A stretch of 64,000 bases of DNA from a virus (IMGVR_UViG_3300027413_000002), one strand, 5' to 3'. Positions 1-64,000 are shown, counted from the first letter of the stretch. Made by a program: numbers and translations. Notes: generated by a model not told the origin, from the sequence alone.

Positions 1-1
1 T

Positions 2-283
2 CTACCCCCCATCAATGTTGGTACTGGTATCAATACAGGTGATTGCATTGTTGGTAATATGGGCAGTGAGTCACGTTTCGACTATTCTGTCATTGGAGAC
101 GCAGTTAATCTCGCAGCCAGACTCGAAGCAACAGCTGCAAGAGGAGACTATCTTGATTACAAGACCATCTACTCAAGCAACACAATGGAGCAACTTAAAA
201 CTACCGCATCGAGATCAATAGGTAAGATTAAGGTGAAAGGTAAAGAAGAAGAAATAGAAATCTACACACCTGAGTATAAATAG
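2..283 (+). CDS. class III adenylate/guanylate cyclase, C-terminal part (gene starts before window)
   Basis: Open frame from base 2: LPPINVGTGINTGDCIVGNMGSESRFDYSVIGDAVNLAARLE...IKVKGK, classic class III cyclase catalytic motifs. Confidence 0.9.
   Translation, partial: LPPINVGTGINTGDCIVGNMGSESRFDYSVIGDAVNLAARLEATAARGDYLDYKTIYSSNTMEQLKTTASRSIGKIKVKGKEEEIEIYTPEYK
275..282 (+). promoter_or_regulatory. T4-type late promoter TATAAATA
   Basis: Exact TATAAATA, 5 nt before ATG at 288. Confidence 0.75.
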
Positions 284-287
284 AGGT

Positions 288-1346
288 ATGGCGAAGTTTA
301 ACCGAGGAGATGTCTCGGAAGGAATATTGGCTGCAGCAATCACTGCTAGATTCCTATCGAAGACAAAGAGAATCAATGACACCGATGTCACATCTGTGAT
401 ACGGAAACTTGCGCGTCCAGCAAATATGGGTTCGAAGGGTCTGACCTCTACATCTTACTTCACCTCCGCGAACGAAAATCCAAAGATTAACGATGAAGTC
501 TGTTGTGTCATTAACTTGGCAGAGATCAATATGCAGGCTTTGACCGACCTCAAGATCTACCAACAGAAAGAAATAAGAGATATTGTAACAGCCAGTGCTG
601 CATTTGCAAACGGAATGTATGTAATGCAGTGGGCAGACTTAATGTATACCAACAACCAGAAAAACAAGATCGAAGTCTTATCTGAAGGGTTGATGGATCA
701 AACTGGAACAAAGGTAGATCTCAAGATACGAATAGACGACAAACCTTGTTCTATTGGTATCTCTCTGAAATATGGAGACGTGAAGCAATTCGGTCAGGTT
801 GGTGGCTCTAGTTTTAAGAGTATGAAGAGTTTGTTCGAACCTCTTGGTGTAAAATTCAGCACAGATTTCGAGAACAAGTATACCGACAAAATATCTAAAA
901 GAGAGATAGCTGACGGTCTAACAATGGCGTATTCCGAAGCAGTGACACAAATGAACAAAAAGCAACAAAAGGTTCTGTTGAAATCTCTGGCTGACTTTAT
1001 GAAATATCATGCCACGCTGAATGAAGATGAGGTTGCCCTTGTCCAGCTGAATCGATCTGAAGCAGGTGTATACGATTTTGGTAAACTAGAACAAAAGCTG
1101 ATGGGTCAAGAAGTCGAACTAGAACTGACTGACGGTATAACTGAGAAATTGGCTGGATATGCTGGGAGCAATAAGATCCCGAAGATAAATTTCCGAATCA
1201 AAAGAAACAATGAAATCCTGTTCACCATCAGATTGAAACTTGAAGGTAACAGGATAAATTCAAAGGGCAAGAGATTACCGCTTGTCGTCAGAAACTACAT
1301 TGAAAAAGGCAAGGCAACAACCCAGTTGTTGATGGAAACAAGTTAA
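288..1346 (+). CDS. putative PD-(D/E)xK restriction-endonuclease-fold protein
   Basis: 352 aa; N-terminal GDVSEG helix and TKVDL...ISLK motif typical of PD-(D/E)xK-like phage proteins. Confidence 0.5.
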   Translation: MAKFNRGDVSEGILAAAITARFLSKTKRINDTDVTSVIRKLARPANMGSKGLTSTSYFTSANENPKINDEVCCVINLAEINMQALTDLKIYQQKEIRDIVTASAAFANGMYVMQWADLMYTNNQKNKIEVLSEGLMDQTGTKVDLKIRIDDKPCSIGISLKYGDVKQFGQVGGSSFKSMKSLFEPLGVKFSTDFENKYTDKISKREIADGLTMAYSEAVTQMNKKQQKVLLKSLADFMKYHATLNEDEVALVQLNRSEAGVYDFGKLEQKLMGQEVELELTDGITEKLAGYAGSNKIPKINFRIKRNNEILFTIRLKLEGNRINSKGKRLPLVVRNYIEKGKATTQLLMETS

Positions 1347-1717
1347 TTTCGAGTAAACTTCTGTTTCTCTCGCTTCATCCTAGCAAGTAACATCTTTCGC
1401 TGAGAATACCATTGATTCTTAGAACCATACTCGCATCGTAACCACAAGATCTTTCGATTTACTAGGAATGTTGGTAGGTGAAATGCATTGCCCCAATGTA
1501 AAGCAATGTATGGGACTCGGTATGAACGATATCCACTAATGAGTCCAAATGAAATGAATGGCAACTTAATGCCTCTGAATCTTGAAACGCGATAGAAAGA
1601 GTTTACATACCATCCCTGCTCTATCCAATTCTTACGCACAATGTGACATGGGTGAAACTCGTTGAAGTCTCCTCCCTTGGGATAATGTGTGCTTTTGAAG
1701 TAGTAATGTTTCTCCAT
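1343..1717 (-). CDS. hypothetical protein
   Basis: ORF; start moved to MEKHYY (1717) because upstream extension runs through a hairpin. Confidence 0.55.
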   Translation of the reverse strand: MEKHYYFKSTHYPKGGDFNEFHPCHIVRKNWIEQGWYVNSFYRVSRFRGIKLPFISFGLISGYRSYRVPYIALHWGNAFHLPTFLVNRKILWLRCEYGSKNQWYSQRKMLLARMKREKQKFTRN

Positions 1718-1724
1718 AGAAGTT

Positions 1725-1742
1725 GGGGAGCCGAAGCCCCCC
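1725..1742 (-). terminator. GC-rich cUUCGg hairpin, probable terminator/stabiliser
   Basis: Minus strand GGGGGGC-TTCG-GCTCCCC just after the 1752 stop; U-tract weak. Confidence 0.55.
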
Positions 1743-1751
1743 TTCCCCAAA

Positions 1752-2021
1752 TTACTGCGCTAGAGCAGCATAACCAGCAGCGATAACTGCTTTGGTTGGT
1801 TGACCCAAACGATAGAAGTCAGACTTCGCTCGTCCACGTGAACCTTTGCGACCTTCGTTCAGATGGATCGCATATCCCTTACGACGAAGCGCATATACCA
1901 CATTGTGTGGGTTAGCAACACCGAAACGTGAAGAGATCTGTGAAGCGGTAAGAGTATCACCGCTCATGAATGTCGCTAGAGCGCGATCTTGTGCAGTTGT
2001 AGTTTTCATAGTTTTCTCCAT
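1752..2021 (-). CDS. small winged-helix (HTH) DNA-binding protein
   Basis: LTASQISSRFGVANPHNVVYALRRKGYAI...YRLG pattern; GGAG RBS. Confidence 0.65.
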   Translation of the reverse strand: MEKTMKTTTAQDRALATFMSGDTLTASQISSRFGVANPHNVVYALRRKGYAIHLNEGRKGSRGRAKSDFYRLGQPTKAVIAAGYAALAQ

Positions 2022-2095
2022 AATAAAAATTTAAACAACATTTAGGTTTTAACGTCTTCCGACGATCAGCCACCTCGGCTAATTCAGTATGGTTC

Positions 2096-2524
2096 TTATT
2101 CTGCTGCTTCCTCGATCTCTATCTCATTCCAGATAAAGACCTCAAGGTCATCAGGTTCGAACCCAAATTCTTCAAGGATGGAACTTGTGAAGTCATCACC
2201 CTCTTCATATTTCTCTTGGATGGTTTCTTCGTTTTCATGGTCACCGTAGAACTCAATATCCTCAGAGACACCATCCCAACAATCACCCAATTCCCATTCG
2301 TCAAAACAAGGCTCGAATGCCTCACCATCTTTCTGTTCAAGAGAATCCTTTAAATCCTGAACCTCTTCTTCGTTTTGCGGTGTGACGAATATAGAACCAC
2401 CGCGCCATAGAGTGCGGACTCCAATAAACTTATTGGTGTCATAGTTTCGAAATGATTCTAACTCCTCGAAAGACTTCTTCCACTTTGGTGATACTTGATA
2501 GCGTGTTCCAATTTTAATGTCCAC
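2096..2524 (-). CDS. hypothetical acidic protein
   Basis: 142 aa ORF overlapping upstream gene end. Confidence 0.7.
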   Translation of the reverse strand: MDIKIGTRYQVSPKWKKSFEELESFRNYDTNKFIGVRTLWRGGSIFVTPQNEEEVQDLKDSLEQKDGEAFEPCFDEWELGDCWDGVSEDIEFYGDHENEETIQEKYEEGDDFTSSILEEFGFEPDDLEVFIWNEIEIEEAAE

Positions 2525-2819
2525 TTATATACTCCAATAGTCCAATAGCCAAAATTACGCTGATAACAGCATTCAAAATAATGAGAGCACGGTCGTGCCA
2601 AGCGATGGCAACATATGTCCACCCAGCAGTACCAACAATACTGAAAATTAAATCCATGAAGTGAAATCCTGCTGATCGACAAACGACCGCACTGATGATC
2701 ATCGTAGTAGCAAACCACTTAACATACCAATCCAATGTATGTTTTGGAGTAGCAGACTTGAATATTCTGTTCGAGTTTTCTAACTCTTCTTTGGTTACAC
2801 TAGGGTCTACTTTAGACAT
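2514..2819 (-). CDS. small multi-pass membrane protein
   Basis: Three hydrophobic segments after LDWYVKW. Confidence 0.7.
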   Translation of the reverse strand: MSKVDPSVTKEELENSNRIFKSATPKHTLDWYVKWFATTMIISAVVCRSAGFHFMDLIFSIVGTAGWTYVAIAWHDRALIILNAVISVILAIGLLEYISGH

Positions 2820-3252
2820 TTAACAGTGCCTCTTTCATAATCTCTTCTTCACGAGCGTATGCATCGATCTCCCAAGGTTGATCGTTATACGGTGTATTCG
2901 TGAAGGTCTCACCTTCCCAGATGACGACATTAACTAAGGTCTGAGCGTCACCAGTCTGCAGCAGTTGCAATCCGACATTTTCTAGGCGACCAGTAATAAT
3001 CTGTTGAGCGTGAATAAGTTCGTGAGCAATGTTCCGCATAATATCTTCTTCTGGGAGTGCCTCTCCCTGAACGTGGGTCGCAATCTCAACATCGATCTCA
3101 TCAGTGTCGCCATAACAATACCCACCAGCGTCACCATCACACTTCTTCTTGAATTCAATAGTAACTTCGGTAAGGGAATCTTGTATGCCCAAAACAGACC
3201 CACAAGCGTGGATATAATCGGAATAATTCGTTTCGTCAGTGGTATAAATCAT
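2812..3252 (-). CDS. putative HExxH zinc metallopeptidase
   Basis: IAHELIHAQQ ... PWEIDAY. Confidence 0.7.
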   Translation of the reverse strand: MIYTTDETNYSDYIHACGSVLGIQDSLTEVTIEFKKKCDGDAGGYCYGDTDEIDVEIATHVQGEALPEEDIMRNIAHELIHAQQIITGRLENVGLQLLQTGDAQTLVNVVIWEGETFTNTPYNDQPWEIDAYAREEEIMKEALLNV

Positions 3253-3279
3253 AACAATCTCTCTCTCAACTACACAACC

Positions 3280-3307
3280 ATTATACTACAACAGATGGAG
3301 AAGTCAA
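3280..3307 (-). promoter_or_regulatory. sigma70-type early promoter (16-bp spacer)
   Basis: TTGACT-N16-TATAAT followed by GAGAGAGA RBS. Confidence 0.8.
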
Positions 3308-3314
3308 GCACTAA

Positions 3315-3899
3315 TTACAAATAAATCCAATTAATTTCTGGGTACATATCAATGACTTTCATGCGTTGTTCTTCCCACTCAGCTAATCTATACCCATCAT
3401 CGTCCATAAGGTGCTGGTTGTGTAGGTGAACAAAGTCTCCCATGCCTGCGAGATATATCGTCTTGAATCCTTTCTCGGCAGCATCCCACATCGCCATAGT
3501 ACCTGACGCCATGGGGAATGGAAGACTCTCGAACGACACATTAGATACCTCGTCTTTTGCATCGAGATAAGTATACACGCACTGTTCGCCTTCACCGCTG
3601 ATCACACAACCATTGTTCGTATACTCATTGACATCTGGATTTGCATAAGCATCCAATCCTAGCATGCTCACAGCTATCTCGCTGGGGATGTGTTTCCAAT
3701 CGAGGAATAAACAGTTTCCCTTGTAGTTCCGATAGATGCCATGTTGTGCCAGAGGGTCAGTCGAGACAATCCACTCAAACGGGATACTCTCCTTATATGC
3801 TAGATTACACCCATATATGGATGACTTTCCAATAAATACGGATAAATCTAGTTGTTCTCTAGATGCCCCATTTCCTAAAATTAAAGCCGAATCAAACAT
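3315..3899 (-). CDS. putative glycosyltransferase-like / Rossmann-like protein
   Basis: ALILGNGASR, IYGCN, SG..A, IYLAGM motifs seen in MAF/DUF115- and GT29-like folds. Confidence 0.45.
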   Translation of the reverse strand: MFDSALILGNGASREQLDLSVFIGKSSIYGCNLAYKESIPFEWIVSTDPLAQHGIYRNYKGNCLFLDWKHIPSEIAVSMLGLDAYANPDVNEYTNNGCVISGEGEQCVYTYLDAKDEVSNVSFESLPFPMASGTMAMWDAAEKGFKTIYLAGMGDFVHLHNQHLMDDDGYRLAEWEEQRMKVIDMYPEINWIYL

Positions 3900-3915
3900 A
3901 TAATATCCTAATCCT

Positions 3916-3923
3916 TATAAATA
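3916..3923 (+). promoter_or_regulatory. T4-type late promoter TATAAATA
   Basis: Exact motif upstream of + strand ORF 3949 with GGAGA RBS. Confidence 0.75.
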
Positions 3924-3948
3924 TAATTATACACTGGAGACCCCATCA

Positions 3949-4413
3949 ATGCCAAGTTACATACAAAAAAGAACACCGCTCACTGCAGTCACTGCAGACC
4001 ATACTATGGTCATATCAGGTGAAGCTACCTCAGAAGAAGCATGGGAGGCGATCAAACTCAAGTTTCCAACATTCAGTGGTGCACGACACTCCGAAGAACA
4101 TGTCAAGTATTCAAGACAATTCCTTGAAACAATCGCTATAAACAATCAACGCATAGACAACGACGAAGCAGAGATCTTTAACAAAGTTGCAGAGATTGGT
4201 ATCTGGTTATATATTGAAAACTGCATTCACGACGAAGTTACTCGGATAGTTTCTTGGGACATCGTTGAGTATTTCAGAGATCAAACTGCTTTAACTACTG
4301 CTGAAACTTGGTTGAAATCATCAAACGTGTTCAACAATCACGCAGAAAGAGCAAACCCCTCGATATACACTGCTGTAGATTTCCACAGACCATACAGAGA
4401 GCCAGAAGGCTAA
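3949..4413 (+). CDS. hypothetical late protein
   Basis: 154 aa ORF with late promoter and RBS. Confidence 0.7.
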   Translation: MPSYIQKRTPLTAVTADHTMVISGEATSEEAWEAIKLKFPTFSGARHSEEHVKYSRQFLETIAINNQRIDNDEAEIFNKVAEIGIWLYIENCIHDEVTRIVSWDIVEYFRDQTALTTAETWLKSSNVFNNHAERANPSIYTAVDFHRPYREPEG

Positions 4414-4631
4414 CTTGATATCTGGCTCATACTCTTTGTAGTGTAACCCTGATCAGCACAGAAGTAATCCAACCACTGGACTGCAGCATCGAAGTCTGGG
4501 TCTTCTAATTCTTCACCAGTCTCTCTCTGTGCTGTGTTCAAGATACCATATATATCGACATCTTCTGCCATGTCCTGTTGCAGAACCACGGTCTCTGCAA
4601 ATCCGCATACTCTATCAAATCGATTGTTCAT
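4410..4631 (-). CDS. hypothetical protein
   Basis: Start at MNNRF with GAGG RBS. Confidence 0.55.
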   Translation of the reverse strand: MNNRFDRVCGFAETVVLQQDMAEDVDIYGILNTAQRETGEELEDPDFDAAVQWLDYFCADQGYTTKSMSQISS

Positions 4632-4638
4632 AAAAACC

Positions 4639-4824
4639 TCAACTATTGTAAATACCAAATGTAAGAATTGCATCTCCATACTTATGTAGGGAGGATTGAA
4701 AGTCCTCATCGCGCATATAGTATGAAGTGACAACCTCTTCTGTTGACTTGCCAGTCTGGCTGTCTATCACATAATGCTCGATGAACCACTTAAAATTGTT
4801 CTTGGGGTCAGGAAACGGTTTCAT
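4639..4824 (-). CDS. hypothetical protein
   Basis: 61 aa, ATGA-coupled to upstream gene. Confidence 0.55.
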   Translation of the reverse strand: MKPFPDPKNNFKWFIEHYVIDSQTGKSTEEVVTSYYMRDEDFQSSLHKYGDAILTFGIYNS

Positions 4825-5321
4825 ATCAGACGCTCACCGTGTGTCGTGATTTCGGTCATAGAAAGAGAAGCACCCAAACGAGGATCCTTATTCTTACTAC
4901 CATTCAACATACGGTCATATGCTCGCTTCAGCTTCGGTGTCAGGAGTTTCAATACATCCTCACCAGACAGCTTCCACAACTCGACCACCTTACCACCCTC
5001 ATACCGAGCATGATAATGATTCTTGTATTTGGCGATCTTCTGGTTGCGCAGGTAGTTTAACTGCTTGCGCCAAGTCGGTTGAACCGAGATCGCATTGTAT
5101 GTCGCGTTGATACGAGGAGCAATGGTAGACTTGTATTCACAACCACCGTCTTCATCGTAACCATCCGCGCCAGACAGAGTATCGCTCACCTTGTGACCGA
5201 GTAACCCAGCCATATGAATCTCCTTGGAACGAGCATAGGAGAAGGGATCGCCCCAACCATTCTCTTCACAAAGGTCAAACATCTCTTCATACAGCTTACG
5301 GAATTTTGCTTCATTAGTCAT
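4821..5321 (-). CDS. putative PD-(D/E)xK nuclease
   Basis: RSKE...GADGYDEDGGCEYKS, D-x(n)-ExK active-site pattern; start MTNEAKF after promoter and RBS. Confidence 0.55.
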   Translation of the reverse strand: MTNEAKFRKLYEEMFDLCEENGWGDPFSYARSKEIHMAGLLGHKVSDTLSGADGYDEDGGCEYKSTIAPRINATYNAISVQPTWRKQLNYLRNQKIAKYKNHYHARYEGGKVVELWKLSGEDVLKLLTPKLKRAYDRMLNGSKNKDPRLGASLSMTEITTHGERLI

Positions 5322-5350
5322 ATCTATTTCCTCTCTCAGAATATACAACC

Positions 5351-5378
5351 ATTGTACTACATCGAGCACAAAAGTCAA
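5351..5378 (-). promoter_or_regulatory. sigma70-type early promoter (16-bp spacer)
   Basis: TTGACT-N16-TACAAT. Confidence 0.75.
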
Positions 5379-5381
5379 GCG

Positions 5382-5810
5382 TTAAATGATGCCCTCGTCA
5401 AATACTCTCTGGGCATAGATCTCTTGAAGTTTGAATGCCTCTTTCTCCCATGGCATCCTCTCGTATGCAGTACCGTATCCATAGACGGTCTGTTTCCAGC
5501 GTATCTTTCGAGCACATGCCTTGCGATCAAAGAAGTCCACCATCTCTTTCTTAACAAACTGCTTCACGTGAATCAACTCGTGACAGATTGTCTTAACGAA
5601 CTCCTGCATCTTCAGTCGACTGTCCACCTTCACAACAAACAGACGATCTTCTAACTCATTACAAGAACCATCTAAGCCATCCAGCTTCTCTAGCTGTAAC
5701 ATCACATCGACCTTTCGATACTCAGGTAGAGTCTGTTTCAACATAAAAGAAGCGACAGCAGAAGCCATCTCTCTTTGCCATGCCTTACCACCAGTAACAG
5801 ATACCATCAT
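5382..5810 (-). CDS. putative HExxH zinc metallopeptidase (paralog of 2812-3252)
   Basis: ICHELIHVKQ ... PWEKEAF. Confidence 0.7.
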   Translation of the reverse strand: MMVSVTGGKAWQREMASAVASFMLKQTLPEYRKVDVMLQLEKLDGLDGSCNELEDRLFVVKVDSRLKMQEFVKTICHELIHVKQFVKKEMVDFFDRKACARKIRWKQTVYGYGTAYERMPWEKEAFKLQEIYAQRVFDEGII

Positions 5811-6535
5811 GCTTCTATCCTTCTTTTGAATAATTGAGATACTTTCCGATTCCAGACATCACCATTATGAGAACCATCTCTGCTGGTGAAATCAAACTCG
5901 GGAAGATCGCTCTGTCGGAGTAGAATAAGTTCTTTCTCTCTACACGCTTCTTCTATCTGGACAACACATTTCTGTTCGATCTCTTGATTCTTTTCATCGT
6001 CAAAGAGATCCAACTCAGGATACTCTTTAAAGAGAAGCTGGATTCTTTCCCAGTGATTCTCTTCCAAATGTCCTGCAATAACATCTTTGTACATGAGAGT
6101 AGCAAGCTGCTTTAGATTCCAGTTCTGAATGTGCGTGTACGTCTCTGTCTGAGGATTGTAGATCTCTCGTCTGGCACTCTCGGGGAGAATGATGAAGACT
6201 GTCTTGGCAGGTAGAAGTGGAATCCACGCTGTCACCAGTCTCGCCACGGTTTGTGGACTGCAACCAGATACACCAAAGTTTGCTGCATTGAGTAGAAATG
6301 GCCAAGTCAAATGATTCTCCAACTCATAGCCAAATGTATGTGAGCAACCGAACGCAACTCGTTCAGCTTTTGCGTGGATAATCTCTCCCTCGCGAAATCC
6401 ATAGCTGTCACAGTTATAGACTATGTGACGATGTTGATTCCCTTGCAACTGCAGCATTGCCGAGACCATCGGATTTAATGTCCTCAAACACACATCCGTG
6501 TTCTGCATATAACCATGGGCATAACGCTCCATCAT
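5807..6535 (-). CDS. SGNH/GDSL-like protein (paralog 1)
   Basis: YGFRE, FGCSHTFG, NFGVSGCS, SRDGSH. Confidence 0.6.
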   Translation of the reverse strand: MMERYAHGYMQNTDVCLRTLNPMVSAMLQLQGNQHRHIVYNCDSYGFREGEIIHAKAERVAFGCSHTFGYELENHLTWPFLLNAANFGVSGCSPQTVARLVTAWIPLLPAKTVFIILPESARREIYNPQTETYTHIQNWNLKQLATLMYKDVIAGHLEENHWERIQLLFKEYPELDLFDDEKNQEIEQKCVVQIEEACREKELILLRQSDLPEFDFTSRDGSHNGDVWNRKVSQLFKRRIEA

Positions 6536-6852
6536 CGTCCAATGTCCTTAATGCTAGACTTGCCAATTACCTGATACGCACCCTTATTATACGCAGGAGC
6601 AACGGTAAAGTTCTTACTCTCCTCCACTTTCCACGAAGTGTCTGCACTCGCAGAACTGCCGATGCCCATTCCCCCAGAGGGATACTTAGAGCGATGCGAC
6701 TCCGCTTCAGCACGACGAGCGATCTCGTCCTCCGACAATCGCATCGGTTTAAACTCTTTCTTACTCGCACGAACAGCAGGAGCAGTCTTGGCGCGAACCT
6801 TGCGCTTGCGTCCGTGCATGTCGTATCGCAAAGATCCAGAGTAATTCATCAT
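6532..6852 (-). CDS. conserved basic T4-like phage protein
   Basis: C-terminal APAYNKGAYQVI motif recurrent in T4-like phages. Confidence 0.65.
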   Translation of the reverse strand: MMNYSGSLRYDMHGRKRKVRAKTAPAVRASKKEFKPMRLSEDEIARRAEAESHRSKYPSGGMGIGSSASADTSWKVEESKNFTVAPAYNKGAYQVIGKSSIKDIGR

Positions 6853-7226
6853 GCCGCGACTCCCATCGAAGCCAACTCACAGAAGCCAGCAGGCTCAACC
6901 ATGAAGAACTTTCCCTCACGCTCGATGATGTCACCAACACTCAGTGAATGTAGGTCACGCAATTTGTAGTACGAACCATCAGGGCGATATCCCTCGATCC
7001 AACCAAACTCAGAGACGCGCTCCTCATCTTCTGGAGACCAGCGATTCATAATGTGAAAGCAATCTTCTAAATCAGTGGTATCAACAACACACACCTTAGA
7101 GAAATACTCAGTGAAGTAAGAATAATCCCAAGACTGCGAACCGAAGCAGGTAATCTCTCGATAAGCATTCATCATCTCGGGGGAAGGAGTCTCTCGGTCG
7201 AGTTTAAACTGATATACAGTAATCAT
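6849..7226 (-). CDS. YodL-like domain protein
   Basis: VYQ...LED.F...HSLSVGDII...GF. Confidence 0.55.
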   Translation of the reverse strand: MITVYQFKLDRETPSPEMMNAYREITCFGSQSWDYSYFTEYFSKVCVVDTTDLEDCFHIMNRWSPEDEERVSEFGWIEGYRPDGSYYKLRDLHSLSVGDIIEREGKFFMVEPAGFCELASMGVAA

Positions 7227-7366
7227 TACACAGCACCTCGAACCATATCAGACACTGGCTTATGATCAGTCAGATCCCAGAGATACTGGGGAAGTAGTGA
7301 ATAAGACTTCAGTGGAGCAATCCACGACACGCCATCAGTGAAACGAACATAGTATAAAGGATTCAT
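7226..7366 (-). CDS. small hypothetical protein (46 aa, MNPLYYVRF...)
   Basis: First ORF after early promoter with GAGAGAGA RBS; TAATG-coupled to next gene. Confidence 0.65.
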   Translation of the reverse strand: MNPLYYVRFTDGVSWIAPLKSYSLLPQYLWDLTDHKPVSDMVRGAV

Positions 7367-7398
7367 ATTTCTCTCTCTCAACTCTTTAATGTACAGCT

Positions 7399-7426
7399 AT
7401 TATAGCACATTGGAGATAAATGTCAA
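7399..7426 (-). promoter_or_regulatory. sigma70-type early promoter (16-bp spacer)
   Basis: TTGACA-N16-TATAAT with A-tract upstream. Confidence 0.85.
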
Positions 7427-7463
7427 CAACTATTTTTGTATAACGACACACTCTCTTAGACAA

Positions 7464-7634
7464 TTAAGTAATGCACGATGTCAGGAGTGCAGAACATACG
7501 AGGATACAGACGAGATAGGTGGGGTCGAATATCACAAAGAATAGATTCCACATACCACTAAACAGTGCGAAGACACACCACAGCCCGAGCAGATACCCAC
7601 TCATTATCATCGTTATAGTAAGGAATTCTAGCAT
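7464..7634 (-). CDS. small hydrophobic membrane protein (56 aa, MLEFLTITM...)
   Basis: Entirely hydrophobic ORF, GAGGAG upstream. Confidence 0.4.
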   Translation of the reverse strand: MLEFLTITMIMSGYLLGLWCVFALFSGMWNLFFVIFDPTYLVCILVCSALLTSCIT

Positions 7635-7804
7635 CGGACTCTCGCCCTCCTCGTATTCTCGCGAAAAAAATTTCTAGGACGAATCTCCATAAGTCCGTGG
7701 TATATACCCTTGTAAGAGACGCCATATACTCGAGCCTCTCAAGTTCTGGACGCTTGTGTGGGGTGGGGGGAGGAGGAAAGGAAACTCGAACTCCCCCCGA
7801 GAAG

Positions 7805-8002
7805 CTAGACGGTCTCGACGATACGACCCTTGTCGATCCAGACCAGCTCCTCAAACTTCTCGTCAAACGTATAGCCACCCATCTGGAACCCAGTCTCGTG
7901 CAGCTCCGTCTTGACGAACTTCACAGCTTCCTTGGCAGTCTCGAACGAGTACCACTCCTTGGCAGCTGCACCATAATTACTTAAACGAACTTCATATGTC
8001 AT
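7805..8002 (-). CDS. hypothetical protein
   Basis: 65 aa with AGGAG RBS. Confidence 0.7.
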   Translation of the reverse strand: MTYEVRLSNYGAAAKEWYSFETAKEAVKFVKTELHETGFQMGGYTFDEKFEELVWIDKGRIVETV

Positions 8003-8014
8003 CAGTCTCTCTCC

Positions 8015-8329
8015 TTAGTACTGGTTGGCTTCAGCGTGGTGGATAGCGTCAGAGGCAGGAGCATCCGCATAGTAGGTCTCTTCCCACTTGTCAGCAGTAG
8101 GAGCAGCACGTTCCTCTTGCTCACGAACCTCTTCAGCATATGCTTCCATCTGCTCATTCTCCGAGCGATATTCCTCAATGTACTTCTCGATGGGAGCAGG
8201 TACGACATAATCATCAGACAGTCGCAGTTTGTTATTGGCAGGGTCAGCGTCAACGAATACGATCTCATCAACACGCAACCAATGCGACTCATTAGTCAGT
8301 CGAACGTAGTCACCTTCAAATATAATCAT
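8015..8329 (-). CDS. hypothetical protein
   Basis: 104 aa, coupled to upstream small ORF. Confidence 0.7.
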   Translation of the reverse strand: MIIFEGDYVRLTNESHWLRVDEIVFVDADPANNKLRLSDDYVVPAPIEKYIEEYRSENEQMEAYAEEVREQEERAAPTADKWEETYYADAPASDAIHHAEANQY

Positions 8330-8472
8330 TACACAGTCTCCTTATAATCAACCCAAGTCTCACTCATAAAGGTGCGACCCATAGACATTCTCCAAGAAAG
8401 AGCAGCAGGAGCACTCTCGAAAGTCATAGCATTTACAGCTTCATCATTAGACATATATCGGATAACGTACAT
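8329..8472 (-). CDS. small hypothetical protein (47 aa, MYVIRYMS...)
   Basis: First ORF after promoter and GAGAGAGA RBS. Confidence 0.6.
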   Translation of the reverse strand: MYVIRYMSNDEAVNAMTFESAPAALSWRMSMGRTFMSETWVDYKETV

Positions 8473-8506
8473 ATTTTTCTCTCTCTCTTCTCGATTCAAT
8501 ACAACC

Positions 8507-8534
8507 ATTATACTACAGAGAGGATTAAAGTCAA
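8507..8534 (-). promoter_or_regulatory. sigma70-type early promoter (16-bp spacer)
   Basis: TTGACT-N16-TATAAT. Confidence 0.8.
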
Positions 8535-8591
8535 CACTTTTTTTGCTCTAAACCAATCTTTTTTTGTCTCTCTCTTTAGGGACGACACCCT

Positions 8592-8620
8592 ATTATACAG
8601 GTGCTGGCAGAGGAAGTCAA
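8592..8620 (-). promoter_or_regulatory. tandem sigma70-type promoter (17-bp spacer)
   Basis: TTGACT-N17-TATAAT. Confidence 0.7.
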
Positions 8621-8686
8621 GCATTGATGCCGACTGCGGCACTATAGTTTTGGCGGGAGGTGGAGGTTTGTGTCTGCAGTTAGTCC

Positions 8687-8715
8687 TTGACACGGGAGGG
8701 ATAATGTGCTATACT
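8687..8715 (+). promoter_or_regulatory. divergent sigma70-type promoter with extended -10
   Basis: TTGACA-N17-TATACT preceded by TGn. Confidence 0.7.
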
Positions 8716-8785
8716 AGAGAGAACGGCTCTCTCGCGGATGTTCTCGAGGCGAGGGGGACTCTCCACGGGCATTTTCCCGCAAATT
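8716..8785 (+). ncRNA. candidate small structured RNA
   Basis: Downstream of + strand promoter; GCGG/CCGC and ATGTTC/GGGCAT stems enclosing two short hairpins. Confidence 0.35.
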
Positions 8786-8789
8786 AGGA

Positions 8790-9104
8790 TCAGCGAGATT
8801 TGCTGGGTACGAGAGATTCCGAGTCCATGCATAGAACTCTGCCTACGTCTTTCCCCTTGCTATCTCTTATTCCTATCTCTCCATCCACCATACCATACGA
8901 GAATTTACTCCTCCCACACTTGGCTTCTATACTATACCCAGAGAAAGAGATATTCTTTACCTTCTTGTCTTGGAGCATTTCTTTATAGAGAGTGGAGAGA
9001 GAATCATAGCGTTTCTTCTTCGGAATATAATGCATCAGGGGAATAGTGCTCTTGTCCAGTGAGTGGAGGCAGAGACTTCCTTGTCTCTTGTGGGTTTGGC
9101 ACAA
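8790..9104 (-). CDS. hypothetical protein (start uncertain)
   Basis: ORF in the main gene orientation. Confidence 0.45.
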   Translation of the reverse strand: MCQTHKRQGSLCLHSLDKSTIPLMHYIPKKKRYDSLSTLYKEMLQDKKVKNISFSGYSIEAKCGRSKFSYGMVDGEIGIRDSKGKDVGRVLCMDSESLVPSKSR

Positions 9105-9217
9105 TTACCGCATATTATGCCTTCTCTTTCGTGATACCACACTCCTCTACCATTGTCTTTAATGTGACGATTGCAGATTGTGCAGGAAAGAGATCTTTGT
9201 TTAGAGGAGTTTTTCAT
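9035..9217 (-). CDS. small zinc-finger-like protein
   Basis: CxxC...CxxC. Confidence 0.5.
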   Translation of the reverse strand: MKNSSKQRSLSCTICNRHIKDNGRGVWYHEREGIICGNCAKPTRDKEVSASTHWTRALFP

Positions 9218-9742
9218 TCAATCTTTCAGGTGGAGAGATAAACTTTGACCGAGACAGCTTTAAATCATCTATTGCTACTGCACCGAATAACCATATTACT
9301 ACGAGAGACCAACCAATTATTGTAGGCATCATTTACTTTTCTTTGTATCCTTTGTTGATTATGGCATTATTGCCGAGATTATTTATGGTTGGAAGCGGAA
9401 AAACACGCATTACTTATGTTTCTCTTGTTTATTCCTCTCGCGGATTGGCATATGCTGCGCGAATCTTGTACCAGTTTCCCGTTGCAATTTGTCCCTCACA
9501 GTACATTTCATAGTAATGCCAGAGCAGACTTGTGCCGTGACTGGGGTTATTCGTCATCTTGGCTCTCGTACCATGTGGCAATCACAGCCATTATTCCTAC
9601 CAGCAGACACATCCACAGCAGATCTTCTAACATCTCAATCATACCATCACCATGCTGTACATGGGGTGGACTGCAGTGGAGTCCAAGTGTTTTAAAAAGA
9701 ACAGTGCCAGTGGTGTGCACATCATTATAAAGAGTAGATTCT

Positions 9743-9931
9743 TCATTGTTTTATCTCTCGGAACTTCCTTCTCGACTTGGAGAAGGTTTTAAGTGGATTG
9801 GTGAATGTCTTCAACTCACCGCTCTTGCCCTGATATGCCACCAGATGTCCAGCGTCATTCACGTGATAGATGCCATTGAAGACAGGATGTTTTGCGCTTG
9901 ACCAGTCAGTGGTCTCTTGTAGAATCTTCAT
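9743..9931 (-). CDS. hypothetical protein
   Basis: MKILQETTDW...F.KSRRKF, phage-type small protein. Confidence 0.7.
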   Translation of the reverse strand: MKILQETTDWSSAKHPVFNGIYHVNDAGHLVAYQGKSGELKTFTNPLKTFSKSRRKFREIKQ

Positions 9932-10272
9932 ATATCGAGTTTCTCCAGAGCGGAGTAAATGCGAGGTTCAAGATCATCATACTCCTCAGAGTCTGCCAGC
10001 AGATTACCCATCTCAATCAGAAGGTCTGCGAGATCCATCGCATCGTTGTTTATCAGTTCCTCGACAGTCACAAGGTATGCAGTGTCTTGGTGATCAGTCA
10101 CCTCGAAGCGTTTGCGAGTGCTTTGGAAGTCACCCCATTTGCTGAGATGTAACTCAATTGGACCAACATATTTTAGCTTGGGATTCAGACCAGATGGATA
10201 TCCAGTGCTTCCCGCTCGCTTTTGCACCAACGCATGGTGTATTTGATCAGCAATGTAATCACAGTAAATCAT
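9928..10272 (-). CDS. hypothetical protein
   Basis: Start MIYCDYIA with GGAGAGAG RBS. Confidence 0.7.
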   Translation of the reverse strand: MIYCDYIADQIHHALVQKRAGSTGYPSGLNPKLKYVGPIELHLSKWGDFQSTRKRFEVTDHQDTAYLVTVEELINNDAMDLADLLIEMGNLLADSEEYDDLEPRIYSALEKLDI

Positions 10273-10552
10273 ACTCTCTCCAATTCTTAATGAACCACTT
10301 TTCGATGACAGGAGTTCCGTCAGCATTCTCATCAACAGCAACATACGCAACAGTCTTCAGGACATGCGCATAACGATAAGGATTACCGATCTTGTCTCCG
10401 ACCCAAACCTTATGAGGAAATTGCTCAGCGAACTCAACCTCATAGTCATCGTTCACAGAGAACTCAAACAGATTATCGTGATCTTTCTCACGGAAGCATC
10501 CGACAATCGTATCGTCAGCGTCTTTATAGGTCGAACTAGGGGCATAAGCCAT
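10259..10552 (-). CDS. hypothetical protein
   Basis: Start MAYAP after promoter and GGAG RBS. Confidence 0.7.
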   Translation of the reverse strand: MAYAPSSTYKDADDTIVGCFREKDHDNLFEFSVNDDYEVEFAEQFPHKVWVGDKIGNPYRYAHVLKTVAYVAVDENADGTPVIEKWFIKNWREYDLL

Positions 10553-10581
10553 AACAATCTCCACTCTCAATTTAGAATACA

Positions 10582-10609
10582 ATTATACTACAGGAGAGAC
10601 AAAAGTCAA
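10582..10609 (-). promoter_or_regulatory. sigma70-type early promoter (16-bp spacer)
   Basis: TTGACT-N16-TATAAT. Confidence 0.8.
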
Positions 10610-10992
10610 GCGATTTTTTGCGTGACTTTGTAATCAGTTTGCTCACCATTGGGCATCATCACCCAAGAGGCACGAGCGGTCTCAGCGATCCAGACACCGT
10701 AGAAGTTACGAGTGCAGTACACAACATAATCCTGCTCCCACTCCTCGCCAGCCATCTGCGAGTCTTCGATCTCACGAGCACCGAGGGAATACTCCTCATA
10801 ATACTCATCACCACTCTCGATGAGGTCGAGCAACTCGACATAGGGTTGACATACACCTGCCCAGAGGTCTACGTTCTCAACAACATAGGTGGTTCCACCC
10901 TTGAATTTCCAGTGTTGAGGACATTCACCCTGACCATCCCAGTCATGAGCACCATAGTTCTCTTTCACTTGAGTATCGATAACTAATTTCAT
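10606..10992 (-). CDS. conserved phage hypothetical protein
   Basis: TQ.KENYGAHDWDG.GECPQHWKFKGG motif. Confidence 0.7.
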   Translation of the reverse strand: MKLVIDTQVKENYGAHDWDGQGECPQHWKFKGGTTYVVENVDLWAGVCQPYVELLDLIESGDEYYEEYSLGAREIEDSQMAGEEWEQDYVVYCTRNFYGVWIAETARASWVMMPNGEQTDYKVTQKIA

Positions 10993-11351
10993 GCGGCAAC
11001 TCCATCAATCAACATTGAAAGTTCATTCAGACGATCAGTGATTCTTACATACTCACTGTTATAATACGTCTCGTTGTAACACTCTTTTGCTTCGATCAGC
11101 ATAGCCAGATCGTTGAACAGAATGCCTTCCTCAGACTTCAGACTAGATAAATCAAACATTATGCTTCTCCTATGCTATCACGCATTGCCAGAGCGGCAAG
11201 AGCCAAACCAGTAGTGGCGAAGAACAAACAAGCAGCGATAGACATCGTTCCCTGCTCAAGACCACCAACCGATCCCATCAGTAAAAAACCACCAGTCAAA
11301 CCGTAAATCAGATTCATAACAACACTCACTCTTTATCAATTCAATACAAGT

Positions 11352-11379
11352 ATTATACCGCAATGGAGATTAATGTCAA
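11352..11379 (-). promoter_or_regulatory. sigma70-type early promoter (16-bp spacer)
   Basis: TTGACA-N16-TATAAT; two small unlisted ORFs follow (10989-11317). Confidence 0.8.
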
Positions 11380-11569
11380 CAACTATTTTTGTCTAAGCAA
11401 ACCTCTCTTAGAACCAAAAGTTATGATACATCCTTGTCATAAACATCAATGGTTCCCAGCTTTACGCCAGAGTTGACAAGCCGATCAACGAGCGCATCAG
11501 GGTCACGCACATCCCATTCGATGTGTCGCTTCCCATCAGCATCATACCATTCAACGCAAGTGACTTCCA

Positions 11570-11908
11570 TTATCCGATCATCCTTTGGTCACCCATGTAG
11601 TGTGGACCAGTCCACGCGACAGAGTACGCTTCAAAGATGTTACCACGAGCGTGGTTTCGAGTAGGAGCAGCCCAACTTGCTGCCTTCAGGATGTCTCCAC
11701 GCTTAAACTTCTTGTCATTGTCGACAGAGACGATGAAACCCCAGACAGAGTTTCCAGTTAGAATTTTGGTATATTTGCGACCCTCTTCAACAGTGACAGA
11801 AGAGTAGAACTGTTCGTTCATCTCTTTCTTGATATCATCGTCAGGAGCCATAAAGCGTGAGTAGTCAGCTTTGATTTTTTGGATCAGTGTTTCGATTTCG
11901 CTATTCAT
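11570..11908 (-). CDS. conserved phage hypothetical protein
   Basis: GRKY.KI...SVWGF...GDILKAASW.AP...ARGNI. Confidence 0.75.
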   Translation of the reverse strand: MNSEIETLIQKIKADYSRFMAPDDDIKKEMNEQFYSSVTVEEGRKYTKILTGNSVWGFIVSVDNDKKFKRGDILKAASWAAPTRNHARGNIFEAYSVAWTGPHYMGDQRMIG

Positions 11909-11922
11909 ATTTCTCTCTCTCT

Positions 11923-11968
11923 TCTCAATTTATACTCTATTATATCGCAGAGAGGACAAAAGTCAACA
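11923..11968 (-). repeat. 46-bp promoter-containing direct repeat, copy 1
   Basis: 44/46 identical to 23579-23624; contains TTGACT-N16-TATAAT. Confidence 0.85.
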
Positions 11969-12019
11969 ACTATTTTTGTCTAAGAGAGAGTTTTTTATAA
12001 CTTTTTTGTATATGCCGAG

Positions 12020-12280
12020 TTACTCGGTTTCACCGCACCAGTTACACTCTTCACCTTTACCGACACCCATTAAGGATGCCTCGGCAGTGCAGTAGTGTTC
12101 CCAAGTGAGATCCTCGCCTTCGCGTCCACGGTCTCTGTTACCATCCGCATTCAACTCAGTCATATCCTGTTGTTTGTGCTTCTGATTCTTATCGCCATAA
12201 ATGGCGTCCCAGTTATCGCTAAATCTTCGTGCGTCAGTTTTTCTTCTGCCGCTTCCCTTACCACCGTGCCAGCTACCCAT
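12020..12280 (-). CDS. hypothetical protein (WHGGKGS motif, C-terminal Cys cluster)
   Basis: TAATG-coupled to kinase gene. Confidence 0.65.
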   Translation of the reverse strand: MGSWHGGKGSGRRKTDARRFSDNWDAIYGDKNQKHKQQDMTELNADGNRDRGREGEDLTWEHYCTAEASLMGVGKGEECNWCGETE

Positions 12281-12828
12281 TACATGCATCCATCTATGAA
12301 TTCGATTATTTTACGAGTGTCTTCAGGTGTAGTGTGCTCAAACGATCGAATGTCTCCGTCATCAAACAGATTAGCACCAAACTCGTTCTTGATGTTTCTT
12401 AGCTTGGTGAACCGAGACTGAATGAATTGCTCGCTCTGGTCACTTCCGCGATCTATATAGCGTTGCTCTCGAATGTCGTCCGAGACAGTCAGTTCAATGA
12501 TAACCAGCTGATGTCCAGCTTGCTTTACTGCGTGGAAGAATGAGGTTGTGGTCAGTCGATCGCCTTCAAACAATACGACATCGGCAGGACTGCCCTGTAG
12601 ATATTCAATGGCTTTGGGTTGAACCGCCATCGAGAGACGATCCGTCCCAGAGAACACTTCACCCTCTTCATACTTACCCATGAGGAATACATTCTTCTTA
12701 GATGAAATGTAACCCTCAACCAGATCGACTGGTTTACAAAGAAACCACTCATCATCCTTCATAAATTCTTTAATGAGAGTCGACTTCCCAGATCCTGGGA
12801 CTCCGACAACTGCTATAACTGTAGACAT
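12280..12828 (-). CDS. P-loop nucleotide kinase, putative 5-hydroxymethylpyrimidine DNA kinase
   Basis: Walker A GVPGSGKST, GTDRLS, FEGDRL, R...RGS lid; adjacent to aGPT-PPlase2 and TET/JBP. Confidence 0.7.
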   Translation of the reverse strand: MSTVIAVVGVPGSGKSTLIKEFMKDDEWFLCKPVDLVEGYISSKKNVFLMGKYEEGEVFSGTDRLSMAVQPKAIEYLQGSPADVVLFEGDRLTTTSFFHAVKQAGHQLVIIELTVSDDIREQRYIDRGSDQSEQFIQSRFTKLRNIKNEFGANLFDDGDIRSFEHTTPEDTRKIIEFIDGCM

Positions 12829-13178
12829 GCTTTGTCCTCGTTGGTTGGTGCATCTTCAAGATCAAGTTCTATTCGAACAAGTTTATCGTATTTTTTAGTT
12901 CCATTTGCTGAAACTCTTTCGCCAGTGTCTGGGTCTGTGACTCGACAATCCCACGCTTCACGGCAGACTCGCCTCACTTCTTCAGTAGAGCCAGTGACAG
13001 GATAAAACGCATTTATTGGGTGCATTTGTTTGGTGATCTCGCAGTATTCCAGTTTGACTTCATCCTTAATATCCAACGCTTGCATCAGAGGATTATCTTT
13101 AGCAAACCGAACTCCGTCCAGAGTCCTGCCATATACAGCATTCGTCTTGTTGCTCCGAGTTTTGGTAGTTTTCGTCAT
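12813..13178 (-). CDS. hypothetical protein inside modification operon
   Basis: 121 aa, overlaps both neighbours. Confidence 0.65.
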   Translation of the reverse strand: MTKTTKTRSNKTNAVYGRTLDGVRFAKDNPLMQALDIKDEVKLEYCEITKQMHPINAFYPVTGSTEEVRRVCREAWDCRVTDPDTGERVSANGTKKYDKLVRIELDLEDAPTNEDKACLQL

Positions 13179-14188
13179 AGTGGTAATACTCCCTCCACTG
13201 ATTGTTCATCATCATACATCATCTCCAACCGATCCAGCTTGCCTGTATTCAGGAATGACGCATACTTCTCTTTGATTATGCCTGTTTTATTTGATAAAGT
13301 CAAGTCCAAAGTTTCGTTTCTTGCTTGCCACAAGACCTCCCACTCGATACCAGACCAGCCATCTTGCTCGACTTTCAGTATCTCTTCAGCTTGTCTGTCC
13401 AGATAATATCCGAGGTATCGACCATGACTGGTGCGGAACAACTTCTTGAATGAACACAGACACGTCTCCATTGAGAAGTAATTGATGTCCTTCGCCAGTT
13501 CAGGATATTCAGAGTGCATTTCACTGATCAGTTCAGTACCCTGCGCTTCGAGATCCGCATACTCTCCAGCTGTCAGTTTGGTATTCACCTTGTCCTCCTG
13601 ACCGAGCGCATACAACCATCCGTTGCGGTGTGATCGAGATCCAGAGTAATCGCTGAACATCAGACTTGTTGGCTCGATCGGGACATCAGCGGTGTGCTTC
13701 AGCTGTTGCATATAGAACCATGTCGAGTAGCGTCCGAACTTATACAGACCATCCTTGAGAGCAGTCCAGAGATTATCGAAGTTCTGCTCTTCATTGTCGC
13801 CATAGTAAGATTCCAGCATCTGTCGTTGTGTACGCTTCTCTGTAAACTTTTCATACGAGGCGAACATATCAGCCAGATGTCCTTTACTCCACTTGGTGTC
13901 GGTCTGGTATCGGAGTCGCTTATAGTTCTCAGTGTTCCACGCATTCATCCGATCGAATGTAGCCAACTCGAAATCGGGGAACTCATTCATCAGAACCCAA
14001 GATGTCGGGAGGTAGTATGTGTTGCCGTACAACCAAGCAAACCAGAGTCGTTGCTCATCGTTATGCTCATACCGTGTATTGATGTAATTGGCGAGCCAGA
14101 TGGCAGGGTCGCAATCATTATATCTGACAGACCACGCATACCATCTCTTGAATGCCTCGCGTCTGTTTTTAGGTTCTCTATAATCCAC
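13175..14188 (-). CDS. aGPT-PPlase2 family / amino acid:DNA transferase
   Basis: D.DP, W.AWLYG.TY, FGRYS.WFY.Q.L, ETCLC.FKK, RY.GYY.DRQ motifs of the HhH-fold alpha-glutamyl/putrescinyl thymine pyrophosphorylase clade 2. Confidence 0.75.
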   Translation of the reverse strand: MDYREPKNRREAFKRWYAWSVRYNDCDPAIWLANYINTRYEHNDEQRLWFAWLYGNTYYLPTSWVLMNEFPDFELATFDRMNAWNTENYKRLRYQTDTKWSKGHLADMFASYEKFTEKRTQRQMLESYYGDNEEQNFDNLWTALKDGLYKFGRYSTWFYMQQLKHTADVPIEPTSLMFSDYSGSRSHRNGWLYALGQEDKVNTKLTAGEYADLEAQGTELISEMHSEYPELAKDINYFSMETCLCSFKKLFRTSHGRYLGYYLDRQAEEILKVEQDGWSGIEWEVLWQARNETLDLTLSNKTGIIKEKYASFLNTGKLDRLEMMYDDEQSVEGVLPL

Positions 14189-14729
14189 GTGCTTCAGTCC
14201 AATAGTCTTTCACGCAACCACCCATGCCCTTTTTAGTGACTTCTTTTTGTGTGTATTCATCCCACTCCCAGACCAGATCACTGACGCTTGGTCCAGCGAT
14301 ACGTCCAATAGAGAGAAACGTGTCTGATGCTTGGATTCCCCAAGACTTGAAACCTACCCGTTCATATGCAGTAAGAGCAGGAGCATTGATTGATACTCGG
14401 AAGTGTTTGAGTTGTGCCATATATGCTCGATACACAGCGTCTTCACATAACTTACGGAACACACCCTTGCCTCTAGCGTCTGGTATTGTGACGATCCACT
14501 TCAGATTGGCGTAGTTCTTCATCATCTTCGTTGCGATGACTCCCAAGACTTTACCATCCTCGTAGAAAGCACGGATGCAGTCTTGACAGTTGTCGTCAAT
14601 GATACCACGTCTCATCTTCGAGAAGAATTTGTCAGTCGTTTTGTTTGCTTCACAAAACTCAGACCAGTCATCAAATGACAGGTTGGAGATCCCGTCCTGA
14701 ACCTGTTGATTCGACTCTGATTGATTCAT
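14178..14729 (-). CDS. GNAT family N-acetyltransferase
   Basis: Acetyl-CoA motif A (TIPDARGKGVFRKL) and N..A...YERVGF; likely start MNQSE. Confidence 0.75.
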   Translation of the reverse strand: MNQSESNQQVQDGISNLSFDDWSEFCEANKTTDKFFSKMRRGIIDDNCQDCIRAFYEDGKVLGVIATKMMKNYANLKWIVTIPDARGKGVFRKLCEDAVYRAYMAQLKHFRVSINAPALTAYERVGFKSWGIQASDTFLSIGRIAGPSVSDLVWEWDEYTQKEVTKKGMGGCVKDYWTEARGL

Positions 14730-15315
14730 TAATGATTCCAGCACGTTTTGCAATATCCTTCGTTGATGTGATAATATAACCGTTGTCCACAGTAGTCTTG
14801 TACAATGGTCGCTTACCATTCCGATACAGGTTGATTTTCTTATCTGATGTAAGTTCTATGACAGATAGAGATGAGTCTCTCCAGATCTCGAGTGGATGAT
14901 ATCCTGCCTCAATCGTTCGATTTAGCAGTTCAGTATCGTTCTGTGTGGTCGTCTCATACCCATACAGCCTATCCCAGTTCTCTGGAAGTTCTTGTGTGAC
15001 CACGCCATTGTGAACGATTGATAGATCGTCACTGGTCTGTATGGGTTGATTGAATCGGAGGTCACTGGTTGAATATCGACAGTGACCAATAAGGTACAGG
15101 TTGCCATCCTCATTGAGCAATTGCTCCATCTTTGAGAGAGGAGAGAAGTCAGGAGCGGGGACAGCTTCAATGAGAGTGGCAACCTTACCGTTCTTTACAT
15201 ACGACAAACCTGTCGCGTGTAACCCTCGAATACGAGATTCAAGGAAAACATTCCGCACCAGTTCCAAGTCAGAAGAACTGGGGGAAGTTAATCGTGCGCC
15301 AATTACTGCGCACAT
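14671..15315 (-). CDS. stand-alone class II (Ntn) glutamine amidotransferase
   Basis: N-terminal M-C nucleophile, RG.HATG, GHCRYST, NQP, HNG, NDTE. Confidence 0.85.
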   Translation of the reverse strand: MCAVIGARLTSPSSSDLELVRNVFLESRIRGLHATGLSYVKNGKVATLIEAVPAPDFSPLSKMEQLLNEDGNLYLIGHCRYSTSDLRFNQPIQTSDDLSIVHNGVVTQELPENWDRLYGYETTTQNDTELLNRTIEAGYHPLEIWRDSSLSVIELTSDKKINLYRNGKRPLYKTTVDNGYIITSTKDIAKRAGIINESIRVESTGSGRDLQPVI

Positions 15316-16622
15316 CAGAACAAATCCGCGAGTGATGCCGTGCCAGCAGATGCTTGGGGATGATATTTGTCAAGCATCTCCTGTCCACCATGCTCTTGGA
15401 GGTAATCATACCATTCAGTGGCATCCCACATCTTGGTTGATACACCGTTCCAGAGAGGACGCCACTCGGGATGTTCTTCATTGAGTCGTCTGTAATCAAC
15501 ATACTGACGACGCAAAGTCTCGTAATCAAATGAACCCAACAGAGCCATCTTCTCACGAGCATAGGCGACGATCGAGATACGAATCGGATCGTCACCAATG
15601 ATTTCCGTATTACCGTGAATGCCTTCGTGATTGTTCACGAGCAGGAGATCTCCTGGATGCAACTCAACAGCAATGCGGAACTCAGGTAACACAAACAGAC
15701 AACCATCCCAACCTTTTTTACCATCTGGGGAGATGCAGCTGATATTAGAGAAACCCTCGGTGTAATCACCAGCGTCTCTGTGTGCAGCTGTGCGGAATGT
15801 ACGGTTGACTGTCAGTGTTGTGTATGGTGTATCAGGTACAACATACTTCGGGTCAATCGCGTCCGTAAATGCTTTCTGTTTCGCATATCGCTCGGGGAGT
15901 AACTCCTCGAACTGACGTGCCAGAGTCTGCAGATATGGATACGACTTTGCAAACAGTTCAGGATTCTTTTCGGTGTATGCTGTAGCGCGACCATATGGAA
16001 TCCGAGGATACCGATCGAACCAGCCAGCAATACCAGAATTCACTGTGTTTGCGTAGGAAGTGTCGGAGATATAGTTCTTGACCATATCTTTAGCTGCATC
16101 TTTGCGCTCTGAGGCAGACATAGGACGAACCGAGTCCAACCACCAGTCAAAGAATTCACTATACTCGACACCAGTTTTCTTGATTCGATCTCTGAGCCAA
16201 ACACGACCACGACCTGCCTCATCTGGCTTATGTCGAGCGATCGCATTTTCGATAGCATCAAAGTCTTCATCAAGAGATGAGTCAGGTGCAGTAAATATAG
16301 CGTCCAAGATATCCTCTTGAAGAGGTGTCACCCAGTCTCGCTTACCATTCTGCCCTGCTCGTGGTCCAGCTGCGAGTCCACGATTCTGTGTCTCGATTGC
16401 CGCTGGAGCCAATCCTTCAAATGCACCCTCTTGTTCAGCGGATGAAAACACACCCTTGCGGAACTTGAAGATTACATTGTGTTCACCGTTGCCCTCGTTG
16501 AATCTGTCGAGAGCATACAAATCTGTATCTGCTGTGATGATCTGGTCATAACTGGAATCATCCAGCCACTTACCAAGTTTATCGTCACAGTCTTGCTTTT
16601 CAATCGTTAATTCTTTTACCAT
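15315..16622 (-). CDS. TET/JBP family 2OG-Fe(II) 5-methylpyrimidine dioxygenase
   Basis: TTLTVN..FRTAAHRDAGD (HxD), HGNTE (distal His), RISIVAYAREKM (2OG-binding Arg). Confidence 0.8.
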   Translation of the reverse strand: MVKELTIEKQDCDDKLGKWLDDSSYDQIITADTDLYALDRFNEGNGEHNVIFKFRKGVFSSAEQEGAFEGLAPAAIETQNRGLAAGPRAGQNGKRDWVTPLQEDILDAIFTAPDSSLDEDFDAIENAIARHKPDEAGRGRVWLRDRIKKTGVEYSEFFDWWLDSVRPMSASERKDAAKDMVKNYISDTSYANTVNSGIAGWFDRYPRIPYGRATAYTEKNPELFAKSYPYLQTLARQFEELLPERYAKQKAFTDAIDPKYVVPDTPYTTLTVNRTFRTAAHRDAGDYTEGFSNISCISPDGKKGWDGCLFVLPEFRIAVELHPGDLLLVNNHEGIHGNTEIIGDDPIRISIVAYAREKMALLGSFDYETLRRQYVDYRRLNEEHPEWRPLWNGVSTKMWDATEWYDYLQEHGGQEMLDKYHPQASAGTASLADLF

Positions 16623-16637
16623 AATATATCATCCCGT

Positions 16638-16820
16638 TTAATTTAGTCCGATGAGTCCCCACCCGTGATTGGCTATTGCGTTGAGTATAATAAACCAACA
16701 TGTAGCCATATGAGTAATCCACCACACAGTACGGATAGCAGCAACAGTATTAGCTTGCTTATCTGTCTCGCCAACTTTTTCACCTAGACTTTTTGCCCAT
16801 ATTCTCCACCATTTATACAT
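16638..16820 (-). CDS. small membrane protein conserved in marine T4-like phages
   Basis: WRIWAKSLGEK...A.IRT plus hydrophobic tail. Confidence 0.65.
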   Translation of the reverse strand: MYKWWRIWAKSLGEKVGETDKQANTVAAIRTVWWITHMATCWFIILNAIANHGWGLIGLN

Positions 16821-16847
16821 TATACACCAGTCCCCTGTAAATGTCAA
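16819..16847 (-). promoter_or_regulatory. sigma70-type promoter (17-bp spacer) upstream of modification operon
   Basis: TTGACA-N17-TATAAT, perfect consensus. Confidence 0.8.
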
Positions 16848-17230
16848 GCATTGTTTCTTTTTTCTCTCACATCTTTGACTGCTGCTTTGATCGCATCTTC
16901 TGCTAACACAGAACAATGAATCTTAACTGGGGGTAATGCCAGTTCTTCAGCAATCTGGGTGTTTTTGATCTGCTCGGCATCATCGATGCTTTTACCTTTG
17001 ACCCACTCAGTCAGCAATGAGCTGGAGGCAATAGCTGAACCACAGCCATAGGTTTTAAACTTGGCATCTTCAATAATGCCATCGTCGTTGACCTTGATTT
17101 GTAGACGCATTACATCACCACAGGCTGGTGCACCGACCATACCAGTTCCAACATTTTCTTCTTGTTCATCAAGTTTCCCGACATTGCGTGGATTCTCATA
17201 ATGATCGATTACTTTATCGCTGTATGCCAT
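16844..17230 (-). CDS. iscU: Fe-S cluster scaffold IscU
   Basis: MAYSDKVIDHYENPRNVG, APACGD, GCGSAIAS, LPPVKIHC. Confidence 0.95.
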   Translation of the reverse strand: MAYSDKVIDHYENPRNVGKLDEQEENVGTGMVGAPACGDVMRLQIKVNDDGIIEDAKFKTYGCGSAIASSSLLTEWVKGKSIDDAEQIKNTQIAEELALPPVKIHCSVLAEDAIKAAVKDVREKRNNA

Positions 17231-18005
17231 CTCCCATCGCCTCGCTCAGAAGTTTTTTGTTGCGCACAACCTGATTGTAGTTGTAAGCGTTTCTTAAAAT
17301 AGACAAATCCACTCCTAGTTGACTTGCCGACTTCATAAAGGCACTGGTATCTTTCGGGAAGCAGTGCCCACCAAATCCTCGTTCTTCCGTCACAGTCATA
17401 TGGCTGTCACCAATACGTTCGTCACGGCTGACAAGATCCTTCACGTTATTATAATTTATACCTGCTTCTTCACAGAGATCGTAGATCTGATTGAAGAATG
17501 CAACCTTTGCAGCCAAGAAGCTGTTGACGGTATATTTCATCACTATGAGTTCTTTTGGATCGCGTCTGAACATCTCACAACCCTGCTTCCAGAATAGCGA
17601 TGCCCAGAACAGATCATCACCCCCACCAAAATACATTGACTCTCTGTTATTTATGTCCTCAAGCGCATGCTCTGCTCTCAGGAACTCAGGGCTGAATGTG
17701 ATTTCGTGGTCTGGATAGATCCCTTGGATATAATCCCATCCCTCGAGAGAGATAGTGCTTTTGATCAGGATAGGAATCCCAGCAGGACACTGATCAAGGA
17801 CATTAAACACATTGCTCATATCGCAATGACCATCCTTACTATCAGACATCGGTGTTGACACTGCGATAATCACAGCTTCTGGATTACCGATCTTATTCTT
17901 ATTGTGTGCTGGATCCACAATCGTTATGTCGTGCAACTTATGAACCGACAGAGCCATTTCGTGCGCTCGACCGACAAACCCATATCCAAAAATTGTTATC
18001 TTCAT
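17214..18005 (-). CDS. UDP-glucose/GDP-mannose dehydrogenase family protein (lacks C-terminal domain)
   Basis: GYGFVG, IKST, PEFL, K...N, GFGGHCFPKD. Confidence 0.85.
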   Translation of the reverse strand: MKITIFGYGFVGRAHEMALSVHKLHDITIVDPAHNKNKIGNPEAVIIAVSTPMSDSKDGHCDMSNVFNVLDQCPAGIPILIKSTISLEGWDYIQGIYPDHEITFSPEFLRAEHALEDINNRESMYFGGGDDLFWASLFWKQGCEMFRRDPKELIVMKYTVNSFLAAKVAFFNQIYDLCEEAGINYNNVKDLVSRDERIGDSHMTVTEERGFGGHCFPKDTSAFMKSASQLGVDLSILRNAYNYNQVVRNKKLLSEAMGDGIQR

Positions 18006-18430
18006 TTGTATTGCTCCACGATTATATCATCACATTTGCTGAGGAACTTAATACCATCATCGCTTCGGAGGTGTGGTTTTTCCCAGACTACGCGCATAAT
18101 TCCTGCTTGGTAGATTAGTTTGGCGCAATCCATACAGGGTGCAGTGGTGCAGTATATCGTTGCGTCCATACAATTTTCTGATGACCTTGCGACCTTGGCG
18201 ATGGCATTCGTCTCAGCGTGCAACACTTCTGGTTTAGTGACTGGCATATTACCAAACTCGTCTGTGGTCTCACAGTTATTGTCCCAGCCAGAAGGCATGC
18301 CATTGTAACCGATCGAAATGATTCGGTTGTCCTTCACAATCACAGCACCAACCTGTAATCGTTTAGCGGTCGAGAGTTCCGAGTAAATCCTCGCAACCTT
18401 CATGTGTGCTTTATCCCATTTATTCATCAA
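18002..18430 (-). CDS. cd: dCMP deaminase
   Basis: VGAVIV, GYNG, HAE.NAI, PCxxC. Confidence 0.9.
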   Translation of the reverse strand: MMNKWDKAHMKVARIYSELSTAKRLQVGAVIVKDNRIISIGYNGMPSGWDNNCETTDEFGNMPVTKPEVLHAETNAIAKVARSSENCMDATIYCTTAPCMDCAKLIYQAGIMRVVWEKPHLRSDDGIKFLSKCDDIIVEQYK

Positions 18431-19061
18431 ATTCTCCTATCGATCCATAACTCAAAATCATATGGTATCTTGTTTCTTCGCTTGCGTTATACACATAATG
18501 GTCTCGGCAGGTGTCGACATTATATAATTTACCCTGTTCTAGATGATACACTTTCTGATTAGCGACATCTGACGCATCATACATAAAACAATACGGGTTT
18601 GTAACTACAGGATAGTGATACTTTCTAACACCATCTCTATGTAAAACCAATCCAGATTTTGGCTTCAACTCATTCAATGTAACCTTATGGAAGTCCACAC
18701 CAATCTTGTCTACTGCTTCTCTTACCTTTTGTGGAATTTCCTTGTTCCAATATTTGTAGTCGTCATCCATATAATTCAACAGACCTTTAGCATATGCCAC
18801 ATTGGTGAAGTGTTTGGTCATTCCTATCTCAAACACTTCTGGGTCATTGGCGTGTTTACCCGCAAACTCTTGCAATTGCTCTGGTGTCAAACTTATCTTT
18901 GGTGTATTCTCCTGCCAGTAGTTTGACTGCTCTGAGAATCTATTCTTCAGAAATATCTCAGCGCGACTAAACTCTTCAACAAAGGTAGATTGTTCTATTA
19001 TTATACTCAATTCGTCAACGATGTCAAGCACTAAATCTATTTCTTCTACCATATCGATCAT
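18420..19061 (-). CDS. 2OG-Fe(II) oxygenase (Asp/Asn beta-hydroxylase-like)
   Basis: LHRD, H.P..TN, HYVYN, RYH. Confidence 0.7.
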   Translation of the reverse strand: MIDMVEEIDLVLDIVDELSIIIEQSTFVEEFSRAEIFLKNRFSEQSNYWQENTPKISLTPEQLQEFAGKHANDPEVFEIGMTKHFTNVAYAKGLLNYMDDDYKYWNKEIPQKVREAVDKIGVDFHKVTLNELKPKSGLVLHRDGVRKYHYPVVTNPYCFMYDASDVANQKVYHLEQGKLYNVDTCRDHYVYNASEETRYHMILSYGSIGEFDE

Positions 19062-20377
19062 CTGTCTGCCCAGTCCTCGGCTTTCCAGCCCGAGCCTTTA
19101 TTTTCGTTTGGGTCAAATGGCAGGGGTTCTATTGAATCAAACCACTCAGCTGCCTCTTCGTCTAGAGACCAAATTAAATCTTGGAATTTTACATTCTCAC
19201 AGAAGTTGTCTCGATATAAAGTATAGCCCTTCATCTTTCTGATGATTTCTTCGTTGTCAAAGATGTGTGCCATCTTCTGCTTTTCATCACGATAGATTCG
19301 GAGGATATCCAACCCTCTCTCGAATCCTTCGTTCATATATTTTTTCAGAGATTCCTCCGCATTCGTGACAATGCGGTCGAAAATATGTTGAGGGAATAAT
19401 CTTATGTCCGCGAGACCGTGACCGCCTCCTGGATATTCTAGTGGTTCATTGACATAGATGTGATCATAAAACCTCACATCTTTATCGAAATACAGACGCT
19501 GATACTCCTCCATATTCATAATCATGGCAGAGGTATAGACAGCATTGACTTCGATTTCGAATCCGAGATCGTAATACTCGTTCCAAGTTTCCCAGCATTC
19601 ATCCCACTTCGCGCCATCGCGATTATATTCAAACACATCTCCCACGCCATCCATTGATGTTCTAAGTTCAATGTTTAATGGCTTTATCATCTCGGGAATA
19701 GACTTATTCTTCCACGTGTTGTGAGTGAGGTTGGTGTTATATTGTATTCGGATAGTCTTGACATAATCCGAGTACTCTGGGTCGTCTAGCAACTCAACAA
19801 GTTTGTCAGTAACTTTCCAGTGTACTGGCATCATCATCGGCTCGCCACCAGCCCAGTTTATCTTCTTACATCTTTTTTCCATAATAGATCGGATGATAGA
19901 ATCTGCTTGTGCTTGCTCATATGGTTTGTCCATATTATTTGGCCAATCAAAGCCATACATCTTCTTCTCGAGAGTCGCCCAAGTCGAACTGAGTACTGGT
20001 GTGCAAGTCTGGCATTGTAGATTACAGTGGACTGATTTATGTTCAAAATATTCTGGCTCGACATCCATCGAACCATCCTCGTTCACAAGGGGAATGAGTT
20101 CATCGACATTCCATTCTTGTAGTCCCTCTTGACGCAATGATTCAAGACCGTTGTCCTCCCGATAGTAACACACACCACACATGTCCAGCTTTTCTCCAGC
20201 CAGCATCCTGAGACGAATACTCTTCATCTCCTCGCTGTTCCACCACTCTTCATCAGTACGCTGTTTGTCTTGTGATACTCTGGGTGTTGATGAACAACAG
20301 AGTCTGCGTTCATTGCGCGTCCCTGTGTAGACGTGGTTCATAATATATGGACAGATTACATCAGACATCCCACTCAT
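19058..20377 (-). CDS. radical SAM protein with N-terminal SPASM/twitch-like Cys cluster
   Basis: CNLQCQTC, AGGEP, YNTN, SMDG; N-terminal CP..CC..CxxC. Confidence 0.85.
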   Translation of the reverse strand: MSGMSDVICPYIMNHVYTGTRNERRLCCSSTPRVSQDKQRTDEEWWNSEEMKSIRLRMLAGEKLDMCGVCYYREDNGLESLRQEGLQEWNVDELIPLVNEDGSMDVEPEYFEHKSVHCNLQCQTCTPVLSSTWATLEKKMYGFDWPNNMDKPYEQAQADSIIRSIMEKRCKKINWAGGEPMMMPVHWKVTDKLVELLDDPEYSDYVKTIRIQYNTNLTHNTWKNKSIPEMIKPLNIELRTSMDGVGDVFEYNRDGAKWDECWETWNEYYDLGFEIEVNAVYTSAMIMNMEEYQRLYFDKDVRFYDHIYVNEPLEYPGGGHGLADIRLFPQHIFDRIVTNAEESLKKYMNEGFERGLDILRIYRDEKQKMAHIFDNEEIIRKMKGYTLYRDNFCENVKFQDLIWSLDEEAAEWFDSIEPLPFDPNENKGSGWKAEDWADR

Positions 20378-21143
20378 ACCCTGCCTTTTTCAATAGATTC
20401 ATTGTTATGTGAATATGTCTATTCGATCCATAGTGATGTAAATCTCTAGACAAGTCATGTTCTTGGAACAGAGAAAAATAATCATCACCATCACAAGGAT
20501 CGTGAATTAATGGTGTATTGAATTGATCACACACACTTTGCATGGCTCTCAACACTTTCTCTCTGTGTAGGATCCATTCATCTTCTATGGTGGGTAGTGG
20601 GAATGGCAACGACAATGTCCCATTAACAGTGTGGTGTTCATAACCCTCTGCTGGGGTGCACATAAACACGTGTGATGGCTTGATTTTCGGTAGCCAATAC
20701 AGCAGGACTCTGAATGCAGAATCTAGACTGCCATCGACAATCCCAAGATTATATGCTCTCACCTTCAGAGTTTGACTCAGACGAGTAGACCAAATTTTAC
20801 CCTCTGGCATACCGACACCGAATGTATTTGAATCACCGAGACATATTACACTGCGTTTCTTCGGTTCAGTCGGCATTTCCTCGCCTCTGAATCCATGAGA
20901 GTTTATTCTGTATGATAAATTGACCCAATCATTCATTCCCTTATCTTCGTGATTGTAGTCATATTTGTGACCGATGACACGGTCGCTGAGTTGTGGTGAA
21001 TGGTGGCTCCAACCATACTTTTCTAATTCGTAATAGTTGGTCTCACAGTTTTCTTTATACAGTTCCTCGGTGTCACCTGCGTAAAATGGGAGTTCATCAG
21101 GTGTGTGAACCTTCCCGTCTGATCTGCCCCATTCTTCTTTCAT
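20361..21143 (-). CDS. SGNH/GDSL-like protein (paralog 2)
   Basis: NSHGFRG, GDSNTFG, YNLG, SRDLHH. Confidence 0.65.
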   Translation of the reverse strand: MKEEWGRSDGKVHTPDELPFYAGDTEELYKENCETNYYELEKYGWSHHSPQLSDRVIGHKYDYNHEDKGMNDWVNLSYRINSHGFRGEEMPTEPKKRSVICLGDSNTFGVGMPEGKIWSTRLSQTLKVRAYNLGIVDGSLDSAFRVLLYWLPKIKPSHVFMCTPAEGYEHHTVNGTLSLPFPLPTIEDEWILHREKVLRAMQSVCDQFNTPLIHDPCDGDDYFSLFQEHDLSRDLHHYGSNRHIHITMNLLKKAGYEWDV

Positions 21144-21146
21144 AAT

Positions 21147-21329
21147 CTATTCTTGCTCTTTGTCCTCGACCCACTTGTTAAATTGAGCAGAACCGACCTT
21201 ATCCTCAACCCATTCCAAAACTACTGCTGCTCCGATTGTGGCTCCTTTGCGTTCACCGAAGTAGTGGCCAACAAGATATGCGAGTCCAATACATGCCCAA
21301 GCGATAATAGTGTGTGTTAACGTATCCAT
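21147..21329 (-). CDS. small membrane protein
   Basis: 60 aa with TM segment. Confidence 0.6.
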   Translation of the reverse strand: MDTLTHTIIAWACIGLAYLVGHYFGERKGATIGAAVVLEWVEDKVGSAQFNKWVEDKEQE

Positions 21330-22333
21330 TTGTTTTCCTTTATTTTACGAAACACTTGTTCAGCCGACTCCGTATAACTTACTTCTGTCGGGTGAACACC
21401 GTCTCGTGGCTGTCCTCTGGCGTACCACTCAGCTTTATCTTTCAAACCCTCAGTTCCAATAATAAGGGTTGATGCGATCATATTGGGATGAGTCTCATAC
21501 TTTTCTCTCAACTCAGCTGTAGCGTCTAACTTTGTGTACTCATCGTAACGCCACATAACAGCAATGTTTCTGGGATAATTTATCAATTTTCCAAGGTCAG
21601 CATCATATGCTTCTGTCATCATATCTATAACCGTTGAATCAAACTCTTTTGAGTCAAACTTGGCTCGGGTATGTTCATTATACCCACCAAGATCATACGA
21701 TTCTTTTACCTTCTTGAAGTGTGCTTTGAATATTCTTTTCCAGTTGTGATTACCGACCTGAATGGCATCTTCGAATTCAAGGCGTGTTACATCCCAAACC
21801 AAATGTGAAACTGTGCAAATTGGTTTCAGGATGTCAGACCAAGCATCTATAATACGCATCGATGATTTAGCACCACCATTATTGATACTCAGATTATATA
21901 CTGGCTTTCCAGTAATCTCCTGTAATTTATAACAAAATCCTTGCTCTTCGTTATGTCCTGTCGCAAATCCAGCACTGTTGCCAGTGACCAAAATACAATC
22001 TCCAATACCTTCGAGGTTATCGAGATCAGTCATATCTTTTTGTTCGCGATAACCATACTTGTTGAGTTTGTATTCAATTGGTTGAATTTGGTCATCGACC
22101 AACCATCCACTGTCGCGAAGATAATCTTCTCTTTCTGGGGTTACGAGACTACAAGAATCTGAGCCAAACCAAGCAAAGTTTGCATTCAATGCACTGGTCG
22201 GTGTTGACCTACCAAATGCATATGCCTCTGGTGGTAAATCGTACACAGGAGCGTGTTTTCCATATTGCATGCACGCCCTTGTTTGGCGATACATTTTGAT
22301 TACATCCTTGTCATCACGCCCAAGATTGATCAT
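21317..22333 (-). CDS. SGNH/GDSL-like protein (paralog 3)
   Basis: NKYGYRE, GNS, YNLS, PRDGVHP; start MINLG by ATGA coupling. Confidence 0.6.
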   Translation of the reverse strand: MINLGRDDKDVIKMYRQTRACMQYGKHAPVYDLPPEAYAFGRSTPTSALNANFAWFGSDSCSLVTPEREDYLRDSGWLVDDQIQPIEYKLNKYGYREQKDMTDLDNLEGIGDCILVTGNSAGFATGHNEEQGFCYKLQEITGKPVYNLSINNGGAKSSMRIIDAWSDILKPICTVSHLVWDVTRLEFEDAIQVGNHNWKRIFKAHFKKVKESYDLGGYNEHTRAKFDSKEFDSTVIDMMTEAYDADLGKLINYPRNIAVMWRYDEYTKLDATAELREKYETHPNMIASTLIIGTEGLKDKAEWYARGQPRDGVHPTEVSYTESAEQVFRKIKENKWIR

Positions 22334-22548
22334 GACGGAGAACTTTCTCGGATAGTCTGTACCCAAGCATCTCGTGCCTGACTGCGCTCAAAGCAATCAT
22401 CGCGATACATATCTTTCAAGAAGTTTAGATTGTTCTCGATATATTCTTCAAGAGTGACTCTTGGGTCACCGAATGCATCACGTTCAACACAATTCTTATG
22501 CCACATGGTTGTTGCCCACTCTAGAAATTTAGTATCCTGTAACTTCAT
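22330..22548 (-). CDS. hypothetical protein
   Basis: 72 aa overlapping neighbours. Confidence 0.65.
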   Translation of the reverse strand: MKLQDTKFLEWATTMWHKNCVERDAFGDPRVTLEEYIENNLNFLKDMYRDDCFERSQARDAWVQTIRESSPS

Positions 22549-23119
22549 GGTAGATTTCCTCCCAGTTTTTCATTGACTTAAACTCGCCCTTTGCTGTCAT
22601 ATTGTGTCCATGACGAACAAGTAAACTCTCAAACCCACAAGCTGCACCAACTTCTGCATTCTCAGGTTTGTCTTCAATCCAATAACAACCATTGTACGTC
22701 TCACTCAACTCACACAGAATCTCATCTTTGTCTGCGCCAGTATCAAGACAGATAACTTTCTCAAACGTGTTATCACCGAACAGCTTACTCAGGTTGCGCT
22801 CTCGAAGTTTCTGCGCATACGGATCCAGAGACAGACTTGTCACGGCAATGAATTTATATTTATGCTTCTCGTGCATCAACTTTATATAGTGTTGCGCATC
22901 ACGGAGAGGCGGCAGGAAACCGATCGAAGCAGAGGTATTAAACATGCGAACCATATGACGCGACACTGGCTTCTGGATGTTAAAACGGTTGTGGATACCA
23001 TACATCTTCTTATAATCTTTAACTGGAGTGTGTCCTTGGTTTACCATCCAAATGTCAAATGCCTCTTCCCAATCGAGGCACACTCCATCAACATCAGTAA
23101 GTATATACTTGTCCTTCAT
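22529..23119 (-). CDS. HAD-superfamily phosphatase (5'-nucleotidase-like)
   Basis: DVDGV motif I, VTS, K, WIEDK..N. Confidence 0.8.
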   Translation of the reverse strand: MKDKYILTDVDGVCLDWEEAFDIWMVNQGHTPVKDYKKMYGIHNRFNIQKPVSRHMVRMFNTSASIGFLPPLRDAQHYIKLMHEKHKYKFIAVTSLSLDPYAQKLRERNLSKLFGDNTFEKVICLDTGADKDEILCELSETYNGCYWIEDKPENAEVGAACGFESLLVRHGHNMTAKGEFKSMKNWEEIYHEVTGY

Positions 23120-23322
23120 TACAACTCCCATACACTGGAAAGGTCTTGTTGAATGACATGCCATTCAGCCATGGTAGTCTCGAGAGCGAAATCGCGCATC
23201 TCAGGACGATTGGCGAACTGCTCGTACACAGCATACTCAACGACTTTAGAAGTCTCGTTGTAGTTGCTTTCAGCAATTTCTTGACACTCATAAACAAATC
23301 GGCTCATCTTACTCATAATCAT
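23119..23322 (-). CDS. hypothetical protein
   Basis: First ORF after early promoter. Confidence 0.65.
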   Translation of the reverse strand: MIMSKMSRFVYECQEIAESNYNETSKVVEYAVYEQFANRPEMRDFALETTMAEWHVIQQDLSSVWEL

Positions 23323-23343
23323 TCTCCAACAAAATATACACTA

Positions 23344-23371
23344 ATTATACTACAATCGAGGGGAAAGTCAA
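23344..23371 (-). promoter_or_regulatory. sigma70-type early promoter (16-bp spacer)
   Basis: TTGACT-N16-TATAAT. Confidence 0.8.
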
Positions 23372-23376
23372 GCGTT

Positions 23377-23562
23377 TTATGCCTTTCCAGCAGCAACACG
23401 ATGACGAACCAGAGACAACTCTGTTCCTTCAAGACCCAGACGGATCTCGCGGACACGAGCCACGGCATCATCAATTACTTGCTCAATCGAGACATCACTG
23501 AATAGGACAGCAGAAGCCTTGGAGCCACTAGAAAATTCAACGGTTAGATCAGCTTTAAACAT
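23377..23562 (-). CDS. hypothetical protein
   Basis: 61 aa, GAGAGAGA RBS. Confidence 0.7.
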   Translation of the reverse strand: MFKADLTVEFSSGSKASAVLFSDVSIEQVIDDAVARVREIRLGLEGTELSLVRHRVAAGKA

Positions 23563-23578
23563 ATTTCTCTCTCTTTTC

Positions 23579-23624
23579 TCTCAATTTATACTCTATTATA
23601 CCGCAGAGAGGACAGAAGTCAACA
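23579..23624 (-). repeat. 46-bp promoter-containing direct repeat, copy 2
   Basis: 44/46 identical to 11923-11968. Confidence 0.85.
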
Positions 23625-23645
23625 CTTTTCTTGCTTTTTATACAA

Positions 23646-23653
23646 TATAAATA
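23646..23653 (+). promoter_or_regulatory. T4-type late promoter TATAAATA
   Basis: Exact motif upstream of + strand NUMOD3 gene. Confidence 0.7.
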
Positions 23654-23693
23654 TACTGTAAATACAACAACTTATGAATTATTTGAGGTTATT

Positions 23694-24212
23694 ATGGCTA
23701 GAGCATCCCGATTTTTTGCGTTTCGAGCGCGGGATGAGTTCTGGATCGTTGATGAAAACACCCTCCAAGACGTCCCCAAACCCCGAGAACTGCTAATTAA
23801 ACTCTCCACAGTCGAGGCTGCGAGAGAATATGTGCTCACCCAAAACAAGACAGAGTTGCCTATAGTTGATAGGTGTCGAGATAGGACTGGCTGGCACACA
23901 CCAGAAGGTCGAGAGAGGATACGAAAAGCCAAAATAGGGGATAAACACCCCCATAAGGCTGGTCTTTCCGACGACCATAAGCGTAAAATTAAAGAAACAA
24001 TGACAGGTACTCGGGTTGGAGAGTTCAACCCCATGTATGGTCGCAGGCATTCCCCAGAAACAGTCGCCAAGATCCGTCAAAAAGCGTATGAAAGACCGAG
24101 GCGAAAGTGGTGTGTCGAACCAGATGGAAGCATGCACCTCATCCCAACCACCGATGACTTACCAGTTGGATGGCAGTGGGGAAGATATTTTGACCCGTAC
24201 AAACCTGTCTAG
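23694..24212 (+). CDS. NUMOD3-repeat DNA-binding protein (homing-endonuclease-like)
   Basis: HTPEGRERIRKAK, LSDDHKRKI, NPMYGRRHSPETVAKIR; GAGG RBS. Confidence 0.7.
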   Translation: MARASRFFAFRARDEFWIVDENTLQDVPKPRELLIKLSTVEAAREYVLTQNKTELPIVDRCRDRTGWHTPEGRERIRKAKIGDKHPHKAGLSDDHKRKIKETMTGTRVGEFNPMYGRRHSPETVAKIRQKAYERPRRKWCVEPDGSMHLIPTTDDLPVGWQWGRYFDPYKPV

Positions 24213-24884
24213 GATCTTGTCGTGCTGTTCTGGTCCAGGATGATATCCGTCTCTAGACTCTCCATACCACTCAAACGGGCTATGATCAGCGTAATGTAGA
24301 TTGGTATCTCTACAGATCCACTGAATGGCGTCCAGATTCTTTTGTTTTTGCACTGCAATCTGTGGTTCTGTCGAAATGTGCTCGAGAAAGAGTTTCTCCT
24401 TGAAATAACTTTCATCTGTGATTTCGTGACCGCCCATTTTCTGCACAATAATGTTGTGCCAGATCCCAGAAGACCATCCGACGCCATCTTCTCTAATAAA
24501 CTCTTGACGATTAGGTGCTGGTTCTAGGAGATAAACATTCTCTGGGTTAAGTTTTGGAACCCAATACCCAAGAATACGAGTGATTGTGTCCAGACCACAT
24601 GATGCTTGAGACAGGTTCACAAACTGGTCTTTGGTGTTGTGTTTGTATGCCCATCCGTCCTCTTGATTTAGACCAAATGCCAATGTAGTGCTATCGCCAA
24701 TGTATAGATCACATCCTTGTGCAGCGTCCTCCATTTCAAAATCCATACGGAATCCGTCTTGGTTGAAGCGATATCTAATTACTTCGCCTTCTTTGTCGAA
24801 TTTTGCACGATCTGGAGTGTCCATGATAAACCAGTCAACAGTTTGACCACAAACTTCTTGGTGATAATCAATCGGCTTTTGCAT
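24159..24884 (-). CDS. SGNH/GDSL-like protein (paralog 4)
   Basis: NQDGFR, GDSTT, VNLS, SRDGYHPG. Confidence 0.65.
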   Translation of the reverse strand: MQKPIDYHQEVCGQTVDWFIMDTPDRAKFDKEGEVIRYRFNQDGFRMDFEMEDAAQGCDLYIGDSTTLAFGLNQEDGWAYKHNTKDQFVNLSQASCGLDTITRILGYWVPKLNPENVYLLEPAPNRQEFIREDGVGWSSGIWHNIIVQKMGGHEITDESYFKEKLFLEHISTEPQIAVQKQKNLDAIQWICRDTNLHYADHSPFEWYGESRDGYHPGPEQHDKILDRFVRVKISSPLPSNW

Positions 24885-25365
24885 CTTTTTTCTTCCTTGA
24901 TTTTTTCTTCACTGGTTTATTGTATTCCTCGATACCGAGTGGCTTCATCAGCTTCTCGAGTTTCGGGTATAATTCCAGCAATTTGCCATCCTTGACACTT
25001 GTTAACAGATCTGCTTCATTGTAATGCAGACCCTCCAAGATTTGAACCCAATTCATCTCTTGCTTCCACGTCACAAGATTTCTGAGATTACTATTTGGAT
25101 CCAAAAACGTATTGATTCGACGCCATTCCATCTGGATCGTTGTATCACCCATTCCGTCTGGGATGTCTCTATCCAGCTTTACGTTCTCAGGCATTCCTTC
25201 AGGAAGACCCCACTCGATCTTCACCGCGCCAACACCTGCTCGTACGAGGGGAACGATTGTTTGGTTCGTTGCAGCCCATTCTTTGAGTCGACCGACTTGA
25301 CCATCTACAGTCGGGGCTTCGAATACATAATCAAACCCTTCGTTTACTTGTCTAAATTTTCTCAT
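24868..25365 (-). CDS. conserved T4-like hypothetical protein (downstream of rnh)
   Basis: W.LPEG.P...QILEGLH..EA.LL...KD pattern. Confidence 0.7.
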   Translation of the reverse strand: MRKFRQVNEGFDYVFEAPTVDGQVGRLKEWAATNQTIVPLVRAGVGAVKIEWGLPEGMPENVKLDRDIPDGMGDTTIQMEWRRINTFLDPNSNLRNLVTWKQEMNWVQILEGLHYNEADLLTSVKDGKLLELYPKLEKLMKPLGIEEYNKPVKKKSRKKKDAKAD

Positions 25366-25391
25366 AATTTCTCCATAAATCAGTATATATA

Positions 25392-26279
25392 CTAGAAGTC
25401 TTCAGCGACTTCCATCATATTTCTCAGACGATACTTGATAAAGTAATTCAACAAGTTCGCTCGGCTCTTACCCTTTTGTCTCTGATATTCGCCCACAATC
25501 TCGTCTTTAATTTCTTGCGGTGTCATCGAGAGGTCAACCAACTGTCGGTTGCGGACATATCCCGAAGCCATCTCACCAGATACAAACTCCTCTGGCTTCT
25601 GCTTCTTCCACTCAGCAAGTAATGCCTTGCGGATCGGCTTCTGTCGCTTTCCCTCTGTAACGAATGTGTCATCGTCACTCAGGATGTTGGGAACACCATC
25701 GCCCTTGTCGCCAGAGATAATATGCTCCATCAACACTTCTTCTGGTGTACCATCCAACTTCACCCACTTCTTCTTGATAGGCGAGAACTGCTGAACATTC
25801 GAGAACTTTTGCAGTTGCTGGAAGTCATGGTCGCCTGAAAGAATAAGGAATGGCTCTGGCTCGGCAAACATAGGATGATCAGTCATATCATTCTCTTGAC
25901 TGTACTCAGCCAGTGCACCAATGACATCATCTGCCTCTGCGCCATCAATATCAAGGACAGGGTATGGAAGAAACTCGTCCAACTCACTGCGGATCTGATG
26001 TAACGCATCAAAGATAGAAGACCAATCGTGACCGCTAGAGTCTCGAGACTTCTTTCGTGATGCCTTATAGAACGGATAAACATCTCGACGCCAATAGTGT
26101 CGATTGTCACAGGCGATAACTACCTCGCCATATTCATTACCAAACCGCTTTCGATAGTTGCGAATCTGGTTCAGAATCATATGACGCAACAGGTCGAGGT
26201 TCATCTCGACATCTGGACGACCACGTGTTTCTGCCATATAGTTAGAGATGAATGTTTGGTTATAATCAATAACAATCAT
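25392..26279 (-). CDS. rnh: T4-like RNase H (5'-3' exonuclease)
   Basis: IDYNQ, WRR..YP.YKA.R, EADD, SGDHDF.QL, GDKGDGVPN. Confidence 0.92.
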   Translation of the reverse strand: MIVIDYNQTFISNYMAETRGRPDVEMNLDLLRHMILNQIRNYRKRFGNEYGEVVIACDNRHYWRRDVYPFYKASRKKSRDSSGHDWSSIFDALHQIRSELDEFLPYPVLDIDGAEADDVIGALAEYSQENDMTDHPMFAEPEPFLILSGDHDFQQLQKFSNVQQFSPIKKKWVKLDGTPEEVLMEHIISGDKGDGVPNILSDDDTFVTEGKRQKPIRKALLAEWKKQKPEEFVSGEMASGYVRNRQLVDLSMTPQEIKDEIVGEYQRQKGKSRANLLNYFIKYRLRNMMEVAEDF

Positions 26280-26782
26280 TCTTCATCCTCCTTTGGTTCA
26301 TAACCCCAAGTGTATCCGAGGTCTGGGTAAAATACGCCATGAGATCGTTTGGGTTCACCATCTGGATGATATGCCATCACCCGACTCGCCCATTGTATTC
26401 TCTTATCCATATTCTCACCGTAATAATTATCAACCCAATCTCCGTCTCGGAGATATCGGTTCATATTGCGGACATAACCTTCGATAGATTTCACTCTAGC
26501 AATCGCGCCTTTTACACCAGCACGCATGTTGGCTCGCTCGCTCTTGAGTTCTTCTGTATTAGATTTGATCCACTCTTTGACCTTGTTGTATGAAAGATAG
26601 TGATCGTCTTCTAACTCGAGCACTTCCTTACATACGTTCTTGGGTTGAGTGGGATTCGCTGCCTGCTTTGCGGCACGTGCTTTTGCCAAACGCTCGCCTG
26701 CAGCTTTCTTTTGCTCTTCTGTCATCGGCTTGCGTCTACGCTTGGGCTTCTGACGAACATAGGGGGTTGGTTCTTTTGCCAT
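26276..26782 (-). CDS. conserved hypothetical basic protein
   Basis: KPMTEEQK.AA.ERLAKAR; own 17-bp promoter at 26808-26836. Confidence 0.7.
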   Translation of the reverse strand: MAKEPTPYVRQKPKRRRKPMTEEQKKAAGERLAKARAAKQAANPTQPKNVCKEVLELEDDHYLSYNKVKEWIKSNTEELKSERANMRAGVKGAIARVKSIEGYVRNMNRYLRDGDWVDNYYGENMDKRIQWASRVMAYHPDGEPKRSHGVFYPDLGYTWGYEPKEDEE

Positions 26783-26839
26783 AATGGACTCCTTTAGTAA
26801 TACACTAAGTATATATCAGAGTATCCAGAATGTCAAGCA

Positions 26840-27130
26840 TTATCTTGCATCTTCTTCTTTAACCCATATCGGCAGTTCACCGCTGGGAGCAATATTCACC
26901 ATATCTCTAGTGAATTGACCGCTATGCACCATATACTCAAAAGTCTTAAACAGCTTCTGGAACCGAAGTTCAGCAATAGAGCGTAGACCTAGAAGTTGAT
27001 TTTGTAGGTTGTCACAATCCTTTGCCGATAAATCTAGATTGTCAGTATTGTGGAAGATCAAATCAATGTCTTCCACAATACCCCAAGCAGCCATAATTTC
27101 AGACTCTAGATCGAATCTATCTTTCTTCAT
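26840..27130 (-). CDS. hypothetical protein
   Basis: Start MKKDRFDLE, ATGA-coupled. Confidence 0.7.
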   Translation of the reverse strand: MKKDRFDLESEIMAAWGIVEDIDLIFHNTDNLDLSAKDCDNLQNQLLGLRSIAELRFQKLFKTFEYMVHSGQFTRDMVNIAPSGELPIWVKEEDAR

Positions 27131-27360
27131 GCGACCTTCTTGATACGATCTACGATAATCGTGCGCCACGCAGTCTTGTCGACATCAAATACCACTAGGT
27201 GGCTCTCCGATGCTTTAGATGTACCGCCCTTGGTTTCGGGGACAACACTTTCCTGCAACGTGCAATTCATCACACGCTCTGTGCCGTCCAGTTTATCAAA
27301 GGTAATTTCAACCACTCGGTTGGATAGTTCATTCACAATATCAGTCATATTAATCTCCAT
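27127..27360 (-). CDS. SH3-like beta-barrel (WYL_2-like) protein
   Basis: F.K.DGTER.M.CTL...VFDVDK.AWR. Confidence 0.7.
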   Translation of the reverse strand: MEINMTDIVNELSNRVVEITFDKLDGTERVMNCTLQESVVPETKGGTSKASESHLVVFDVDKTAWRTIIVDRIKKVA

Positions 27361-27412
27361 AATATATTTCCCGTTTAAAGTAATACCATTCTACCACAGA
27401 TCTCTATAGATG

Positions 27413-28390
27413 TCAAGCATCATTTTTCTTTTTATCAATCAACCATTGTAGATTAGACTTGATAGATTTTCTGTCAACGGGGTTTAGACTTTCACCAGCA
27501 CTGATTTTATCCATGGCATCTTCAAATGCTTCGTCAGTTTCTATAGGTTTGTCTTCTACCGTTTCTTCGGGCACATCATCCAAGTCTTCTACAAACTCTT
27601 CCATGGGTGTTTCGGTTGCAGTTTCATCCAGAGACATAAACTCGATGCGTTTACCTGTAGCCATATTCAACTGCATATTTGCCGCGATAACGAGTAGGAT
27701 AGCGAGAGGGTCGAATACCAGTACAAGCATAATGATTACAAACCGAACTGCTTCTTCCAAGTTTTGCCTGCCATCATCATAAAGCAGATCCGCAATATAT
27801 TTGATTGGACCAACCTCTACCTCGAATGCTCGAACCTCGGCAGACATCTCAGATCTCGTATCATATAGACCATCGTTCTCAGCTTCTGCTTTGTCGATGA
27901 TAGAACGCATAATCTCGCGCTCTTCTGCTTGCTCTTTGCGAGCATCCAGACCACGAGTAACATATCCGAGATCGGTGTAGCGATCTAGTGTTGCATCGAA
28001 ATTGTCGAGAGTGGTTTGAGCGCGAGAGATCGCCTTATCATTAGATGCGATACGGATGTCCAGTCTCTCGATCTTGGCTGTCGCGTCTCCGCTTTCCACG
28101 CCCTGATCAATATGCGCTTTAGATAGGAATCCGAAGATACCCATTGATGTGATGATTGATAGGATTGCGACCGCTGGGATGAAATATGCCTTCATAAAGA
28201 TATTGGCACGTTCCCAGTTTTGATATAACCATGATGCAGTAACCAATTTGGCGACTTCAAGGACGACACCCATCGCTAGGATAGACATTGCAGCTGCAGG
28301 AAAGATCGCCATAAGTCCGACGATCGAGAAATACCCAGCAACGGCTGACACACCCAGCGCGGATGCAAACAGTAATATTACATATCCCAT
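27413..28390 (-). CDS. membrane protein with coiled coil
   Basis: Three N-terminal TMs, coiled coil, VGPIKY, FDPLA TM. Confidence 0.7.
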   Translation of the reverse strand: MGYVILLFASALGVSAVAGYFSIVGLMAIFPAAAMSILAMGVVLEVAKLVTASWLYQNWERANIFMKAYFIPAVAILSIITSMGIFGFLSKAHIDQGVESGDATAKIERLDIRIASNDKAISRAQTTLDNFDATLDRYTDLGYVTRGLDARKEQAEEREIMRSIIDKAEAENDGLYDTRSEMSAEVRAFEVEVGPIKYIADLLYDDGRQNLEEAVRFVIIMLVLVFDPLAILLVIAANMQLNMATGKRIEFMSLDETATETPMEEFVEDLDDVPEETVEDKPIETDEAFEDAMDKISAGESLNPVDRKSIKSNLQWLIDKKKNDA

Positions 28391-29010
28391 GCTCTATACC
28401 TCATTCCTGCAATCTTTTTGATGTTGATTTGTCTTGAATCAGCAAGTTTAGAACGAAACATTTCGGGTGTCAAAACTTCTTTCAGCTTCAACTGTTCATA
28501 AAATCTATATTCTTCATCCCACTGTTCTTTTGTGTAGTCATCTTTCGACCAATCTTCAAACATAAAATGGTATTCTGGAAATGCAGACAATTTTTGTTCT
28601 AGTGTGGAGTTTCTCAGTAAATAGTCTGATTCAGTTCCAACACGACTGTCTACATAATTTGATAAATCTTTGAAGTGAATAACATGACTGATTTGCTCGA
28701 TATTGATGTTATGAAGATATGGTCTGCCATGTTGTATCGAACTTAGCTGGCAAGAAGATCCAGATTCAGCACGTTCATACGGATCTCTCAAAACCAATAC
28801 GTTTGGGATCGGCTTCGCTGCATTTTTCATTTGTGCGAAAAGAGTTTCGTAATTGTTGAATTGATCGAACGAGACTTTGGGAGTATAGTTGTGTAAAAAG
28901 TCTATCTCATCTTCAACATGTTCGCCTATGATCTTTGTCGTGATGGAACGAGAACCCACTCTTCCGACCATTGCGACATTCATCATGTCAGTTCTAATCA
29001 CACATAACAT
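28378..29010 (-). CDS. hypothetical protein (weak sulfotransferase-like LRDPYER motif)
   Basis: RVGSRS and LRDPYERA.S. Confidence 0.45.
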   Translation of the reverse strand: MLCVIRTDMMNVAMVGRVGSRSITTKIIGEHVEDEIDFLHNYTPKVSFDQFNNYETLFAQMKNAAKPIPNVLVLRDPYERAESGSSCQLSSIQHGRPYLHNINIEQISHVIHFKDLSNYVDSRVGTESDYLLRNSTLEQKLSAFPEYHFMFEDWSKDDYTKEQWDEEYRFYEQLKLKEVLTPEMFRSKLADSRQINIKKIAGMRYRAWDM

Positions 29011-29341
29011 TACGCGGTTTCCACTCCAGTTCTACAAAGTCTGCTAATGGCTCTTTGTTCAATCGTATATTCAACATAGAGTTGAGACACTTTGGGTCGT
29101 GTCTCTGCTGCCATTGCAGAAGAAACTCTTGCATCTTCGCCCAAGATTTCTTCTCGAACTCAGCAATCGTTTCTTTCACTAATTCACCTTCGTATTGTAG
29201 CACATACCTAGACGAGCCATAATACTTTTCATACAGTTTCTGCGGTTTACCCGAATATCCTATGTAGTAATCGCCATTCGGAAAATATGTGCAGTAAACT
29301 CGGTGAACCTGTTTTTCTTTAGGTTTCCGTTTTTTAGCCAT
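28994..29341 (-). CDS. small GIY-YIG-like endonuclease
   Basis: VY...YYIG...YYGSS...E...N. Confidence 0.6.
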   Translation of the reverse strand: MAKKRKPKEKQVHRVYCTYFPNGDYYIGYSGKPQKLYEKYYGSSRYVLQYEGELVKETIAEFEKKSWAKMQEFLLQWQQRHDPKCLNSMLNIRLNKEPLADFVELEWKPRNVMCD

Positions 29342-29360
29342 ACACTATTTAGGAAGTGTA

Positions 29361-29789
29361 TTATAGCATCATATCCAGACGTTCGATTAGGATCTGTCGG
29401 TTCTTCAGGTGTTCCGCTTCGATGTCATTCTTTGATTGACCGTGATATTCAACCGCCAGATTATCACGAATCATAATCTCATTGACTGTCATCACATCAA
29501 CTTCTTCTGAATCCTCTGTAATAAACTCTCCGAGGATTCTTCCGAATTTACCCTTTCCGTCCATTCGAGTGCGGAGAGTGCATCGTTCCCCAAGTTTGTC
29601 TTTGAGGAACGATGCCGCCATTTTTCCGAAAACTTTTTCGATAGGATCTCGCGTCCGCGACTCAGGAGTATCAATACCGTACAGCCGAATACGCTGATTA
29701 GAAAGAATAACACCGAACCCAAGGTCAATATCGACATCCACAGTATCACCATCAACCACACGCCTAATTGTTGCAGAATATTCATACAT
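29361..29789 (-). CDS. thermonuclease (SNase) family nuclease
   Basis: VVDGDT, IRLYGIDTPE, GKFGRILG. Confidence 0.85.
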   Translation of the reverse strand: MYEYSATIRRVVDGDTVDVDIDLGFGVILSNQRIRLYGIDTPESRTRDPIEKVFGKMAASFLKDKLGERCTLRTRMDGKGKFGRILGEFITEDSEEVDVMTVNEIMIRDNLAVEYHGQSKNDIEAEHLKNRQILIERLDMML

Positions 29790-29946
29790 CGTACTCTTCT
29801 CCGTAGTCCAGTTCTAACTCGTCTTCAATATCGAGTTCGTCGCCACAGAAAGTGCAGTGAGTTACTGGATAAAAGTTTTTGTCCATCTCGTGCTCAACCC
29901 AAAATATGGCATCACACGAGGAACATTCGCATCTTTGCTTTACCAT
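29782..29946 (-). CDS. small zinc-ribbon protein (54 aa)
   Basis: CSSC...CTFCG with acidic tail; directly after nrdB. Confidence 0.65.
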   Translation of the reverse strand: MVKQRCECSSCDAIFWVEHEMDKNFYPVTHCTFCGDELDIEDELELDYGEEYDV

Positions 29947-30933
29947 TTATGCTGCTGACCCCCATACGTCACCCCAATCACCTTCAAGTGCGCCACGAGC
30001 ATAATCGGTGGCACGGTTCTCAAAGAAATTTGTATGAGTAGGTGCGTTGATCATTTCTTCTACCCATGGTAGTGGATTCTTCTTCACTTTGAAGATGCCC
30101 TTCATACCGAGACTGATCAGACGACGATCGCAAATGTAACGGATATACTTCTTCACTTCAGCAGAGGTGAGATCCTGCATTTCACCCATGGCAAATGCGA
30201 GGTCGATAAACTTGTCCTCGAGTTCTACCATTTTCTCAGCGATAGAATAAATCTTGCCTTTGAGGTCGTCATTCCAGATCTCGAGGTTCTCTTCGACATA
30301 CTGTCTAAACAGTTTAATCATTGACTCAGCATGCATAGTTTCGTCTACGATCGACCAAGTAACAATCTGACCCATGCCTTTCATCTTACCATGACGTGGG
30401 AAGTTCAGCAACATAATGAACGAGGAGAACAACTGCATACCTTCAGTGAATGCAGAGAACGCAGCAATGTTAGTCGCGACAGTTTTCTTATCCTGTGATG
30501 CGTTAGACATCTCCATGAAATATTCGTGTTTGTCCTTCATCGCTTCATACTCAAGGAACTCACTGTATGTTGACTCAGGCATGCCAAGAGTCTCGATCAG
30601 ATGAGAGTATGCTGCAACGTGTAATGCTTCACGTGCTGCAAATCCAGCAAGCATCATACGAACTTCAGGTTGTGGGAAGTGAGGAAGATAGTTGGTAACA
30701 TAACCACCAGCAACATCAATATCGCCCTGTGTGAAGAAACGAAAAATGTTTGTCAGGAAAGACTGCTCAGCCTCGTTTAGTTTATTCTTCCAATCTTTAA
30801 CGTCTTCAGCCATTGGTACTTCTGTGTGAAGCCAATGTGATTGCTCATGTTTGAGCCATGCTTCGTATGCCCAAGGATAGTTAAAAGGTTTGAAGTAGTC
30901 GCGCTCATCCTGTAGATTTAGTTTCTTAGCCAT
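29947..30933 (-). CDS. nrdB: ribonucleotide reductase class I beta subunit
   Basis: EALH..AY, EG..LFSSF, DETMH, NFFE. Confidence 0.95.
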   Translation of the reverse strand: MAKKLNLQDERDYFKPFNYPWAYEAWLKHEQSHWLHTEVPMAEDVKDWKNKLNEAEQSFLTNIFRFFTQGDIDVAGGYVTNYLPHFPQPEVRMMLAGFAAREALHVAAYSHLIETLGMPESTYSEFLEYEAMKDKHEYFMEMSNASQDKKTVATNIAAFSAFTEGMQLFSSFIMLLNFPRHGKMKGMGQIVTWSIVDETMHAESMIKLFRQYVEENLEIWNDDLKGKIYSIAEKMVELEDKFIDLAFAMGEMQDLTSAEVKKYIRYICDRRLISLGMKGIFKVKKNPLPWVEEMINAPTHTNFFENRATDYARGALEGDWGDVWGSAA

Positions 30934-31579
30934 TTTTCTTCCTAAAAAGTTTTAAATAATTGTTTATGTTTTCGTCTGTTCTATCCCAGATAGATTTCCA
31001 CTTGTCTGTTGTAATCTCATCAACTACTTCATAACCAACAGACCCCAGACAAGTAGTTAGGTCTTTTTGTGACAGATATAAATTTCTGTCAATTGGTTTT
31101 GTTATGCCAGAGTCAAGATATCTCATAAGAACTTCATTAGTGGGCTCTATGTTCTCAGACAAGCCAGTCTCAGAGAATTCAATATTCGTTATCAAAATGT
31201 ATTCTGGATCGTTAAAATTTACGATTTTTTCCAGAAGGTCAATCGGACTGTGTAGGTGATATAATAATCCACAACACAGAACAACATCATATTTTTCTCT
31301 ATGAAGTGCATAATAATCATTATACGGAAGATTATACACAGTTCTGTTTTCATCACTTAGAATTATATCTAACATTTCACAGCAAGTCAAGTCTGGTTCT
31401 ACGACCGTAAACTTCTTTGGATTGCGCAGATTAATGTATGAGGACATTGTCCCGTGTGCTGGTCCAAGTTCTAATACTTCTTTATCTTCGCATATCGAAA
31501 AAAACTTGCCATCAATATAACGAAGAATATTTACTATTGACTCATTATTAATATGAACCTCAAATGGATTATACCCCAA
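30926..31579 (-). CDS. class I SAM-dependent methyltransferase
   Basis: VLELGPAHG, YDVVLCCGLLYHL. Confidence 0.8.
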   Translation of the reverse strand: MGYNPFEVHINNESIVNILRYIDGKFFSICEDKEVLELGPAHGTMSSYINLRNPKKFTVVEPDLTCCEMLDIILSDENRTVYNLPYNDYYALHREKYDVVLCCGLLYHLHSPIDLLEKIVNFNDPEYILITNIEFSETGLSENIEPTNEVLMRYLDSGITKPIDRNLYLSQKDLTTCLGSVGYEVVDEITTDKWKSIWDRTDENINNYLKLFRKKNG

Positions 31580-31781
31580 ATGTAGAGTCCCAATCGGTAA
31601 GTGATTGTGAAAGTTGCACTAATTCTGTATAGCCACCGATGTGCGTATCGCCTGCATAAATTTGAGGAACCTGACCAGTTGGTTGATATTCTTCTTCAAA
31701 TTCAATTTCCATACCATCTAAAAACTGTTTTGCTTGACTACAGAAAGAGCAGTCATCCCTTGAAAATATCTTGACTAACAT
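31569..31781 (-). CDS. glutaredoxin
   Basis: CSFC, VPQI, IGGY. Confidence 0.9.
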   Translation of the reverse strand: MLVKIFSRDDCSFCSQAKQFLDGMEIEFEEEYQPTGQVPQIYAGDTHIGGYTELVQLSQSLTDWDSTFGV

Positions 31782-32377
31782 TAGTTTGTTCCTTTATCTA
31801 ATTTGTTAATTTGTTTGAATGCCCATTCGCGCTCCTTGCACCAAGGGCAGTAACCACATCTTCCCTCATCGAGTTCAGTGCAGCTATGTGTGATATCCAT
31901 TATTTCTTCAGCAATACCCAAGTCAAATGCTATTTGGACAACTTCATCTTTTGTCATCTCAGCAAATGGTTGTGGAACCAAAGTTTCAAATGGAGTACCT
32001 TTAGTGAGGATACGATCCTGATCAGGTTCCATCTCATCATAATACGCTGTTACAGCTGTATACACAACATCAGCATAACCCTCAACTAATATCTCAGAGA
32101 CTCCGCTCTTCACATAGTCGGAAGGATTGTCGGAGTCGATACTTCCCACCACATTAGTGTCGGTATCATACCCTGACCATTTCAGGACTTGGTTTGCATA
32201 TTTTACTGCCCCATCGATCTTTGGGACTGTGTAAGGTCTACAGCTTTGACCACGTTTCTTACACTCTTCATATATGATGTGCCAGAGGACGGCACTATCC
32301 CAACCACCTGAAACACAAACTGCTATTCGTTTGCCTTCAGGTATATTAGCCTTCACATGCGATACATTCTTCATCAT
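31781..32377 (-). CDS. QueC-like PP-loop ATPase
   Basis: SGGWDS PP-loop, PF..MTK, THSC...CGYCPWC.ER. Confidence 0.7.
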   Translation of the reverse strand: MMKNVSHVKANIPEGKRIAVCVSGGWDSAVLWHIIYEECKKRGQSCRPYTVPKIDGAVKYANQVLKWSGYDTDTNVVGSIDSDNPSDYVKSGVSEILVEGYADVVYTAVTAYYDEMEPDQDRILTKGTPFETLVPQPFAEMTKDEVVQIAFDLGIAEEIMDITHSCTELDEGRCGYCPWCKEREWAFKQINKLDKGTN

Positions 32378-34145
32378 TCACCAACGCACTCATATCAAGT
32401 TCATTTATCACTTGGCGTTCAATCCGCTTCGAGACTCTATCAGCTTTACCGAGTTTTTCAGATCGGCAGTAGTACAGAGTCTTCAATCCTTGCTTCCATG
32501 CCAAGTAATGGATTGCGTGGAGGTATTTAATGTTGACGTCAGGACGGAAGAATAGATTGAGTGATTGTGCTTGGTCAATGAATGATTGACGATCTGCAGC
32601 ATGCTCAATCAACCATCTTTGATCGATCTCCATAGAGGTCTTGTATATATACTTTTCATCATCTGTGAGACACTTGAGATGCTGAACAGACCCATCGTTC
32701 GCGATTATTGACGACCAAGTTTCATCATAATCCAGCTTTGAATCTTCCTCACATTTTGCTTTAATGAGTTGATCCAGATACTTGTTTTTGTTAAGAAAAG
32801 CTCCCGATAGAGTGTCCTGTCGATAGGCATTCGCTCTAAAAGGTTCAATAGAAGGGCTAGTGTTTCCCATAATAATAGAGGAGGAAGCATTAGGAGCGAT
32901 AGCCATAACATGGCTAAATCGCTTGCCTGTTCCTTTAGCGTCTGGGGCTTCTCCTCGCGCCTTCCCCAATTGAAGATTTGCTTCATCGAGTTTACTCCTG
33001 ATGAGTCTGAACATACGCATATTCGCACCCTTGGCGATTGCGCTTTCCCACGCAATACCTTTCTTCTGAAGATATGCATGGAATCCCAGAGCACCGATAC
33101 CGATGGAGCGTTCACGTGTAGCACTAAACTTTGCTCGTGCTACAGAGTCAGGAGCATTATCAATAAAGAACTGAAGTACATTGTCGAGCATCTCAGCCAT
33201 ATCTTTCAGGAACATAGGATCTTTCGACCAAGCATCATAATTTTCTAAGTTCACTGAAGACAGACAGCAAACTGCAGTTCTTTCTTCGTTTGTGGGGAGA
33301 ATAATCTCTGAACAGAGGTTAGACTGGTGGATTTTAAGACCGAGTTCTTTTTGGAACTCAGGCATTTTTCGGTTGCTTTGATCAATGAAATGAATGTATG
33401 GTTCACCAGTTTCCATACGCAACTCGAGAATCTTTTGCCATAGTGCCTTTGCTGACACTGTTTCGCGGACTGCACCGCTATGTGGGTCACATAAATTAAA
33501 CCCATCATCTGCATCAGGGTCTTGCATGCATCGCTCAACAACTTCCATAAAGCGATCGCTGATATTGATACCATGGTGCAAATTGAGTGCACGCATATTC
33601 TGGTCGCCAGTCGGCTTCCGCATTTCGAGGAACATCATAATATCTGGATGTGAAATGTCTAAGTAAGCGGCATAACTTCCGCGTCTAGTTTTGCCTTGTC
33701 GATATGCAAGGGAACTTGCATCATAGGTTTTGAGGTGAGGCATAACGCCCACAGACTTCTCATCGGCTGAGCGAATGCCAAACCCAATACCAACACCGCC
33801 ACCAAGCATAGAGAGCCATGCTGTCTCACTGAAGTTCTGAACAAGACCATCAGCCGTGTCCTCAATGTAGTTGAGAAAACAAGAGATAGGCATACCACGC
33901 TTAGAGCGACCATATGAAAGGATAGGAGTTGAGTATGAGAGCCAATGTTTACTGCTGTATTCATATAATCTTTGTGCGTGTTCTGGATTTGACGAGAATG
34001 ATTTACTGACATATGCAAACCTCTCTTGAGGTGTAGTTTCTTCGTCTCGCATATAGCTTTCTTGTAGACGCTGAATACCTAGTTTGTCAAATAAATCGTC
34101 GCGGGATTCATCGATCTGAATCCCCATATATTCTCGTTTTGCCAT
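32346..34145 (-). CDS. nrdA: ribonucleotide reductase class I alpha subunit (no ATP cone)
   Basis: ISCF, SNLCSEI, VCCLSS, APNASSS, KTLYY, C-terminal CIACEG. Confidence 0.95.
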   Translation of the reverse strand: MAKREYMGIQIDESRDDLFDKLGIQRLQESYMRDEETTPQERFAYVSKSFSSNPEHAQRLYEYSSKHWLSYSTPILSYGRSKRGMPISCFLNYIEDTADGLVQNFSETAWLSMLGGGVGIGFGIRSADEKSVGVMPHLKTYDASSLAYRQGKTRRGSYAAYLDISHPDIMMFLEMRKPTGDQNMRALNLHHGINISDRFMEVVERCMQDPDADDGFNLCDPHSGAVRETVSAKALWQKILELRMETGEPYIHFIDQSNRKMPEFQKELGLKIHQSNLCSEIILPTNEERTAVCCLSSVNLENYDAWSKDPMFLKDMAEMLDNVLQFFIDNAPDSVARAKFSATRERSIGIGALGFHAYLQKKGIAWESAIAKGANMRMFRLIRSKLDEANLQLGKARGEAPDAKGTGKRFSHVMAIAPNASSSIIMGNTSPSIEPFRANAYRQDTLSGAFLNKNKYLDQLIKAKCEEDSKLDYDETWSSIIANDGSVQHLKCLTDDEKYIYKTSMEIDQRWLIEHAADRQSFIDQAQSLNLFFRPDVNIKYLHAIHYLAWKQGLKTLYYCRSEKLGKADRVSKRIERQVINELDMSALVNDEECIACEG

Positions 34146-34170
34146 TTATAACTCCTGAAGGTAAATCTAT

Positions 34171-35025
34171 TTAGTCAATCTTAAAGTTTGATTTTTTTAA
34201 CCGATCGTAGACTTCTTTGTGTGTCATTCGATAGGTCGTGAATCGAGCCATAACTCGATGTGTGTCTGTTTTATTGAATACCACGTGTGGTTTGTCTACA
34301 TTTAATACACCGATGCGGTAGTGCAAAGAATCATAGTCGCCAGAATCATTAAGAAATGTGACGGGTGTTGCTTTCGCATTATTCTCATCCAATACAATGT
34401 TAATTGAAGCGCGTGGTGCTTCGTCCATCCATTTATCATAAAAATCGTCACTGATCAGCCGTTCAAAGTGATCCTCGTCTTCGAGGAGATCCCACTTCAC
34501 ACACCAACGATATAGATTATCAACGATATTCTTGCTGATGTCGTTTGGATCAGATGCATCACGATTTATCATCATCTGGAGATCCATCCAAGACTCACCC
34601 ATATTGGTGGAGTTTTGTCTGCCTTTCTCCAAAAATTTATTCCACTCAGTCATGTCGTTTCTATCCTTGAAGAATATAGACGCCATGATGTCAGTGTGTA
34701 ATGCAAACGATGAATTTGGATTCTGTATCGTATACGAACTACCCATTTCCATCGGGACTTGTAACAAGTCCTGCAATTGTTCTTTGTGCTTTTTCAGCAC
34801 TGGCAACCATTCGCCCTTTTTCATATCATATGGCGAAACAGCTGAATAAGAGTTTACATCATCCACATTCGAGTTTTCGTGTGTGGGTAATGCAGCACCC
34901 ATAGACAAGGCATTTTCTTTGGCGGTTTGCTTTACATCTATATCTTCCAGATATTCAGCAACCTCAGACCGTAGACCGTCATAATCGACATCCCAATCTA
35001 TCTCAAAGACCTTATCTTGACTCAC
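34171..35025 (-). CDS. putative 2OG-Fe(II) oxygenase-like protein
   Basis: LHTD ... SIN ... LNV..PH.V.N...R pattern. Confidence 0.5.
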   Translation of the reverse strand: MSQDKVFEIDWDVDYDGLRSEVAEYLEDIDVKQTAKENALSMGAALPTHENSNVDDVNSYSAVSPYDMKKGEWLPVLKKHKEQLQDLLQVPMEMGSSYTIQNPNSSFALHTDIMASIFFKDRNDMTEWNKFLEKGRQNSTNMGESWMDLQMMINRDASDPNDISKNIVDNLYRWCVKWDLLEDEDHFERLISDDFYDKWMDEAPRASINIVLDENNAKATPVTFLNDSGDYDSLHYRIGVLNVDKPHVVFNKTDTHRVMARFTTYRMTHKEVYDRLKKSNFKID

Positions 35026-35675
35026 TCCTCGAGAGCCTTAACAATGTCTGGGAAGTGCTGTCCGATAATTTGCCAGCACTGATCAGCTACAATCATATGT
35101 TCTTTCTGCGTACCATTAGCACGTCGCAGGTCGCAGTAGTGAATCCATGAGCGTAATGAGCCAGCCATATATAACGTAGACATCGTGTTACCTTCTGGGA
35201 GGACAGCACGTGCTTGTTCTTTTGCAATGCCGCGCTCCAGTGCCCAATCGTATGCTTCTTTTGCTGCATGAATTACTCTTGTTTGTTGCATATTCCAAGA
35301 CTCTTGTAACATTCTATCTTCGGTCTCAACCGAGTTCTGTCTGTTTTTAGGATCTTGGAGTCTAGCTTCACGTGTTTCCCATTCAGTCGCCTCAGCATAT
35401 CGCTGACTAAACTCTTGGAAAGAAAAGGATCGGTGTCGTAGGATCTGACGAGCGATATCTCGTGTCGTCTTAATTTCCATCGTCATATGAACCATCTCAA
35501 ACGGTGACCAGTGATCCTCGCGCATCAAATAACTCAATAACTTTGGGGCAGTCTTTTTATTGCTTTGATTTCCTGGATTGCTTACACGCGCAGTATACGC
35601 CACCAATTCACTTGCTGTGCTGCAATCAGTTGTCGCTGACGGTTTACTCAGCGCGACTAAACTCACTTGACTCAT
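35022..35675 (-). CDS. thyX: FAD-dependent thymidylate synthase
   Basis: HWSPFE, RQILRHRSFSFQEFSQRY, EQARAVLP, TQKEH. Confidence 0.95.
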   Translation of the reverse strand: MSQVSLVALSKPSATTDCSTASELVAYTARVSNPGNQSNKKTAPKLLSYLMREDHWSPFEMVHMTMEIKTTRDIARQILRHRSFSFQEFSQRYAEATEWETREARLQDPKNRQNSVETEDRMLQESWNMQQTRVIHAAKEAYDWALERGIAKEQARAVLPEGNTMSTLYMAGSLRSWIHYCDLRRANGTQKEHMIVADQCWQIIGQHFPDIVKALEE

Positions 35676-36688
35676 ATTTTTCTCCATAACGAATATTTTG
35701 CTTTAGCGGAAAGACCACTAAAAGTGTTCTCTTGTATTAATTTATAAGAATCAATACCCTCGTTCTCCATCTCATTGATGTCTTTACCGCTGACATTATT
35801 TGGCCAGATAACCACATTATAACCCAGATTTATGTACTTGTCAAGCAAATTACACACCTCTTTATTTCGTGGTTGGTTGTCGAACACGATGGTAGTCTGC
35901 TCCTTAATCAACCCCAACTCATCAATCTTGTTGAAAGAAGTGCCAGCACAAGCGATGCTGTTGGGGATGAATAGACTGTCAAGTGGTGCTTCAACGACGA
36001 TAACTGGCTTGTTCTTATCGACCGTATCCATACCGTAGACAGTTGGAGCATCCTCGTTCACCTTCACGAGAATGTACCGTAGAGCCTCTCCGCGCATGCC
36101 TCGCAGCGATACAGCAGTCAACCTACCACTAGCATCCATAAATGGTATGGCTAGTCTTGGCTCAGTGGTTTTTATAGATTCTTTGTATTTCTCATTGAGA
36201 CCAACCACGTTTTGGACATTGTCCACATAATATAGTCTGCTCAGAGATTCTTTTGGTAGTCCTCGACCAAGAGCATATTCAACTGCCTCATGGTCTCGGG
36301 GGAGGATAGACAACTTATCCATCAGCTGATCAATAAGCGTCTTCTTCTTGAAGACTGGTTTGAAGTCCATCACCTTCTGAGGTTTAGAATGACCCTTACC
36401 TCTGCCAGTCTCGCCATCAGCAAACCGTTCAAGGACATACTGCTTGTAGAGAATGGTGTCGATCTCTTTCAGTAACTTACCGAACGAGCCAGACCACTGG
36501 CAGTTATGGCATTTATAGAGGAGGTCATTATTCTTCTTGAAGAGATATCCACGCATCTTGCGCTTGTTCTTCTGAGAATCGCCACAGATTGGGCAACGGA
36601 CATTGAATAGATACTCTCCCTTTCGCTTGAATAGTTCGAAGCGAGAGGAAGCCATATTCAGGTATTTAACATCTACATATAAGGACAT
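35672..36688 (-). CDS. 61: DNA primase (gp61)
   Basis: RCPICGDS, CHNC zinc finger; VEAPLDSLF, FDNQPRN, KDINE TOPRIM. Confidence 0.93.
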   Translation of the reverse strand: MSLYVDVKYLNMASSRFELFKRKGEYLFNVRCPICGDSQKNKRKMRGYLFKKNNDLLYKCHNCQWSGSFGKLLKEIDTILYKQYVLERFADGETGRGKGHSKPQKVMDFKPVFKKKTLIDQLMDKLSILPRDHEAVEYALGRGLPKESLSRLYYVDNVQNVVGLNEKYKESIKTTEPRLAIPFMDASGRLTAVSLRGMRGEALRYILVKVNEDAPTVYGMDTVDKNKPVIVVEAPLDSLFIPNSIACAGTSFNKIDELGLIKEQTTIVFDNQPRNKEVCNLLDKYINLGYNVVIWPNNVSGKDINEMENEGIDSYKLIQENTFSGLSAKAKYSLWRKI

Positions 36689-36695
36689 AATGGAT

Positions 36696-36724
36696 ATTAT
36701 GCCCCATTTCTATCTAAAAGACAA
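36696..36724 (-). promoter_or_regulatory. sigma70-type promoter directly before primase ATG
   Basis: TTGTCT-N17-CATAAT, 7 nt before ATG, no RBS. Confidence 0.6.
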
Positions 36725-36732
36725 GGATTATT

Positions 36733-37221
36733 TTAAGAAAAGATTTCAGAGATCCAGTCGAATGCACCAGCGATGAAGCCACCCAGAGCAGCAACACCCA
36801 TCATAAAGTACCCTCTTTTCTCGATGTCGTTGATACGTTGTTCGAGTTCCTGTTGATCAGAACGGATACTTTCTTCGCGGGAATCTATTGAAGTCTTGAG
36901 TTCGTCTATCGCTTCCATAATACGGGCAGCAGTATTATGCATATCTTTAGCCATCTCTTTATTCCCTGTTGTGATTCGAGAGTGCAGTTCTTTCAGATTT
37001 TCATCATTCTCAGAGCGTCTTTTCTCGACCAACTTTGTGAGATCCTCAGTATCTTGAGTTTGGCTTTTTATTTCTGTTTCATGGACAGCCAGCATCTGCT
37101 GGATGGCAATAGAGATTGTGGTCATCTTGTCGATAGATTCGTCCAATTTTCCGAACAGATCTTTCATTTGACCAACTTCCGTGGATAATACGGCTAATTT
37201 AGTTTCGACTGCTTGGGGCAC
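36733..37221 (-). CDS. coiled-coil protein with C-terminal TM
   Basis: LAVHE motif, coiled coil, hydrophobic tail. Confidence 0.7.
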   Translation of the reverse strand: MPQAVETKLAVLSTEVGQMKDLFGKLDESIDKMTTISIAIQQMLAVHETEIKSQTQDTEDLTKLVEKRRSENDENLKELHSRITTGNKEMAKDMHNTAARIMEAIDELKTSIDSREESIRSDQQELEQRINDIEKRGYFMMGVAALGGFIAGAFDWISEIFS

Positions 37222-37732
37222 GCTTCTTTTTCCTTCTTACGAGGGGCATGAAACGTGGATTTCTTCCAGGCTCACCCTTTGGTCCAACTCCAATTCCGTC
37301 AATAGCACCACCGCCTGCACTATTTGCAGCGAGGTCTTCGGTCATGAAATTATTAAATGATAGAAGATTAGAACTTTCTAATAGTTCCGCTTGTTTAATT
37401 ACTTCTTCATCTTCCATAAAGACTTCTAATAAAGCATCAACATTATCTTCATCATCTTCGGTATACTCTTCTTTAAGTATAGCCATTGCAGCTGCAAAAG
37501 TCAACAACCTTTTTGCATTGCGGTCGGGTGATTTCATTAGGGATTTTTGTACTTTGAATACAAATCGTTGAAGGAGGGAATATGCGTCCATTTCCTGAGA
37601 TGAAACTGGGTCTTTCACCTTGGTTCCATCGCGGTCAATGATGCCCATTTTGAACGCATCACTGCGCTCTATCGGGGTAGCCAACAAGCGTAGAAGCCTA
37701 TAAGCAACAACTGTATCTACGAATCTTGACAT
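37199..37732 (-). CDS. conserved T4-like hypothetical (probable head-associated) protein
   Basis: L.TP....AF..GIID..G; C-terminal AN..G.GAI.G...EP basic tail. Confidence 0.65.
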   Translation of the reverse strand: MSRFVDTVVAYRLLRLLATPIERSDAFKMGIIDRDGTKVKDPVSSQEMDAYSLLQRFVFKVQKSLMKSPDRNAKRLLTFAAAMAILKEEYTEDDEDNVDALLEVFMEDEEVIKQAELLESSNLLSFNNFMTEDLAANSAGGGAIDGIGVGPKGEPGRNPRFMPLVRRKKKRAPSSRN

Positions 37733-38100
37733 TATAGCTTCCTAAGTTCATCCAATATATTGGCGTCTAGTGGTATATCAGAATACTCATTAGACCCAAT
37801 AATTTCTAGTGGTACTCTATTTAGGTACACCAGAAAAGACTTTAATATAGCAAAGTGTTCTGGGTCTGTTTTGTAGAATAGCAACTCAGTTGCATTAGAC
37901 CCGAAAACATTATACAATACAATCAAATGATTGATGATCAGACGTTCGCTGAGAATACCATTCTTCTCATAGCGACGAAAAAGACGTTTAAGATATTTGA
38001 ATCTTTTTAGATCTTCTTCTAAATCTTCCATGCCCTCGCATTGAGGGTTATTATATTTTTTTATAGCGTAGATCAAAAAATTTGATTCATTCAATTGCAT
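37732..38100 (-). CDS. conserved T4-like hypothetical protein
   Basis: YAIK.YNNPQC...EDLKRFKYLKRL...ERLI.NH.I.LYNVFG. Confidence 0.75.
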   Translation of the reverse strand: MQLNESNFLIYAIKKYNNPQCEGMEDLEEDLKRFKYLKRLFRRYEKNGILSERLIINHLIVLYNVFGSNATELLFYKTDPEHFAILKSFLVYLNRVPLEIIGSNEYSDIPLDANILDELRKL

Positions 38101-38116
38101 AATATATTTTTTTCTT

Positions 38117-38563
38117 TTAGTTGGTAACTGCGGCAGTGCCTCCTACGACCCACCACTTAGACCCAATATATATTAGAGTCGCAGTGTCACCTTTTTCGTT
38201 GAAAACAACCGTGTCATGACCGAGATCCGAATCATCTAATGTCAACACATTACCTGTTGTATTAGATATCATCGCAATAATCTTGATTTGACCAGTCGTT
38301 CCTGCTGCAATAGTCAATGTTCCAGTCGCTCCTGGATCGCTGAGAGTTGTCACAGTCTTTGCGACCGAAACAACCCCAGCACCAGTAAGAGATTCAGAAT
38401 CATCGATAGCAACTGTTGAACCAAGTTTGACTGGAGTGTCAACATCGGCAAACAGATTTGCTATCGTGACCTTCTGACTAGCACCGCCCTTGACCAGATA
38501 CAGAGTATCGGCAGAGGCGGCAGTAGTTGCGGCAGTTAATTCACTTAACTTTTGATCAGCCAT
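38117..38563 (-). CDS. putative virion structural protein
   Basis: MADQKLSEL, Thr/Ala/Gly-rich beta content; late promoter at 38587-38594. Confidence 0.65.
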   Translation of the reverse strand: MADQKLSELTAATTAASADTLYLVKGGASQKVTIANLFADVDTPVKLGSTVAIDDSESLTGAGVVSVAKTVTTLSDPGATGTLTIAAGTTGQIKIIAMISNTTGNVLTLDDSDLGHDTVVFNEKGDTATLIYIGSKWWVVGGTAAVTN

Positions 38564-38594
38564 TTAAATACTCCTATTGTTCAAAGTATTTATA

Positions 38595-39374
38595 TTAGCT
38601 TGTAGTCAGTGTGGCAGCGTCAGATGTTACATCATCTGCGCCTGTTTTACTAACTACACAACGATACTTATTAGTTGTAAGACCAGTGTTGTCTGAAATA
38701 TTCAAGGTAGCTGTTGTTGCTGTAGAGTATACACCGCCATTTGAGATGTTACCAAACGACCCTGTACCGCCTGTCTGCAACTGCCACTGGAAGGTAATCG
38801 TGCCACCAGTTCCAGTAGATGCAGCCACTACAGTGAATGTCTCTGCTTGTCCAGCAGCTTTAGTGCTGTCAGCAGGCTGAGTAGTGATAGACAGTAAGAA
38901 GTCTTCAAACTCTGTATCTTCAGCATCACCAGTAATGCCGTTTTTCGACAATGCTACAAGTGTTTCCGAAATCTTGCGAGTACCATTTGTGCGAACGTGA
39001 ACCCAACCAGCATGACCTGCGCCAACAGCTTTGTTAGCTGCCATTTCGTTTTCGTCAACACCGAATACTGTTTCAGAAGTGAAACCAGTAACCGAGTTTG
39101 CAGCAATCATTCCTGATGGCTTTTCACTCAATGTGTAGTTTTCACCAGCACCAATAGCAGCGATTGCCGCTCCTGCTGTATCAGCATTTACCACAGTACA
39201 CGCGGTATTTGAAGCAATTGCTGTGATTCTAAAATCAATGCTGTTTGCTGTAAGAATATCTCCTACTGCTGCAGCTGTTGTAAAGGCGGTGCTATTTCCT
39301 GTAACTGCACCAGTAGTTGCCAACGCAATACTGCCTGCGCTTGTTTTATCGTCTGCTTTTCCCCAACCTGACAT
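38595..39374 (-). CDS. Ig-like domain virion protein (Hoc-like decoration)
   Basis: ITTQP...FTV.A...FQWQ...ATL...YRCVVS Ig I-set; late promoter 39407-39414. Confidence 0.75.
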   Translation of the reverse strand: MSGWGKADDKTSAGSIALATTGAVTGNSTAFTTAAAVGDILTANSIDFRITAIASNTACTVVNADTAGAAIAAIGAGENYTLSEKPSGMIAANSVTGFTSETVFGVDENEMAANKAVGAGHAGWVHVRTNGTRKISETLVALSKNGITGDAEDTEFEDFLLSITTQPADSTKAAGQAETFTVVAASTGTGGTITFQWQLQTGGTGSFGNISNGGVYSTATTATLNISDNTGLTTNKYRCVVSKTGADDVTSDAATLTTS

Positions 39375-39401
39375 TTTGTCTCTCCTATAATTGGATATTG
39401 T

Positions 39402-41327
39402 TTAACTATTTATATGTTTTTGGAATGAATCGTGTGAATCGTGAGCACTGTGCATCTTTTCTTTATCAGCAGGTCTAGCTGCAGCAGTATACTTTGACAA
39501 GTATTTATGCGCGTCTGCTTTACTGATATTATGCGAACTGCCGTCTTTAAATTTGACTGGCTTGTTAATGGTAACAGCTTTACGGAGTTGCATAACGATA
39601 TGACCGCCATGGCTTTCGTCTCCAGCTTTCTTACCTTTGTGCTCACCATCATCTTTAGTATCTTTTTTGGTGGTAGCCAAACCCTTAGAGTCTGAACGTG
39701 CATGGCGTCTTGCGTCTGCAGCTGCATCTTCTTTTACTGCAGCTTTGTAACCAGCATCAGTTTCTCTTTCTTGTCTGGCTTTCATTCTAGACAAACGCAT
39801 CAGTTTGCGTTGTGTCTTTGAGCGCATCTCCTCGGAGTCACCTGCCATATCTTCACTGACAGAATGCACTTTATAGTTGCCACCAACCTTATCCATCTTA
39901 TTACCCTTCATAGCGCGTTCCTTGGCTTTATCAGCCGTCATCGCTTTTGAAGAGTTTACGTGATTGCCCTTGCTGTCGGTATACTTCACGACATGGGTTG
40001 CGTCTTCGGAATAAGACGCTTGAATTGTTGATTTCCCGCCCATTCGTTTGCCTTGGGTAGCACTTGTATTGTGCGGGAACTTATCGGCTGGCTTCTTCTT
40101 GAATGTTTCCAGACCCGAGCCTTTGACTTTCTTAGCACCAAGACGTTCTTTCTCAGACGCTTGTGTAGCCATTCTGCTCATTGCGCCTTCTTCAACTTCT
40201 TTGTTCTCTCGGAAATCAGGGTAAGTTTTCATGCCCAGCTTTTTGCGCTTATCTTCTCTAGCTTTCTTTTCAGCTGGTGTCATCTCAGATGGTCGCTTTG
40301 CCAATGGTGCTGTAGACTTCATTAAAGATGCACGGGCTGCTGGATTGCTCATGTTGCTTTTACCAGCATCAGGACCAAATCCTCTTAACTTGATAGCTTC
40401 GTCAACTGATTCGTCTTTGGCTTTATGTGCGCCATCAACCTTATTGAAGAATGCTTTCTTTTCTTCGTCAGACATATCTTTGAGAGACTTACCAGCTTTC
40501 TTCAGCATTGCGTCAAACTTGGCTTTATATCCATCTTTGGCAGATGCAGCCATGTAGCCATATTCGTCAAGCGATTCTTCAGAGACATTCGCGCCTCGAC
40601 CGTGCTTCACAAGATACTTACCAGATGCGTCTTTGTGGACAACACCGTTATTTTTCTTGGCATGAGATGCTGCAGTTGATTGGTCAAAGGTTCCAGCGTT
40701 ATGATAGTCGCGACCTTTCTCACCTTTAGCACCGATATAGCCTTCTTCAACTTCTTCCTGACCATATTGTGCTTTTAATTTTTCGTGCTCAGCTTTTCTG
40801 TCTTTGGCTCGCTGATCAAGGTCAACACCTTTCTTCTTCAGATTCGCTTTTAATTTATCTGCAGCAGAACCCTCTTCAATTTCTTCTTCGTTCATTGAAG
40901 GTTTGGCAGCTTGGTAGGTTTTGGTTTGTTTTCTTTCGTTATGCTCGTCTTTGATTTGCTTCATGCTATAGCTTCCGTGTGGGACGCCTTTAGTCGCATG
41001 AAACTTCAACCTAGAATCAGACATCTTTGAAATTTCTTCAACTACAACTTCTTCAGTCTGATAGCGATTCTTTTGAGTGTGTTGTTTTGCCTTTTGGAAT
41101 ACTTGACTGTCACCTGTTACAATATACATCATAGACTTCATGACTGTATTGACAGCATCGCGCTCTTGTGGATTCAACGCCTTACCAGAACTCATCTTAT
41201 CCAAGCCACGGTGTAGCATCGGGAGTTGAGCAGCGGGAAGCATTCCTTGTCGTACAAGCTGATCCAGCTTCTTGTAGTCTGCAGCTTCAGCGATAAACTT
41301 AGCGCGGATTTCTTTCTCAAGTGACAT
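39402..41327 (-). CDS. large charged modular protein, probable internal head protein
   Basis: 641 aa Lys/Glu-rich, N-terminal ...KFIAE, repeated E-E/S-(V/I/L)-(E/D)-E; late promoter 41365-41372. Confidence 0.6.
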   Translation of the reverse strand: MSLEKEIRAKFIAEAADYKKLDQLVRQGMLPAAQLPMLHRGLDKMSSGKALNPQERDAVNTVMKSMMYIVTGDSQVFQKAKQHTQKNRYQTEEVVVEEISKMSDSRLKFHATKGVPHGSYSMKQIKDEHNERKQTKTYQAAKPSMNEEEIEEGSAADKLKANLKKKGVDLDQRAKDRKAEHEKLKAQYGQEEVEEGYIGAKGEKGRDYHNAGTFDQSTAASHAKKNNGVVHKDASGKYLVKHGRGANVSEESLDEYGYMAASAKDGYKAKFDAMLKKAGKSLKDMSDEEKKAFFNKVDGAHKAKDESVDEAIKLRGFGPDAGKSNMSNPAARASLMKSTAPLAKRPSEMTPAEKKAREDKRKKLGMKTYPDFRENKEVEEGAMSRMATQASEKERLGAKKVKGSGLETFKKKPADKFPHNTSATQGKRMGGKSTIQASYSEDATHVVKYTDSKGNHVNSSKAMTADKAKERAMKGNKMDKVGGNYKVHSVSEDMAGDSEEMRSKTQRKLMRLSRMKARQERETDAGYKAAVKEDAAADARRHARSDSKGLATTKKDTKDDGEHKGKKAGDESHGGHIVMQLRKAVTINKPVKFKDGSSHNISKADAHKYLSKYTAAARPADKEKMHSAHDSHDSFQKHINS

Positions 41328-41367
41328 TATCGTAATCTCCTAGGATTATTCTTTATGATTATAGTAT

Positions 41368-42981
41368 TTATAAACTCAGCTTCTTCCACTTGTAGTCTTC
41401 AATAAACTCTTCAGTGCGATCCATCATCTCATTTATGTCAATATTAGCTTCTGGAGTCTGTATCAGGTCTTCATATGTACCCATTCCAGTGGTATGATAG
41501 TGGTGGAACCACCAAGAACCAATACCGCCACCATCCCATCCTCTATTTTTTTCGGGATCAAACAATGTTTTCCCCCACTCTAAATGGGCTGTCCACCAAT
41601 TAAATCCATCATGCTTCCATCTTGCACTTGTCATTGTTGAGTATTGGTTCCAGATATATTCTTGAGCCTCCCTTGGTGCATTGATATCAGACATTTTAGC
41701 ACCAACCTCGTGGTCGTGAGTATATTCAGAGAATAATCCAGATTCTTTCCATGTACGATCAAACTCAGACTGTGCACCTTTGAACAATACATCACTCTGT
41801 TCTCCTGTTATAAACAAAGGGAAAGAGACCATATGCTCTTTTGGCATATTTTTTCTCCACCAGTTGATTCCATCCCAATAAGTCTCTGGAGTTTCGTATG
41901 GCAGACCGCAGATAAAAGAACCTGTTGCTCTATATCTTCCGCTGTTATTAGTTTCAAAATATTTTCTAGCATCAAGAAGACCTTGTTTCATTTTCTCGGT
42001 CTGTAACCCCTTACCAATAGATTTTGCAGAGGCATGGTTTAGAGATTCAATCCCGTAGAAATGTCCCCAGAATCCCATCTCACAAAGAAGTTCTTTATCC
42101 TCTGGTCTTGCTGCGAGTAGATCTGCTCGTATATACCCAGCCATATCAAGGTTGAACGGTAATTTGTTTGTTTCAGCAACAATTGCTCTCATCTTATCTT
42201 GGCTATCATTGAATGTCTCATCAGCAACAGAATATGAGGTCAGTCCCCAAGAATCATAGTTTCTCCGTAATTCGTCACCAAGATTTTCCATATCTCTGGT
42301 GTAGTCACCCTTGACACCGATTAGATTGTACGCACAGAATTTACAAGCAAACTTACACCCACGGGCAAACTCCAACGTCATATGCTCATTCGGCATAATG
42401 AAGTCTCGGTCTTCATATATTACAGTGAGGTCTTTTTGAGGAGCGCAGATGTGGTGTTTATCGCAATCGACATATTTTATTTCGTCGTGCTCAATCGTAT
42501 ATGTAACGCCAGCAGGTTTAGATTCGATTACAACAGAGGAGGGTTTACCGAGGATATGTTTCATGAGTTCGTTAAACCCATATTCCCCATAACCAAACAC
42601 AAAATAATCCACGTATTCGTGAAGATATATTCCTGTGTAGATGGCTTTACTTCCACAGACGATAGCAACATCTGGATATGTTCTTTTAATCCAAGAAAGA
42701 TAGCGGAGTGCAGTTTCTACATTCTTTCCAGTGATTGGGAATGTGAGGCTGAGACCAATAAACTTTGTATCTTTTGTGACGCGAGAACTGATCAGTTCCT
42801 TGAATTCTTCGTAATCAAATCTCAACCAGAAGTCTAACACCTCAACATCCCAGCCTTCAGTCCGCATAAAGTGCGCGATTTTATACGCACCAGCTGCTCT
42901 CTTCACGCTAGTCCAATTGGAATCTCTGATATGCATATGAGATGCTTGGAAAATTCCAAGTATCAATCCATGGTGTTTCAT
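41368..42981 (-). CDS. cobalamin-binding-domain radical SAM protein
   Basis: GAYKIA..R..G.DVEV.D, RGCKFACKFC, DETFND, GIESLN, GLPYET. Confidence 0.8.
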   Translation of the reverse strand: MKHHGLILGIFQASHMHIRDSNWTSVKRAAGAYKIAHFMRTEGWDVEVLDFWLRFDYEEFKELISSRVTKDTKFIGLSLTFPITGKNVETALRYLSWIKRTYPDVAIVCGSKAIYTGIYLHEYVDYFVFGYGEYGFNELMKHILGKPSSVVIESKPAGVTYTIEHDEIKYVDCDKHHICAPQKDLTVIYEDRDFIMPNEHMTLEFARGCKFACKFCAYNLIGVKGDYTRDMENLGDELRRNYDSWGLTSYSVADETFNDSQDKMRAIVAETNKLPFNLDMAGYIRADLLAARPEDKELLCEMGFWGHFYGIESLNHASAKSIGKGLQTEKMKQGLLDARKYFETNNSGRYRATGSFICGLPYETPETYWDGINWWRKNMPKEHMVSFPLFITGEQSDVLFKGAQSEFDRTWKESGLFSEYTHDHEVGAKMSDINAPREAQEYIWNQYSTMTSARWKHDGFNWWTAHLEWGKTLFDPEKNRGWDGGGIGSWWFHHYHTTGMGTYEDLIQTPEANIDINEMMDRTEEFIEDYKWKKLSL

Positions 42982-43008
42982 AATATAATTTATACTGGTT
43001 AAAAGGGG

Positions 43009-43602
43009 TTACGATTCGACCTTCGAGGAAGACCACTGACGACAAGACCAATAACCTGCCTTTGTTTTGTCTTTCTTATTTGCGCAATCATGTCTTGCAC
43101 GGAAGTTTGCTCGCCTTCCTGGATCGTCGCGCTTAATTTCCATATTTGGATCACCGAAACGAACTACTTTAATCTTCTTCGTTGATGGGTCGCGAACATA
43201 CACTTTAAACTTCTTGTTTGGATTCTCAGAGGTGCGAATGATATTGTTCAACTTCACACCTTTCTTTTCGCCATCTTCCATGATGGTGACGTCTTCCAGA
43301 TCTAACACTTCATCAAGATGTGCGCAATCATCGCAGCAAGCATCTTCGAGAACCATATCCTCGTCATATTCAGTATGGGCGAGGTCAGTGTCGTGATTCA
43401 ACCCACCCTTTTTCTTTTTGGTGATAAAGGCATTTACACGAGCATGACCCCATTGCTGTGGAGTGGTTCCTGGACGGTGACCAGTCTTCCAAGCAGCAAC
43501 GCCACGGTTGTAAACTTTGCGGAGAGTTGCGACCGAGATGCCTGACTTCTTAGACTTGTCAGCCATTGCACCTTCGATGAGTTGATCTTGAAAACTAAGC
43601 AT
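43009..43602 (-). CDS. two-module basic protein, probable internal head protein
   Basis: Start MLSFQDQLIE; VYNRG.AAW...QQW..ARVN and FGDP...FRARH.C...YWSC modules. Confidence 0.65.
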   Translation of the reverse strand: MLSFQDQLIEGAMADKSKKSGISVATLRKVYNRGVAAWKTGHRPGTTPQQWGHARVNAFITKKKKGGLNHDTDLAHTEYDEDMVLEDACCDDCAHLDEVLDLEDVTIMEDGEKKGVKLNNIIRTSENPNKKFKVYVRDPSTKKIKVVRFGDPNMEIKRDDPGRRANFRARHDCANKKDKTKAGYWSCRQWSSSKVES

Positions 43603-43606
43603 CTTC

Positions 43607-44074
43607 TTATCCTTTATGCATTTTACTTGAGTCATACTTGATAGCATGAACAGGGGTCACTCTAGACCCATGGTAAGTGTTATGTGTAAGACGAGTATTA
43701 CCAGCCAACAGGTGAGTGTGACCTGTATGTGTATCATGAAGAACGATAGGTTTTTGCATCGATTTACCAGACTTGAATTGTTTAGTGACTCGAGCGTGTT
43801 TCGTCTTATCAATATCTCCTAGTTTTGGTCTAGAACCAGCATCAGTATTACCGACTTTCTTAGCAGACATCGGTGTAATCTTCATTGGTTTACCAGACTT
43901 CATAGCCTTATGATAGTTCTCAGGATTCTTCAAATGATTCAACATTTTATGAACGTGATGTGGGTATGCACCGTGTGGATCACCAGCCTGTGTGTGCACT
44001 TCATCGTGCTCGTCAGTATGGTGAGGTGTTTTCCATTCGCGGTCTTCAATAAAAAAATCTCTAAGTCTTTTCAT
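43607..44074 (-). CDS. ParB/Srx-like domain protein, His-rich
   Basis: PIV...LLAGNTRL motif; N-terminal MKRLRDFFIE. Confidence 0.5.
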   Translation of the reverse strand: MKRLRDFFIEDREWKTPHHTDEHDEVHTQAGDPHGAYPHHVHKMLNHLKNPENYHKAMKSGKPMKITPMSAKKVGNTDAGSRPKLGDIDKTKHARVTKQFKSGKSMQKPIVLHDTHTGHTHLLAGNTRLTHNTYHGSRVTPVHAIKYDSSKMHKG

Positions 44075-46512
44075 TTTCCTGCCTTTTTAATCTTGAATTT
44101 CTTTGCCTTATATTTAGAAGCATTGCCACCCTTCTTGATAGAAAACTTCTTAGCTTTCTGTGATGCCATACCACCGCGCTTGTTCTTTAGGCGACTCATC
44201 TCTGCTTTACGGATAGTCGGAACAAGTCTCACTGCGATACGAGCAATAAGAGGTTGGAACCTAGTGATCATCTTCTCTAGACGAGCCTTCTCGGATGGTG
44301 GAAGTGCACCCTTATCGCGACCACGGAGCAAACGCTTATACATCATATTCCTTGCGCCACGAGTAGCACGCATCTTAACACGGGCATTACCACCTGCACG
44401 CTTCGATGCACGGATACGAGCGAGTTTCAATTTTGTTTTGTTGCGTCTTGCAGCCTGTCTACGTTTGATGCGACCCATCGGTGTAAGTGCTTCGGTGACT
44501 TGAATATCGTCTGCATAATCTTCGTCTTCGATTTCTACCTCAACGACCTCGTCTGCGTCTAGGATTCCTAGATCTAACATATCGTCTACGCTGAGATTAT
44601 CAGCCTGAAGCATCATATCTCGGATATCTTTTTCGTCTAGAACTGTGTCGATTGGTTCAGCGATAACAGGTTTGCCGTTATCTTCTAGGTCTTCAAGCAA
44701 ACCAGCATACAAACGATTGACGTGTTCAATTGCCTCGGCAACACTTTCTCGAACGATATATCCATCGCCTCGGTCTTTATACCCCTCGGGAATGGGCATA
44801 CACGCTTTACGTTGTCTGCAGTAATACTTACCCTCACCACACATTTTGCCATCTTCTTCGTTCACTACCTTGTAATGTCTCTTTGAAGATGTCTTATTTT
44901 TCTTCGTGGTTTTTCCTGGTTCTCCTGGAGTCATAGCTTTCATATATGCAGTTGCTTCAGGAGTTCCTCGTTCGTATTTGGCTTCTTCACCCAAAAGGTC
45001 TTTCACCTGTTGACCAAGAATCCTAGAATTCAGTTTCTCGCCACCGCGCATCATGCGCAAAATTTCTCCAGAATGGTAAAAGATGTCGTGTCTCGCTCTG
45101 CCGCCACGACTCTTTTTGTCTTTTTTGTAATCAGCAAGAACTGATTTCGCCAGTTTTGCATACTTGTCTTTGTAGATCGTCTTAGACTTGACGATATCTG
45201 ACATTGAAATTTCTTCAAGTTCTTCTTGCTCGTCAATCTTAATCTTATCGAATACTTTGGTGTCTTTCACACGCTGTTTGGAAACACGCTTCTTCACGTT
45301 GCGGAGTTTACCAATCTGCGGTAGAGCCATTGGGTCTTTCTTGGTCTTTGGATCGACCAATACATCTTCAGATCCCTCGGGAACACAATTAGGAACGACC
45401 TTGTCTTTCTTCTTCTTCATTCCCTTTTGCTTATACCCATCCCAGCATGCCTCATCGACTTCTGGTTTGTCGTGAGTATAACCCAACTTCTTCATACGCT
45501 CGTGGTCGGCAGGTTTGTATGCCTTGTAACCTTTGCCAGTCTTTGGGTCGTACATCATATGCGGCTCAAAACCTTCTTGCTCCAACATCCTGTCTACATA
45601 CTTGGTGTACTTAGATGGTTTGGTCTTTGCAGTCTTATCACCTGCCGCTGGTTTGTATGCCTTTGGATCGCTGTCCGACATTTTTGATTGGCGTTTGAAT
45701 TGTGCATCGCGTTTCTGTTTGGTAGACTTATTTAGACCAGCATGATACTTAGCAGGTTGGCTACCTTTTCTTTTCGCGATATCTTTGTCCTGTGGGACTT
45801 CTGTTTTCTCATCCATAGCATCCAACTCTAATTTTTCGTTCATCTTTTTTCTAGCTGCATGCTGATCATCGATCCATTTCTTGGCGATATGGGATCTAAC
45901 AGGGGCATCAATAAACCGCTTCACATCTCTGAATGCCTGAAGCATACGTTTGTCTGTATCCACCGCGTCGCTGTTATCAACAATAATCATATTGTGTTTA
46001 AAGATCTGTTGGAATGCACCTATGTTATTCTGGACACCCTTCCACATCTGAGATACATGCTGATCAGGTAGCTGACGAGGACGCGATCGGTTTCTTTGCA
46101 ATGCTGTCTGCTCATCGGTGTTTACAAAAACGATAGCAGTTTCATACCCCAGACTTTTCAGCTTGGCGTTCTGTGTTTTAATCTTTGCAAGGTTTTTACC
46201 AGTGCCATCTATAACTAAACCCAACCGCCCTCGCACAGCAAGAACCTGTTGCGTTGTCGTCATGGCTTTTGCAGTGGCACGGATTCCCTGCCCACGAGGT
46301 GAATAGATATTGTCTGGTGTTGGCAGCATACCCTGTTTATCAAGAAGACGCTCAAAATTATCGTCGGAATTTATCAGCTTCAAACCTTGTGATTGTAATG
46401 CTGTATTACCGACAACAAATGATTTGCCAGATCCTGGACCACCTGCAAGGAATACTGCCTTGAAAATGGCTGGGTCGTTTACGCCTTCTGAGATGTATTC
46501 TTTAAAGTCCAT
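44071..46512 (-). CDS. P-loop kinase (zeta-toxin/AAA_33-like) fused to multiple small basic modules
   Basis: FLAGGPGSGKS, NSD, IDGTG, RN..R.R lid; then ACWDGY..VPNCV and CGEGKYYC modules; late promoter 46518-46525. Confidence 0.7.
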   Translation of the reverse strand: MDFKEYISEGVNDPAIFKAVFLAGGPGSGKSFVVGNTALQSQGLKLINSDDNFERLLDKQGMLPTPDNIYSPRGQGIRATAKAMTTTQQVLAVRGRLGLVIDGTGKNLAKIKTQNAKLKSLGYETAIVFVNTDEQTALQRNRSRPRQLPDQHVSQMWKGVQNNIGAFQQIFKHNMIIVDNSDAVDTDKRMLQAFRDVKRFIDAPVRSHIAKKWIDDQHAARKKMNEKLELDAMDEKTEVPQDKDIAKRKGSQPAKYHAGLNKSTKQKRDAQFKRQSKMSDSDPKAYKPAAGDKTAKTKPSKYTKYVDRMLEQEGFEPHMMYDPKTGKGYKAYKPADHERMKKLGYTHDKPEVDEACWDGYKQKGMKKKKDKVVPNCVPEGSEDVLVDPKTKKDPMALPQIGKLRNVKKRVSKQRVKDTKVFDKIKIDEQEELEEISMSDIVKSKTIYKDKYAKLAKSVLADYKKDKKSRGGRARHDIFYHSGEILRMMRGGEKLNSRILGQQVKDLLGEEAKYERGTPEATAYMKAMTPGEPGKTTKKNKTSSKRHYKVVNEEDGKMCGEGKYYCRQRKACMPIPEGYKDRGDGYIVRESVAEAIEHVNRLYAGLLEDLEDNGKPVIAEPIDTVLDEKDIRDMMLQADNLSVDDMLDLGILDADEVVEVEIEDEDYADDIQVTEALTPMGRIKRRQAARRNKTKLKLARIRASKRAGGNARVKMRATRGARNMMYKRLLRGRDKGALPPSEKARLEKMITRFQPLIARIAVRLVPTIRKAEMSRLKNKRGGMASQKAKKFSIKKGGNASKYKAKKFKIKKAGK

Positions 46513-46526
46513 AGTCCTATTTATAC

Positions 46527-46988
46527 TTATTCTGGAAGTCCAACACTGTATTGTACCTTACCATCAACACGTTGAGCAGTAAGACATGCCTTACGATTAT
46601 CTTCGTTCTTATATGATACGTGAACCCAACCAGAAGATGGATCTCCATCTTCATAAAACTCAGAGATCAACTGATCAAACTCTAGATTATCTCTAATCCA
46701 TTGAGCGACTTCGAGGTTGTCTGCTTTATCACATTCAATGTCAACTGCCTCGCCTTTACAATGCTGTGAGCGAGTAGATCCACCGACTGCTTCGTTGAGT
46801 TCTGGACCACGATATCCAGAATTGATACGAGTAATTCCAAAGTGTTCTCTGACTGGTTGAACAACATTCTCGAATAACGCTTTCGCTGCTTCGAGGTGTT
46901 CACCTTCAGGAGTGTTATCAATACCCAAACGAGTTGCAGTCATCGACTTTGTAAACTCTTTGAGTGTAAAATTATTACTTAACTTCAT
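46527..46988 (-). CDS. peptidase M15A family endolysin
   Basis: LS.NF.L.EF, SGYR..ELN..VGG...SQH..GEA.D, WVHVS. Confidence 0.85.
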   Translation of the reverse strand: MKLSNNFTLKEFTKSMTATRLGIDNTPEGEHLEAAKALFENVVQPVREHFGITRINSGYRGPELNEAVGGSTRSQHCKGEAVDIECDKADNLEVAQWIRDNLEFDQLISEFYEDGDPSSGWVHVSYKNEDNRKACLTAQRVDGKVQYSVGLPE

Positions 46989-46990
46989 TA

Positions 46991-47587
46991 TTAATCCTTC
47001 AAGAATTGTGAAAATGATACATATGTTTCGTTCAATTTCATGCCATCACGCACATCATTGAATAGTTGTTTTGCTCCACGATAACCAGTAGGCAAGCCAC
47101 GCTTGAACCCATTGAAGTCATCGTTCTTTGCTAGAAGTCTCATCTTACTGGCACTCATACCAGAGACACCATCAGCATCAGGATCTCTCTCGCCAGCGGA
47201 AACAACCTTGACTGTCTTGAATGTAAAGTCCTTGCCATTGTATTTGTCGAGTAATCTCTGGAAGTCAGGCACACGGTCAGAGCCAGCAATCATTATAACG
47301 TGGTCGTACTTCCCAGTCAACAATTTAAGCTGGGAAATGAAGTTAGGATGCATTTTATCTGATAGCTTGAAGTTGGTGTTCGGAAACATACCATTGAGGT
47401 GTTTCAACTTCAGCTTTGGATCTAGAGGATTCTTTTTACTCTCGAAAGAGTGACTGGCAATGATGAGGTGATCAGCGCGATTAGTAGCAGCAATGCGCTT
47501 CACCTTCTGAACCAGTTTACCGTGACCGACGGTCGGAGGATTCATGCGTCCGAATGCGAATACTAATGTCTTGCTCATTTGTCCCAT
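46991..47587 (-). CDS. cytidylyltransferase-like (HxGH) nucleotidyltransferase
   Basis: FGRMNPPTVGH, GSDR, SAGERDPD, SASKMR. Confidence 0.8.
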   Translation of the reverse strand: MGQMSKTLVFAFGRMNPPTVGHGKLVQKVKRIAATNRADHLIIASHSFESKKNPLDPKLKLKHLNGMFPNTNFKLSDKMHPNFISQLKLLTGKYDHVIMIAGSDRVPDFQRLLDKYNGKDFTFKTVKVVSAGERDPDADGVSGMSASKMRLLAKNDDFNGFKRGLPTGYRGAKQLFNDVRDGMKLNETYVSFSQFLKD

Positions 47588-48819
47588 GCCTTTATAGCGG
47601 TGAAGTTATTGTAGCTGAATTCCATTCTGTCAACAAGTTTAACAGCATTACCACCAACACGGTCGATAGCAACATACCCTTCTGGGTTTGTGACCTTGAA
47701 TCCATTAGTTGTTCTGATGAATGTGCCGATACTCTTTACTCTGTCCAGTTTGTTCACAATCATATTCTTTGCAGAGACGATACCAGCCATAAACTCAAAG
47801 ATGTTGCCAAGTAACTCTTGGTATTCATCTGCAAGTTGAGTCGCGGCAGTCTTCTTATCAGTGAGTGCCTGTTGAGATTTCTCAGTCTTTAGTTTGGCGA
47901 TTTCTTTGTCGTACTTTGCAGCAACAAATGCTTTGTAACCTGCAGCATGAGACTTCTTCAAGTCTGCTTGCTCTCTAACCTTTGAGTTGATGTAGGTCTT
48001 CACACTTGCACCCACCATCTTACCAGTAAACCCAGCTTGATAGTTTAGGAATGCATTTAGTTTGTACGCATCAATTTTTCTGAAGGTATTACCCACACCT
48101 GAGAGGACAGCAGTTATTTGTGCGGTCTCTTGTTTAGTGAAGGTTGCTGTTCCCGATTCATCTTGGTATGTAGCATCATCCATCCAAACGGAAGACGACT
48201 TACGAAGATTGCGAATGTTAGCACCAAATGATGCTTTCATTTCGGGGAGGGAGCGTCCAGAATATGTTGTATGCCAAACTACACCGATCTTTGCTTTTTT
48301 AAATTTGGCGTCCAGTGGCGATCCCTGAGGAACTGCATAGACGATCGTATTTGGTTGGAAAGTCGTGTGACGTTGACCATCAATCATATCGGACTCCAAG
48401 TCAGCCGATGTAAACATCAGATCACCTTGGAGGACATTCGTAATACCCAGCTTCGAGAACTCGCGCAGGGCAATACTGAATTTTGGTTTGAGAGACGCAG
48501 GTAGTTTGGGGTCGGAAGAAATATCCGCTTGCGTCTTATAAAGGAGTGGTGTCTTGTTAAAAACAGATTTCTTGGCAATGAAGAACTTACCATCTGAAGG
48601 ATCGATACCTGCAAAAATGGCTGGTGCGCCATCCCACTTGACCGTCATATTGATCGAGGATCGCGAATTACCAGCCAACATATCTCTTAGAGATCTGAGA
48701 AAATTGATAGAGCCACGTGCACCACCAATACCGAAGTTGAGGATCTCGTCCTCAATGTGCTCTAGATGCAGATTTTTACCGTTCGCATCCTCACTCAGAA
48801 ATGTCCTTAGACTTTGCAT
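47575..48819 (-). CDS. conserved T4-like protein usually paired with the cytidylyltransferase
   Basis: HLEH.ED, TVKWDGAPA, QGD.MF, FQPNTI.Y, EGYV, KLVDR.EFS (ligase-like KxDG motif). Confidence 0.7.
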   Translation of the reverse strand: MQSLRTFLSEDANGKNLHLEHIEDEILNFGIGGARGSINFLRSLRDMLAGNSRSSINMTVKWDGAPAIFAGIDPSDGKFFIAKKSVFNKTPLLYKTQADISSDPKLPASLKPKFSIALREFSKLGITNVLQGDLMFTSADLESDMIDGQRHTTFQPNTIVYAVPQGSPLDAKFKKAKIGVVWHTTYSGRSLPEMKASFGANIRNLRKSSSVWMDDATYQDESGTATFTKQETAQITAVLSGVGNTFRKIDAYKLNAFLNYQAGFTGKMVGASVKTYINSKVREQADLKKSHAAGYKAFVAAKYDKEIAKLKTEKSQQALTDKKTAATQLADEYQELLGNIFEFMAGIVSAKNMIVNKLDRVKSIGTFIRTTNGFKVTNPEGYVAIDRVGGNAVKLVDRMEFSYNNFTAIKAWDK

Positions 48820-49057
48820 TTTTTGGCGTTCTCTTCTTTAGCTTATCAAGTTCTTTTGTTTTATGGCTCAATTGTTCTTGGGTTAAAATCAACTGGGTGT
48901 TCAAATGCTCATTAATTTTTAACACTTCATTGTATTTAGTCGCAATGACCTTACCTTGTGCTAATGCCCTGATACGATCTTTCTGAAGAGACGCTAGATA
49001 TTCTCCTAACATCTCATCGTATATCACATTCGTCAATCCTTCAATTTCATCTGCCAT
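48791..49057 (-). CDS. hypothetical coiled-coil protein
   Basis: Late promoter TATAAATA at 49068-49075. Confidence 0.65.
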   Translation of the reverse strand: MADEIEGLTNVIYDEMLGEYLASLQKDRIRALAQGKVIATKYNEVLKINEHLNTQLILTQEQLSHKTKELDKLKKRTPKNAKSKDISE

Positions 49058-49350
49058 GGTGTTATCCTATTTATAATTATTGTTTATCAGCGTTTTGAGC
49101 GAGTTTAGATGCAACCTCGAGCCAATAAGATTTAGCCCATTCAGACGTAGAATTGTTATATGCTGTGATAGCATTATACCACAATTTGGTGTAATCAAAC
49201 ATCTTCGGGTTTCTTTCCTGCTCGTTTCATCGCTTCAACCATCGGAACCTTTGTTGGACTTTGGTTTTGAATCTTGATTGCCTTTTTGCGAAGTTTACGC
49301 AATTCGGTTTGACGTAATTTTTTAGCAATTAAATTGTTCATAATTATCTC

Positions 49351-49854
49351 CTATGAAAATGTTATAGTATGAATATTGAGATGGTCTTGTAAAACGAAGT
49401 CGATCACATCACACATGACAGATAAATCTTTACCAGAGTAACCCGTCATCCTCGTGTTCAGAGTTGCTGGCTTTATATTGGTGATCGGTTTACCGAGGCA
49501 GAAATCGTCTAATGCTTTTTTATCTGCTTCATATTGTATAGTGATAGCATCTTTATCGTATTTAAAATCGGTGACTGCAGAAGATATATTAATAATTTTC
49601 TTATCGTTCGAATGAGTCATCTTCAGCAACTCTAGCTGAGAACCATTACCCATGTTGTGATAATCATAGGCATTATTAATGAACACGTCATATTCAACTG
49701 CCATGATTCGTTCTCTATCTTCTTGTTTAGAAATATCATAACCATTCGACAAAGAGAATCCAGTAACATCGGCACTCCACTTATCTCTGAGATGATCAGC
49801 TAATACCTTACCAACACCGTTTGTGTGCCCTGTGATCGAAACTTTCATGACCAT
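49351..49854 (-). CDS. short-chain dehydrogenase/reductase-like protein
   Basis: ITGHTNGVG, FINNA, INISS, Y...K. Confidence 0.75.
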   Translation of the reverse strand: MVMKVSITGHTNGVGKVLADHLRDKWSADVTGFSLSNGYDISKQEDRERIMAVEYDVFINNAYDYHNMGNGSQLELLKMTHSNDKKIINISSAVTDFKYDKDAITIQYEADKKALDDFCLGKPITNIKPATLNTRMTGYSGKDLSVMCDVIDFVLQDHLNIHTITFS

Positions 49855-49865
49855 ATCCTAGTTAG

Positions 49866-49942
<77 letters not shown>

Positions 49943-49946
49943 ATAA

Positions 49947-50168
49947 TTATTTGAGTTTTTGTTTAGTGCGTTCGATACGCTCAACAATACGCTCATCTTC
50001 CCATGCTAGGAAGTTATGCATTTTACGCAACACCCAAAGTTGAGTTTTGCGAAGAGTCTTACCTCGAGGTGTTGTCCACCCGAGAAGGTATGCAATAATG
50101 ATAGCGTAAAAACTAACCACCACATTCACAAGTTGTGCAATAGGATCATCCATGATATTATACTCCAA
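49947..50168 (-). CDS. small membrane protein
   Basis: N-terminal TM. Confidence 0.6.
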   Translation of the reverse strand: MEYNIMDDPIAQLVNVVVSFYAIIIAYLLGWTTPRGKTLRKTQLWVLRKMHNFLAWEDERIVERIERTKQKLK

Positions 50169-50232
50169 AATATTTCTTCAAAAAAGTACTGATTAACCGT
50201 GGATCAGCGCGAGACTATTTGTAGCGTCCAAC

Positions 50233-50556
50233 CTATTCTTTAGTAGAAATGTCGCCCATCCGACGTTGGACTTTCTGGACAGCATTTCTTACTGTAACGG
50301 ACTTCTTGTCCTTCTTACCGTAATCGCTGGCAAGTTTAGAATTTGGATTGGCATCAGAAATTTTAGAAAGGACTTCTTTGAAGCCATCATTCGGTTTTGT
50401 TCTGTCGCCAAGTCCACCCTTATTTAGAGACGGTGCTTTAATGTATGCACGTTCCAAGTGAGGATTGTCAATTAGAAATTGGTCGTAGTCTGACATAGAT
50501 ACGAACTTCTCTTCGTATTCCCCAGTTTCCGTGTTTTTAAAATCATACAGTGGCAT
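50233..50556 (-). CDS. conserved T4-like hypothetical (FmdB-like N-terminus)
   Basis: MPLYDF...TGE...GFKEVLSKI. Confidence 0.65.
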   Translation of the reverse strand: MPLYDFKNTETGEYEEKFVSMSDYDQFLIDNPHLERAYIKAPSLNKGGLGDRTKPNDGFKEVLSKISDANPNSKLASDYGKKDKKSVTVRNAVQKVQRRMGDISTKE

Positions 50557-50575
50557 TACAAATCCCTAAGTTATT

Positions 50576-50652
50576 TGGTGCATCTGGTAGGACTCGAACC
50601 TACAACTCTCAGCTTAGAAGGCTGATGCTCTATCCAGTTGAACTACAGATGC
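50576..50652 (-). tRNA. tRNA-Arg(UCU)
   Basis: GCATCTG acceptor, TCAGC-CTTCTAA-GCTGA, GTTCGAG T-loop, encoded CCA. Confidence 0.95.
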
Positions 50653-50658
50653 ATTTAT

Positions 50659-50838
50659 TTAGGCAGTATGAGTGCTAACCCATTCACCAGAAGTGTTGAA
50701 GATGGCAATTGCTTTGCCTTTCGCAATGTCAAACTTATTGCGGATGTAGTCGATGTCACCATCGGAGGGGAAGTTTGTCAAATCACGCGACAATTTTACC
50801 ACAAAGATCTCGTCCAGATCTTTTTCACTTTTAGCCAT
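50659..50838 (-). CDS. small hypothetical protein (59 aa, MAKSEKD...)
   Basis: GAGG RBS, TAATG coupling; below ORF-track cutoff. Confidence 0.6.
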   Translation of the reverse strand: MAKSEKDLDEIFVVKLSRDLTNFPSDGDIDYIRNKFDIAKGKAIAIFNTSGEWVSTHTA

Positions 50839-51107
50839 TATAATTCCTCATCAAAAAGGCGTTGCTCATTTAGTTCGTCAGTCATCAGCACCAACTCAGA
50901 GTCAGTGAAATGATCGATCGAACCGTTGTGTCGGACGCCATAGCATCCTACCCATGCTTCAGCAAAGGCAATCTCAATATTATGGCGAGCAAACTGGTCG
51001 ATAGTTTCGACACCTTTGTGTCGCCAATAAGTAGCAGTGGTTTGAAGTTTGAAAACTCGGTCTTCGTTCAACTCATCAATATATTCAAGTAATGCATCCA
51101 TAATCAA
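50838..51107 (-). CDS. hypothetical protein
   Basis: After promoter TTGACT-N17-CATAAT (51129-51157) and GAGAGAGA RBS. Confidence 0.7.
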   Translation of the reverse strand: MIMDALLEYIDELNEDRVFKLQTTATYWRHKGVETIDQFARHNIEIAFAEAWVGCYGVRHNGSIDHFTDSELVLMTDELNEQRLFDEEL

Positions 51108-51183
51108 TCTCTCTCTAATTTATACCCCATTATGGAGCATTCAGAGAGAAAAGTCAAGCACTTTTTTGAAAAAAGTTGTGCGG

Positions 51184-51492
51184 TTACTTCTTGCCGCCAG
51201 TATTCTGAAATCCGAAGAATGCCGATACGATAGCGGCAACCGAGAGGAAGTAGATTGATGCGATATCTCCGATGAGTTCTGCTGCCTTGTCCAGACCGAA
51301 CATGACAGTGATGAAGATACCGCTTGGATAGAACAACATACCGACTAGAGAGAACCAAGCCATTTTGCGTTGCGCGTCTCTCATTGCATCAGCATCTTCA
51401 AGTTCCTTGCGTTTAAACTCGAGATACATTTTTTGTTCTTCGTCGGAGACTTTACCGTCTCCATTGGAATCTGCGGGGTGATGATCAGCCAT
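51184..51492 (-). CDS. two-TM membrane protein with EF-hand-like N-terminus, putative holin
   Basis: DSNGDGKVSDEE, two TMs ending AFFG, basic C-terminus; in lysis neighbourhood. Confidence 0.5.
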   Translation of the reverse strand: MADHHPADSNGDGKVSDEEQKMYLEFKRKELEDADAMRDAQRKMAWFSLVGMLFYPSGIFITVMFGLDKAAELIGDIASIYFLSVAAIVSAFFGFQNTGGKK

Positions 51493-51495
51493 TAT

Positions 51496-51525
51496 TCTCT
51501 CCTATTAATATATTTATAGGAGAGA
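51496..51525 (-). promoter_or_regulatory. RBS-sequestering hairpin containing late promoter
   Basis: 10-bp perfect inverted repeat TCTCTCCTAT/ATAGGAGAGA; TATAAATA at 51511-51518 within it. Confidence 0.75.
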
Positions 51526-51530
51526 GGTTT

Positions 51531-52115
51531 TTAGATAGCTTTACAGTCTCGGTCGCGGTGACCATTCCACGCCACAAACCCACCAATTCTCAATGCCCAG
51601 TATGCCAGTTTGTTTAGGAAGTGAAATCCATTCTGCTCGATGCCAATATCACGGAACAATGCATCAGCTTCTTTCTGAGTCATTGGTTCAGAAGTTGCCT
51701 TCTTACCCTTCTTCAGAAGCACGGTGTACTTGTAAGCATAATCGTGAACCAGACCACCTACAAGAAGCACACCAGTCGGTGACAGCCACGAGGCGAGGAA
51801 TTTAGGAACAGAAGCACCATCAAAGACAAACCCTTTAGGGATGACATAGTTCTCGCCATTCAATGAGTAGTTCCAGTCTTTAGAGATTTCCCAAGTGCGG
51901 ACACCGAGTAGCCACATTTTAATCGCTCCCCAGAATCCTTTACCAGCGGTTGGGATGGTGATAGGTTTCATATGCGGCATCTCACCGAACTTCAGACCAA
52001 CGAGGGGTTCATCCTGATCAACACCAAATAGATTGATTATGAAGCCGACGATAACAAGTACGCCAAATACAGTAAACTGCCAAAAATTAATTAGTTGATC
52101 GATAATGAATTCCAT
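51531..52115 (-). CDS. DUF1353-like protein with N-terminal TM
   Basis: IPKGFVFDGASVP, VHDYAY, AD.LF. Confidence 0.75.
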   Translation of the reverse strand: MEFIIDQLINFWQFTVFGVLVIVGFIINLFGVDQDEPLVGLKFGEMPHMKPITIPTAGKGFWGAIKMWLLGVRTWEISKDWNYSLNGENYVIPKGFVFDGASVPKFLASWLSPTGVLLVGGLVHDYAYKYTVLLKKGKKATSEPMTQKEADALFRDIGIEQNGFHFLNKLAYWALRIGGFVAWNGHRDRDCKAI

Positions 52116-52525
52116 TATTTTTCCTCTGTTTCTTCTGTTTCTTCTGGTTCAGGTTCTGTACCAGAGATTGAATTTTCATAGTAGATGATTATTTGTTTCT
52201 GTTGTTGGAGATATCTACCAACCTCAGCAACATTTAGTGCCAGCGTCTCATAAGAGCGAACAGCCATTGCGTAGAATACCCACGGATCGCCATTCTCTTT
52301 CTTATACTTCTCGATAAACTCATCCCAGTTATCAGCCGTGACAACATAGAAGTTTGCATCACCCAGCGTTACAGGTTTCGGGTTACTTTGCAGAGGAATT
52401 TTTCTTTCGACTTCGACACTTTGCACGACCACTTGTTTTTCTGGTGATCGAAACATAGAACAACCACTAATCGTTATTGATAGCAGTAAGACGCTCGATA
52501 TCATCAAAAACTTTTTTCGTTGCAT
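52115..52525 (-). CDS. outer-membrane lipoprotein, o-spanin (Rz1-like)
   Basis: Lipobox ISGC, Pro-rich segment, overlaps i-spanin 3' end. Confidence 0.7.
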   Translation of the reverse strand: MQRKKFLMISSVLLLSITISGCSMFRSPEKQVVVQSVEVERKIPLQSNPKPVTLGDANFYVVTADNWDEFIEKYKKENGDPWVFYAMAVRSYETLALNVAEVGRYLQQQKQIIIYYENSISGTEPEPEETEETEEK

Positions 52526-52853
52526 TGTTCACCCTCCTTTCAATTAATCCAGGTTTTGCAAGAGACAATCTAGACAAGTCGTGCTTCTGAAACTTCGACA
52601 ACAGCTGGTCTTTATATTCTTCTGCTTTCTGCAGGTTGGTTTGGAGAGCGAGGTTTTGTTGTTCCATCTGAGATGCAAATGCAGCAGACTTTTGCAGTGC
52701 TTCCATATTTGCCTTTGCTACTGTTTCCAGCTTGGCATTATTATCGCGCAATGTGGCAATGCGGCTTTGCATGTCTTTGTACTCGAAATAAGCACCAAAC
52801 AAAACCGCACCGACAATGCCGAATACTGCTAAAAAAGCGTAAACCTTAAACAT
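52467..52853 (-). CDS. inner-membrane spanin (Rz-like)
   Basis: N-terminal TM, long coiled coil, KPGLIE.RVN. Confidence 0.7.
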   Translation of the reverse strand: MFKVYAFLAVFGIVGAVLFGAYFEYKDMQSRIATLRDNNAKLETVAKANMEALQKSAAFASQMEQQNLALQTNLQKAEEYKDQLLSKFQKHDLSRLSLAKPGLIERRVNNATKKVFDDIERLTAINND

Positions 52854-53020
52854 TATTCATCCGTGTAGATTGTCCACGCTCCATAAAAAATGGCAAACAT
52901 GGCAATCAAACTAGCTAATGGTTTAAACATTAAGAATGCAAGACCTGCGACAATCAATACGACACCATCGTGACCTTTACGCTCCGAGAGTTTCATCTTA
53001 ATTAAATCAAACATATTCAT
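52853..53020 (-). CDS. small two-TM protein (55 aa, MNMFDL...), holin candidate
   Basis: Late promoter 53044-53051, AGGAG RBS, first gene before spanins. Confidence 0.5.
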   Translation of the reverse strand: MNMFDLIKMKLSERKGHDGVVLIVAGLAFLMFKPLASLIAMFAIFYGAWTIYTDE

Positions 53021-53046
53021 ATGATTCTCCTGTTATAGTTCTCTAT

Positions 53047-54438
53047 TTATACTTTGAAATCGTCATAGTTACTAGACATTTTCGTACTGAATGTGCCGCT
53101 ATCAAATGTTGCGTTACTTTTGTTCTGACCACTATCGGTGATTTGATTCTGCACTTCTTCAGTCAAATCAAACAGACGCATCTTAGATCGGTCTACGCCA
53201 ACCATGAACCTCTTGTTAGATGTCGGATCGGCATACCGATTCTTCAACTGCTTTACCATAATCTGTTGTTGTTCTTCAAGTTCTTCTGTACTTATAAGAG
53301 CAAACATAAGGTCAGCGGTGGCAGGTAGACCGAATGATTCCGAGGTATCAGTCAACTCAACATCGCTGTTACCATATCCAGATCGAGTCGTCTGTGTAGC
53401 AGAGACAATAGGAAGGTCGTGTTCAACAGCTAGACCGCGAAGTTCTTCAGCAATACTCTTGATGATTGTGTAGGAGTTTGCATTAGAACCTGCCTTGAAC
53501 CGACTACTATTACAGATGTTTAGATAGTCAATGAAGATAATATCGGGAGCAAAGTCACGCTTCAGTTTCAGTTCTTGTAGTAATGCTTTGAAGTGACCAG
53601 CATGAGCAGATGCAGTTGGATACTCTTTGATGATGAGTTTACCATCAATCTTGTTTTTGATTTTAGTTATCCGATCGTCAAACATCTTCTTCGGAAGGTC
53701 TTTCAAATCACCGATGGGGACATTCATCATATTCGCATCAATACGTTCAGCGATACGTTCCTCTGCCATCTCTAGAGTGATGTACAAGACGTTCTTACCC
53801 TGCGTGATACAAGCTGCTGCCATGTGACACATAAACAAAGATTTACCAACACCAGTACCAGCAAGAGCAATATTGAGTGTCTTGTTTGGCAGACCACCCT
53901 CAGTGATTTTGTTGAAATATTCTAGATCGAATGCGATCTTTTCTTCCACTCTATTGTAGAATTCATATCGGTCAAGAGAGTTTTCTATGTAGTCGTGACC
54001 GACATTATTATCGAACCCAACAGCAAGTGCATCAGAGAGAAGGGAAGGGAGTGCATCTTTTGAACGCTCCTTGTCCGAACCATCAATGATTTGAATACTA
54101 TCCATAATAGCATTATAGACTGCCTTGTCTTTACAAAACTTCTCAGTTTCATCAACCAACCATTTGTCGTCTGCATCTGTGGCGTTTAACCCATTGATCA
54201 AAGTCTCGCATTGAACATACAAGTCTTCACTAATCTTTCGGTCATCCTGAAGTGCAATCAACAACGCACTTTTGGCTGGGGCATTATTATACTTTGCAAC
54301 ATAATCGAATATCTTCTCAAATACAATCCTGTCGTCAGACTCAGTAAAATAGTCTGACTTCAGAAAGGGAATGACTTTACGAACATACTCTTCATTAGTC
54401 ACTAGATTCGATAAAATTTGGGTCTCTATTCTCATCAA
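53047..54438 (-). CDS. 41: replicative DNA helicase (gp41)
   Basis: AGTGVGKS, TLEMAEE, IDYL, SATQTTR, SESFGLP. Confidence 0.95.
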   Translation of the reverse strand: MMRIETQILSNLVTNEEYVRKVIPFLKSDYFTESDDRIVFEKIFDYVAKYNNAPAKSALLIALQDDRKISEDLYVQCETLINGLNATDADDKWLVDETEKFCKDKAVYNAIMDSIQIIDGSDKERSKDALPSLLSDALAVGFDNNVGHDYIENSLDRYEFYNRVEEKIAFDLEYFNKITEGGLPNKTLNIALAGTGVGKSLFMCHMAAACITQGKNVLYITLEMAEERIAERIDANMMNVPIGDLKDLPKKMFDDRITKIKNKIDGKLIIKEYPTASAHAGHFKALLQELKLKRDFAPDIIFIDYLNICNSSRFKAGSNANSYTIIKSIAEELRGLAVEHDLPIVSATQTTRSGYGNSDVELTDTSESFGLPATADLMFALISTEELEEQQQIMVKQLKNRYADPTSNKRFMVGVDRSKMRLFDLTEEVQNQITDSGQNKSNATFDSGTFSTKMSSNYDDFKV

Positions 54439-54598
54439 TAAATTCTCTTCTCACATCTTCAACACAGGTTTCACACAACGCCACCTCACCAGAAAGTTCT
54501 ATTACATTTCCCTCGGTGGCGGTATTGTGAAAAACCAAAGCAGTTTCATCATCAGGTATTATACGCGAACACCTGTCACAAGTCAAGGATTTACTCAT
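54395..54598 (-). CDS. small zinc-binding protein
   Basis: CDRC...CETC; start MSKSL. Confidence 0.6.
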   Translation of the reverse strand: MSKSLTCDRCSRIIPDDETALVFHNTATEGNVIELSGEVALCETCVEDVRREFIDENRDPNFIESSD

Positions 54599-55646
54599 AA
54601 GCGTTTGCGATATCCTCGTCAGATACCTCATCTTGCATAATAGCACCAGTAGAAATCAAATATCGTTGTTCAATCCAGTCAGTGAATGTCTTGTCAGATA
54701 GGATCGGCAACCAGAAATCTTTGTTGTAGGTTTCTTTGGCGCGATAGTTCTTACTGTCTGAACCATCAGAGGCAACTTGATACCAACCAACTTTAGGTTT
54801 GACCACATGACCAGATTCCAACGCCATATCGAGTAGACCAGACCATTTACTGATGCCGCCTTCGAATGTTACCTCGATTGGGATCTTAGACTTCTCACGG
54901 ACATACCGAGACTTCTCAACATTGATGATGAAATTGTATCCTGTAATATCTGTGCCAGTTTTTTCTTGCTGACGACCAATGATATAGATGTTATCGGCAG
55001 AATAATAGATACCTGTACCACCCGATACAACTGCTTTCGGGAACATACCAATTTCCATATAGGTATGATTCACAACAATTGCGGGAATATCTTTAATTGT
55101 AAGATGAGGGGTAATCATTCGGAACAGAGACTTCATCTGTTTGGCGCGAGTCATATCCGCGACTGACTTACCATCAAGCGCATCATCAACTTCTTTCTTG
55201 GACGCCAAGTTACCGACTGAGTCGACAACTACAATCACGTGATCACCACGCTCAATACCATTCAACTGAGACATCACATCGTGCTTCAGCTGTTCGATGT
55301 CTGTGATTGGTGTATGAACAATGCGGTCTGTATCAATGCCGAAGCTGTCGAAATAGCCCTGTGGCGCACCAAACTCTGAGTCATAGAACAACACAACAGC
55401 ATCATCATACTTGTCTAGATATGCTTTAATCATCAACATAGCAAATGCAGTCTTGAAGTGTTTACTTGGTCCAGCAAAGACTGTCAATCCTGGAGTCAGA
55501 CCACCATCAAGGCGACCACTCAATGCCACATTCAATGCAGGGACTGATGTTTGAATCAGATCCTTTGTATTAAAAAATTTAGATTTAGATAAAATATTCG
55601 AATCTTTGATTGTCGAATTCTTTTGTAGTTTTTCGATTAAACTCAT
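54591..55646 (-). CDS. uvsX: RecA-like recombinase UvsX
   Basis: AGPSKHFKT, YDSEFG, DSVGNLASKKE, ADMTRAK. Confidence 0.95.
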   Translation of the reverse strand: MSLIEKLQKNSTIKDSNILSKSKFFNTKDLIQTSVPALNVALSGRLDGGLTPGLTVFAGPSKHFKTAFAMLMIKAYLDKYDDAVVLFYDSEFGAPQGYFDSFGIDTDRIVHTPITDIEQLKHDVMSQLNGIERGDHVIVVVDSVGNLASKKEVDDALDGKSVADMTRAKQMKSLFRMITPHLTIKDIPAIVVNHTYMEIGMFPKAVVSGGTGIYYSADNIYIIGRQQEKTGTDITGYNFIINVEKSRYVREKSKIPIEVTFEGGISKWSGLLDMALESGHVVKPKVGWYQVASDGSDSKNYRAKETYNKDFWLPILSDKTFTDWIEQRYLISTGAIMQDEVSDEDIANAYE

Positions 55647-56002
55647 AATCCCAATGCCTCTTTCACGTTTGGTTTAAAATATGTATCTGGCTTCATTACC
55701 TTCCCTGCTTCGTTCTTGATAACTTTGCCATCCACACACTTGCTCATATTAGATGCTTTGACTTCACGCCACACATCATCAAAAGGAATGTTCAGTGTGT
55801 TTGCCATTCCTAGAATTACCCAGACCATGTCTGCCAATCCATCGGCGACTTCAACAATATCGCCCTTCTCGAACCCATCAATGGTTTCTTGCCATTCTTC
55901 TTTGATGAGATCCATATATAAATTTGCTTGTGCTGATTTCATTCCAACATCGCTGGGCTGTTCACAAGCGTCCATAAACTCTTTAACGTCAATTTGATAC
56001 AT
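55643..56002 (-). CDS. MazG-like (PRA-PH-like) NTP pyrophosphohydrolase
   Basis: LIKEEW.E, EVADGLAD, SNMSK, GKV.KP. Confidence 0.8.
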   Translation of the reverse strand: MYQIDVKEFMDACEQPSDVGMKSAQANLYMDLIKEEWQETIDGFEKGDIVEVADGLADMVWVILGMANTLNIPFDDVWREVKASNMSKCVDGKVIKNEAGKVMKPDTYFKPNVKEALGL

Positions 56003-58521
56003 TACGAAAATAAATCCTCTAGTGTGGCAACTGGTTTGGGTTTCCAACCGATGCTCTCTGCGACAGTATTTAGTGGTTCAATAAATGCCTTCTCGAACAT
56101 CAACTCATAATCAACATACTTATGTAAGTCGAACTCGGGAGGGACTTTAGATGAGAATGCGATAACATTCTCGCCTAGTGTGTTAGGTTCTTTGAGATAA
56201 ACAAACTTGATTTTATCGCCCTCGTTGATCAGAGGATACTTCATGTCAAGATTATTTTTCTTGAGCAGATCGTTATACAACAATGCACCCCGAACCTGAA
56301 TTGGTGTTCCCTTCTGATATATGTCAGCAGTGGAACCATATTTAATAAGATTGTTACATCCACGAGGGAATGAAATCTCTTCAACAGGTCTTGCTTTGAA
56401 GTCTTGCCAATTATCATCAACAAACTTTTGCAGCGCAGACTCATCTCCCGTCAAACAAATACCGACTGCCGACTTCAAACTTTCTCGGACAGGAGCAGGA
56501 GTTGACGACCGAACGATCTCAAGACCCATCGCCTTCAGCTTTGGTTCCTCATAACGAACACCCTCGTTGTCCCAGACGTTGAGAGCATATCGCTTTTTAG
56601 CAACCCAAATACCTTTGTCGGCAATAGCTTCACGTTTGAAGAAGATCTTTTCCTCATAGGCATTTGTGTATTCAGCCAGTTTTGTCATCGCCTTTGCGAT
56701 GGCTGGCTCAATCTTTTCTTCACCGATCTTGTCGAGTAAGTCGACAATTTTCGATTTAGGAAGACCATTATAATACTTTTTGACCAATTTGTCAAGGGTA
56801 ATATAACAGGAATCTGTATCTGAATAGAAAGAGTAGACCTCACCCTCAGTACCACAAACCTCATTCAGATATTCATCGAGTGCCTTTGCAGTCTCGCGGA
56901 TGATAAACTGACCAGATAATGTAATACCCTCTGCAATCCGATCATCATAATATCTGAAGTACTGATTAGCCATCGCACCATAGAGACTGTTCAACTGAAT
57001 TTTACGAGCCATTTGGAAGTTGTTGTACTTTGCGATCTTGGCTTTGAGTGATGGATCTTTTGTCTTCTCAAACTCGCGCTCGGTTTGTTTCATCAGCTTC
57101 TTATACTTCTGGCGGTCGTCAAAGAATGTCTGAGTTATCTCAGCAAACACGCCCTGTTTACCACGAGTAAATGTAGCACCGTTTGCCGCCATGGCATTCT
57201 GTGTAGTGATGTCAGTATCTCGATTGAGTAACTTATCGACAGTCGTATCAATCGGTGCTTCATCAGACACAAGAGTCTCGGGAGACATATTGTATTGCAT
57301 AATGATAGATGGATACAGTGACGTGGCATCGAAACTCAAGACCCAATCGTAACCGCCAATCTCAGGTTGCTGAACATATGCACCTTCAATCGTTCGACCC
57401 TCGTTCTCACGCTTCTGAGGAATCATAATGTTTTTCTTCAGCAGGTGATTGTAGAGCAAGCAGTCCCAAGTCCGAACCGAGGAATAGATGTCACCGAGAT
57501 TACACTTGGCATCATACGCCATTGTGGCAATCAACTCAATCAGTTTCATCTTGTCTTCGAGTTCGTCAACAAGTTTACTATCGATGATGTTATAATCTAC
57601 GAACCGATTCCAATCTTTCTCGTAAAACTCTCTGAATGTATCATAATTGTTTTCGAGTTTCTTGTGACCGAGTTCGACCTCAGCAATGTAATCTAGTTTG
57701 TACGACTCTCGGACTTGATAGGTAAACTTCTTGTAGAGATCTAGATAGTCGAGTTGGGCAACACCTTTGATGTCATACAGAGTGTGTTCGCGACCCATCA
57801 TCTTCACGCTTTTCTTGCGTGTCATATTGAATGGGCTGAATCCGTTTTTGACTTTGTTTTGTTTCTGCTCATCCTGACCACCAAGAACTCTCGCACATCG
57901 GCTCATCAGATACGGAATATCGAAAAACTCGATGTTCCAGCCAGTAATAATATCTGGCGTATTCTGGAACCACCATGTACCAAACTTGGTCAGCAACTCA
58001 TACTCATCAACACAAGACTCATATGTGACATTGAGGTTCATCACCTCATCAGACTCAGGAGTCCAGTCACCATCGCCCCACGTGAAGATCTCTTTGGTGT
58101 TGTTATTCACCACAGTGATCAGAGTGATTCGCTCTTTAGGATTATCAACATCAGGGAACCCATGCTCAGTCGTTGTCTCGATATCGAGAGACTGGATGTT
58201 CATCACAGACATATCAAACGGAACTTCATTTGGGTATCTGTCGGACAGATATTGATAGGTCAGATCGGTCTGACCATAGATAGGATAGTTACCGATCCCG
58301 TTGTAACTTTGCACAAACTCCCGACAATCAGAGGCACTGGTAAACTCAACTGGCTTTAGGTTTTCGCCATAGAGTCCCTTGATTTCTGATTCTTCGGGAG
58401 ATCGAACATACAACTTTGGTTTGAAGGAAGGGTCACTTTCAGTGAATGCAACCCCATCGCGGTATCCTCTGGTCAATACGTTTTTACCGTACTGCCAACA
58501 ATATGTATAAAATTCAGTCAT
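56002..58521 (-). CDS. 43: family B DNA polymerase (gp43)
   Basis: DIET, FDATSLYPS, KIQLNSLYG, YSDTDS; start MTEFY right after promoter. Confidence 0.97.
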   Translation of the reverse strand: MTEFYTYCWQYGKNVLTRGYRDGVAFTESDPSFKPKLYVRSPEESEIKGLYGENLKPVEFTSASDCREFVQSYNGIGNYPIYGQTDLTYQYLSDRYPNEVPFDMSVMNIQSLDIETTTEHGFPDVDNPKERITLITVVNNNTKEIFTWGDGDWTPESDEVMNLNVTYESCVDEYELLTKFGTWWFQNTPDIITGWNIEFFDIPYLMSRCARVLGGQDEQKQNKVKNGFSPFNMTRKKSVKMMGREHTLYDIKGVAQLDYLDLYKKFTYQVRESYKLDYIAEVELGHKKLENNYDTFREFYEKDWNRFVDYNIIDSKLVDELEDKMKLIELIATMAYDAKCNLGDIYSSVRTWDCLLYNHLLKKNIMIPQKRENEGRTIEGAYVQQPEIGGYDWVLSFDATSLYPSIIMQYNMSPETLVSDEAPIDTTVDKLLNRDTDITTQNAMAANGATFTRGKQGVFAEITQTFFDDRQKYKKLMKQTEREFEKTKDPSLKAKIAKYNNFQMARKIQLNSLYGAMANQYFRYYDDRIAEGITLSGQFIIRETAKALDEYLNEVCGTEGEVYSFYSDTDSCYITLDKLVKKYYNGLPKSKIVDLLDKIGEEKIEPAIAKAMTKLAEYTNAYEEKIFFKREAIADKGIWVAKKRYALNVWDNEGVRYEEPKLKAMGLEIVRSSTPAPVRESLKSAVGICLTGDESALQKFVDDNWQDFKARPVEEISFPRGCNNLIKYGSTADIYQKGTPIQVRGALLYNDLLKKNNLDMKYPLINEGDKIKFVYLKEPNTLGENVIAFSSKVPPEFDLHKYVDYELMFEKAFIEPLNTVAESIGWKPKPVATLEDLFS

Positions 58522-58527
58522 GTACAC

Positions 58528-58556
58528 ATTATGCCCCAATCAGAGGCAAATGTCAA
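58528..58556 (-). promoter_or_regulatory. sigma70-type promoter directly before gp43 ATG
   Basis: TTGACA-N17-CATAAT, 6 nt before ATG. Confidence 0.75.
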
Positions 58557-58564
58557 GCACTGAT

Positions 58565-58885
58565 TTATGTGATTATACTTTGTTTTTTAGGGGTGATGAT
58601 ACTGCTACCGTAGTGAGTATTGTACTCGTCCTTCATCTGGGAAGTCGGTTGCATAACAGCAATGACGTGCTGAGGCATAATATGCATTGTGTTCTCGTGT
58701 GCATATGGCGCGTATGGCGCAAGACCAATACTAAACTTACCGTCATTTTCAGTTGGCTGTAGGACAATCACTGCTGGCTTTTGTAAGACGATGATTTGAC
58801 GCTCATCTACAACGATGTCAGTAACCTGACCGATTACTTCCTCGCCAGAGGATAATTTTAAGATTTGGATTTGTGGTTCGCTCAT
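58565..58885 (-). CDS. conserved Sm-like hypothetical protein
   Basis: LKLSSGEEVI...Y...GS.II.P. Confidence 0.65.
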   Translation of the reverse strand: MSEPQIQILKLSSGEEVIGQVTDIVVDERQIIVLQKPAVIVLQPTENDGKFSIGLAPYAPYAHENTMHIMPQHVIAVMQPTSQMKDEYNTHYGSSIITPKKQSIIT

Positions 58886-58904
58886 GATATATTTCCTGAT
58901 TGTT

Positions 58905-58925
58905 GGGGGAGCAATGCGCTCCCCC
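58905..58925. terminator. GC-rich stem-loop between hsp20 and next gene
   Basis: GGGGGAGC-N5-GCTCCCCC. Confidence 0.55.
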
Positions 58926-58933
58926 TTATTTAT

Positions 58934-59389
58934 CTACTCTTGTAGAAACTGTTTTTTGATTGCAATGGTTTTTGGCTTACGTTCTTCTGGAATGATATGT
59001 TCTAGAGAGATTGTAAGAATACCATCATTAAAGTTTGCACCTGCGACTTCAACGTCCTGATTTAATGCAAATGTCTTGGTAAAGTTTCTCGCGCCAATGC
59101 CCTTGTGGACAAATTTACGATCGTCTTCAGCACCCTGAATGCCTTGCACAACAAGTTTGTTTCCTTCTGGGACTTGAGTGATTGTCAACTCTTCATCGCT
59201 GAATCCAGCTGCAGCAAATTCAATAGTGTATTTGCCATCGCCTTCATCGACAATGTTATAGGGTGGATAATTGTTGGAAAGTTCTGCCACATTATTTAGA
59301 TTCTCGAATACTTGGTCGAATCCAATAGTGAATGGGGCAAGGTTTGATGCGATCTCATGGAGATCTCGTGCTCTGAATTTAGTAACCAT
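58934..59389 (-). CDS. small heat shock protein Hsp20
   Basis: NYPPYNI, AGF, HKGI..R.F, DGIL.I.L...PE. Confidence 0.92.
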   Translation of the reverse strand: MVTKFRARDLHEIASNLAPFTIGFDQVFENLNNVAELSNNYPPYNIVDEGDGKYTIEFAAAGFSDEELTITQVPEGNKLVVQGIQGAEDDRKFVHKGIGARNFTKTFALNQDVEVAGANFNDGILTISLEHIIPEERKPKTIAIKKQFLQE

Positions 59390-59479
59390 AATGGTCTCCT
59401 TATATTAAGCGAGTTTTAATTGTTGCGATCCTTTCGGCATCGCATTCTATATATAATACTTTACGACAAAAATGTCAAG

Positions 59480-59896
59480 CTATTTTTTGCCAATATTATA
59501 TTTGGTTATAAGTTCCCAATCGCCCTTTTCTTTGAACGAGAGAACTTTAATCTGACTCAGCGGTGCTTGTTCAGCATGCTGCTCTTCAGACATAATTGTC
59601 ATCAATCCCCAATCGGAAAGTAATTTCGCGATTGTATTTCTGCGTTCTAAATCACCTTCACCAAAGTCTGCTGCCTTTCCATCAAGCGCAAACAGTTCTT
59701 TGAAGTGTGTGATGAAGTATCTACCTTGCTTGTGTAAAATATGACAAGACTGGTATAAAACTTGTTCTTTTCTGGAAGCAACGCCAATGCGGGATAAGGT
59801 TTCTCTAATCTTTAGAAAGTCATCTGCATCTTTTAAAGTGATTTCTAGCGGTGCGTATCCAGGATATTCAATCTGGAAGAAATCTTCACTCATCAT
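59480..59896 (-). CDS. regA: translational repressor RegA
   Basis: DFLKIRETLSRIG, LYQSCHILHKQG.Y.I.HFKE. Confidence 0.95.
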   Translation of the reverse strand: MMSEDFFQIEYPGYAPLEITLKDADDFLKIRETLSRIGVASRKEQVLYQSCHILHKQGRYFITHFKELFALDGKAADFGEGDLERRNTIAKLLSDWGLMTIMSEEQHAEQAPLSQIKVLSFKEKGDWELITKYNIGKK

Positions 59897-59933
59897 AAAT
59901 CCTATTCTTTTTCTTTTTAAGAGTGTCTGGATT

Positions 59934-59945
59934 TATTTATAAATA
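59934..59945. promoter_or_regulatory. palindromic bidirectional late promoter TATTTATAAATA
   Basis: TATAAATA on both strands (59938-59945 +, 59934-59941 -). Confidence 0.7.
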
Positions 59946-59950
59946 TCAGT

Positions 59951-60613
59951 ATGTCAGCAACTCACCAATACTTTTTTCCCTGTAAGGATCTGCTTTCTCC
60001 TGAGGAGAGAATCATTCTCAAAAAACTTTGTGATGAAATATCGAGAGTCGGTGACCAATTACATGGTGGTGGTTATGAAGAAATTGCAGATCCACATTTC
60101 ATTGCTGAGATATCCAAAGTTCACGAAAACACCACCAGTAAAAATTGGTCTGGTATATCAGAACCCAGCATGATACAATCTATCCCAGAGTTTAAGCAGA
60201 AGTATCTTGACACAATCAACAACATTGTTGAGAGATACAACGGGGATGGTTGGAGATTCCTTGGGTCAAGAAATGACGAAGAATGTATTGCAATACACAG
60301 GGATCCAAAAATGGGATACATAACAAATATATCTATTCCACTCATTCCCGACTATGCATTTTTCAGACCAACAAATTTCTACACCGATCTCAATAAAGAG
60401 AGCCTGATACACCAAGCCAATTATGAGGTATTTAGATCTCCTGCGATTTTAAATATGAGAAAACCACATAATGCAGGTAATTTTTTCAGAGAACATTTGC
60501 TTGGTGTTTACAATGGTTCTAGTATAACATTTCAGGTTATGTTTCTGGACTCATATGATAACGTGAAATCAAAATTCAAACAGAAAGGTTGGTTATCGAC
60601 CACCCCTTTCTAA
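59951..60613 (+). CDS. putative 2OG-Fe(II) oxygenase-like protein, inverted insert
   Basis: IHRD ... ISIPL ... LN..KPH.A; late promoter. Confidence 0.55.
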   Translation: MSATHQYFFPCKDLLSPEERIILKKLCDEISRVGDQLHGGGYEEIADPHFIAEISKVHENTTSKNWSGISEPSMIQSIPEFKQKYLDTINNIVERYNGDGWRFLGSRNDEECIAIHRDPKMGYITNISIPLIPDYAFFRPTNFYTDLNKESLIHQANYEVFRSPAILNMRKPHNAGNFFREHLLGVYNGSSITFQVMFLDSYDNVKSKFKQKGWLSTTPF

Positions 60614-61039
60614 TTTTTTCCTTATAACTTCCAACTGCTGATCAGTCAAGATTCTCAACGCACCCTGAGCATGGGTGTCATTGTACCCATAATACTCTTT
60701 GACGATAGCCAAGTCTTCTTCCTTGATAGGTTTCAACCATTTGTTAAATCGTTTCTTGGGTCGAACAACGCCACGGAGGAAGTCAAACTGTGCCTTCTTA
60801 TCGACATGAGGTCGGCTGTTCATTTCATTACAAGCAATCACCGTGTCAGCACCATAGCTGAGTGCCTTGTTGATGATGAACGCATTGTATTGTTTCTCAG
60901 ACCAGTCGTCAACAATCATATCCGCTTTGGTGTGGTGGATGGCATTGACGAAATCAAATGGGCTGATTGTCTTTTTCTTTACTTTAAATTGTTCTTCGTC
61001 CAGCTGTACAACTGGATCTCCCATACCCTCAAGTGTCAT
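60593..61039 (-). CDS. 62: clamp loader small subunit (gp62)
   Basis: Y..F.INKALS, NEMN, QFDFL, KEYYGY. Confidence 0.9.
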   Translation of the reverse strand: MTLEGMGDPVVQLDEEQFKVKKKTISPFDFVNAIHHTKADMIVDDWSEKQYNAFIINKALSYGADTVIACNEMNSRPHVDKKAQFDFLRGVVRPKKRFNKWLKPIKEEDLAIVKEYYGYNDTHAQGALRILTDQQLEVIRKKLERGGR

Positions 61040-61818
61040 AATATATTCCTGTAATCGAATGCAATCCTGTGCAGTAATCTGTTTTCCATTCCAGCAAACT
61101 TATGTCTCTTATGCAGCGATAACCACTGCTCGCTGATTACAATGTCGCCATCTTTCCAGTGATGGTGGTATTGATAGAATGGGTCTAAACAAAATTCTTT
61201 TAACTCGTCAAAAAATGGATCATATTCCTCATTGAATATTTGCAAGAACGGGAAATATAATCCCTCAACGCCTGCATCATTCTTATGGTAAATATCGAAT
61301 GGCTCCTCACCAACATGGTCGAAAAAATATTCGCTGTCACTTATTCGCCCTTTTTCATAACCACACCAGATCTTTTTTGTTTTTGCAGTTTCTTTCATAT
61401 GCTCTGGTAGATCTTCCCAGACCTTCGCCATATTCAACCAGCTTGTAACAGAACCCTCAGAACCTTTAACAGCATACAACCAAATGAGTGGCCATCTTTT
61501 TTTATTTGAGGTTTGATTGGCATGCCAGTCTAACTCGGATACATGTCCAAACAGACCTTCCTTACCATCTTCGTCTTTTGCCCCAGTAACCCGAAGAACA
61601 TTTTCGTTAACAGCAATTGGTTTTGTAAAATGTTTGATGTGTTCTTGTTCGTGATAATTCTCAACCTCACCAATCATCTTACAGAATCTGACTTGATCTT
61701 CTGGTGTCAGGTTTTTTTGGTCTTTAATTACGACAACTATATTTTCAAGTAATGCTTCACCGACTATTTCAGCCGTTGCTTCAGTAGCATTTTTTATATC
61801 AACTTCTAAGTTCAACAT
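61036..61818 (-). CDS. TauD/TfdA family dioxygenase
   Basis: L.WHAN, LYAV, H.WKDGD.VI.....LHKR, RLLHR. Confidence 0.8.
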   Translation of the reverse strand: MLNLEVDIKNATEATAEIVGEALLENIVVVIKDQKNLTPEDQVRFCKMIGEVENYHEQEHIKHFTKPIAVNENVLRVTGAKDEDGKEGLFGHVSELDWHANQTSNKKRWPLIWLYAVKGSEGSVTSWLNMAKVWEDLPEHMKETAKTKKIWCGYEKGRISDSEYFFDHVGEEPFDIYHKNDAGVEGLYFPFLQIFNEEYDPFFDELKEFCLDPFYQYHHHWKDGDIVISEQWLSLHKRHKFAGMENRLLHRIAFDYRNIL

Positions 61819-62740
61819 TCGCCATAATCTCCGTGAGGCAAGCAGTCAAATTAATTTCCTGGTCGGCAACAAAAGCTGCCTTGTATTGATAGTCTGCAAT
61901 GAGAAGAACAAGTTGTGGAACTTGCGCTGCTTTGTCCAAGAGCGTATCGTAGATCTTACGATAAACACCTTGCGGGTCTGCGTCAACATTGTTGGCGACC
62001 CATTGGCGCATTTTCTTCCAGTCCTTGTCACGCAGACTATCAACCAGTGCTTTGGTATTTACTTCAGCGAGGTTAGAAAGGATTCCCTCGTCAATTTTAC
62101 CAGACACACTATAGCGTTGCAATTCATTGAGGACACGTCGATAATCAGGAAAATGTTTCATCAAAAGTTCAGCAAGGACTTTTTCAGAATACTCAACATT
62201 TTCTTGGTCGAGGATACGAGCCATTCGCTTCATAAAGCGAGCCGCCATCTGTTGGCGATTGGTCTTATCGAGTTTAAAATCCACGACCGTGGTTCGACTG
62301 TGTAACGGATCGATAATCCTGTTCTTAAAGTTACAGGTAAATATGAACCGACAGTTTGATGAGAACTCCTCAATGAATGCACGCAAGGCAGGTTGTGTTG
62401 AATTAGGATTCAGATAATCTGCTTCGTCAAGAATAACCACTTTTGGCTTGCCCACAAAGGACATAGTACTGGCGAAGTCTTTGATCTTTGTCCGAAGAAC
62501 ATCAATCCCAGACTCCTCAGAGCCATTGATAATAATATAGTCACATCCTAATTCATTACACAACGCACGAGCGACCGTCGTCTTGCCCGTGCCAGCAGTA
62601 CCACATAACAGCAAGTTCGAAATCTCTCCAGCTTCCACGAACTGTTGGAATGTATCCAAGAGAGAGGAGGGAAGAATACATTCCTCCAGTGTTTGTGGGC
62701 GGTATTTTTCAACCCAAAGAAATTCGTCTTGCTTCATCAT
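61799..62740 (-). CDS. 44: clamp loader large subunit (gp44)
   Basis: WVEKYRP, GTAGTGKT, DEAD, LHSR. Confidence 0.95.
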   Translation of the reverse strand: MMKQDEFLWVEKYRPQTLEECILPSSLLDTFQQFVEAGEISNLLLCGTAGTGKTTVARALCNELGCDYIIINGSEESGIDVLRTKIKDFASTMSFVGKPKVVILDEADYLNPNSTQPALRAFIEEFSSNCRFIFTCNFKNRIIDPLHSRTTVVDFKLDKTNRQQMAARFMKRMARILDQENVEYSEKVLAELLMKHFPDYRRVLNELQRYSVSGKIDEGILSNLAEVNTKALVDSLRDKDWKKMRQWVANNVDADPQGVYRKIYDTLLDKAAQVPQLVLLIADYQYKAAFVADQEINLTACLTEIMANVELRS

Positions 62741-62749
62741 ATAATACTC

Positions 62750-63355
62750 CTATCCAATTTTATCTTCAGAACCTATACCATCTGATAGGTTCAACTGTAA
62801 CGCTTCACCACCTGTATCATACTCCCTTCCTTCCAAAAAGGCAAGGATATTCTGCGGAGAAGATACACCATATGGGTCGTCCAAAGCATTGTTTGTAAAA
62901 CCTCGTTCAACGAACGTCTGTTCGATCTCAAAGTTCTTCACAATCATAGCATAACGCCATGAACGAATACCGAAGCCAAGGTTGTCCTTGTAAACATCCA
63001 TTCCCATGGAAGAAGTAAACTTACCAGATCCATCTGGGATTACTTTGACGTGTTCAAGTCCTTGATCTTCTGCCCACTTATTCATCACAAAGGTATCATT
63101 TACTGATACACAGAAGATGTTTTCAACACCTGCCTTCTGAAACCGAGGATATAACTCCTCGAAATCAGGAAGCTGGAATGTAGAACAAGTGGGAGTGAAG
63201 GCTCCAGGAAGTGCGAAGATAACACACTTCTCTCGACCTACAATCTCATGGGATAATTGCATTTCCCATGCGAAAGGATTATCACCACCAACGGATTCAT
63301 CTCGAACACGGACGTGGTGTACCACATTTGGAATGCGGTGTGGAAATAAAGGCAT
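62750..63355 (-). CDS. peroxiredoxin (PRX5-like)
   Basis: LPGAFTPTCS, SVND.FVM..W, RSWRY. Confidence 0.9.
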   Translation of the reverse strand: MPLFPHRIPNVVHHVRVRDESVGGDNPFAWEMQLSHEIVGREKCVIFALPGAFTPTCSTFQLPDFEELYPRFQKAGVENIFCVSVNDTFVMNKWAEDQGLEHVKVIPDGSGKFTSSMGMDVYKDNLGFGIRSWRYAMIVKNFEIEQTFVERGFTNNALDDPYGVSSPQNILAFLEGREYDTGGEALQLNLSDGIGSEDKIG

Positions 63356-63364
63356 GGTGTCTCC

Positions 63365-64000
63365 TTAAATTACAGAGTTTGGCTCGAGAGCCAGCCAGTA
63401 TTTCATAGTCCCTGATTCATTTTCAAGGAACATAAACTTCTTTTGTGACAAGACGATCTTATAAGAATCGGCAATCACTTTGAAGTTCTCAACAGCGAGA
63501 CGGCAATCAAACTCTTTATCAGTCTCACCAATAACCTGACGGAAGGTGTTACTACGAGGAGTTGATGGGTCACCGACAGACAATGTCACTTCACCGTCAC
63601 GACCAACAACACTCATTACTGGTGCACTGATAACAGAAGCAGCACGAGTGATAGTCGTGATTTGCTCTTTATCCATCGTGAATTCAAAGAAGTTATCGAC
63701 ATCAATAGTCTTGTCAGGGGCAGCAGTAATGATAGATGGGTCTGCGTAGAAATACTCAAACTCAGCACCACCGCTGTTGATTTTTAAACTCCCTTCACCA
63801 AGATCAAGATCTGGAGTATCAGTGAATGTCAGCAAACCCAACAGGCTGTTGAGGTCATAGATAGCGAACTCTTTGTCAAAAGATTCCGTCACTGTGGCGC
63901 GGGAGAAAATGTTCTTGCCAGCACTGATAGTGGCAAGGGTGTTACCTTCACGAACTAGAATGTTCGAGTTAATCGTTGCGAAGTTTTTTAAGACTTCAAG
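63365..64000 (-). CDS. 45: sliding clamp (gp45), N-terminus beyond window
   Basis: LKNFATINSN, FAIYDL, C-terminal YWLALE. Confidence 0.9.
   Translation of the reverse strand, partial: LEVLKNFATINSNILVREGNTLATISAGKNIFSRATVTESFDKEFAIYDLNSLLGLLTFTDTPDLDLGEGSLKINSGGAEFEYFYADPSIITAAPDKTIDVDNFFEFTMDKEQITTITRAASVISAPVMSVVGRDGEVTLSVGDPSTPRSNTFRQVIGETDKEFDCRLAVENFKVIADSYKIVLSQKKFMFLENESGTMKYWLALEPNSVI

Follow-up and report, generated by a model that had tools for sequence, protein, structure and literature searches.

In the formation of base J, hypermodification begins with the hydroxylation of thymine in DNA by JBP1/2 and continues with glucosylation. In the tRNA nm5U pathway, which also involves MnmC, ammonium may replace glycine as a substrate of MnmEG, leading to aminomethyl-U directly; the Mnm enzymes act on tRNA substrates by folate/FAD chemistry and no phosphate leaving group is involved. 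A comparable choice between glycine and ammonia is proposed below for a phage amino acid:DNA transferase (AADT). In phages ViI and M6, the AADTs gp247 and gp51 act together with 5-HMUDK by a kinase-then-displacement logic, using serine or glycine on replicatively incorporated 5hmdU and having no glutaminase partner. PaMx11 makes 5-acetylaminomethyl-dU by means of gp46–gp49 and a 5hmU DNA kinase (Lee et al. 2021, PMC8989533; structures 8Z2M–8Z79, PMC11472151), where 5hmdU stems from a ThyA-type hydroxymethylase, glycine is added and the amine is exposed by the FAD lyase gp47. Lastly, TET/JBP genes have been reported as 'consistently linked' with GATases (PF13522/PF13537), PF18751 kinases and PF18724 AADTs in the ParB-associated clade C1 T-dioxygenase clusters (O'Toole et al. 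2026, PMC13229309), a report which gives the GATase no role and names no product, while the role of the GATase is called not yet known in PMC8989533.

We here analysed a window of 64,000 nt, the whole stretch of DNA considered, from IMGVR_UViG_3300027413_000002, an uncultured marine T4-like phage, which carries hypermodification genes on the minus strand at 12280–16622. A preliminary description had placed six overlapping or abutting minus-strand genes behind one consensus promoter, and all six ORFs were recovered with the same coordinates, in the order TET/JBP dioxygenase (TET), glutaminase (GAT), GNAT, AADT, 121-aa ORF and kinase, separated by gaps of −1, −59, −11, −4 and −16 nt. The promoter, of sigma70 type (TTGACA-17-TATAAT, 16819–16847, minus strand), matches the consensus at 12/12 positions, for which our own arithmetic gives a chance expectation of ~0.005 in 7 kb; it lies at −225 from the TET start and is directly followed by a TATAAATG late-promoter-like box. 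The unit itself is larger than described, since a 60-aa and an 89-aa ORF, both missed previously, join the six to give eight in total. The Pfam matches of the five core genes, i.e. TET, GAT, GNAT, AADT and kinase, all exceed the curated cut-offs.

The first of these, a 435-aa protein (15315–16622, minus strand), is a TET/JBP-family Fe(II)/2OG 5-methylpyrimidine dioxygenase by its matches to Tet_JBP (PF12851, E 1.4e-18, 67.1 bits against a cut-off of 34.9) and phrog_24024 (E 5e-146). The iron triad and 2OG-binding arginine (H281-x-D283, H336, R348) are invariant in 19 sequences and align to TET2, the catalytic domain of which is matched by the family profile (E 1.4e-4). We predict that it is a thymine dioxygenase making 5hmU in DNA. 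The window encodes the flavin-dependent thymidylate synthase ThyX (35022–35687, minus strand, PF02511, E 4.1e-41), so the phage makes ordinary dTMP, and a dCMP deaminase (18002–18430, minus strand, PF00383, E 2.6e-24) that would supply dUMP for ThyX. ThyX is present in 5/5 related contigs, while a ThyA-family hydroxymethylase was found in 0/5. No C5-methyltransferase was found in the same five contigs, one of which is a complete 161.7-kb genome, nor among the scanned ORFs of the window. Taken together, these three observations leave thymine as the available 5-methylpyrimidine, and the substrate is probably thymine already present in DNA. Oxidation of 5-methylcytosine, with decoration of a 5hmC-derived cytosine in place of thymine, would be conceivable from the dioxygenase itself, as TET/JBP enzymes are able to oxidise 5mC, some phage members act on both 5mC and T (PMC8256090, PMC13229309), and the best solved relative of the TET profile is TET2. 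However, the missing methyltransferase argues against it, kinases and AADTs of these families act on 5hmU (PMC8989533), and T has been inferred in the literature as substrate of methyltransferase-less clusters of this type, which renders a cytosine pathway most improbable.

Downstream in the unit, the kinase (182 aa, 12280–12828, minus strand) belongs to the 5-hmdU DNA kinase family (Ploopntkinase3, PF18751, E 9.2e-16), with a score of 58.4 bits against a cut-off of 27 over nearly the full profile length, and displays the Walker A motif GVPGSGKST. The 337-aa AADT (aGPT-Pplase2; 13175–14188, minus strand) matches ADDT (PF18724, E 2.2e-18, 67.3 bits against a cut-off of 26.2) and is ~28% identical to ViI gp247, its closest characterised homologue, across 94% of its length. 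Its invariant E241 and C245 align with the active-site residues E243 and C247 of PaMx11 gp46 (PMC11472151), to which it is just ~20% identical. W146 and K150, by which gp46 binds glycine, are replaced by Y154 and F158, both invariant, an exchange that is merely suggestive as to whether a free amino acid could be the nucleophile here. For the GNAT acyltransferase (14178–14729, minus strand; Acetyltransf_7/1/10, E 2e-7 to 3e-6), the longest ORF extends to 14819, but relatives point to the ATG at 14729 as the more likely start, giving 183 aa. The acyl-CoA binding motif A (RGKGVF) is canonical in part, and 29% identity over 85 aa to PaMx11 gp48 is consistent with the predicted function as N-acetyltransferase of 5-aminomethyl-dU. 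The stand-alone class II (Ntn, Cys1) glutamine amidotransferase domain (GAT, 214 aa, 14671–15315, minus strand) matches GATase_6 (E 3.3e-9, 37.3 bits against a cut-off of 27). C2, directly after Met1, as well as R30-G31, R80, N103-G104 and D127 do not vary among 23 sequences; all GlmS-type glutaminase residues are kept in the family alignment, and the profile aligns with the N-terminal glutaminase domain of GlmS, beginning at Cys1. The assignments of dioxygenase, transferase, kinase, amidotransferase and GNAT made in the preliminary description are thus borne out by Pfam matches and motifs.

We propose that the operon, driven by a promoter of host type, serves to hypermodify thymidine entirely after replication. 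Thymine in phage DNA would be hydroxylated to 5-hydroxymethyluracil by the TET/JBP enzyme (step 1) and 5hmU would be converted to 5-phosphomethyl-dU by the PF18751 kinase (step 2). The AADT would then flip the base out, and NH3, freed from glutamine by the class II glutaminase while its Cys1 active-site face is docked on the AADT, would displace the phosphate, leading to 5-aminomethyl-dU (step 3); GAT and AADT would together constitute a two-subunit glutamine amidotransferase, the acceptor of which is a base in DNA. Finally, the amine would be N-acylated by the GNAT, most simply to 5-acetamidomethyl-dU (step 4), and the modified thymines may shield the phage DNA against host nucleases. From the families, catalytic residues, co-conservation, predicted complex and fusion reported here we infer which substrates are used, that ammonia is transferred and what product results. 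That a thymidine hypermodification pathway is encoded appears highly probable, the supply of NH3 to the AADT by GAT is reasonably likely, and an acetyl as the final group is an even call; the scheme as a whole, a glutamine-fed post-replicative conversion of thymine to an (acetyl)aminomethyl base, is the best explanation we can offer and is held with moderate confidence.

The five core genes occur all together in 26/27 fully covered related viral contigs. Our census comprised 28 fully covered loci, 27 of them metagenomic, at 45–90% protein identity, and detected TET in 28/28, kinase in 27/28, GAT in 27/28 and GNAT, as far as HMM-detectable, in 26/28. GAT and GNAT, the co-conservation of which with TET and AADT the preliminary description had set as a test, are both present in 26 of the 27 metagenomic loci. 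As the census spans one AADT clade of related phages, this co-conservation partly reflects shared descent. Additional genes are inserted among the core genes while the core set remains intact; genes added in relatives comprise an amidoligase-like gene, a second GNAT, a gene for a 430-aa protein and one for a radical SAM enzyme.

Prediction of the AADT:GAT heterodimer yielded ipSAE values of 0.82, 0.91 and 0.91, while the best of three controls reached 0.00; this score is the model's own confidence. In the calibration of the tool, the mark was reached by 58/80 solved complexes and by 2/110 mismatched pairs, a calibration that applies roughly here, where our own alignments were used. The runs share at least 77% of contacts, with a partner pLDDT of at least 86. 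On the GAT side, the predicted contacts (residues 1, 28–33, 81–83, 104–110, 167–170 and 184–187) constitute the active-site face, while on the AADT side they comprise residues 38–46, 68–77 and 279–285, mostly invariant columns. These segments flank helices which align with Y47/Y51 and K261/D262/E265 of PaMx11 gp46, residues lining the pocket toward which the C5 substituent points (PMC11472151); the corresponding segments of ViI gp247 and M6 gp51 differ in sequence. It should be noted that the AlphaFold2 monomer of the AADT, from a shallow alignment, is poor, with a mean pLDDT of 55.5 and the lowest confidence in the interface segments. The model thus predicts GAT to be a glutaminase subunit docking on the AADT, in a heterodimer where the active site of the glutaminase faces invariant segments of the AADT, a feature new here, and the AADT is predicted to be the acceptor (synthase) subunit using NH3.

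A natural fusion, P0122 (588 aa), joins a complete GAT (1–188, starting with MC) via a ~55-aa linker to a complete AADT (245–584). Every Cys1 amidotransferase requires this GAT-first order from N- to C-terminus. GlmS, PurF and AsnB likewise have their N-terminal Cys1 glutaminase, with Arg, Asn-Gly and Asp, in first position, its active-site face toward the acceptor domain, as predicted here. Their acceptor is however a sugar, PRPP or aspartate synthase, while here it would be an all-helical DNA base-flipping transferase, and in most of the phages here GAT and acceptor are separate polypeptides. The neighbours of P0122 are a ThyA-like gene and a kinase from another family (PF18748), and this context is independent of TET. 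It was found in one contig only, and since GAT is fused to other neighbours in single contigs as well (P0041, GAT-Amidoligase_2; P0154, GAT-GNAT), the fusion alone is weak evidence. In a PolA-type phage contig, GNAT, GAT and AADT form an adjacent triad with a kinase nearby, and GAT adjoins AADT in locus L176. The earlier suggestion that the glutaminase provides NH3 to the transferase hence gains in-silico support of three independent kinds, namely predicted complex, fusion, and adjacency in unrelated phage backgrounds.

Amidoligase_2-like genes are linked to the same GAT family in 8/28 loci, and locus L173 and LUZ24-like phages show this linkage with no AADT nearby, so that GAT may serve another partner in some systems. 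Taken further, the glutaminase could be unrelated to the AADT, belonging to an amidoligase or gamma-glutamyl peptide-metabolite system, as in LUZ24-like phages, and simply lying in the same hyperplastic island. LUZ24/tf-type proteins, encoded among COOH-NH2 ligase, Amidoligase_2, ATP-grasp and gamma-glutamyl cyclotransferase genes, contain a GAT domain with ~29% identity to the GAT studied here; the fusion P0041 points the same way, as does L173, where amidoligase-like genes occur and an AADT is lacking within 6 kb. We nevertheless consider this quite improbable for the present locus: the window has no amidoligase, GAT stays beside TET, GNAT, AADT and kinase in 27/28 loci, fusion to or adjacency with AADT recurs in two further phage backgrounds, and the AADT:GAT ipSAE of 0.91 stands against 0.00 for the best control.

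A more serious contender, though still unlikely, is that the nucleophile used by the AADT is a free amino acid (Gly, Ser, Glu or Gln), as it is for the enzymes of M6, ViI and PaMx11, and that the glutaminase acts elsewhere, by amidating the adduct carboxylate, deamidating a glutaminyl adduct or hydrolysing a gamma-glutamyl bond. Instead of acetamidomethyl-U, this would yield an N-acetylated, amino-acid-derived thymine. Ntn GATase-fold amidohydrolases share their catalytic residues with glutaminases, and the two are consequently indistinguishable by sequence, which we count in favour of amino acid transfer. The AADT is moreover a full-length homologue of ViI gp247, the genes added in relatives suggest elaborate adducts, and amino acids or a polyamine (putrescine) are the substrates of all AADTs characterised so far (PMC8989533). 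Against this, amidation of a carboxylate needs an ATP-dependent activating enzyme, which is absent from the window and from 19 of the 27 complete metagenomic loci; in the predicted complex it is the AADT, and not DNA, that covers the Cys1 face; the order in P0122 is typical of ammonia-channelling enzymes; and the glycine-binding Lys/Trp of gp46 are Phe/Tyr here. The cluster furthermore has no lyase or decarboxylase for an amino-acid adduct: PaMx11 requires its flavin lyase to expose the amine (PMC8989533), while the Pfam scan found no flavin or FAD/DAO-type enzyme in the cluster. A simple hydrolase route to the amine is likewise disfavoured, since a hydrolase would presumably be unable to trim an N-alpha-linked amino acid to the amine.

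Returning to direct amination by glutamine-derived NH3, the proposed pathway resembles that of PaMx11 in its 5hmU DNA kinase, the E...C active-site motif of the AADT, a GNAT that would acetylate 5-aminomethyl-dU, and the predicted end product. The operon differs in having TET/JBP and a glutaminase in place of hydroxymethylase, flavin enzyme and glycine step; the PaMx11-type set of glycine:DNA transferase, FAD-dependent N-alpha-GlyT lyase gp47 and ThyA-type dUMP hydroxymethylase is not found here. With the clade C1 clusters it shares the Pfam families. Those clusters are, however, defined by a neighbouring ParB (PF02195), and the co-located ParB of the ParB-dependent 5mYOX subclass is absent from the five related contigs, including the complete genome, and from the 40 scanned ORFs of the window (no ParB_N), in a profile-level search that a very divergent ParB-like fold could escape. 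A point against the scheme is the report by O'Toole et al. (PMC13229309) that several clade C1 enzymes lacking ParB showed no activity in E. coli.

The novelty claimed initially has to be narrowed, as the linkage of TET_JBP, kinase and AADT (plus GATase) is already published (PMC8989533, PMC13229309), while role of the GATase and product are not given there. New here are the predicted GAT-AADT heterodimer, the 588-aa fusion and the GNAT-GAT-AADT triad in the PolA-type phage. We see a slightly better than even chance that this AADT clade is the acceptor subunit of an undescribed glutamine amidotransferase which aminates an activated base in duplex DNA, within a four-step post-replicative route. 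If so, thymine would be oxidised, phosphorylated, aminated and acylated without a modified nucleotide pool, an amino-acid adduct or a lyase, and the GAT-AADT module would be portable, being used also by phages that start from a dUMP hydroxymethylase.

Among the smaller ORFs of the unit, the 121-aa ORF (12813–13178, minus strand), one of the six genes counted previously, fills a slot of variable content and does not belong to the conserved core, with recognisable relatives in only 1–2 related contigs (L010, possibly L006), no Pfam, PHROG or atlas match, and no relation by hhalign to the c5 protein occupying the same slot elsewhere. The 89-aa ORF (12020–12289, minus strand), the last gene of the unit, overlaps the kinase end by 10 nt and has homologues at 36–57% identity in close relatives only. 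The hydrophobic 60-aa ORF (16638–16820, minus strand; phrog_1679, E 2.3e-14) is conserved, with 60-aa homologues in L005 and L007; it lies between promoter and TET, and its ATG overlaps the −10 box. The promoter is kept at the same position in close relatives, and distant ones have a site with 8–12/12 matches 60–290 nt upstream of TET, in about half of them with at least 10/12.

The modification genes of the window, which is part of an uncultured T4-like phage, lie in one packed minus-strand unit spanning 16847 to 12020. The phage affiliation is visible from the T4-type RNase H, both ribonucleotide reductase subunits, the dCMP deaminase and ThyX encoded in the window, and from a family B DNA polymerase approximately 50% identical to its cyanomyophage counterparts. 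The unit starts with a minus-strand promoter matching TTGACA-17-TATAAT at 12 of 12 positions, followed by a 60-aa ORF (phrog_1679), the TET/JBP dioxygenase (435 aa), the class II glutaminase domain (GAT, 214 aa), a GNAT, the amino acid:DNA transferase (AADT, PF18724, 337 aa), a 121-aa ORF of no family, a PF18751 P-loop kinase (182 aa) and, as last element, an 89-aa ORF. Starting at the TET stop, neighbouring genes overlap by 1 to 59 nt, and past the end of the unit a 111-nt gap contains a second promoter. The preliminary description had placed the operon and named its families correctly. Its list of six genes is to be extended by two additional small ORFs, its GNAT more probably starts at 14729, and the unknown ORF that it counted as a member, the 121-aa ORF, is not conserved and gave no match in Pfam, PHROGs, hhalign against the c5 family or the ESM Atlas. 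At the upstream edge, the 60-aa ORF begins with an ATG that overlaps the -10 box, so that early transcripts from the operon promoter would skip this start codon. Directly 3' of the -10 box, at 16811-16822, lies a TATAAATG box that deviates from the T4 late promoter consensus at one base.

The enzymes of the operon retain the residues expected of their families. In TET/JBP, H281-x-D283, H336 and R348 are invariant over 19 family members, including the orthologues of the cultured phages DLP_6, Cr30 and C48C1, and the family profile aligns the HxD, H and R motifs to human TET2. Over 23 GAT sequences, the Cys after Met1, R30-G31, H78-C-R80-Y-S-T83, N103-G104 and D127 are invariant, with the profile aligned from Cys1 onward to the GlmS glutaminase domain, while the kinase matches PF18751 across nearly the whole profile. 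The AADT shares approximately 28% identity across 94% of its length with ViI gp247, a characterised serine:DNA transferase (PMC8989533), and keeps E241 and C245, aligned to E243 and C247 of the solved PaMx11 gp46. The AADT had no match among PDB sequences, whether searched as a single sequence or as a profile, although gp46 is solved, and its family membership therefore rests on Pfam and ViI gp247.

We found at least 171 AADT relatives in IMG/VR and the GAT in more than 566 IMG/VR contigs. For a census, the ORFs of 85 loci were clustered and all frames were then searched with family HMMs, counting the 28 loci that had sufficient flank on either side. TET is present in 28/28, kinase and GAT in 27/28 each and GNAT in 26/28 of them, the exceptions being Caulobacter phage Cr30, in which only TET and AADT occur, and one contig that lacks GNAT. 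The anticipated co-conservation of glutaminase and GNAT is thus borne out for these loci, which all come from a single AADT clade of related phages. The gene order TET-GAT-GNAT-AADT-kinase is preserved although TET and kinase have diverged to 39–50% identity. Variable genes are interposed among the core genes or added to the cassette: an Amidoligase_2-like gene (~290 aa; locus L035, 5274-6146), a 430-aa unknown (L035, 6746-8032), a conserved 130-aa unknown between AADT and kinase (L035, 9017-9412), a conserved 238-aa protein after the kinase (L035, 10024-10719), a radical SAM enzyme (L059, 9020-10450), a low-molecular-weight phosphatase (L089, 9654-10091), a TnsA-like endonuclease and a second GNAT, so that some relatives' cassettes hold two GNATs. 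These expansions imply that the relatives, as a family, make related yet different final bases.

The central question is how the GAT acts within this set, for which the preliminary description had proposed supply of NH3 to the transferase. Prediction of the AADT:GAT complex gave ipSAE values of 0.82, 0.91 and 0.91, against 0.00 for three unrelated-protein controls; in the calibration of the tool, which is only rough here as own alignments were used, the mark was reached by 58 of 80 solved complexes and 2 of 110 mismatched pairs. Contacts agreed to at least 77% between runs, at a partner pLDDT of at least 86. No solved complex of this type is known to us, which makes a score owed to a memorised structure unlikely. 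In the predicted complex, GAT residues 1, 28-33, 81-83, 104-110, 167-170 and 184-187 contact the AADT, and this interface is the face bearing Cys1, the glutamine-binding Arg and the oxyanion Asn-Gly. On the AADT, residues 38-46, 68-77 and 279-285, mostly invariant columns, are in contact with the GAT and flank, by alignment, the helices equivalent to gp46 Y47/Y51 and K261/D262/E265, which line the pocket toward which the C5 substituent of the flipped base points (PMC11472151). The residues W146 and K150, with which gp46 holds glycine, are replaced by Tyr and Phe in the window AADT.

A search among representative proteins returned 344 GAT-family clusters at E below 1e-10, nearly all of them stand-alone proteins of 200–250 aa. 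One representative, P0122, is a 588-aa natural fusion of a complete GAT (1-188, starting MC), a joint of approximately 55 residues and a complete AADT (245-584), the latter 38% identical to the window AADT with the E...C motif kept. The glutaminase is N-terminal to the AADT, as Cys1 chemistry demands. This contig also carries a PF18748 kinase, of another family than PF18751, and a ThyA-like gene, making this a TET-independent version of the system. Further distant contexts were drawn from the same search and contig look-ups, while a locus search driven by the GAT profile gave only the same lineage among the 80 matches listed. A contig that encodes a family A polymerase has GNAT, GAT and an AADT (42% identical) side by side, with genes for a kinase and an amidoligase-like protein lying upstream, and in another short contig (L176) the GAT lies immediately upstream of the AADT.

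Chemically, hydrolysis of an N-alpha-linked amino acid would not be able to yield a primary amine. PaMx11 uses a flavin lyase to expose the amine (PMC8989533); a Pfam scan of the operon ORFs found no flavin enzyme. The chemistry would therefore point in the same direction as complex, fusion, neighbours and binding residues, namely to a GAT supplying the AADT. The proposed ammonia supply is in this way supported in silico by the predicted complex, P0122, the other genomic backgrounds and the binding residues, and it becomes more specific, with GAT and AADT as a putative two-subunit glutamine amidotransferase acting on DNA.

Several observations speak against such a coupling. The AlphaFold2 monomer model of the AADT (alignment of 19 close sequences) is poor, with a mean pLDDT of 55.5 and the worst confidence in the predicted GAT-contact segments. 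P0122 is known from one contig, and the GAT is also found fused to the neighbouring amidoligase or GNAT, each in single contigs. Moreover, L173 and LUZ24/tf-like Pseudomonas phages have GAT-family genes linked to genes of amidoligase type, and the regions covered show no AADT. L173 and L177, neither of which shows an AADT, are short contigs, and the gene may lie beyond their ends. An amidoligase-like gene stands beside the GAT in 8/28 loci, where the glutaminase could have two acceptors or the product could undergo further extension. In the LUZ24/tf-like phages (region 1449-7443 of Pseudomonas phage tf, L178), a distantly related GAT domain forms the N-terminal part of a 531-aa protein located among COOH-NH2 ligase, Amidoligase_2, ATP-grasp and gamma-glutamyl cyclotransferase genes.

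Regarding the modified base, ThyX is present in 5/5 related contigs, one of which is a complete 161.7-kb genome with terminal repeats, whereas a ThyA-family hydroxymethylase, a C5-cytosine methyltransferase and a ParB_N protein were found in 0/5 (including the complete genome), these five contigs standing in for the window phage. With ThyX present and hydroxymethylase and C5-methyltransferase not found in the relatives, thymine in DNA is the available substrate, and 5hmU would have to arise after replication. The same substrate reasoning has already been applied in the literature to such TET/JBP clusters.

Near letter-for-letter copies of the operon occur in marine and seawater metagenomes of approximately 19 studies, and contigs from four metatranscriptome runs cover it at 99% identity, for which DNA carry-over is possible and transcription is not implied. 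The breaks between contigs at 15231/15260 resemble branch points of the assembly. In a megablast comparison with cultured phages the operon had no match, and neither the window AADT clade (best approximately 30% identity) nor the window-type GAT (best approximately 29%) has a cultured phage member. In cultured T4-like phages, orthologous TET/JBP genes lie beside a TET-associated glycosyltransferase in DLP_6 (L001, 3030-3893), beside a UDP-galactopyranose mutase in C48C1 (L003, 8336-9346) and beside an AADT and a weak glycosyltransferase match in Cr30 (L002, 9003-11140). Since orthologous dioxygenases adjoin different downstream modules, the same oxidase appears to feed different decorations, and these three phages offer cultivable systems for thymine oxidation. 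The orthologues are annotated as 'SNF2 DNA repair protein' in DLP_6 and Cr30 and as hypothetical protein in C48C1.

To our knowledge, every characterised route to aminated thymines starts from 5hmdU incorporated at replication and passes through its adduct with an amino acid or polyamine. Whether restriction and some CRISPR systems can cut a phage depends on its DNA hypermodifications, and such modifications also supply enzymes for labelling DNA and for sequencing chemistry. The cassette is abundant (GAT in more than 566 IMG/VR contigs, near-identical operons in approximately 19 marine studies) and may consequently influence marine viral DNA in sequencing and host defence. Lee et al. 2021 described contigs with TET_JBP in place of a dUMP hydroxymethylase beside thymidine hypermodification genes (PMC8989533), and O'Toole et al. 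2026 reported ParB-associated clade C1 T-dioxygenases consistently linked with GATases, P-loop kinases and AADTs (PMC13229309), using for the latter three the Pfam models that match in the window operon. The gene set is therefore already in print, although the window operon differs from the published ParB-associated subclass in having no detectable ParB. In the literature searched, we found no GATase role, GAT-AADT complex or fusion, or pathway product; new are the proposed GAT role, the predicted complex and the fusion, and not the gene linkage itself. A glutamine-fed AADT, if true, would extend the amidotransferase superfamily to a new type of acceptor, namely a base in polymeric DNA, and would account for the GATase genes that both papers list near thymidine hypermodification genes with no function assigned. 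A five-gene operon working on ordinary thymine would be directly tractable in E. coli.

Just upstream of the operon (16844-20377) are genes for a NifU-like Fe-S scaffold (128 aa), a UDP-glucose dehydrogenase-like protein (263 aa, without the C-terminal domain), the dCMP deaminase, an Asp/Asn beta-hydroxylase-like 2OG oxygenase (213 aa) and a radical SAM protein (439 aa). We left the NifU-like gene out of the pathway as unique to the window, and the dehydrogenase-like, hydroxylase-like and radical SAM genes as conserved only among close relatives, in which the dehydrogenase-like protein and the deaminase are kept beside TET. A 62-nt direct repeat with 89% identical copies at 11907-11968 and 23563-23624, each bearing a minus-strand sigma70-type promoter, brackets an 11.6-kb island with the modification operon and resembles the promoter cassettes to which module shuffling in T4-type phages has been attributed. 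Both metatranscriptome and metagenome contigs have branch points at 11958-12008, as a dispersed repeat would give. Between the two ribonucleotide reductase subunit genes (30926-32377), a QueC-like protein (198 aa), whose match is confined to the C-terminal half of the profile, and a class I SAM methyltransferase could hint at a second modification of the 7-deazaguanine type or be a remnant.
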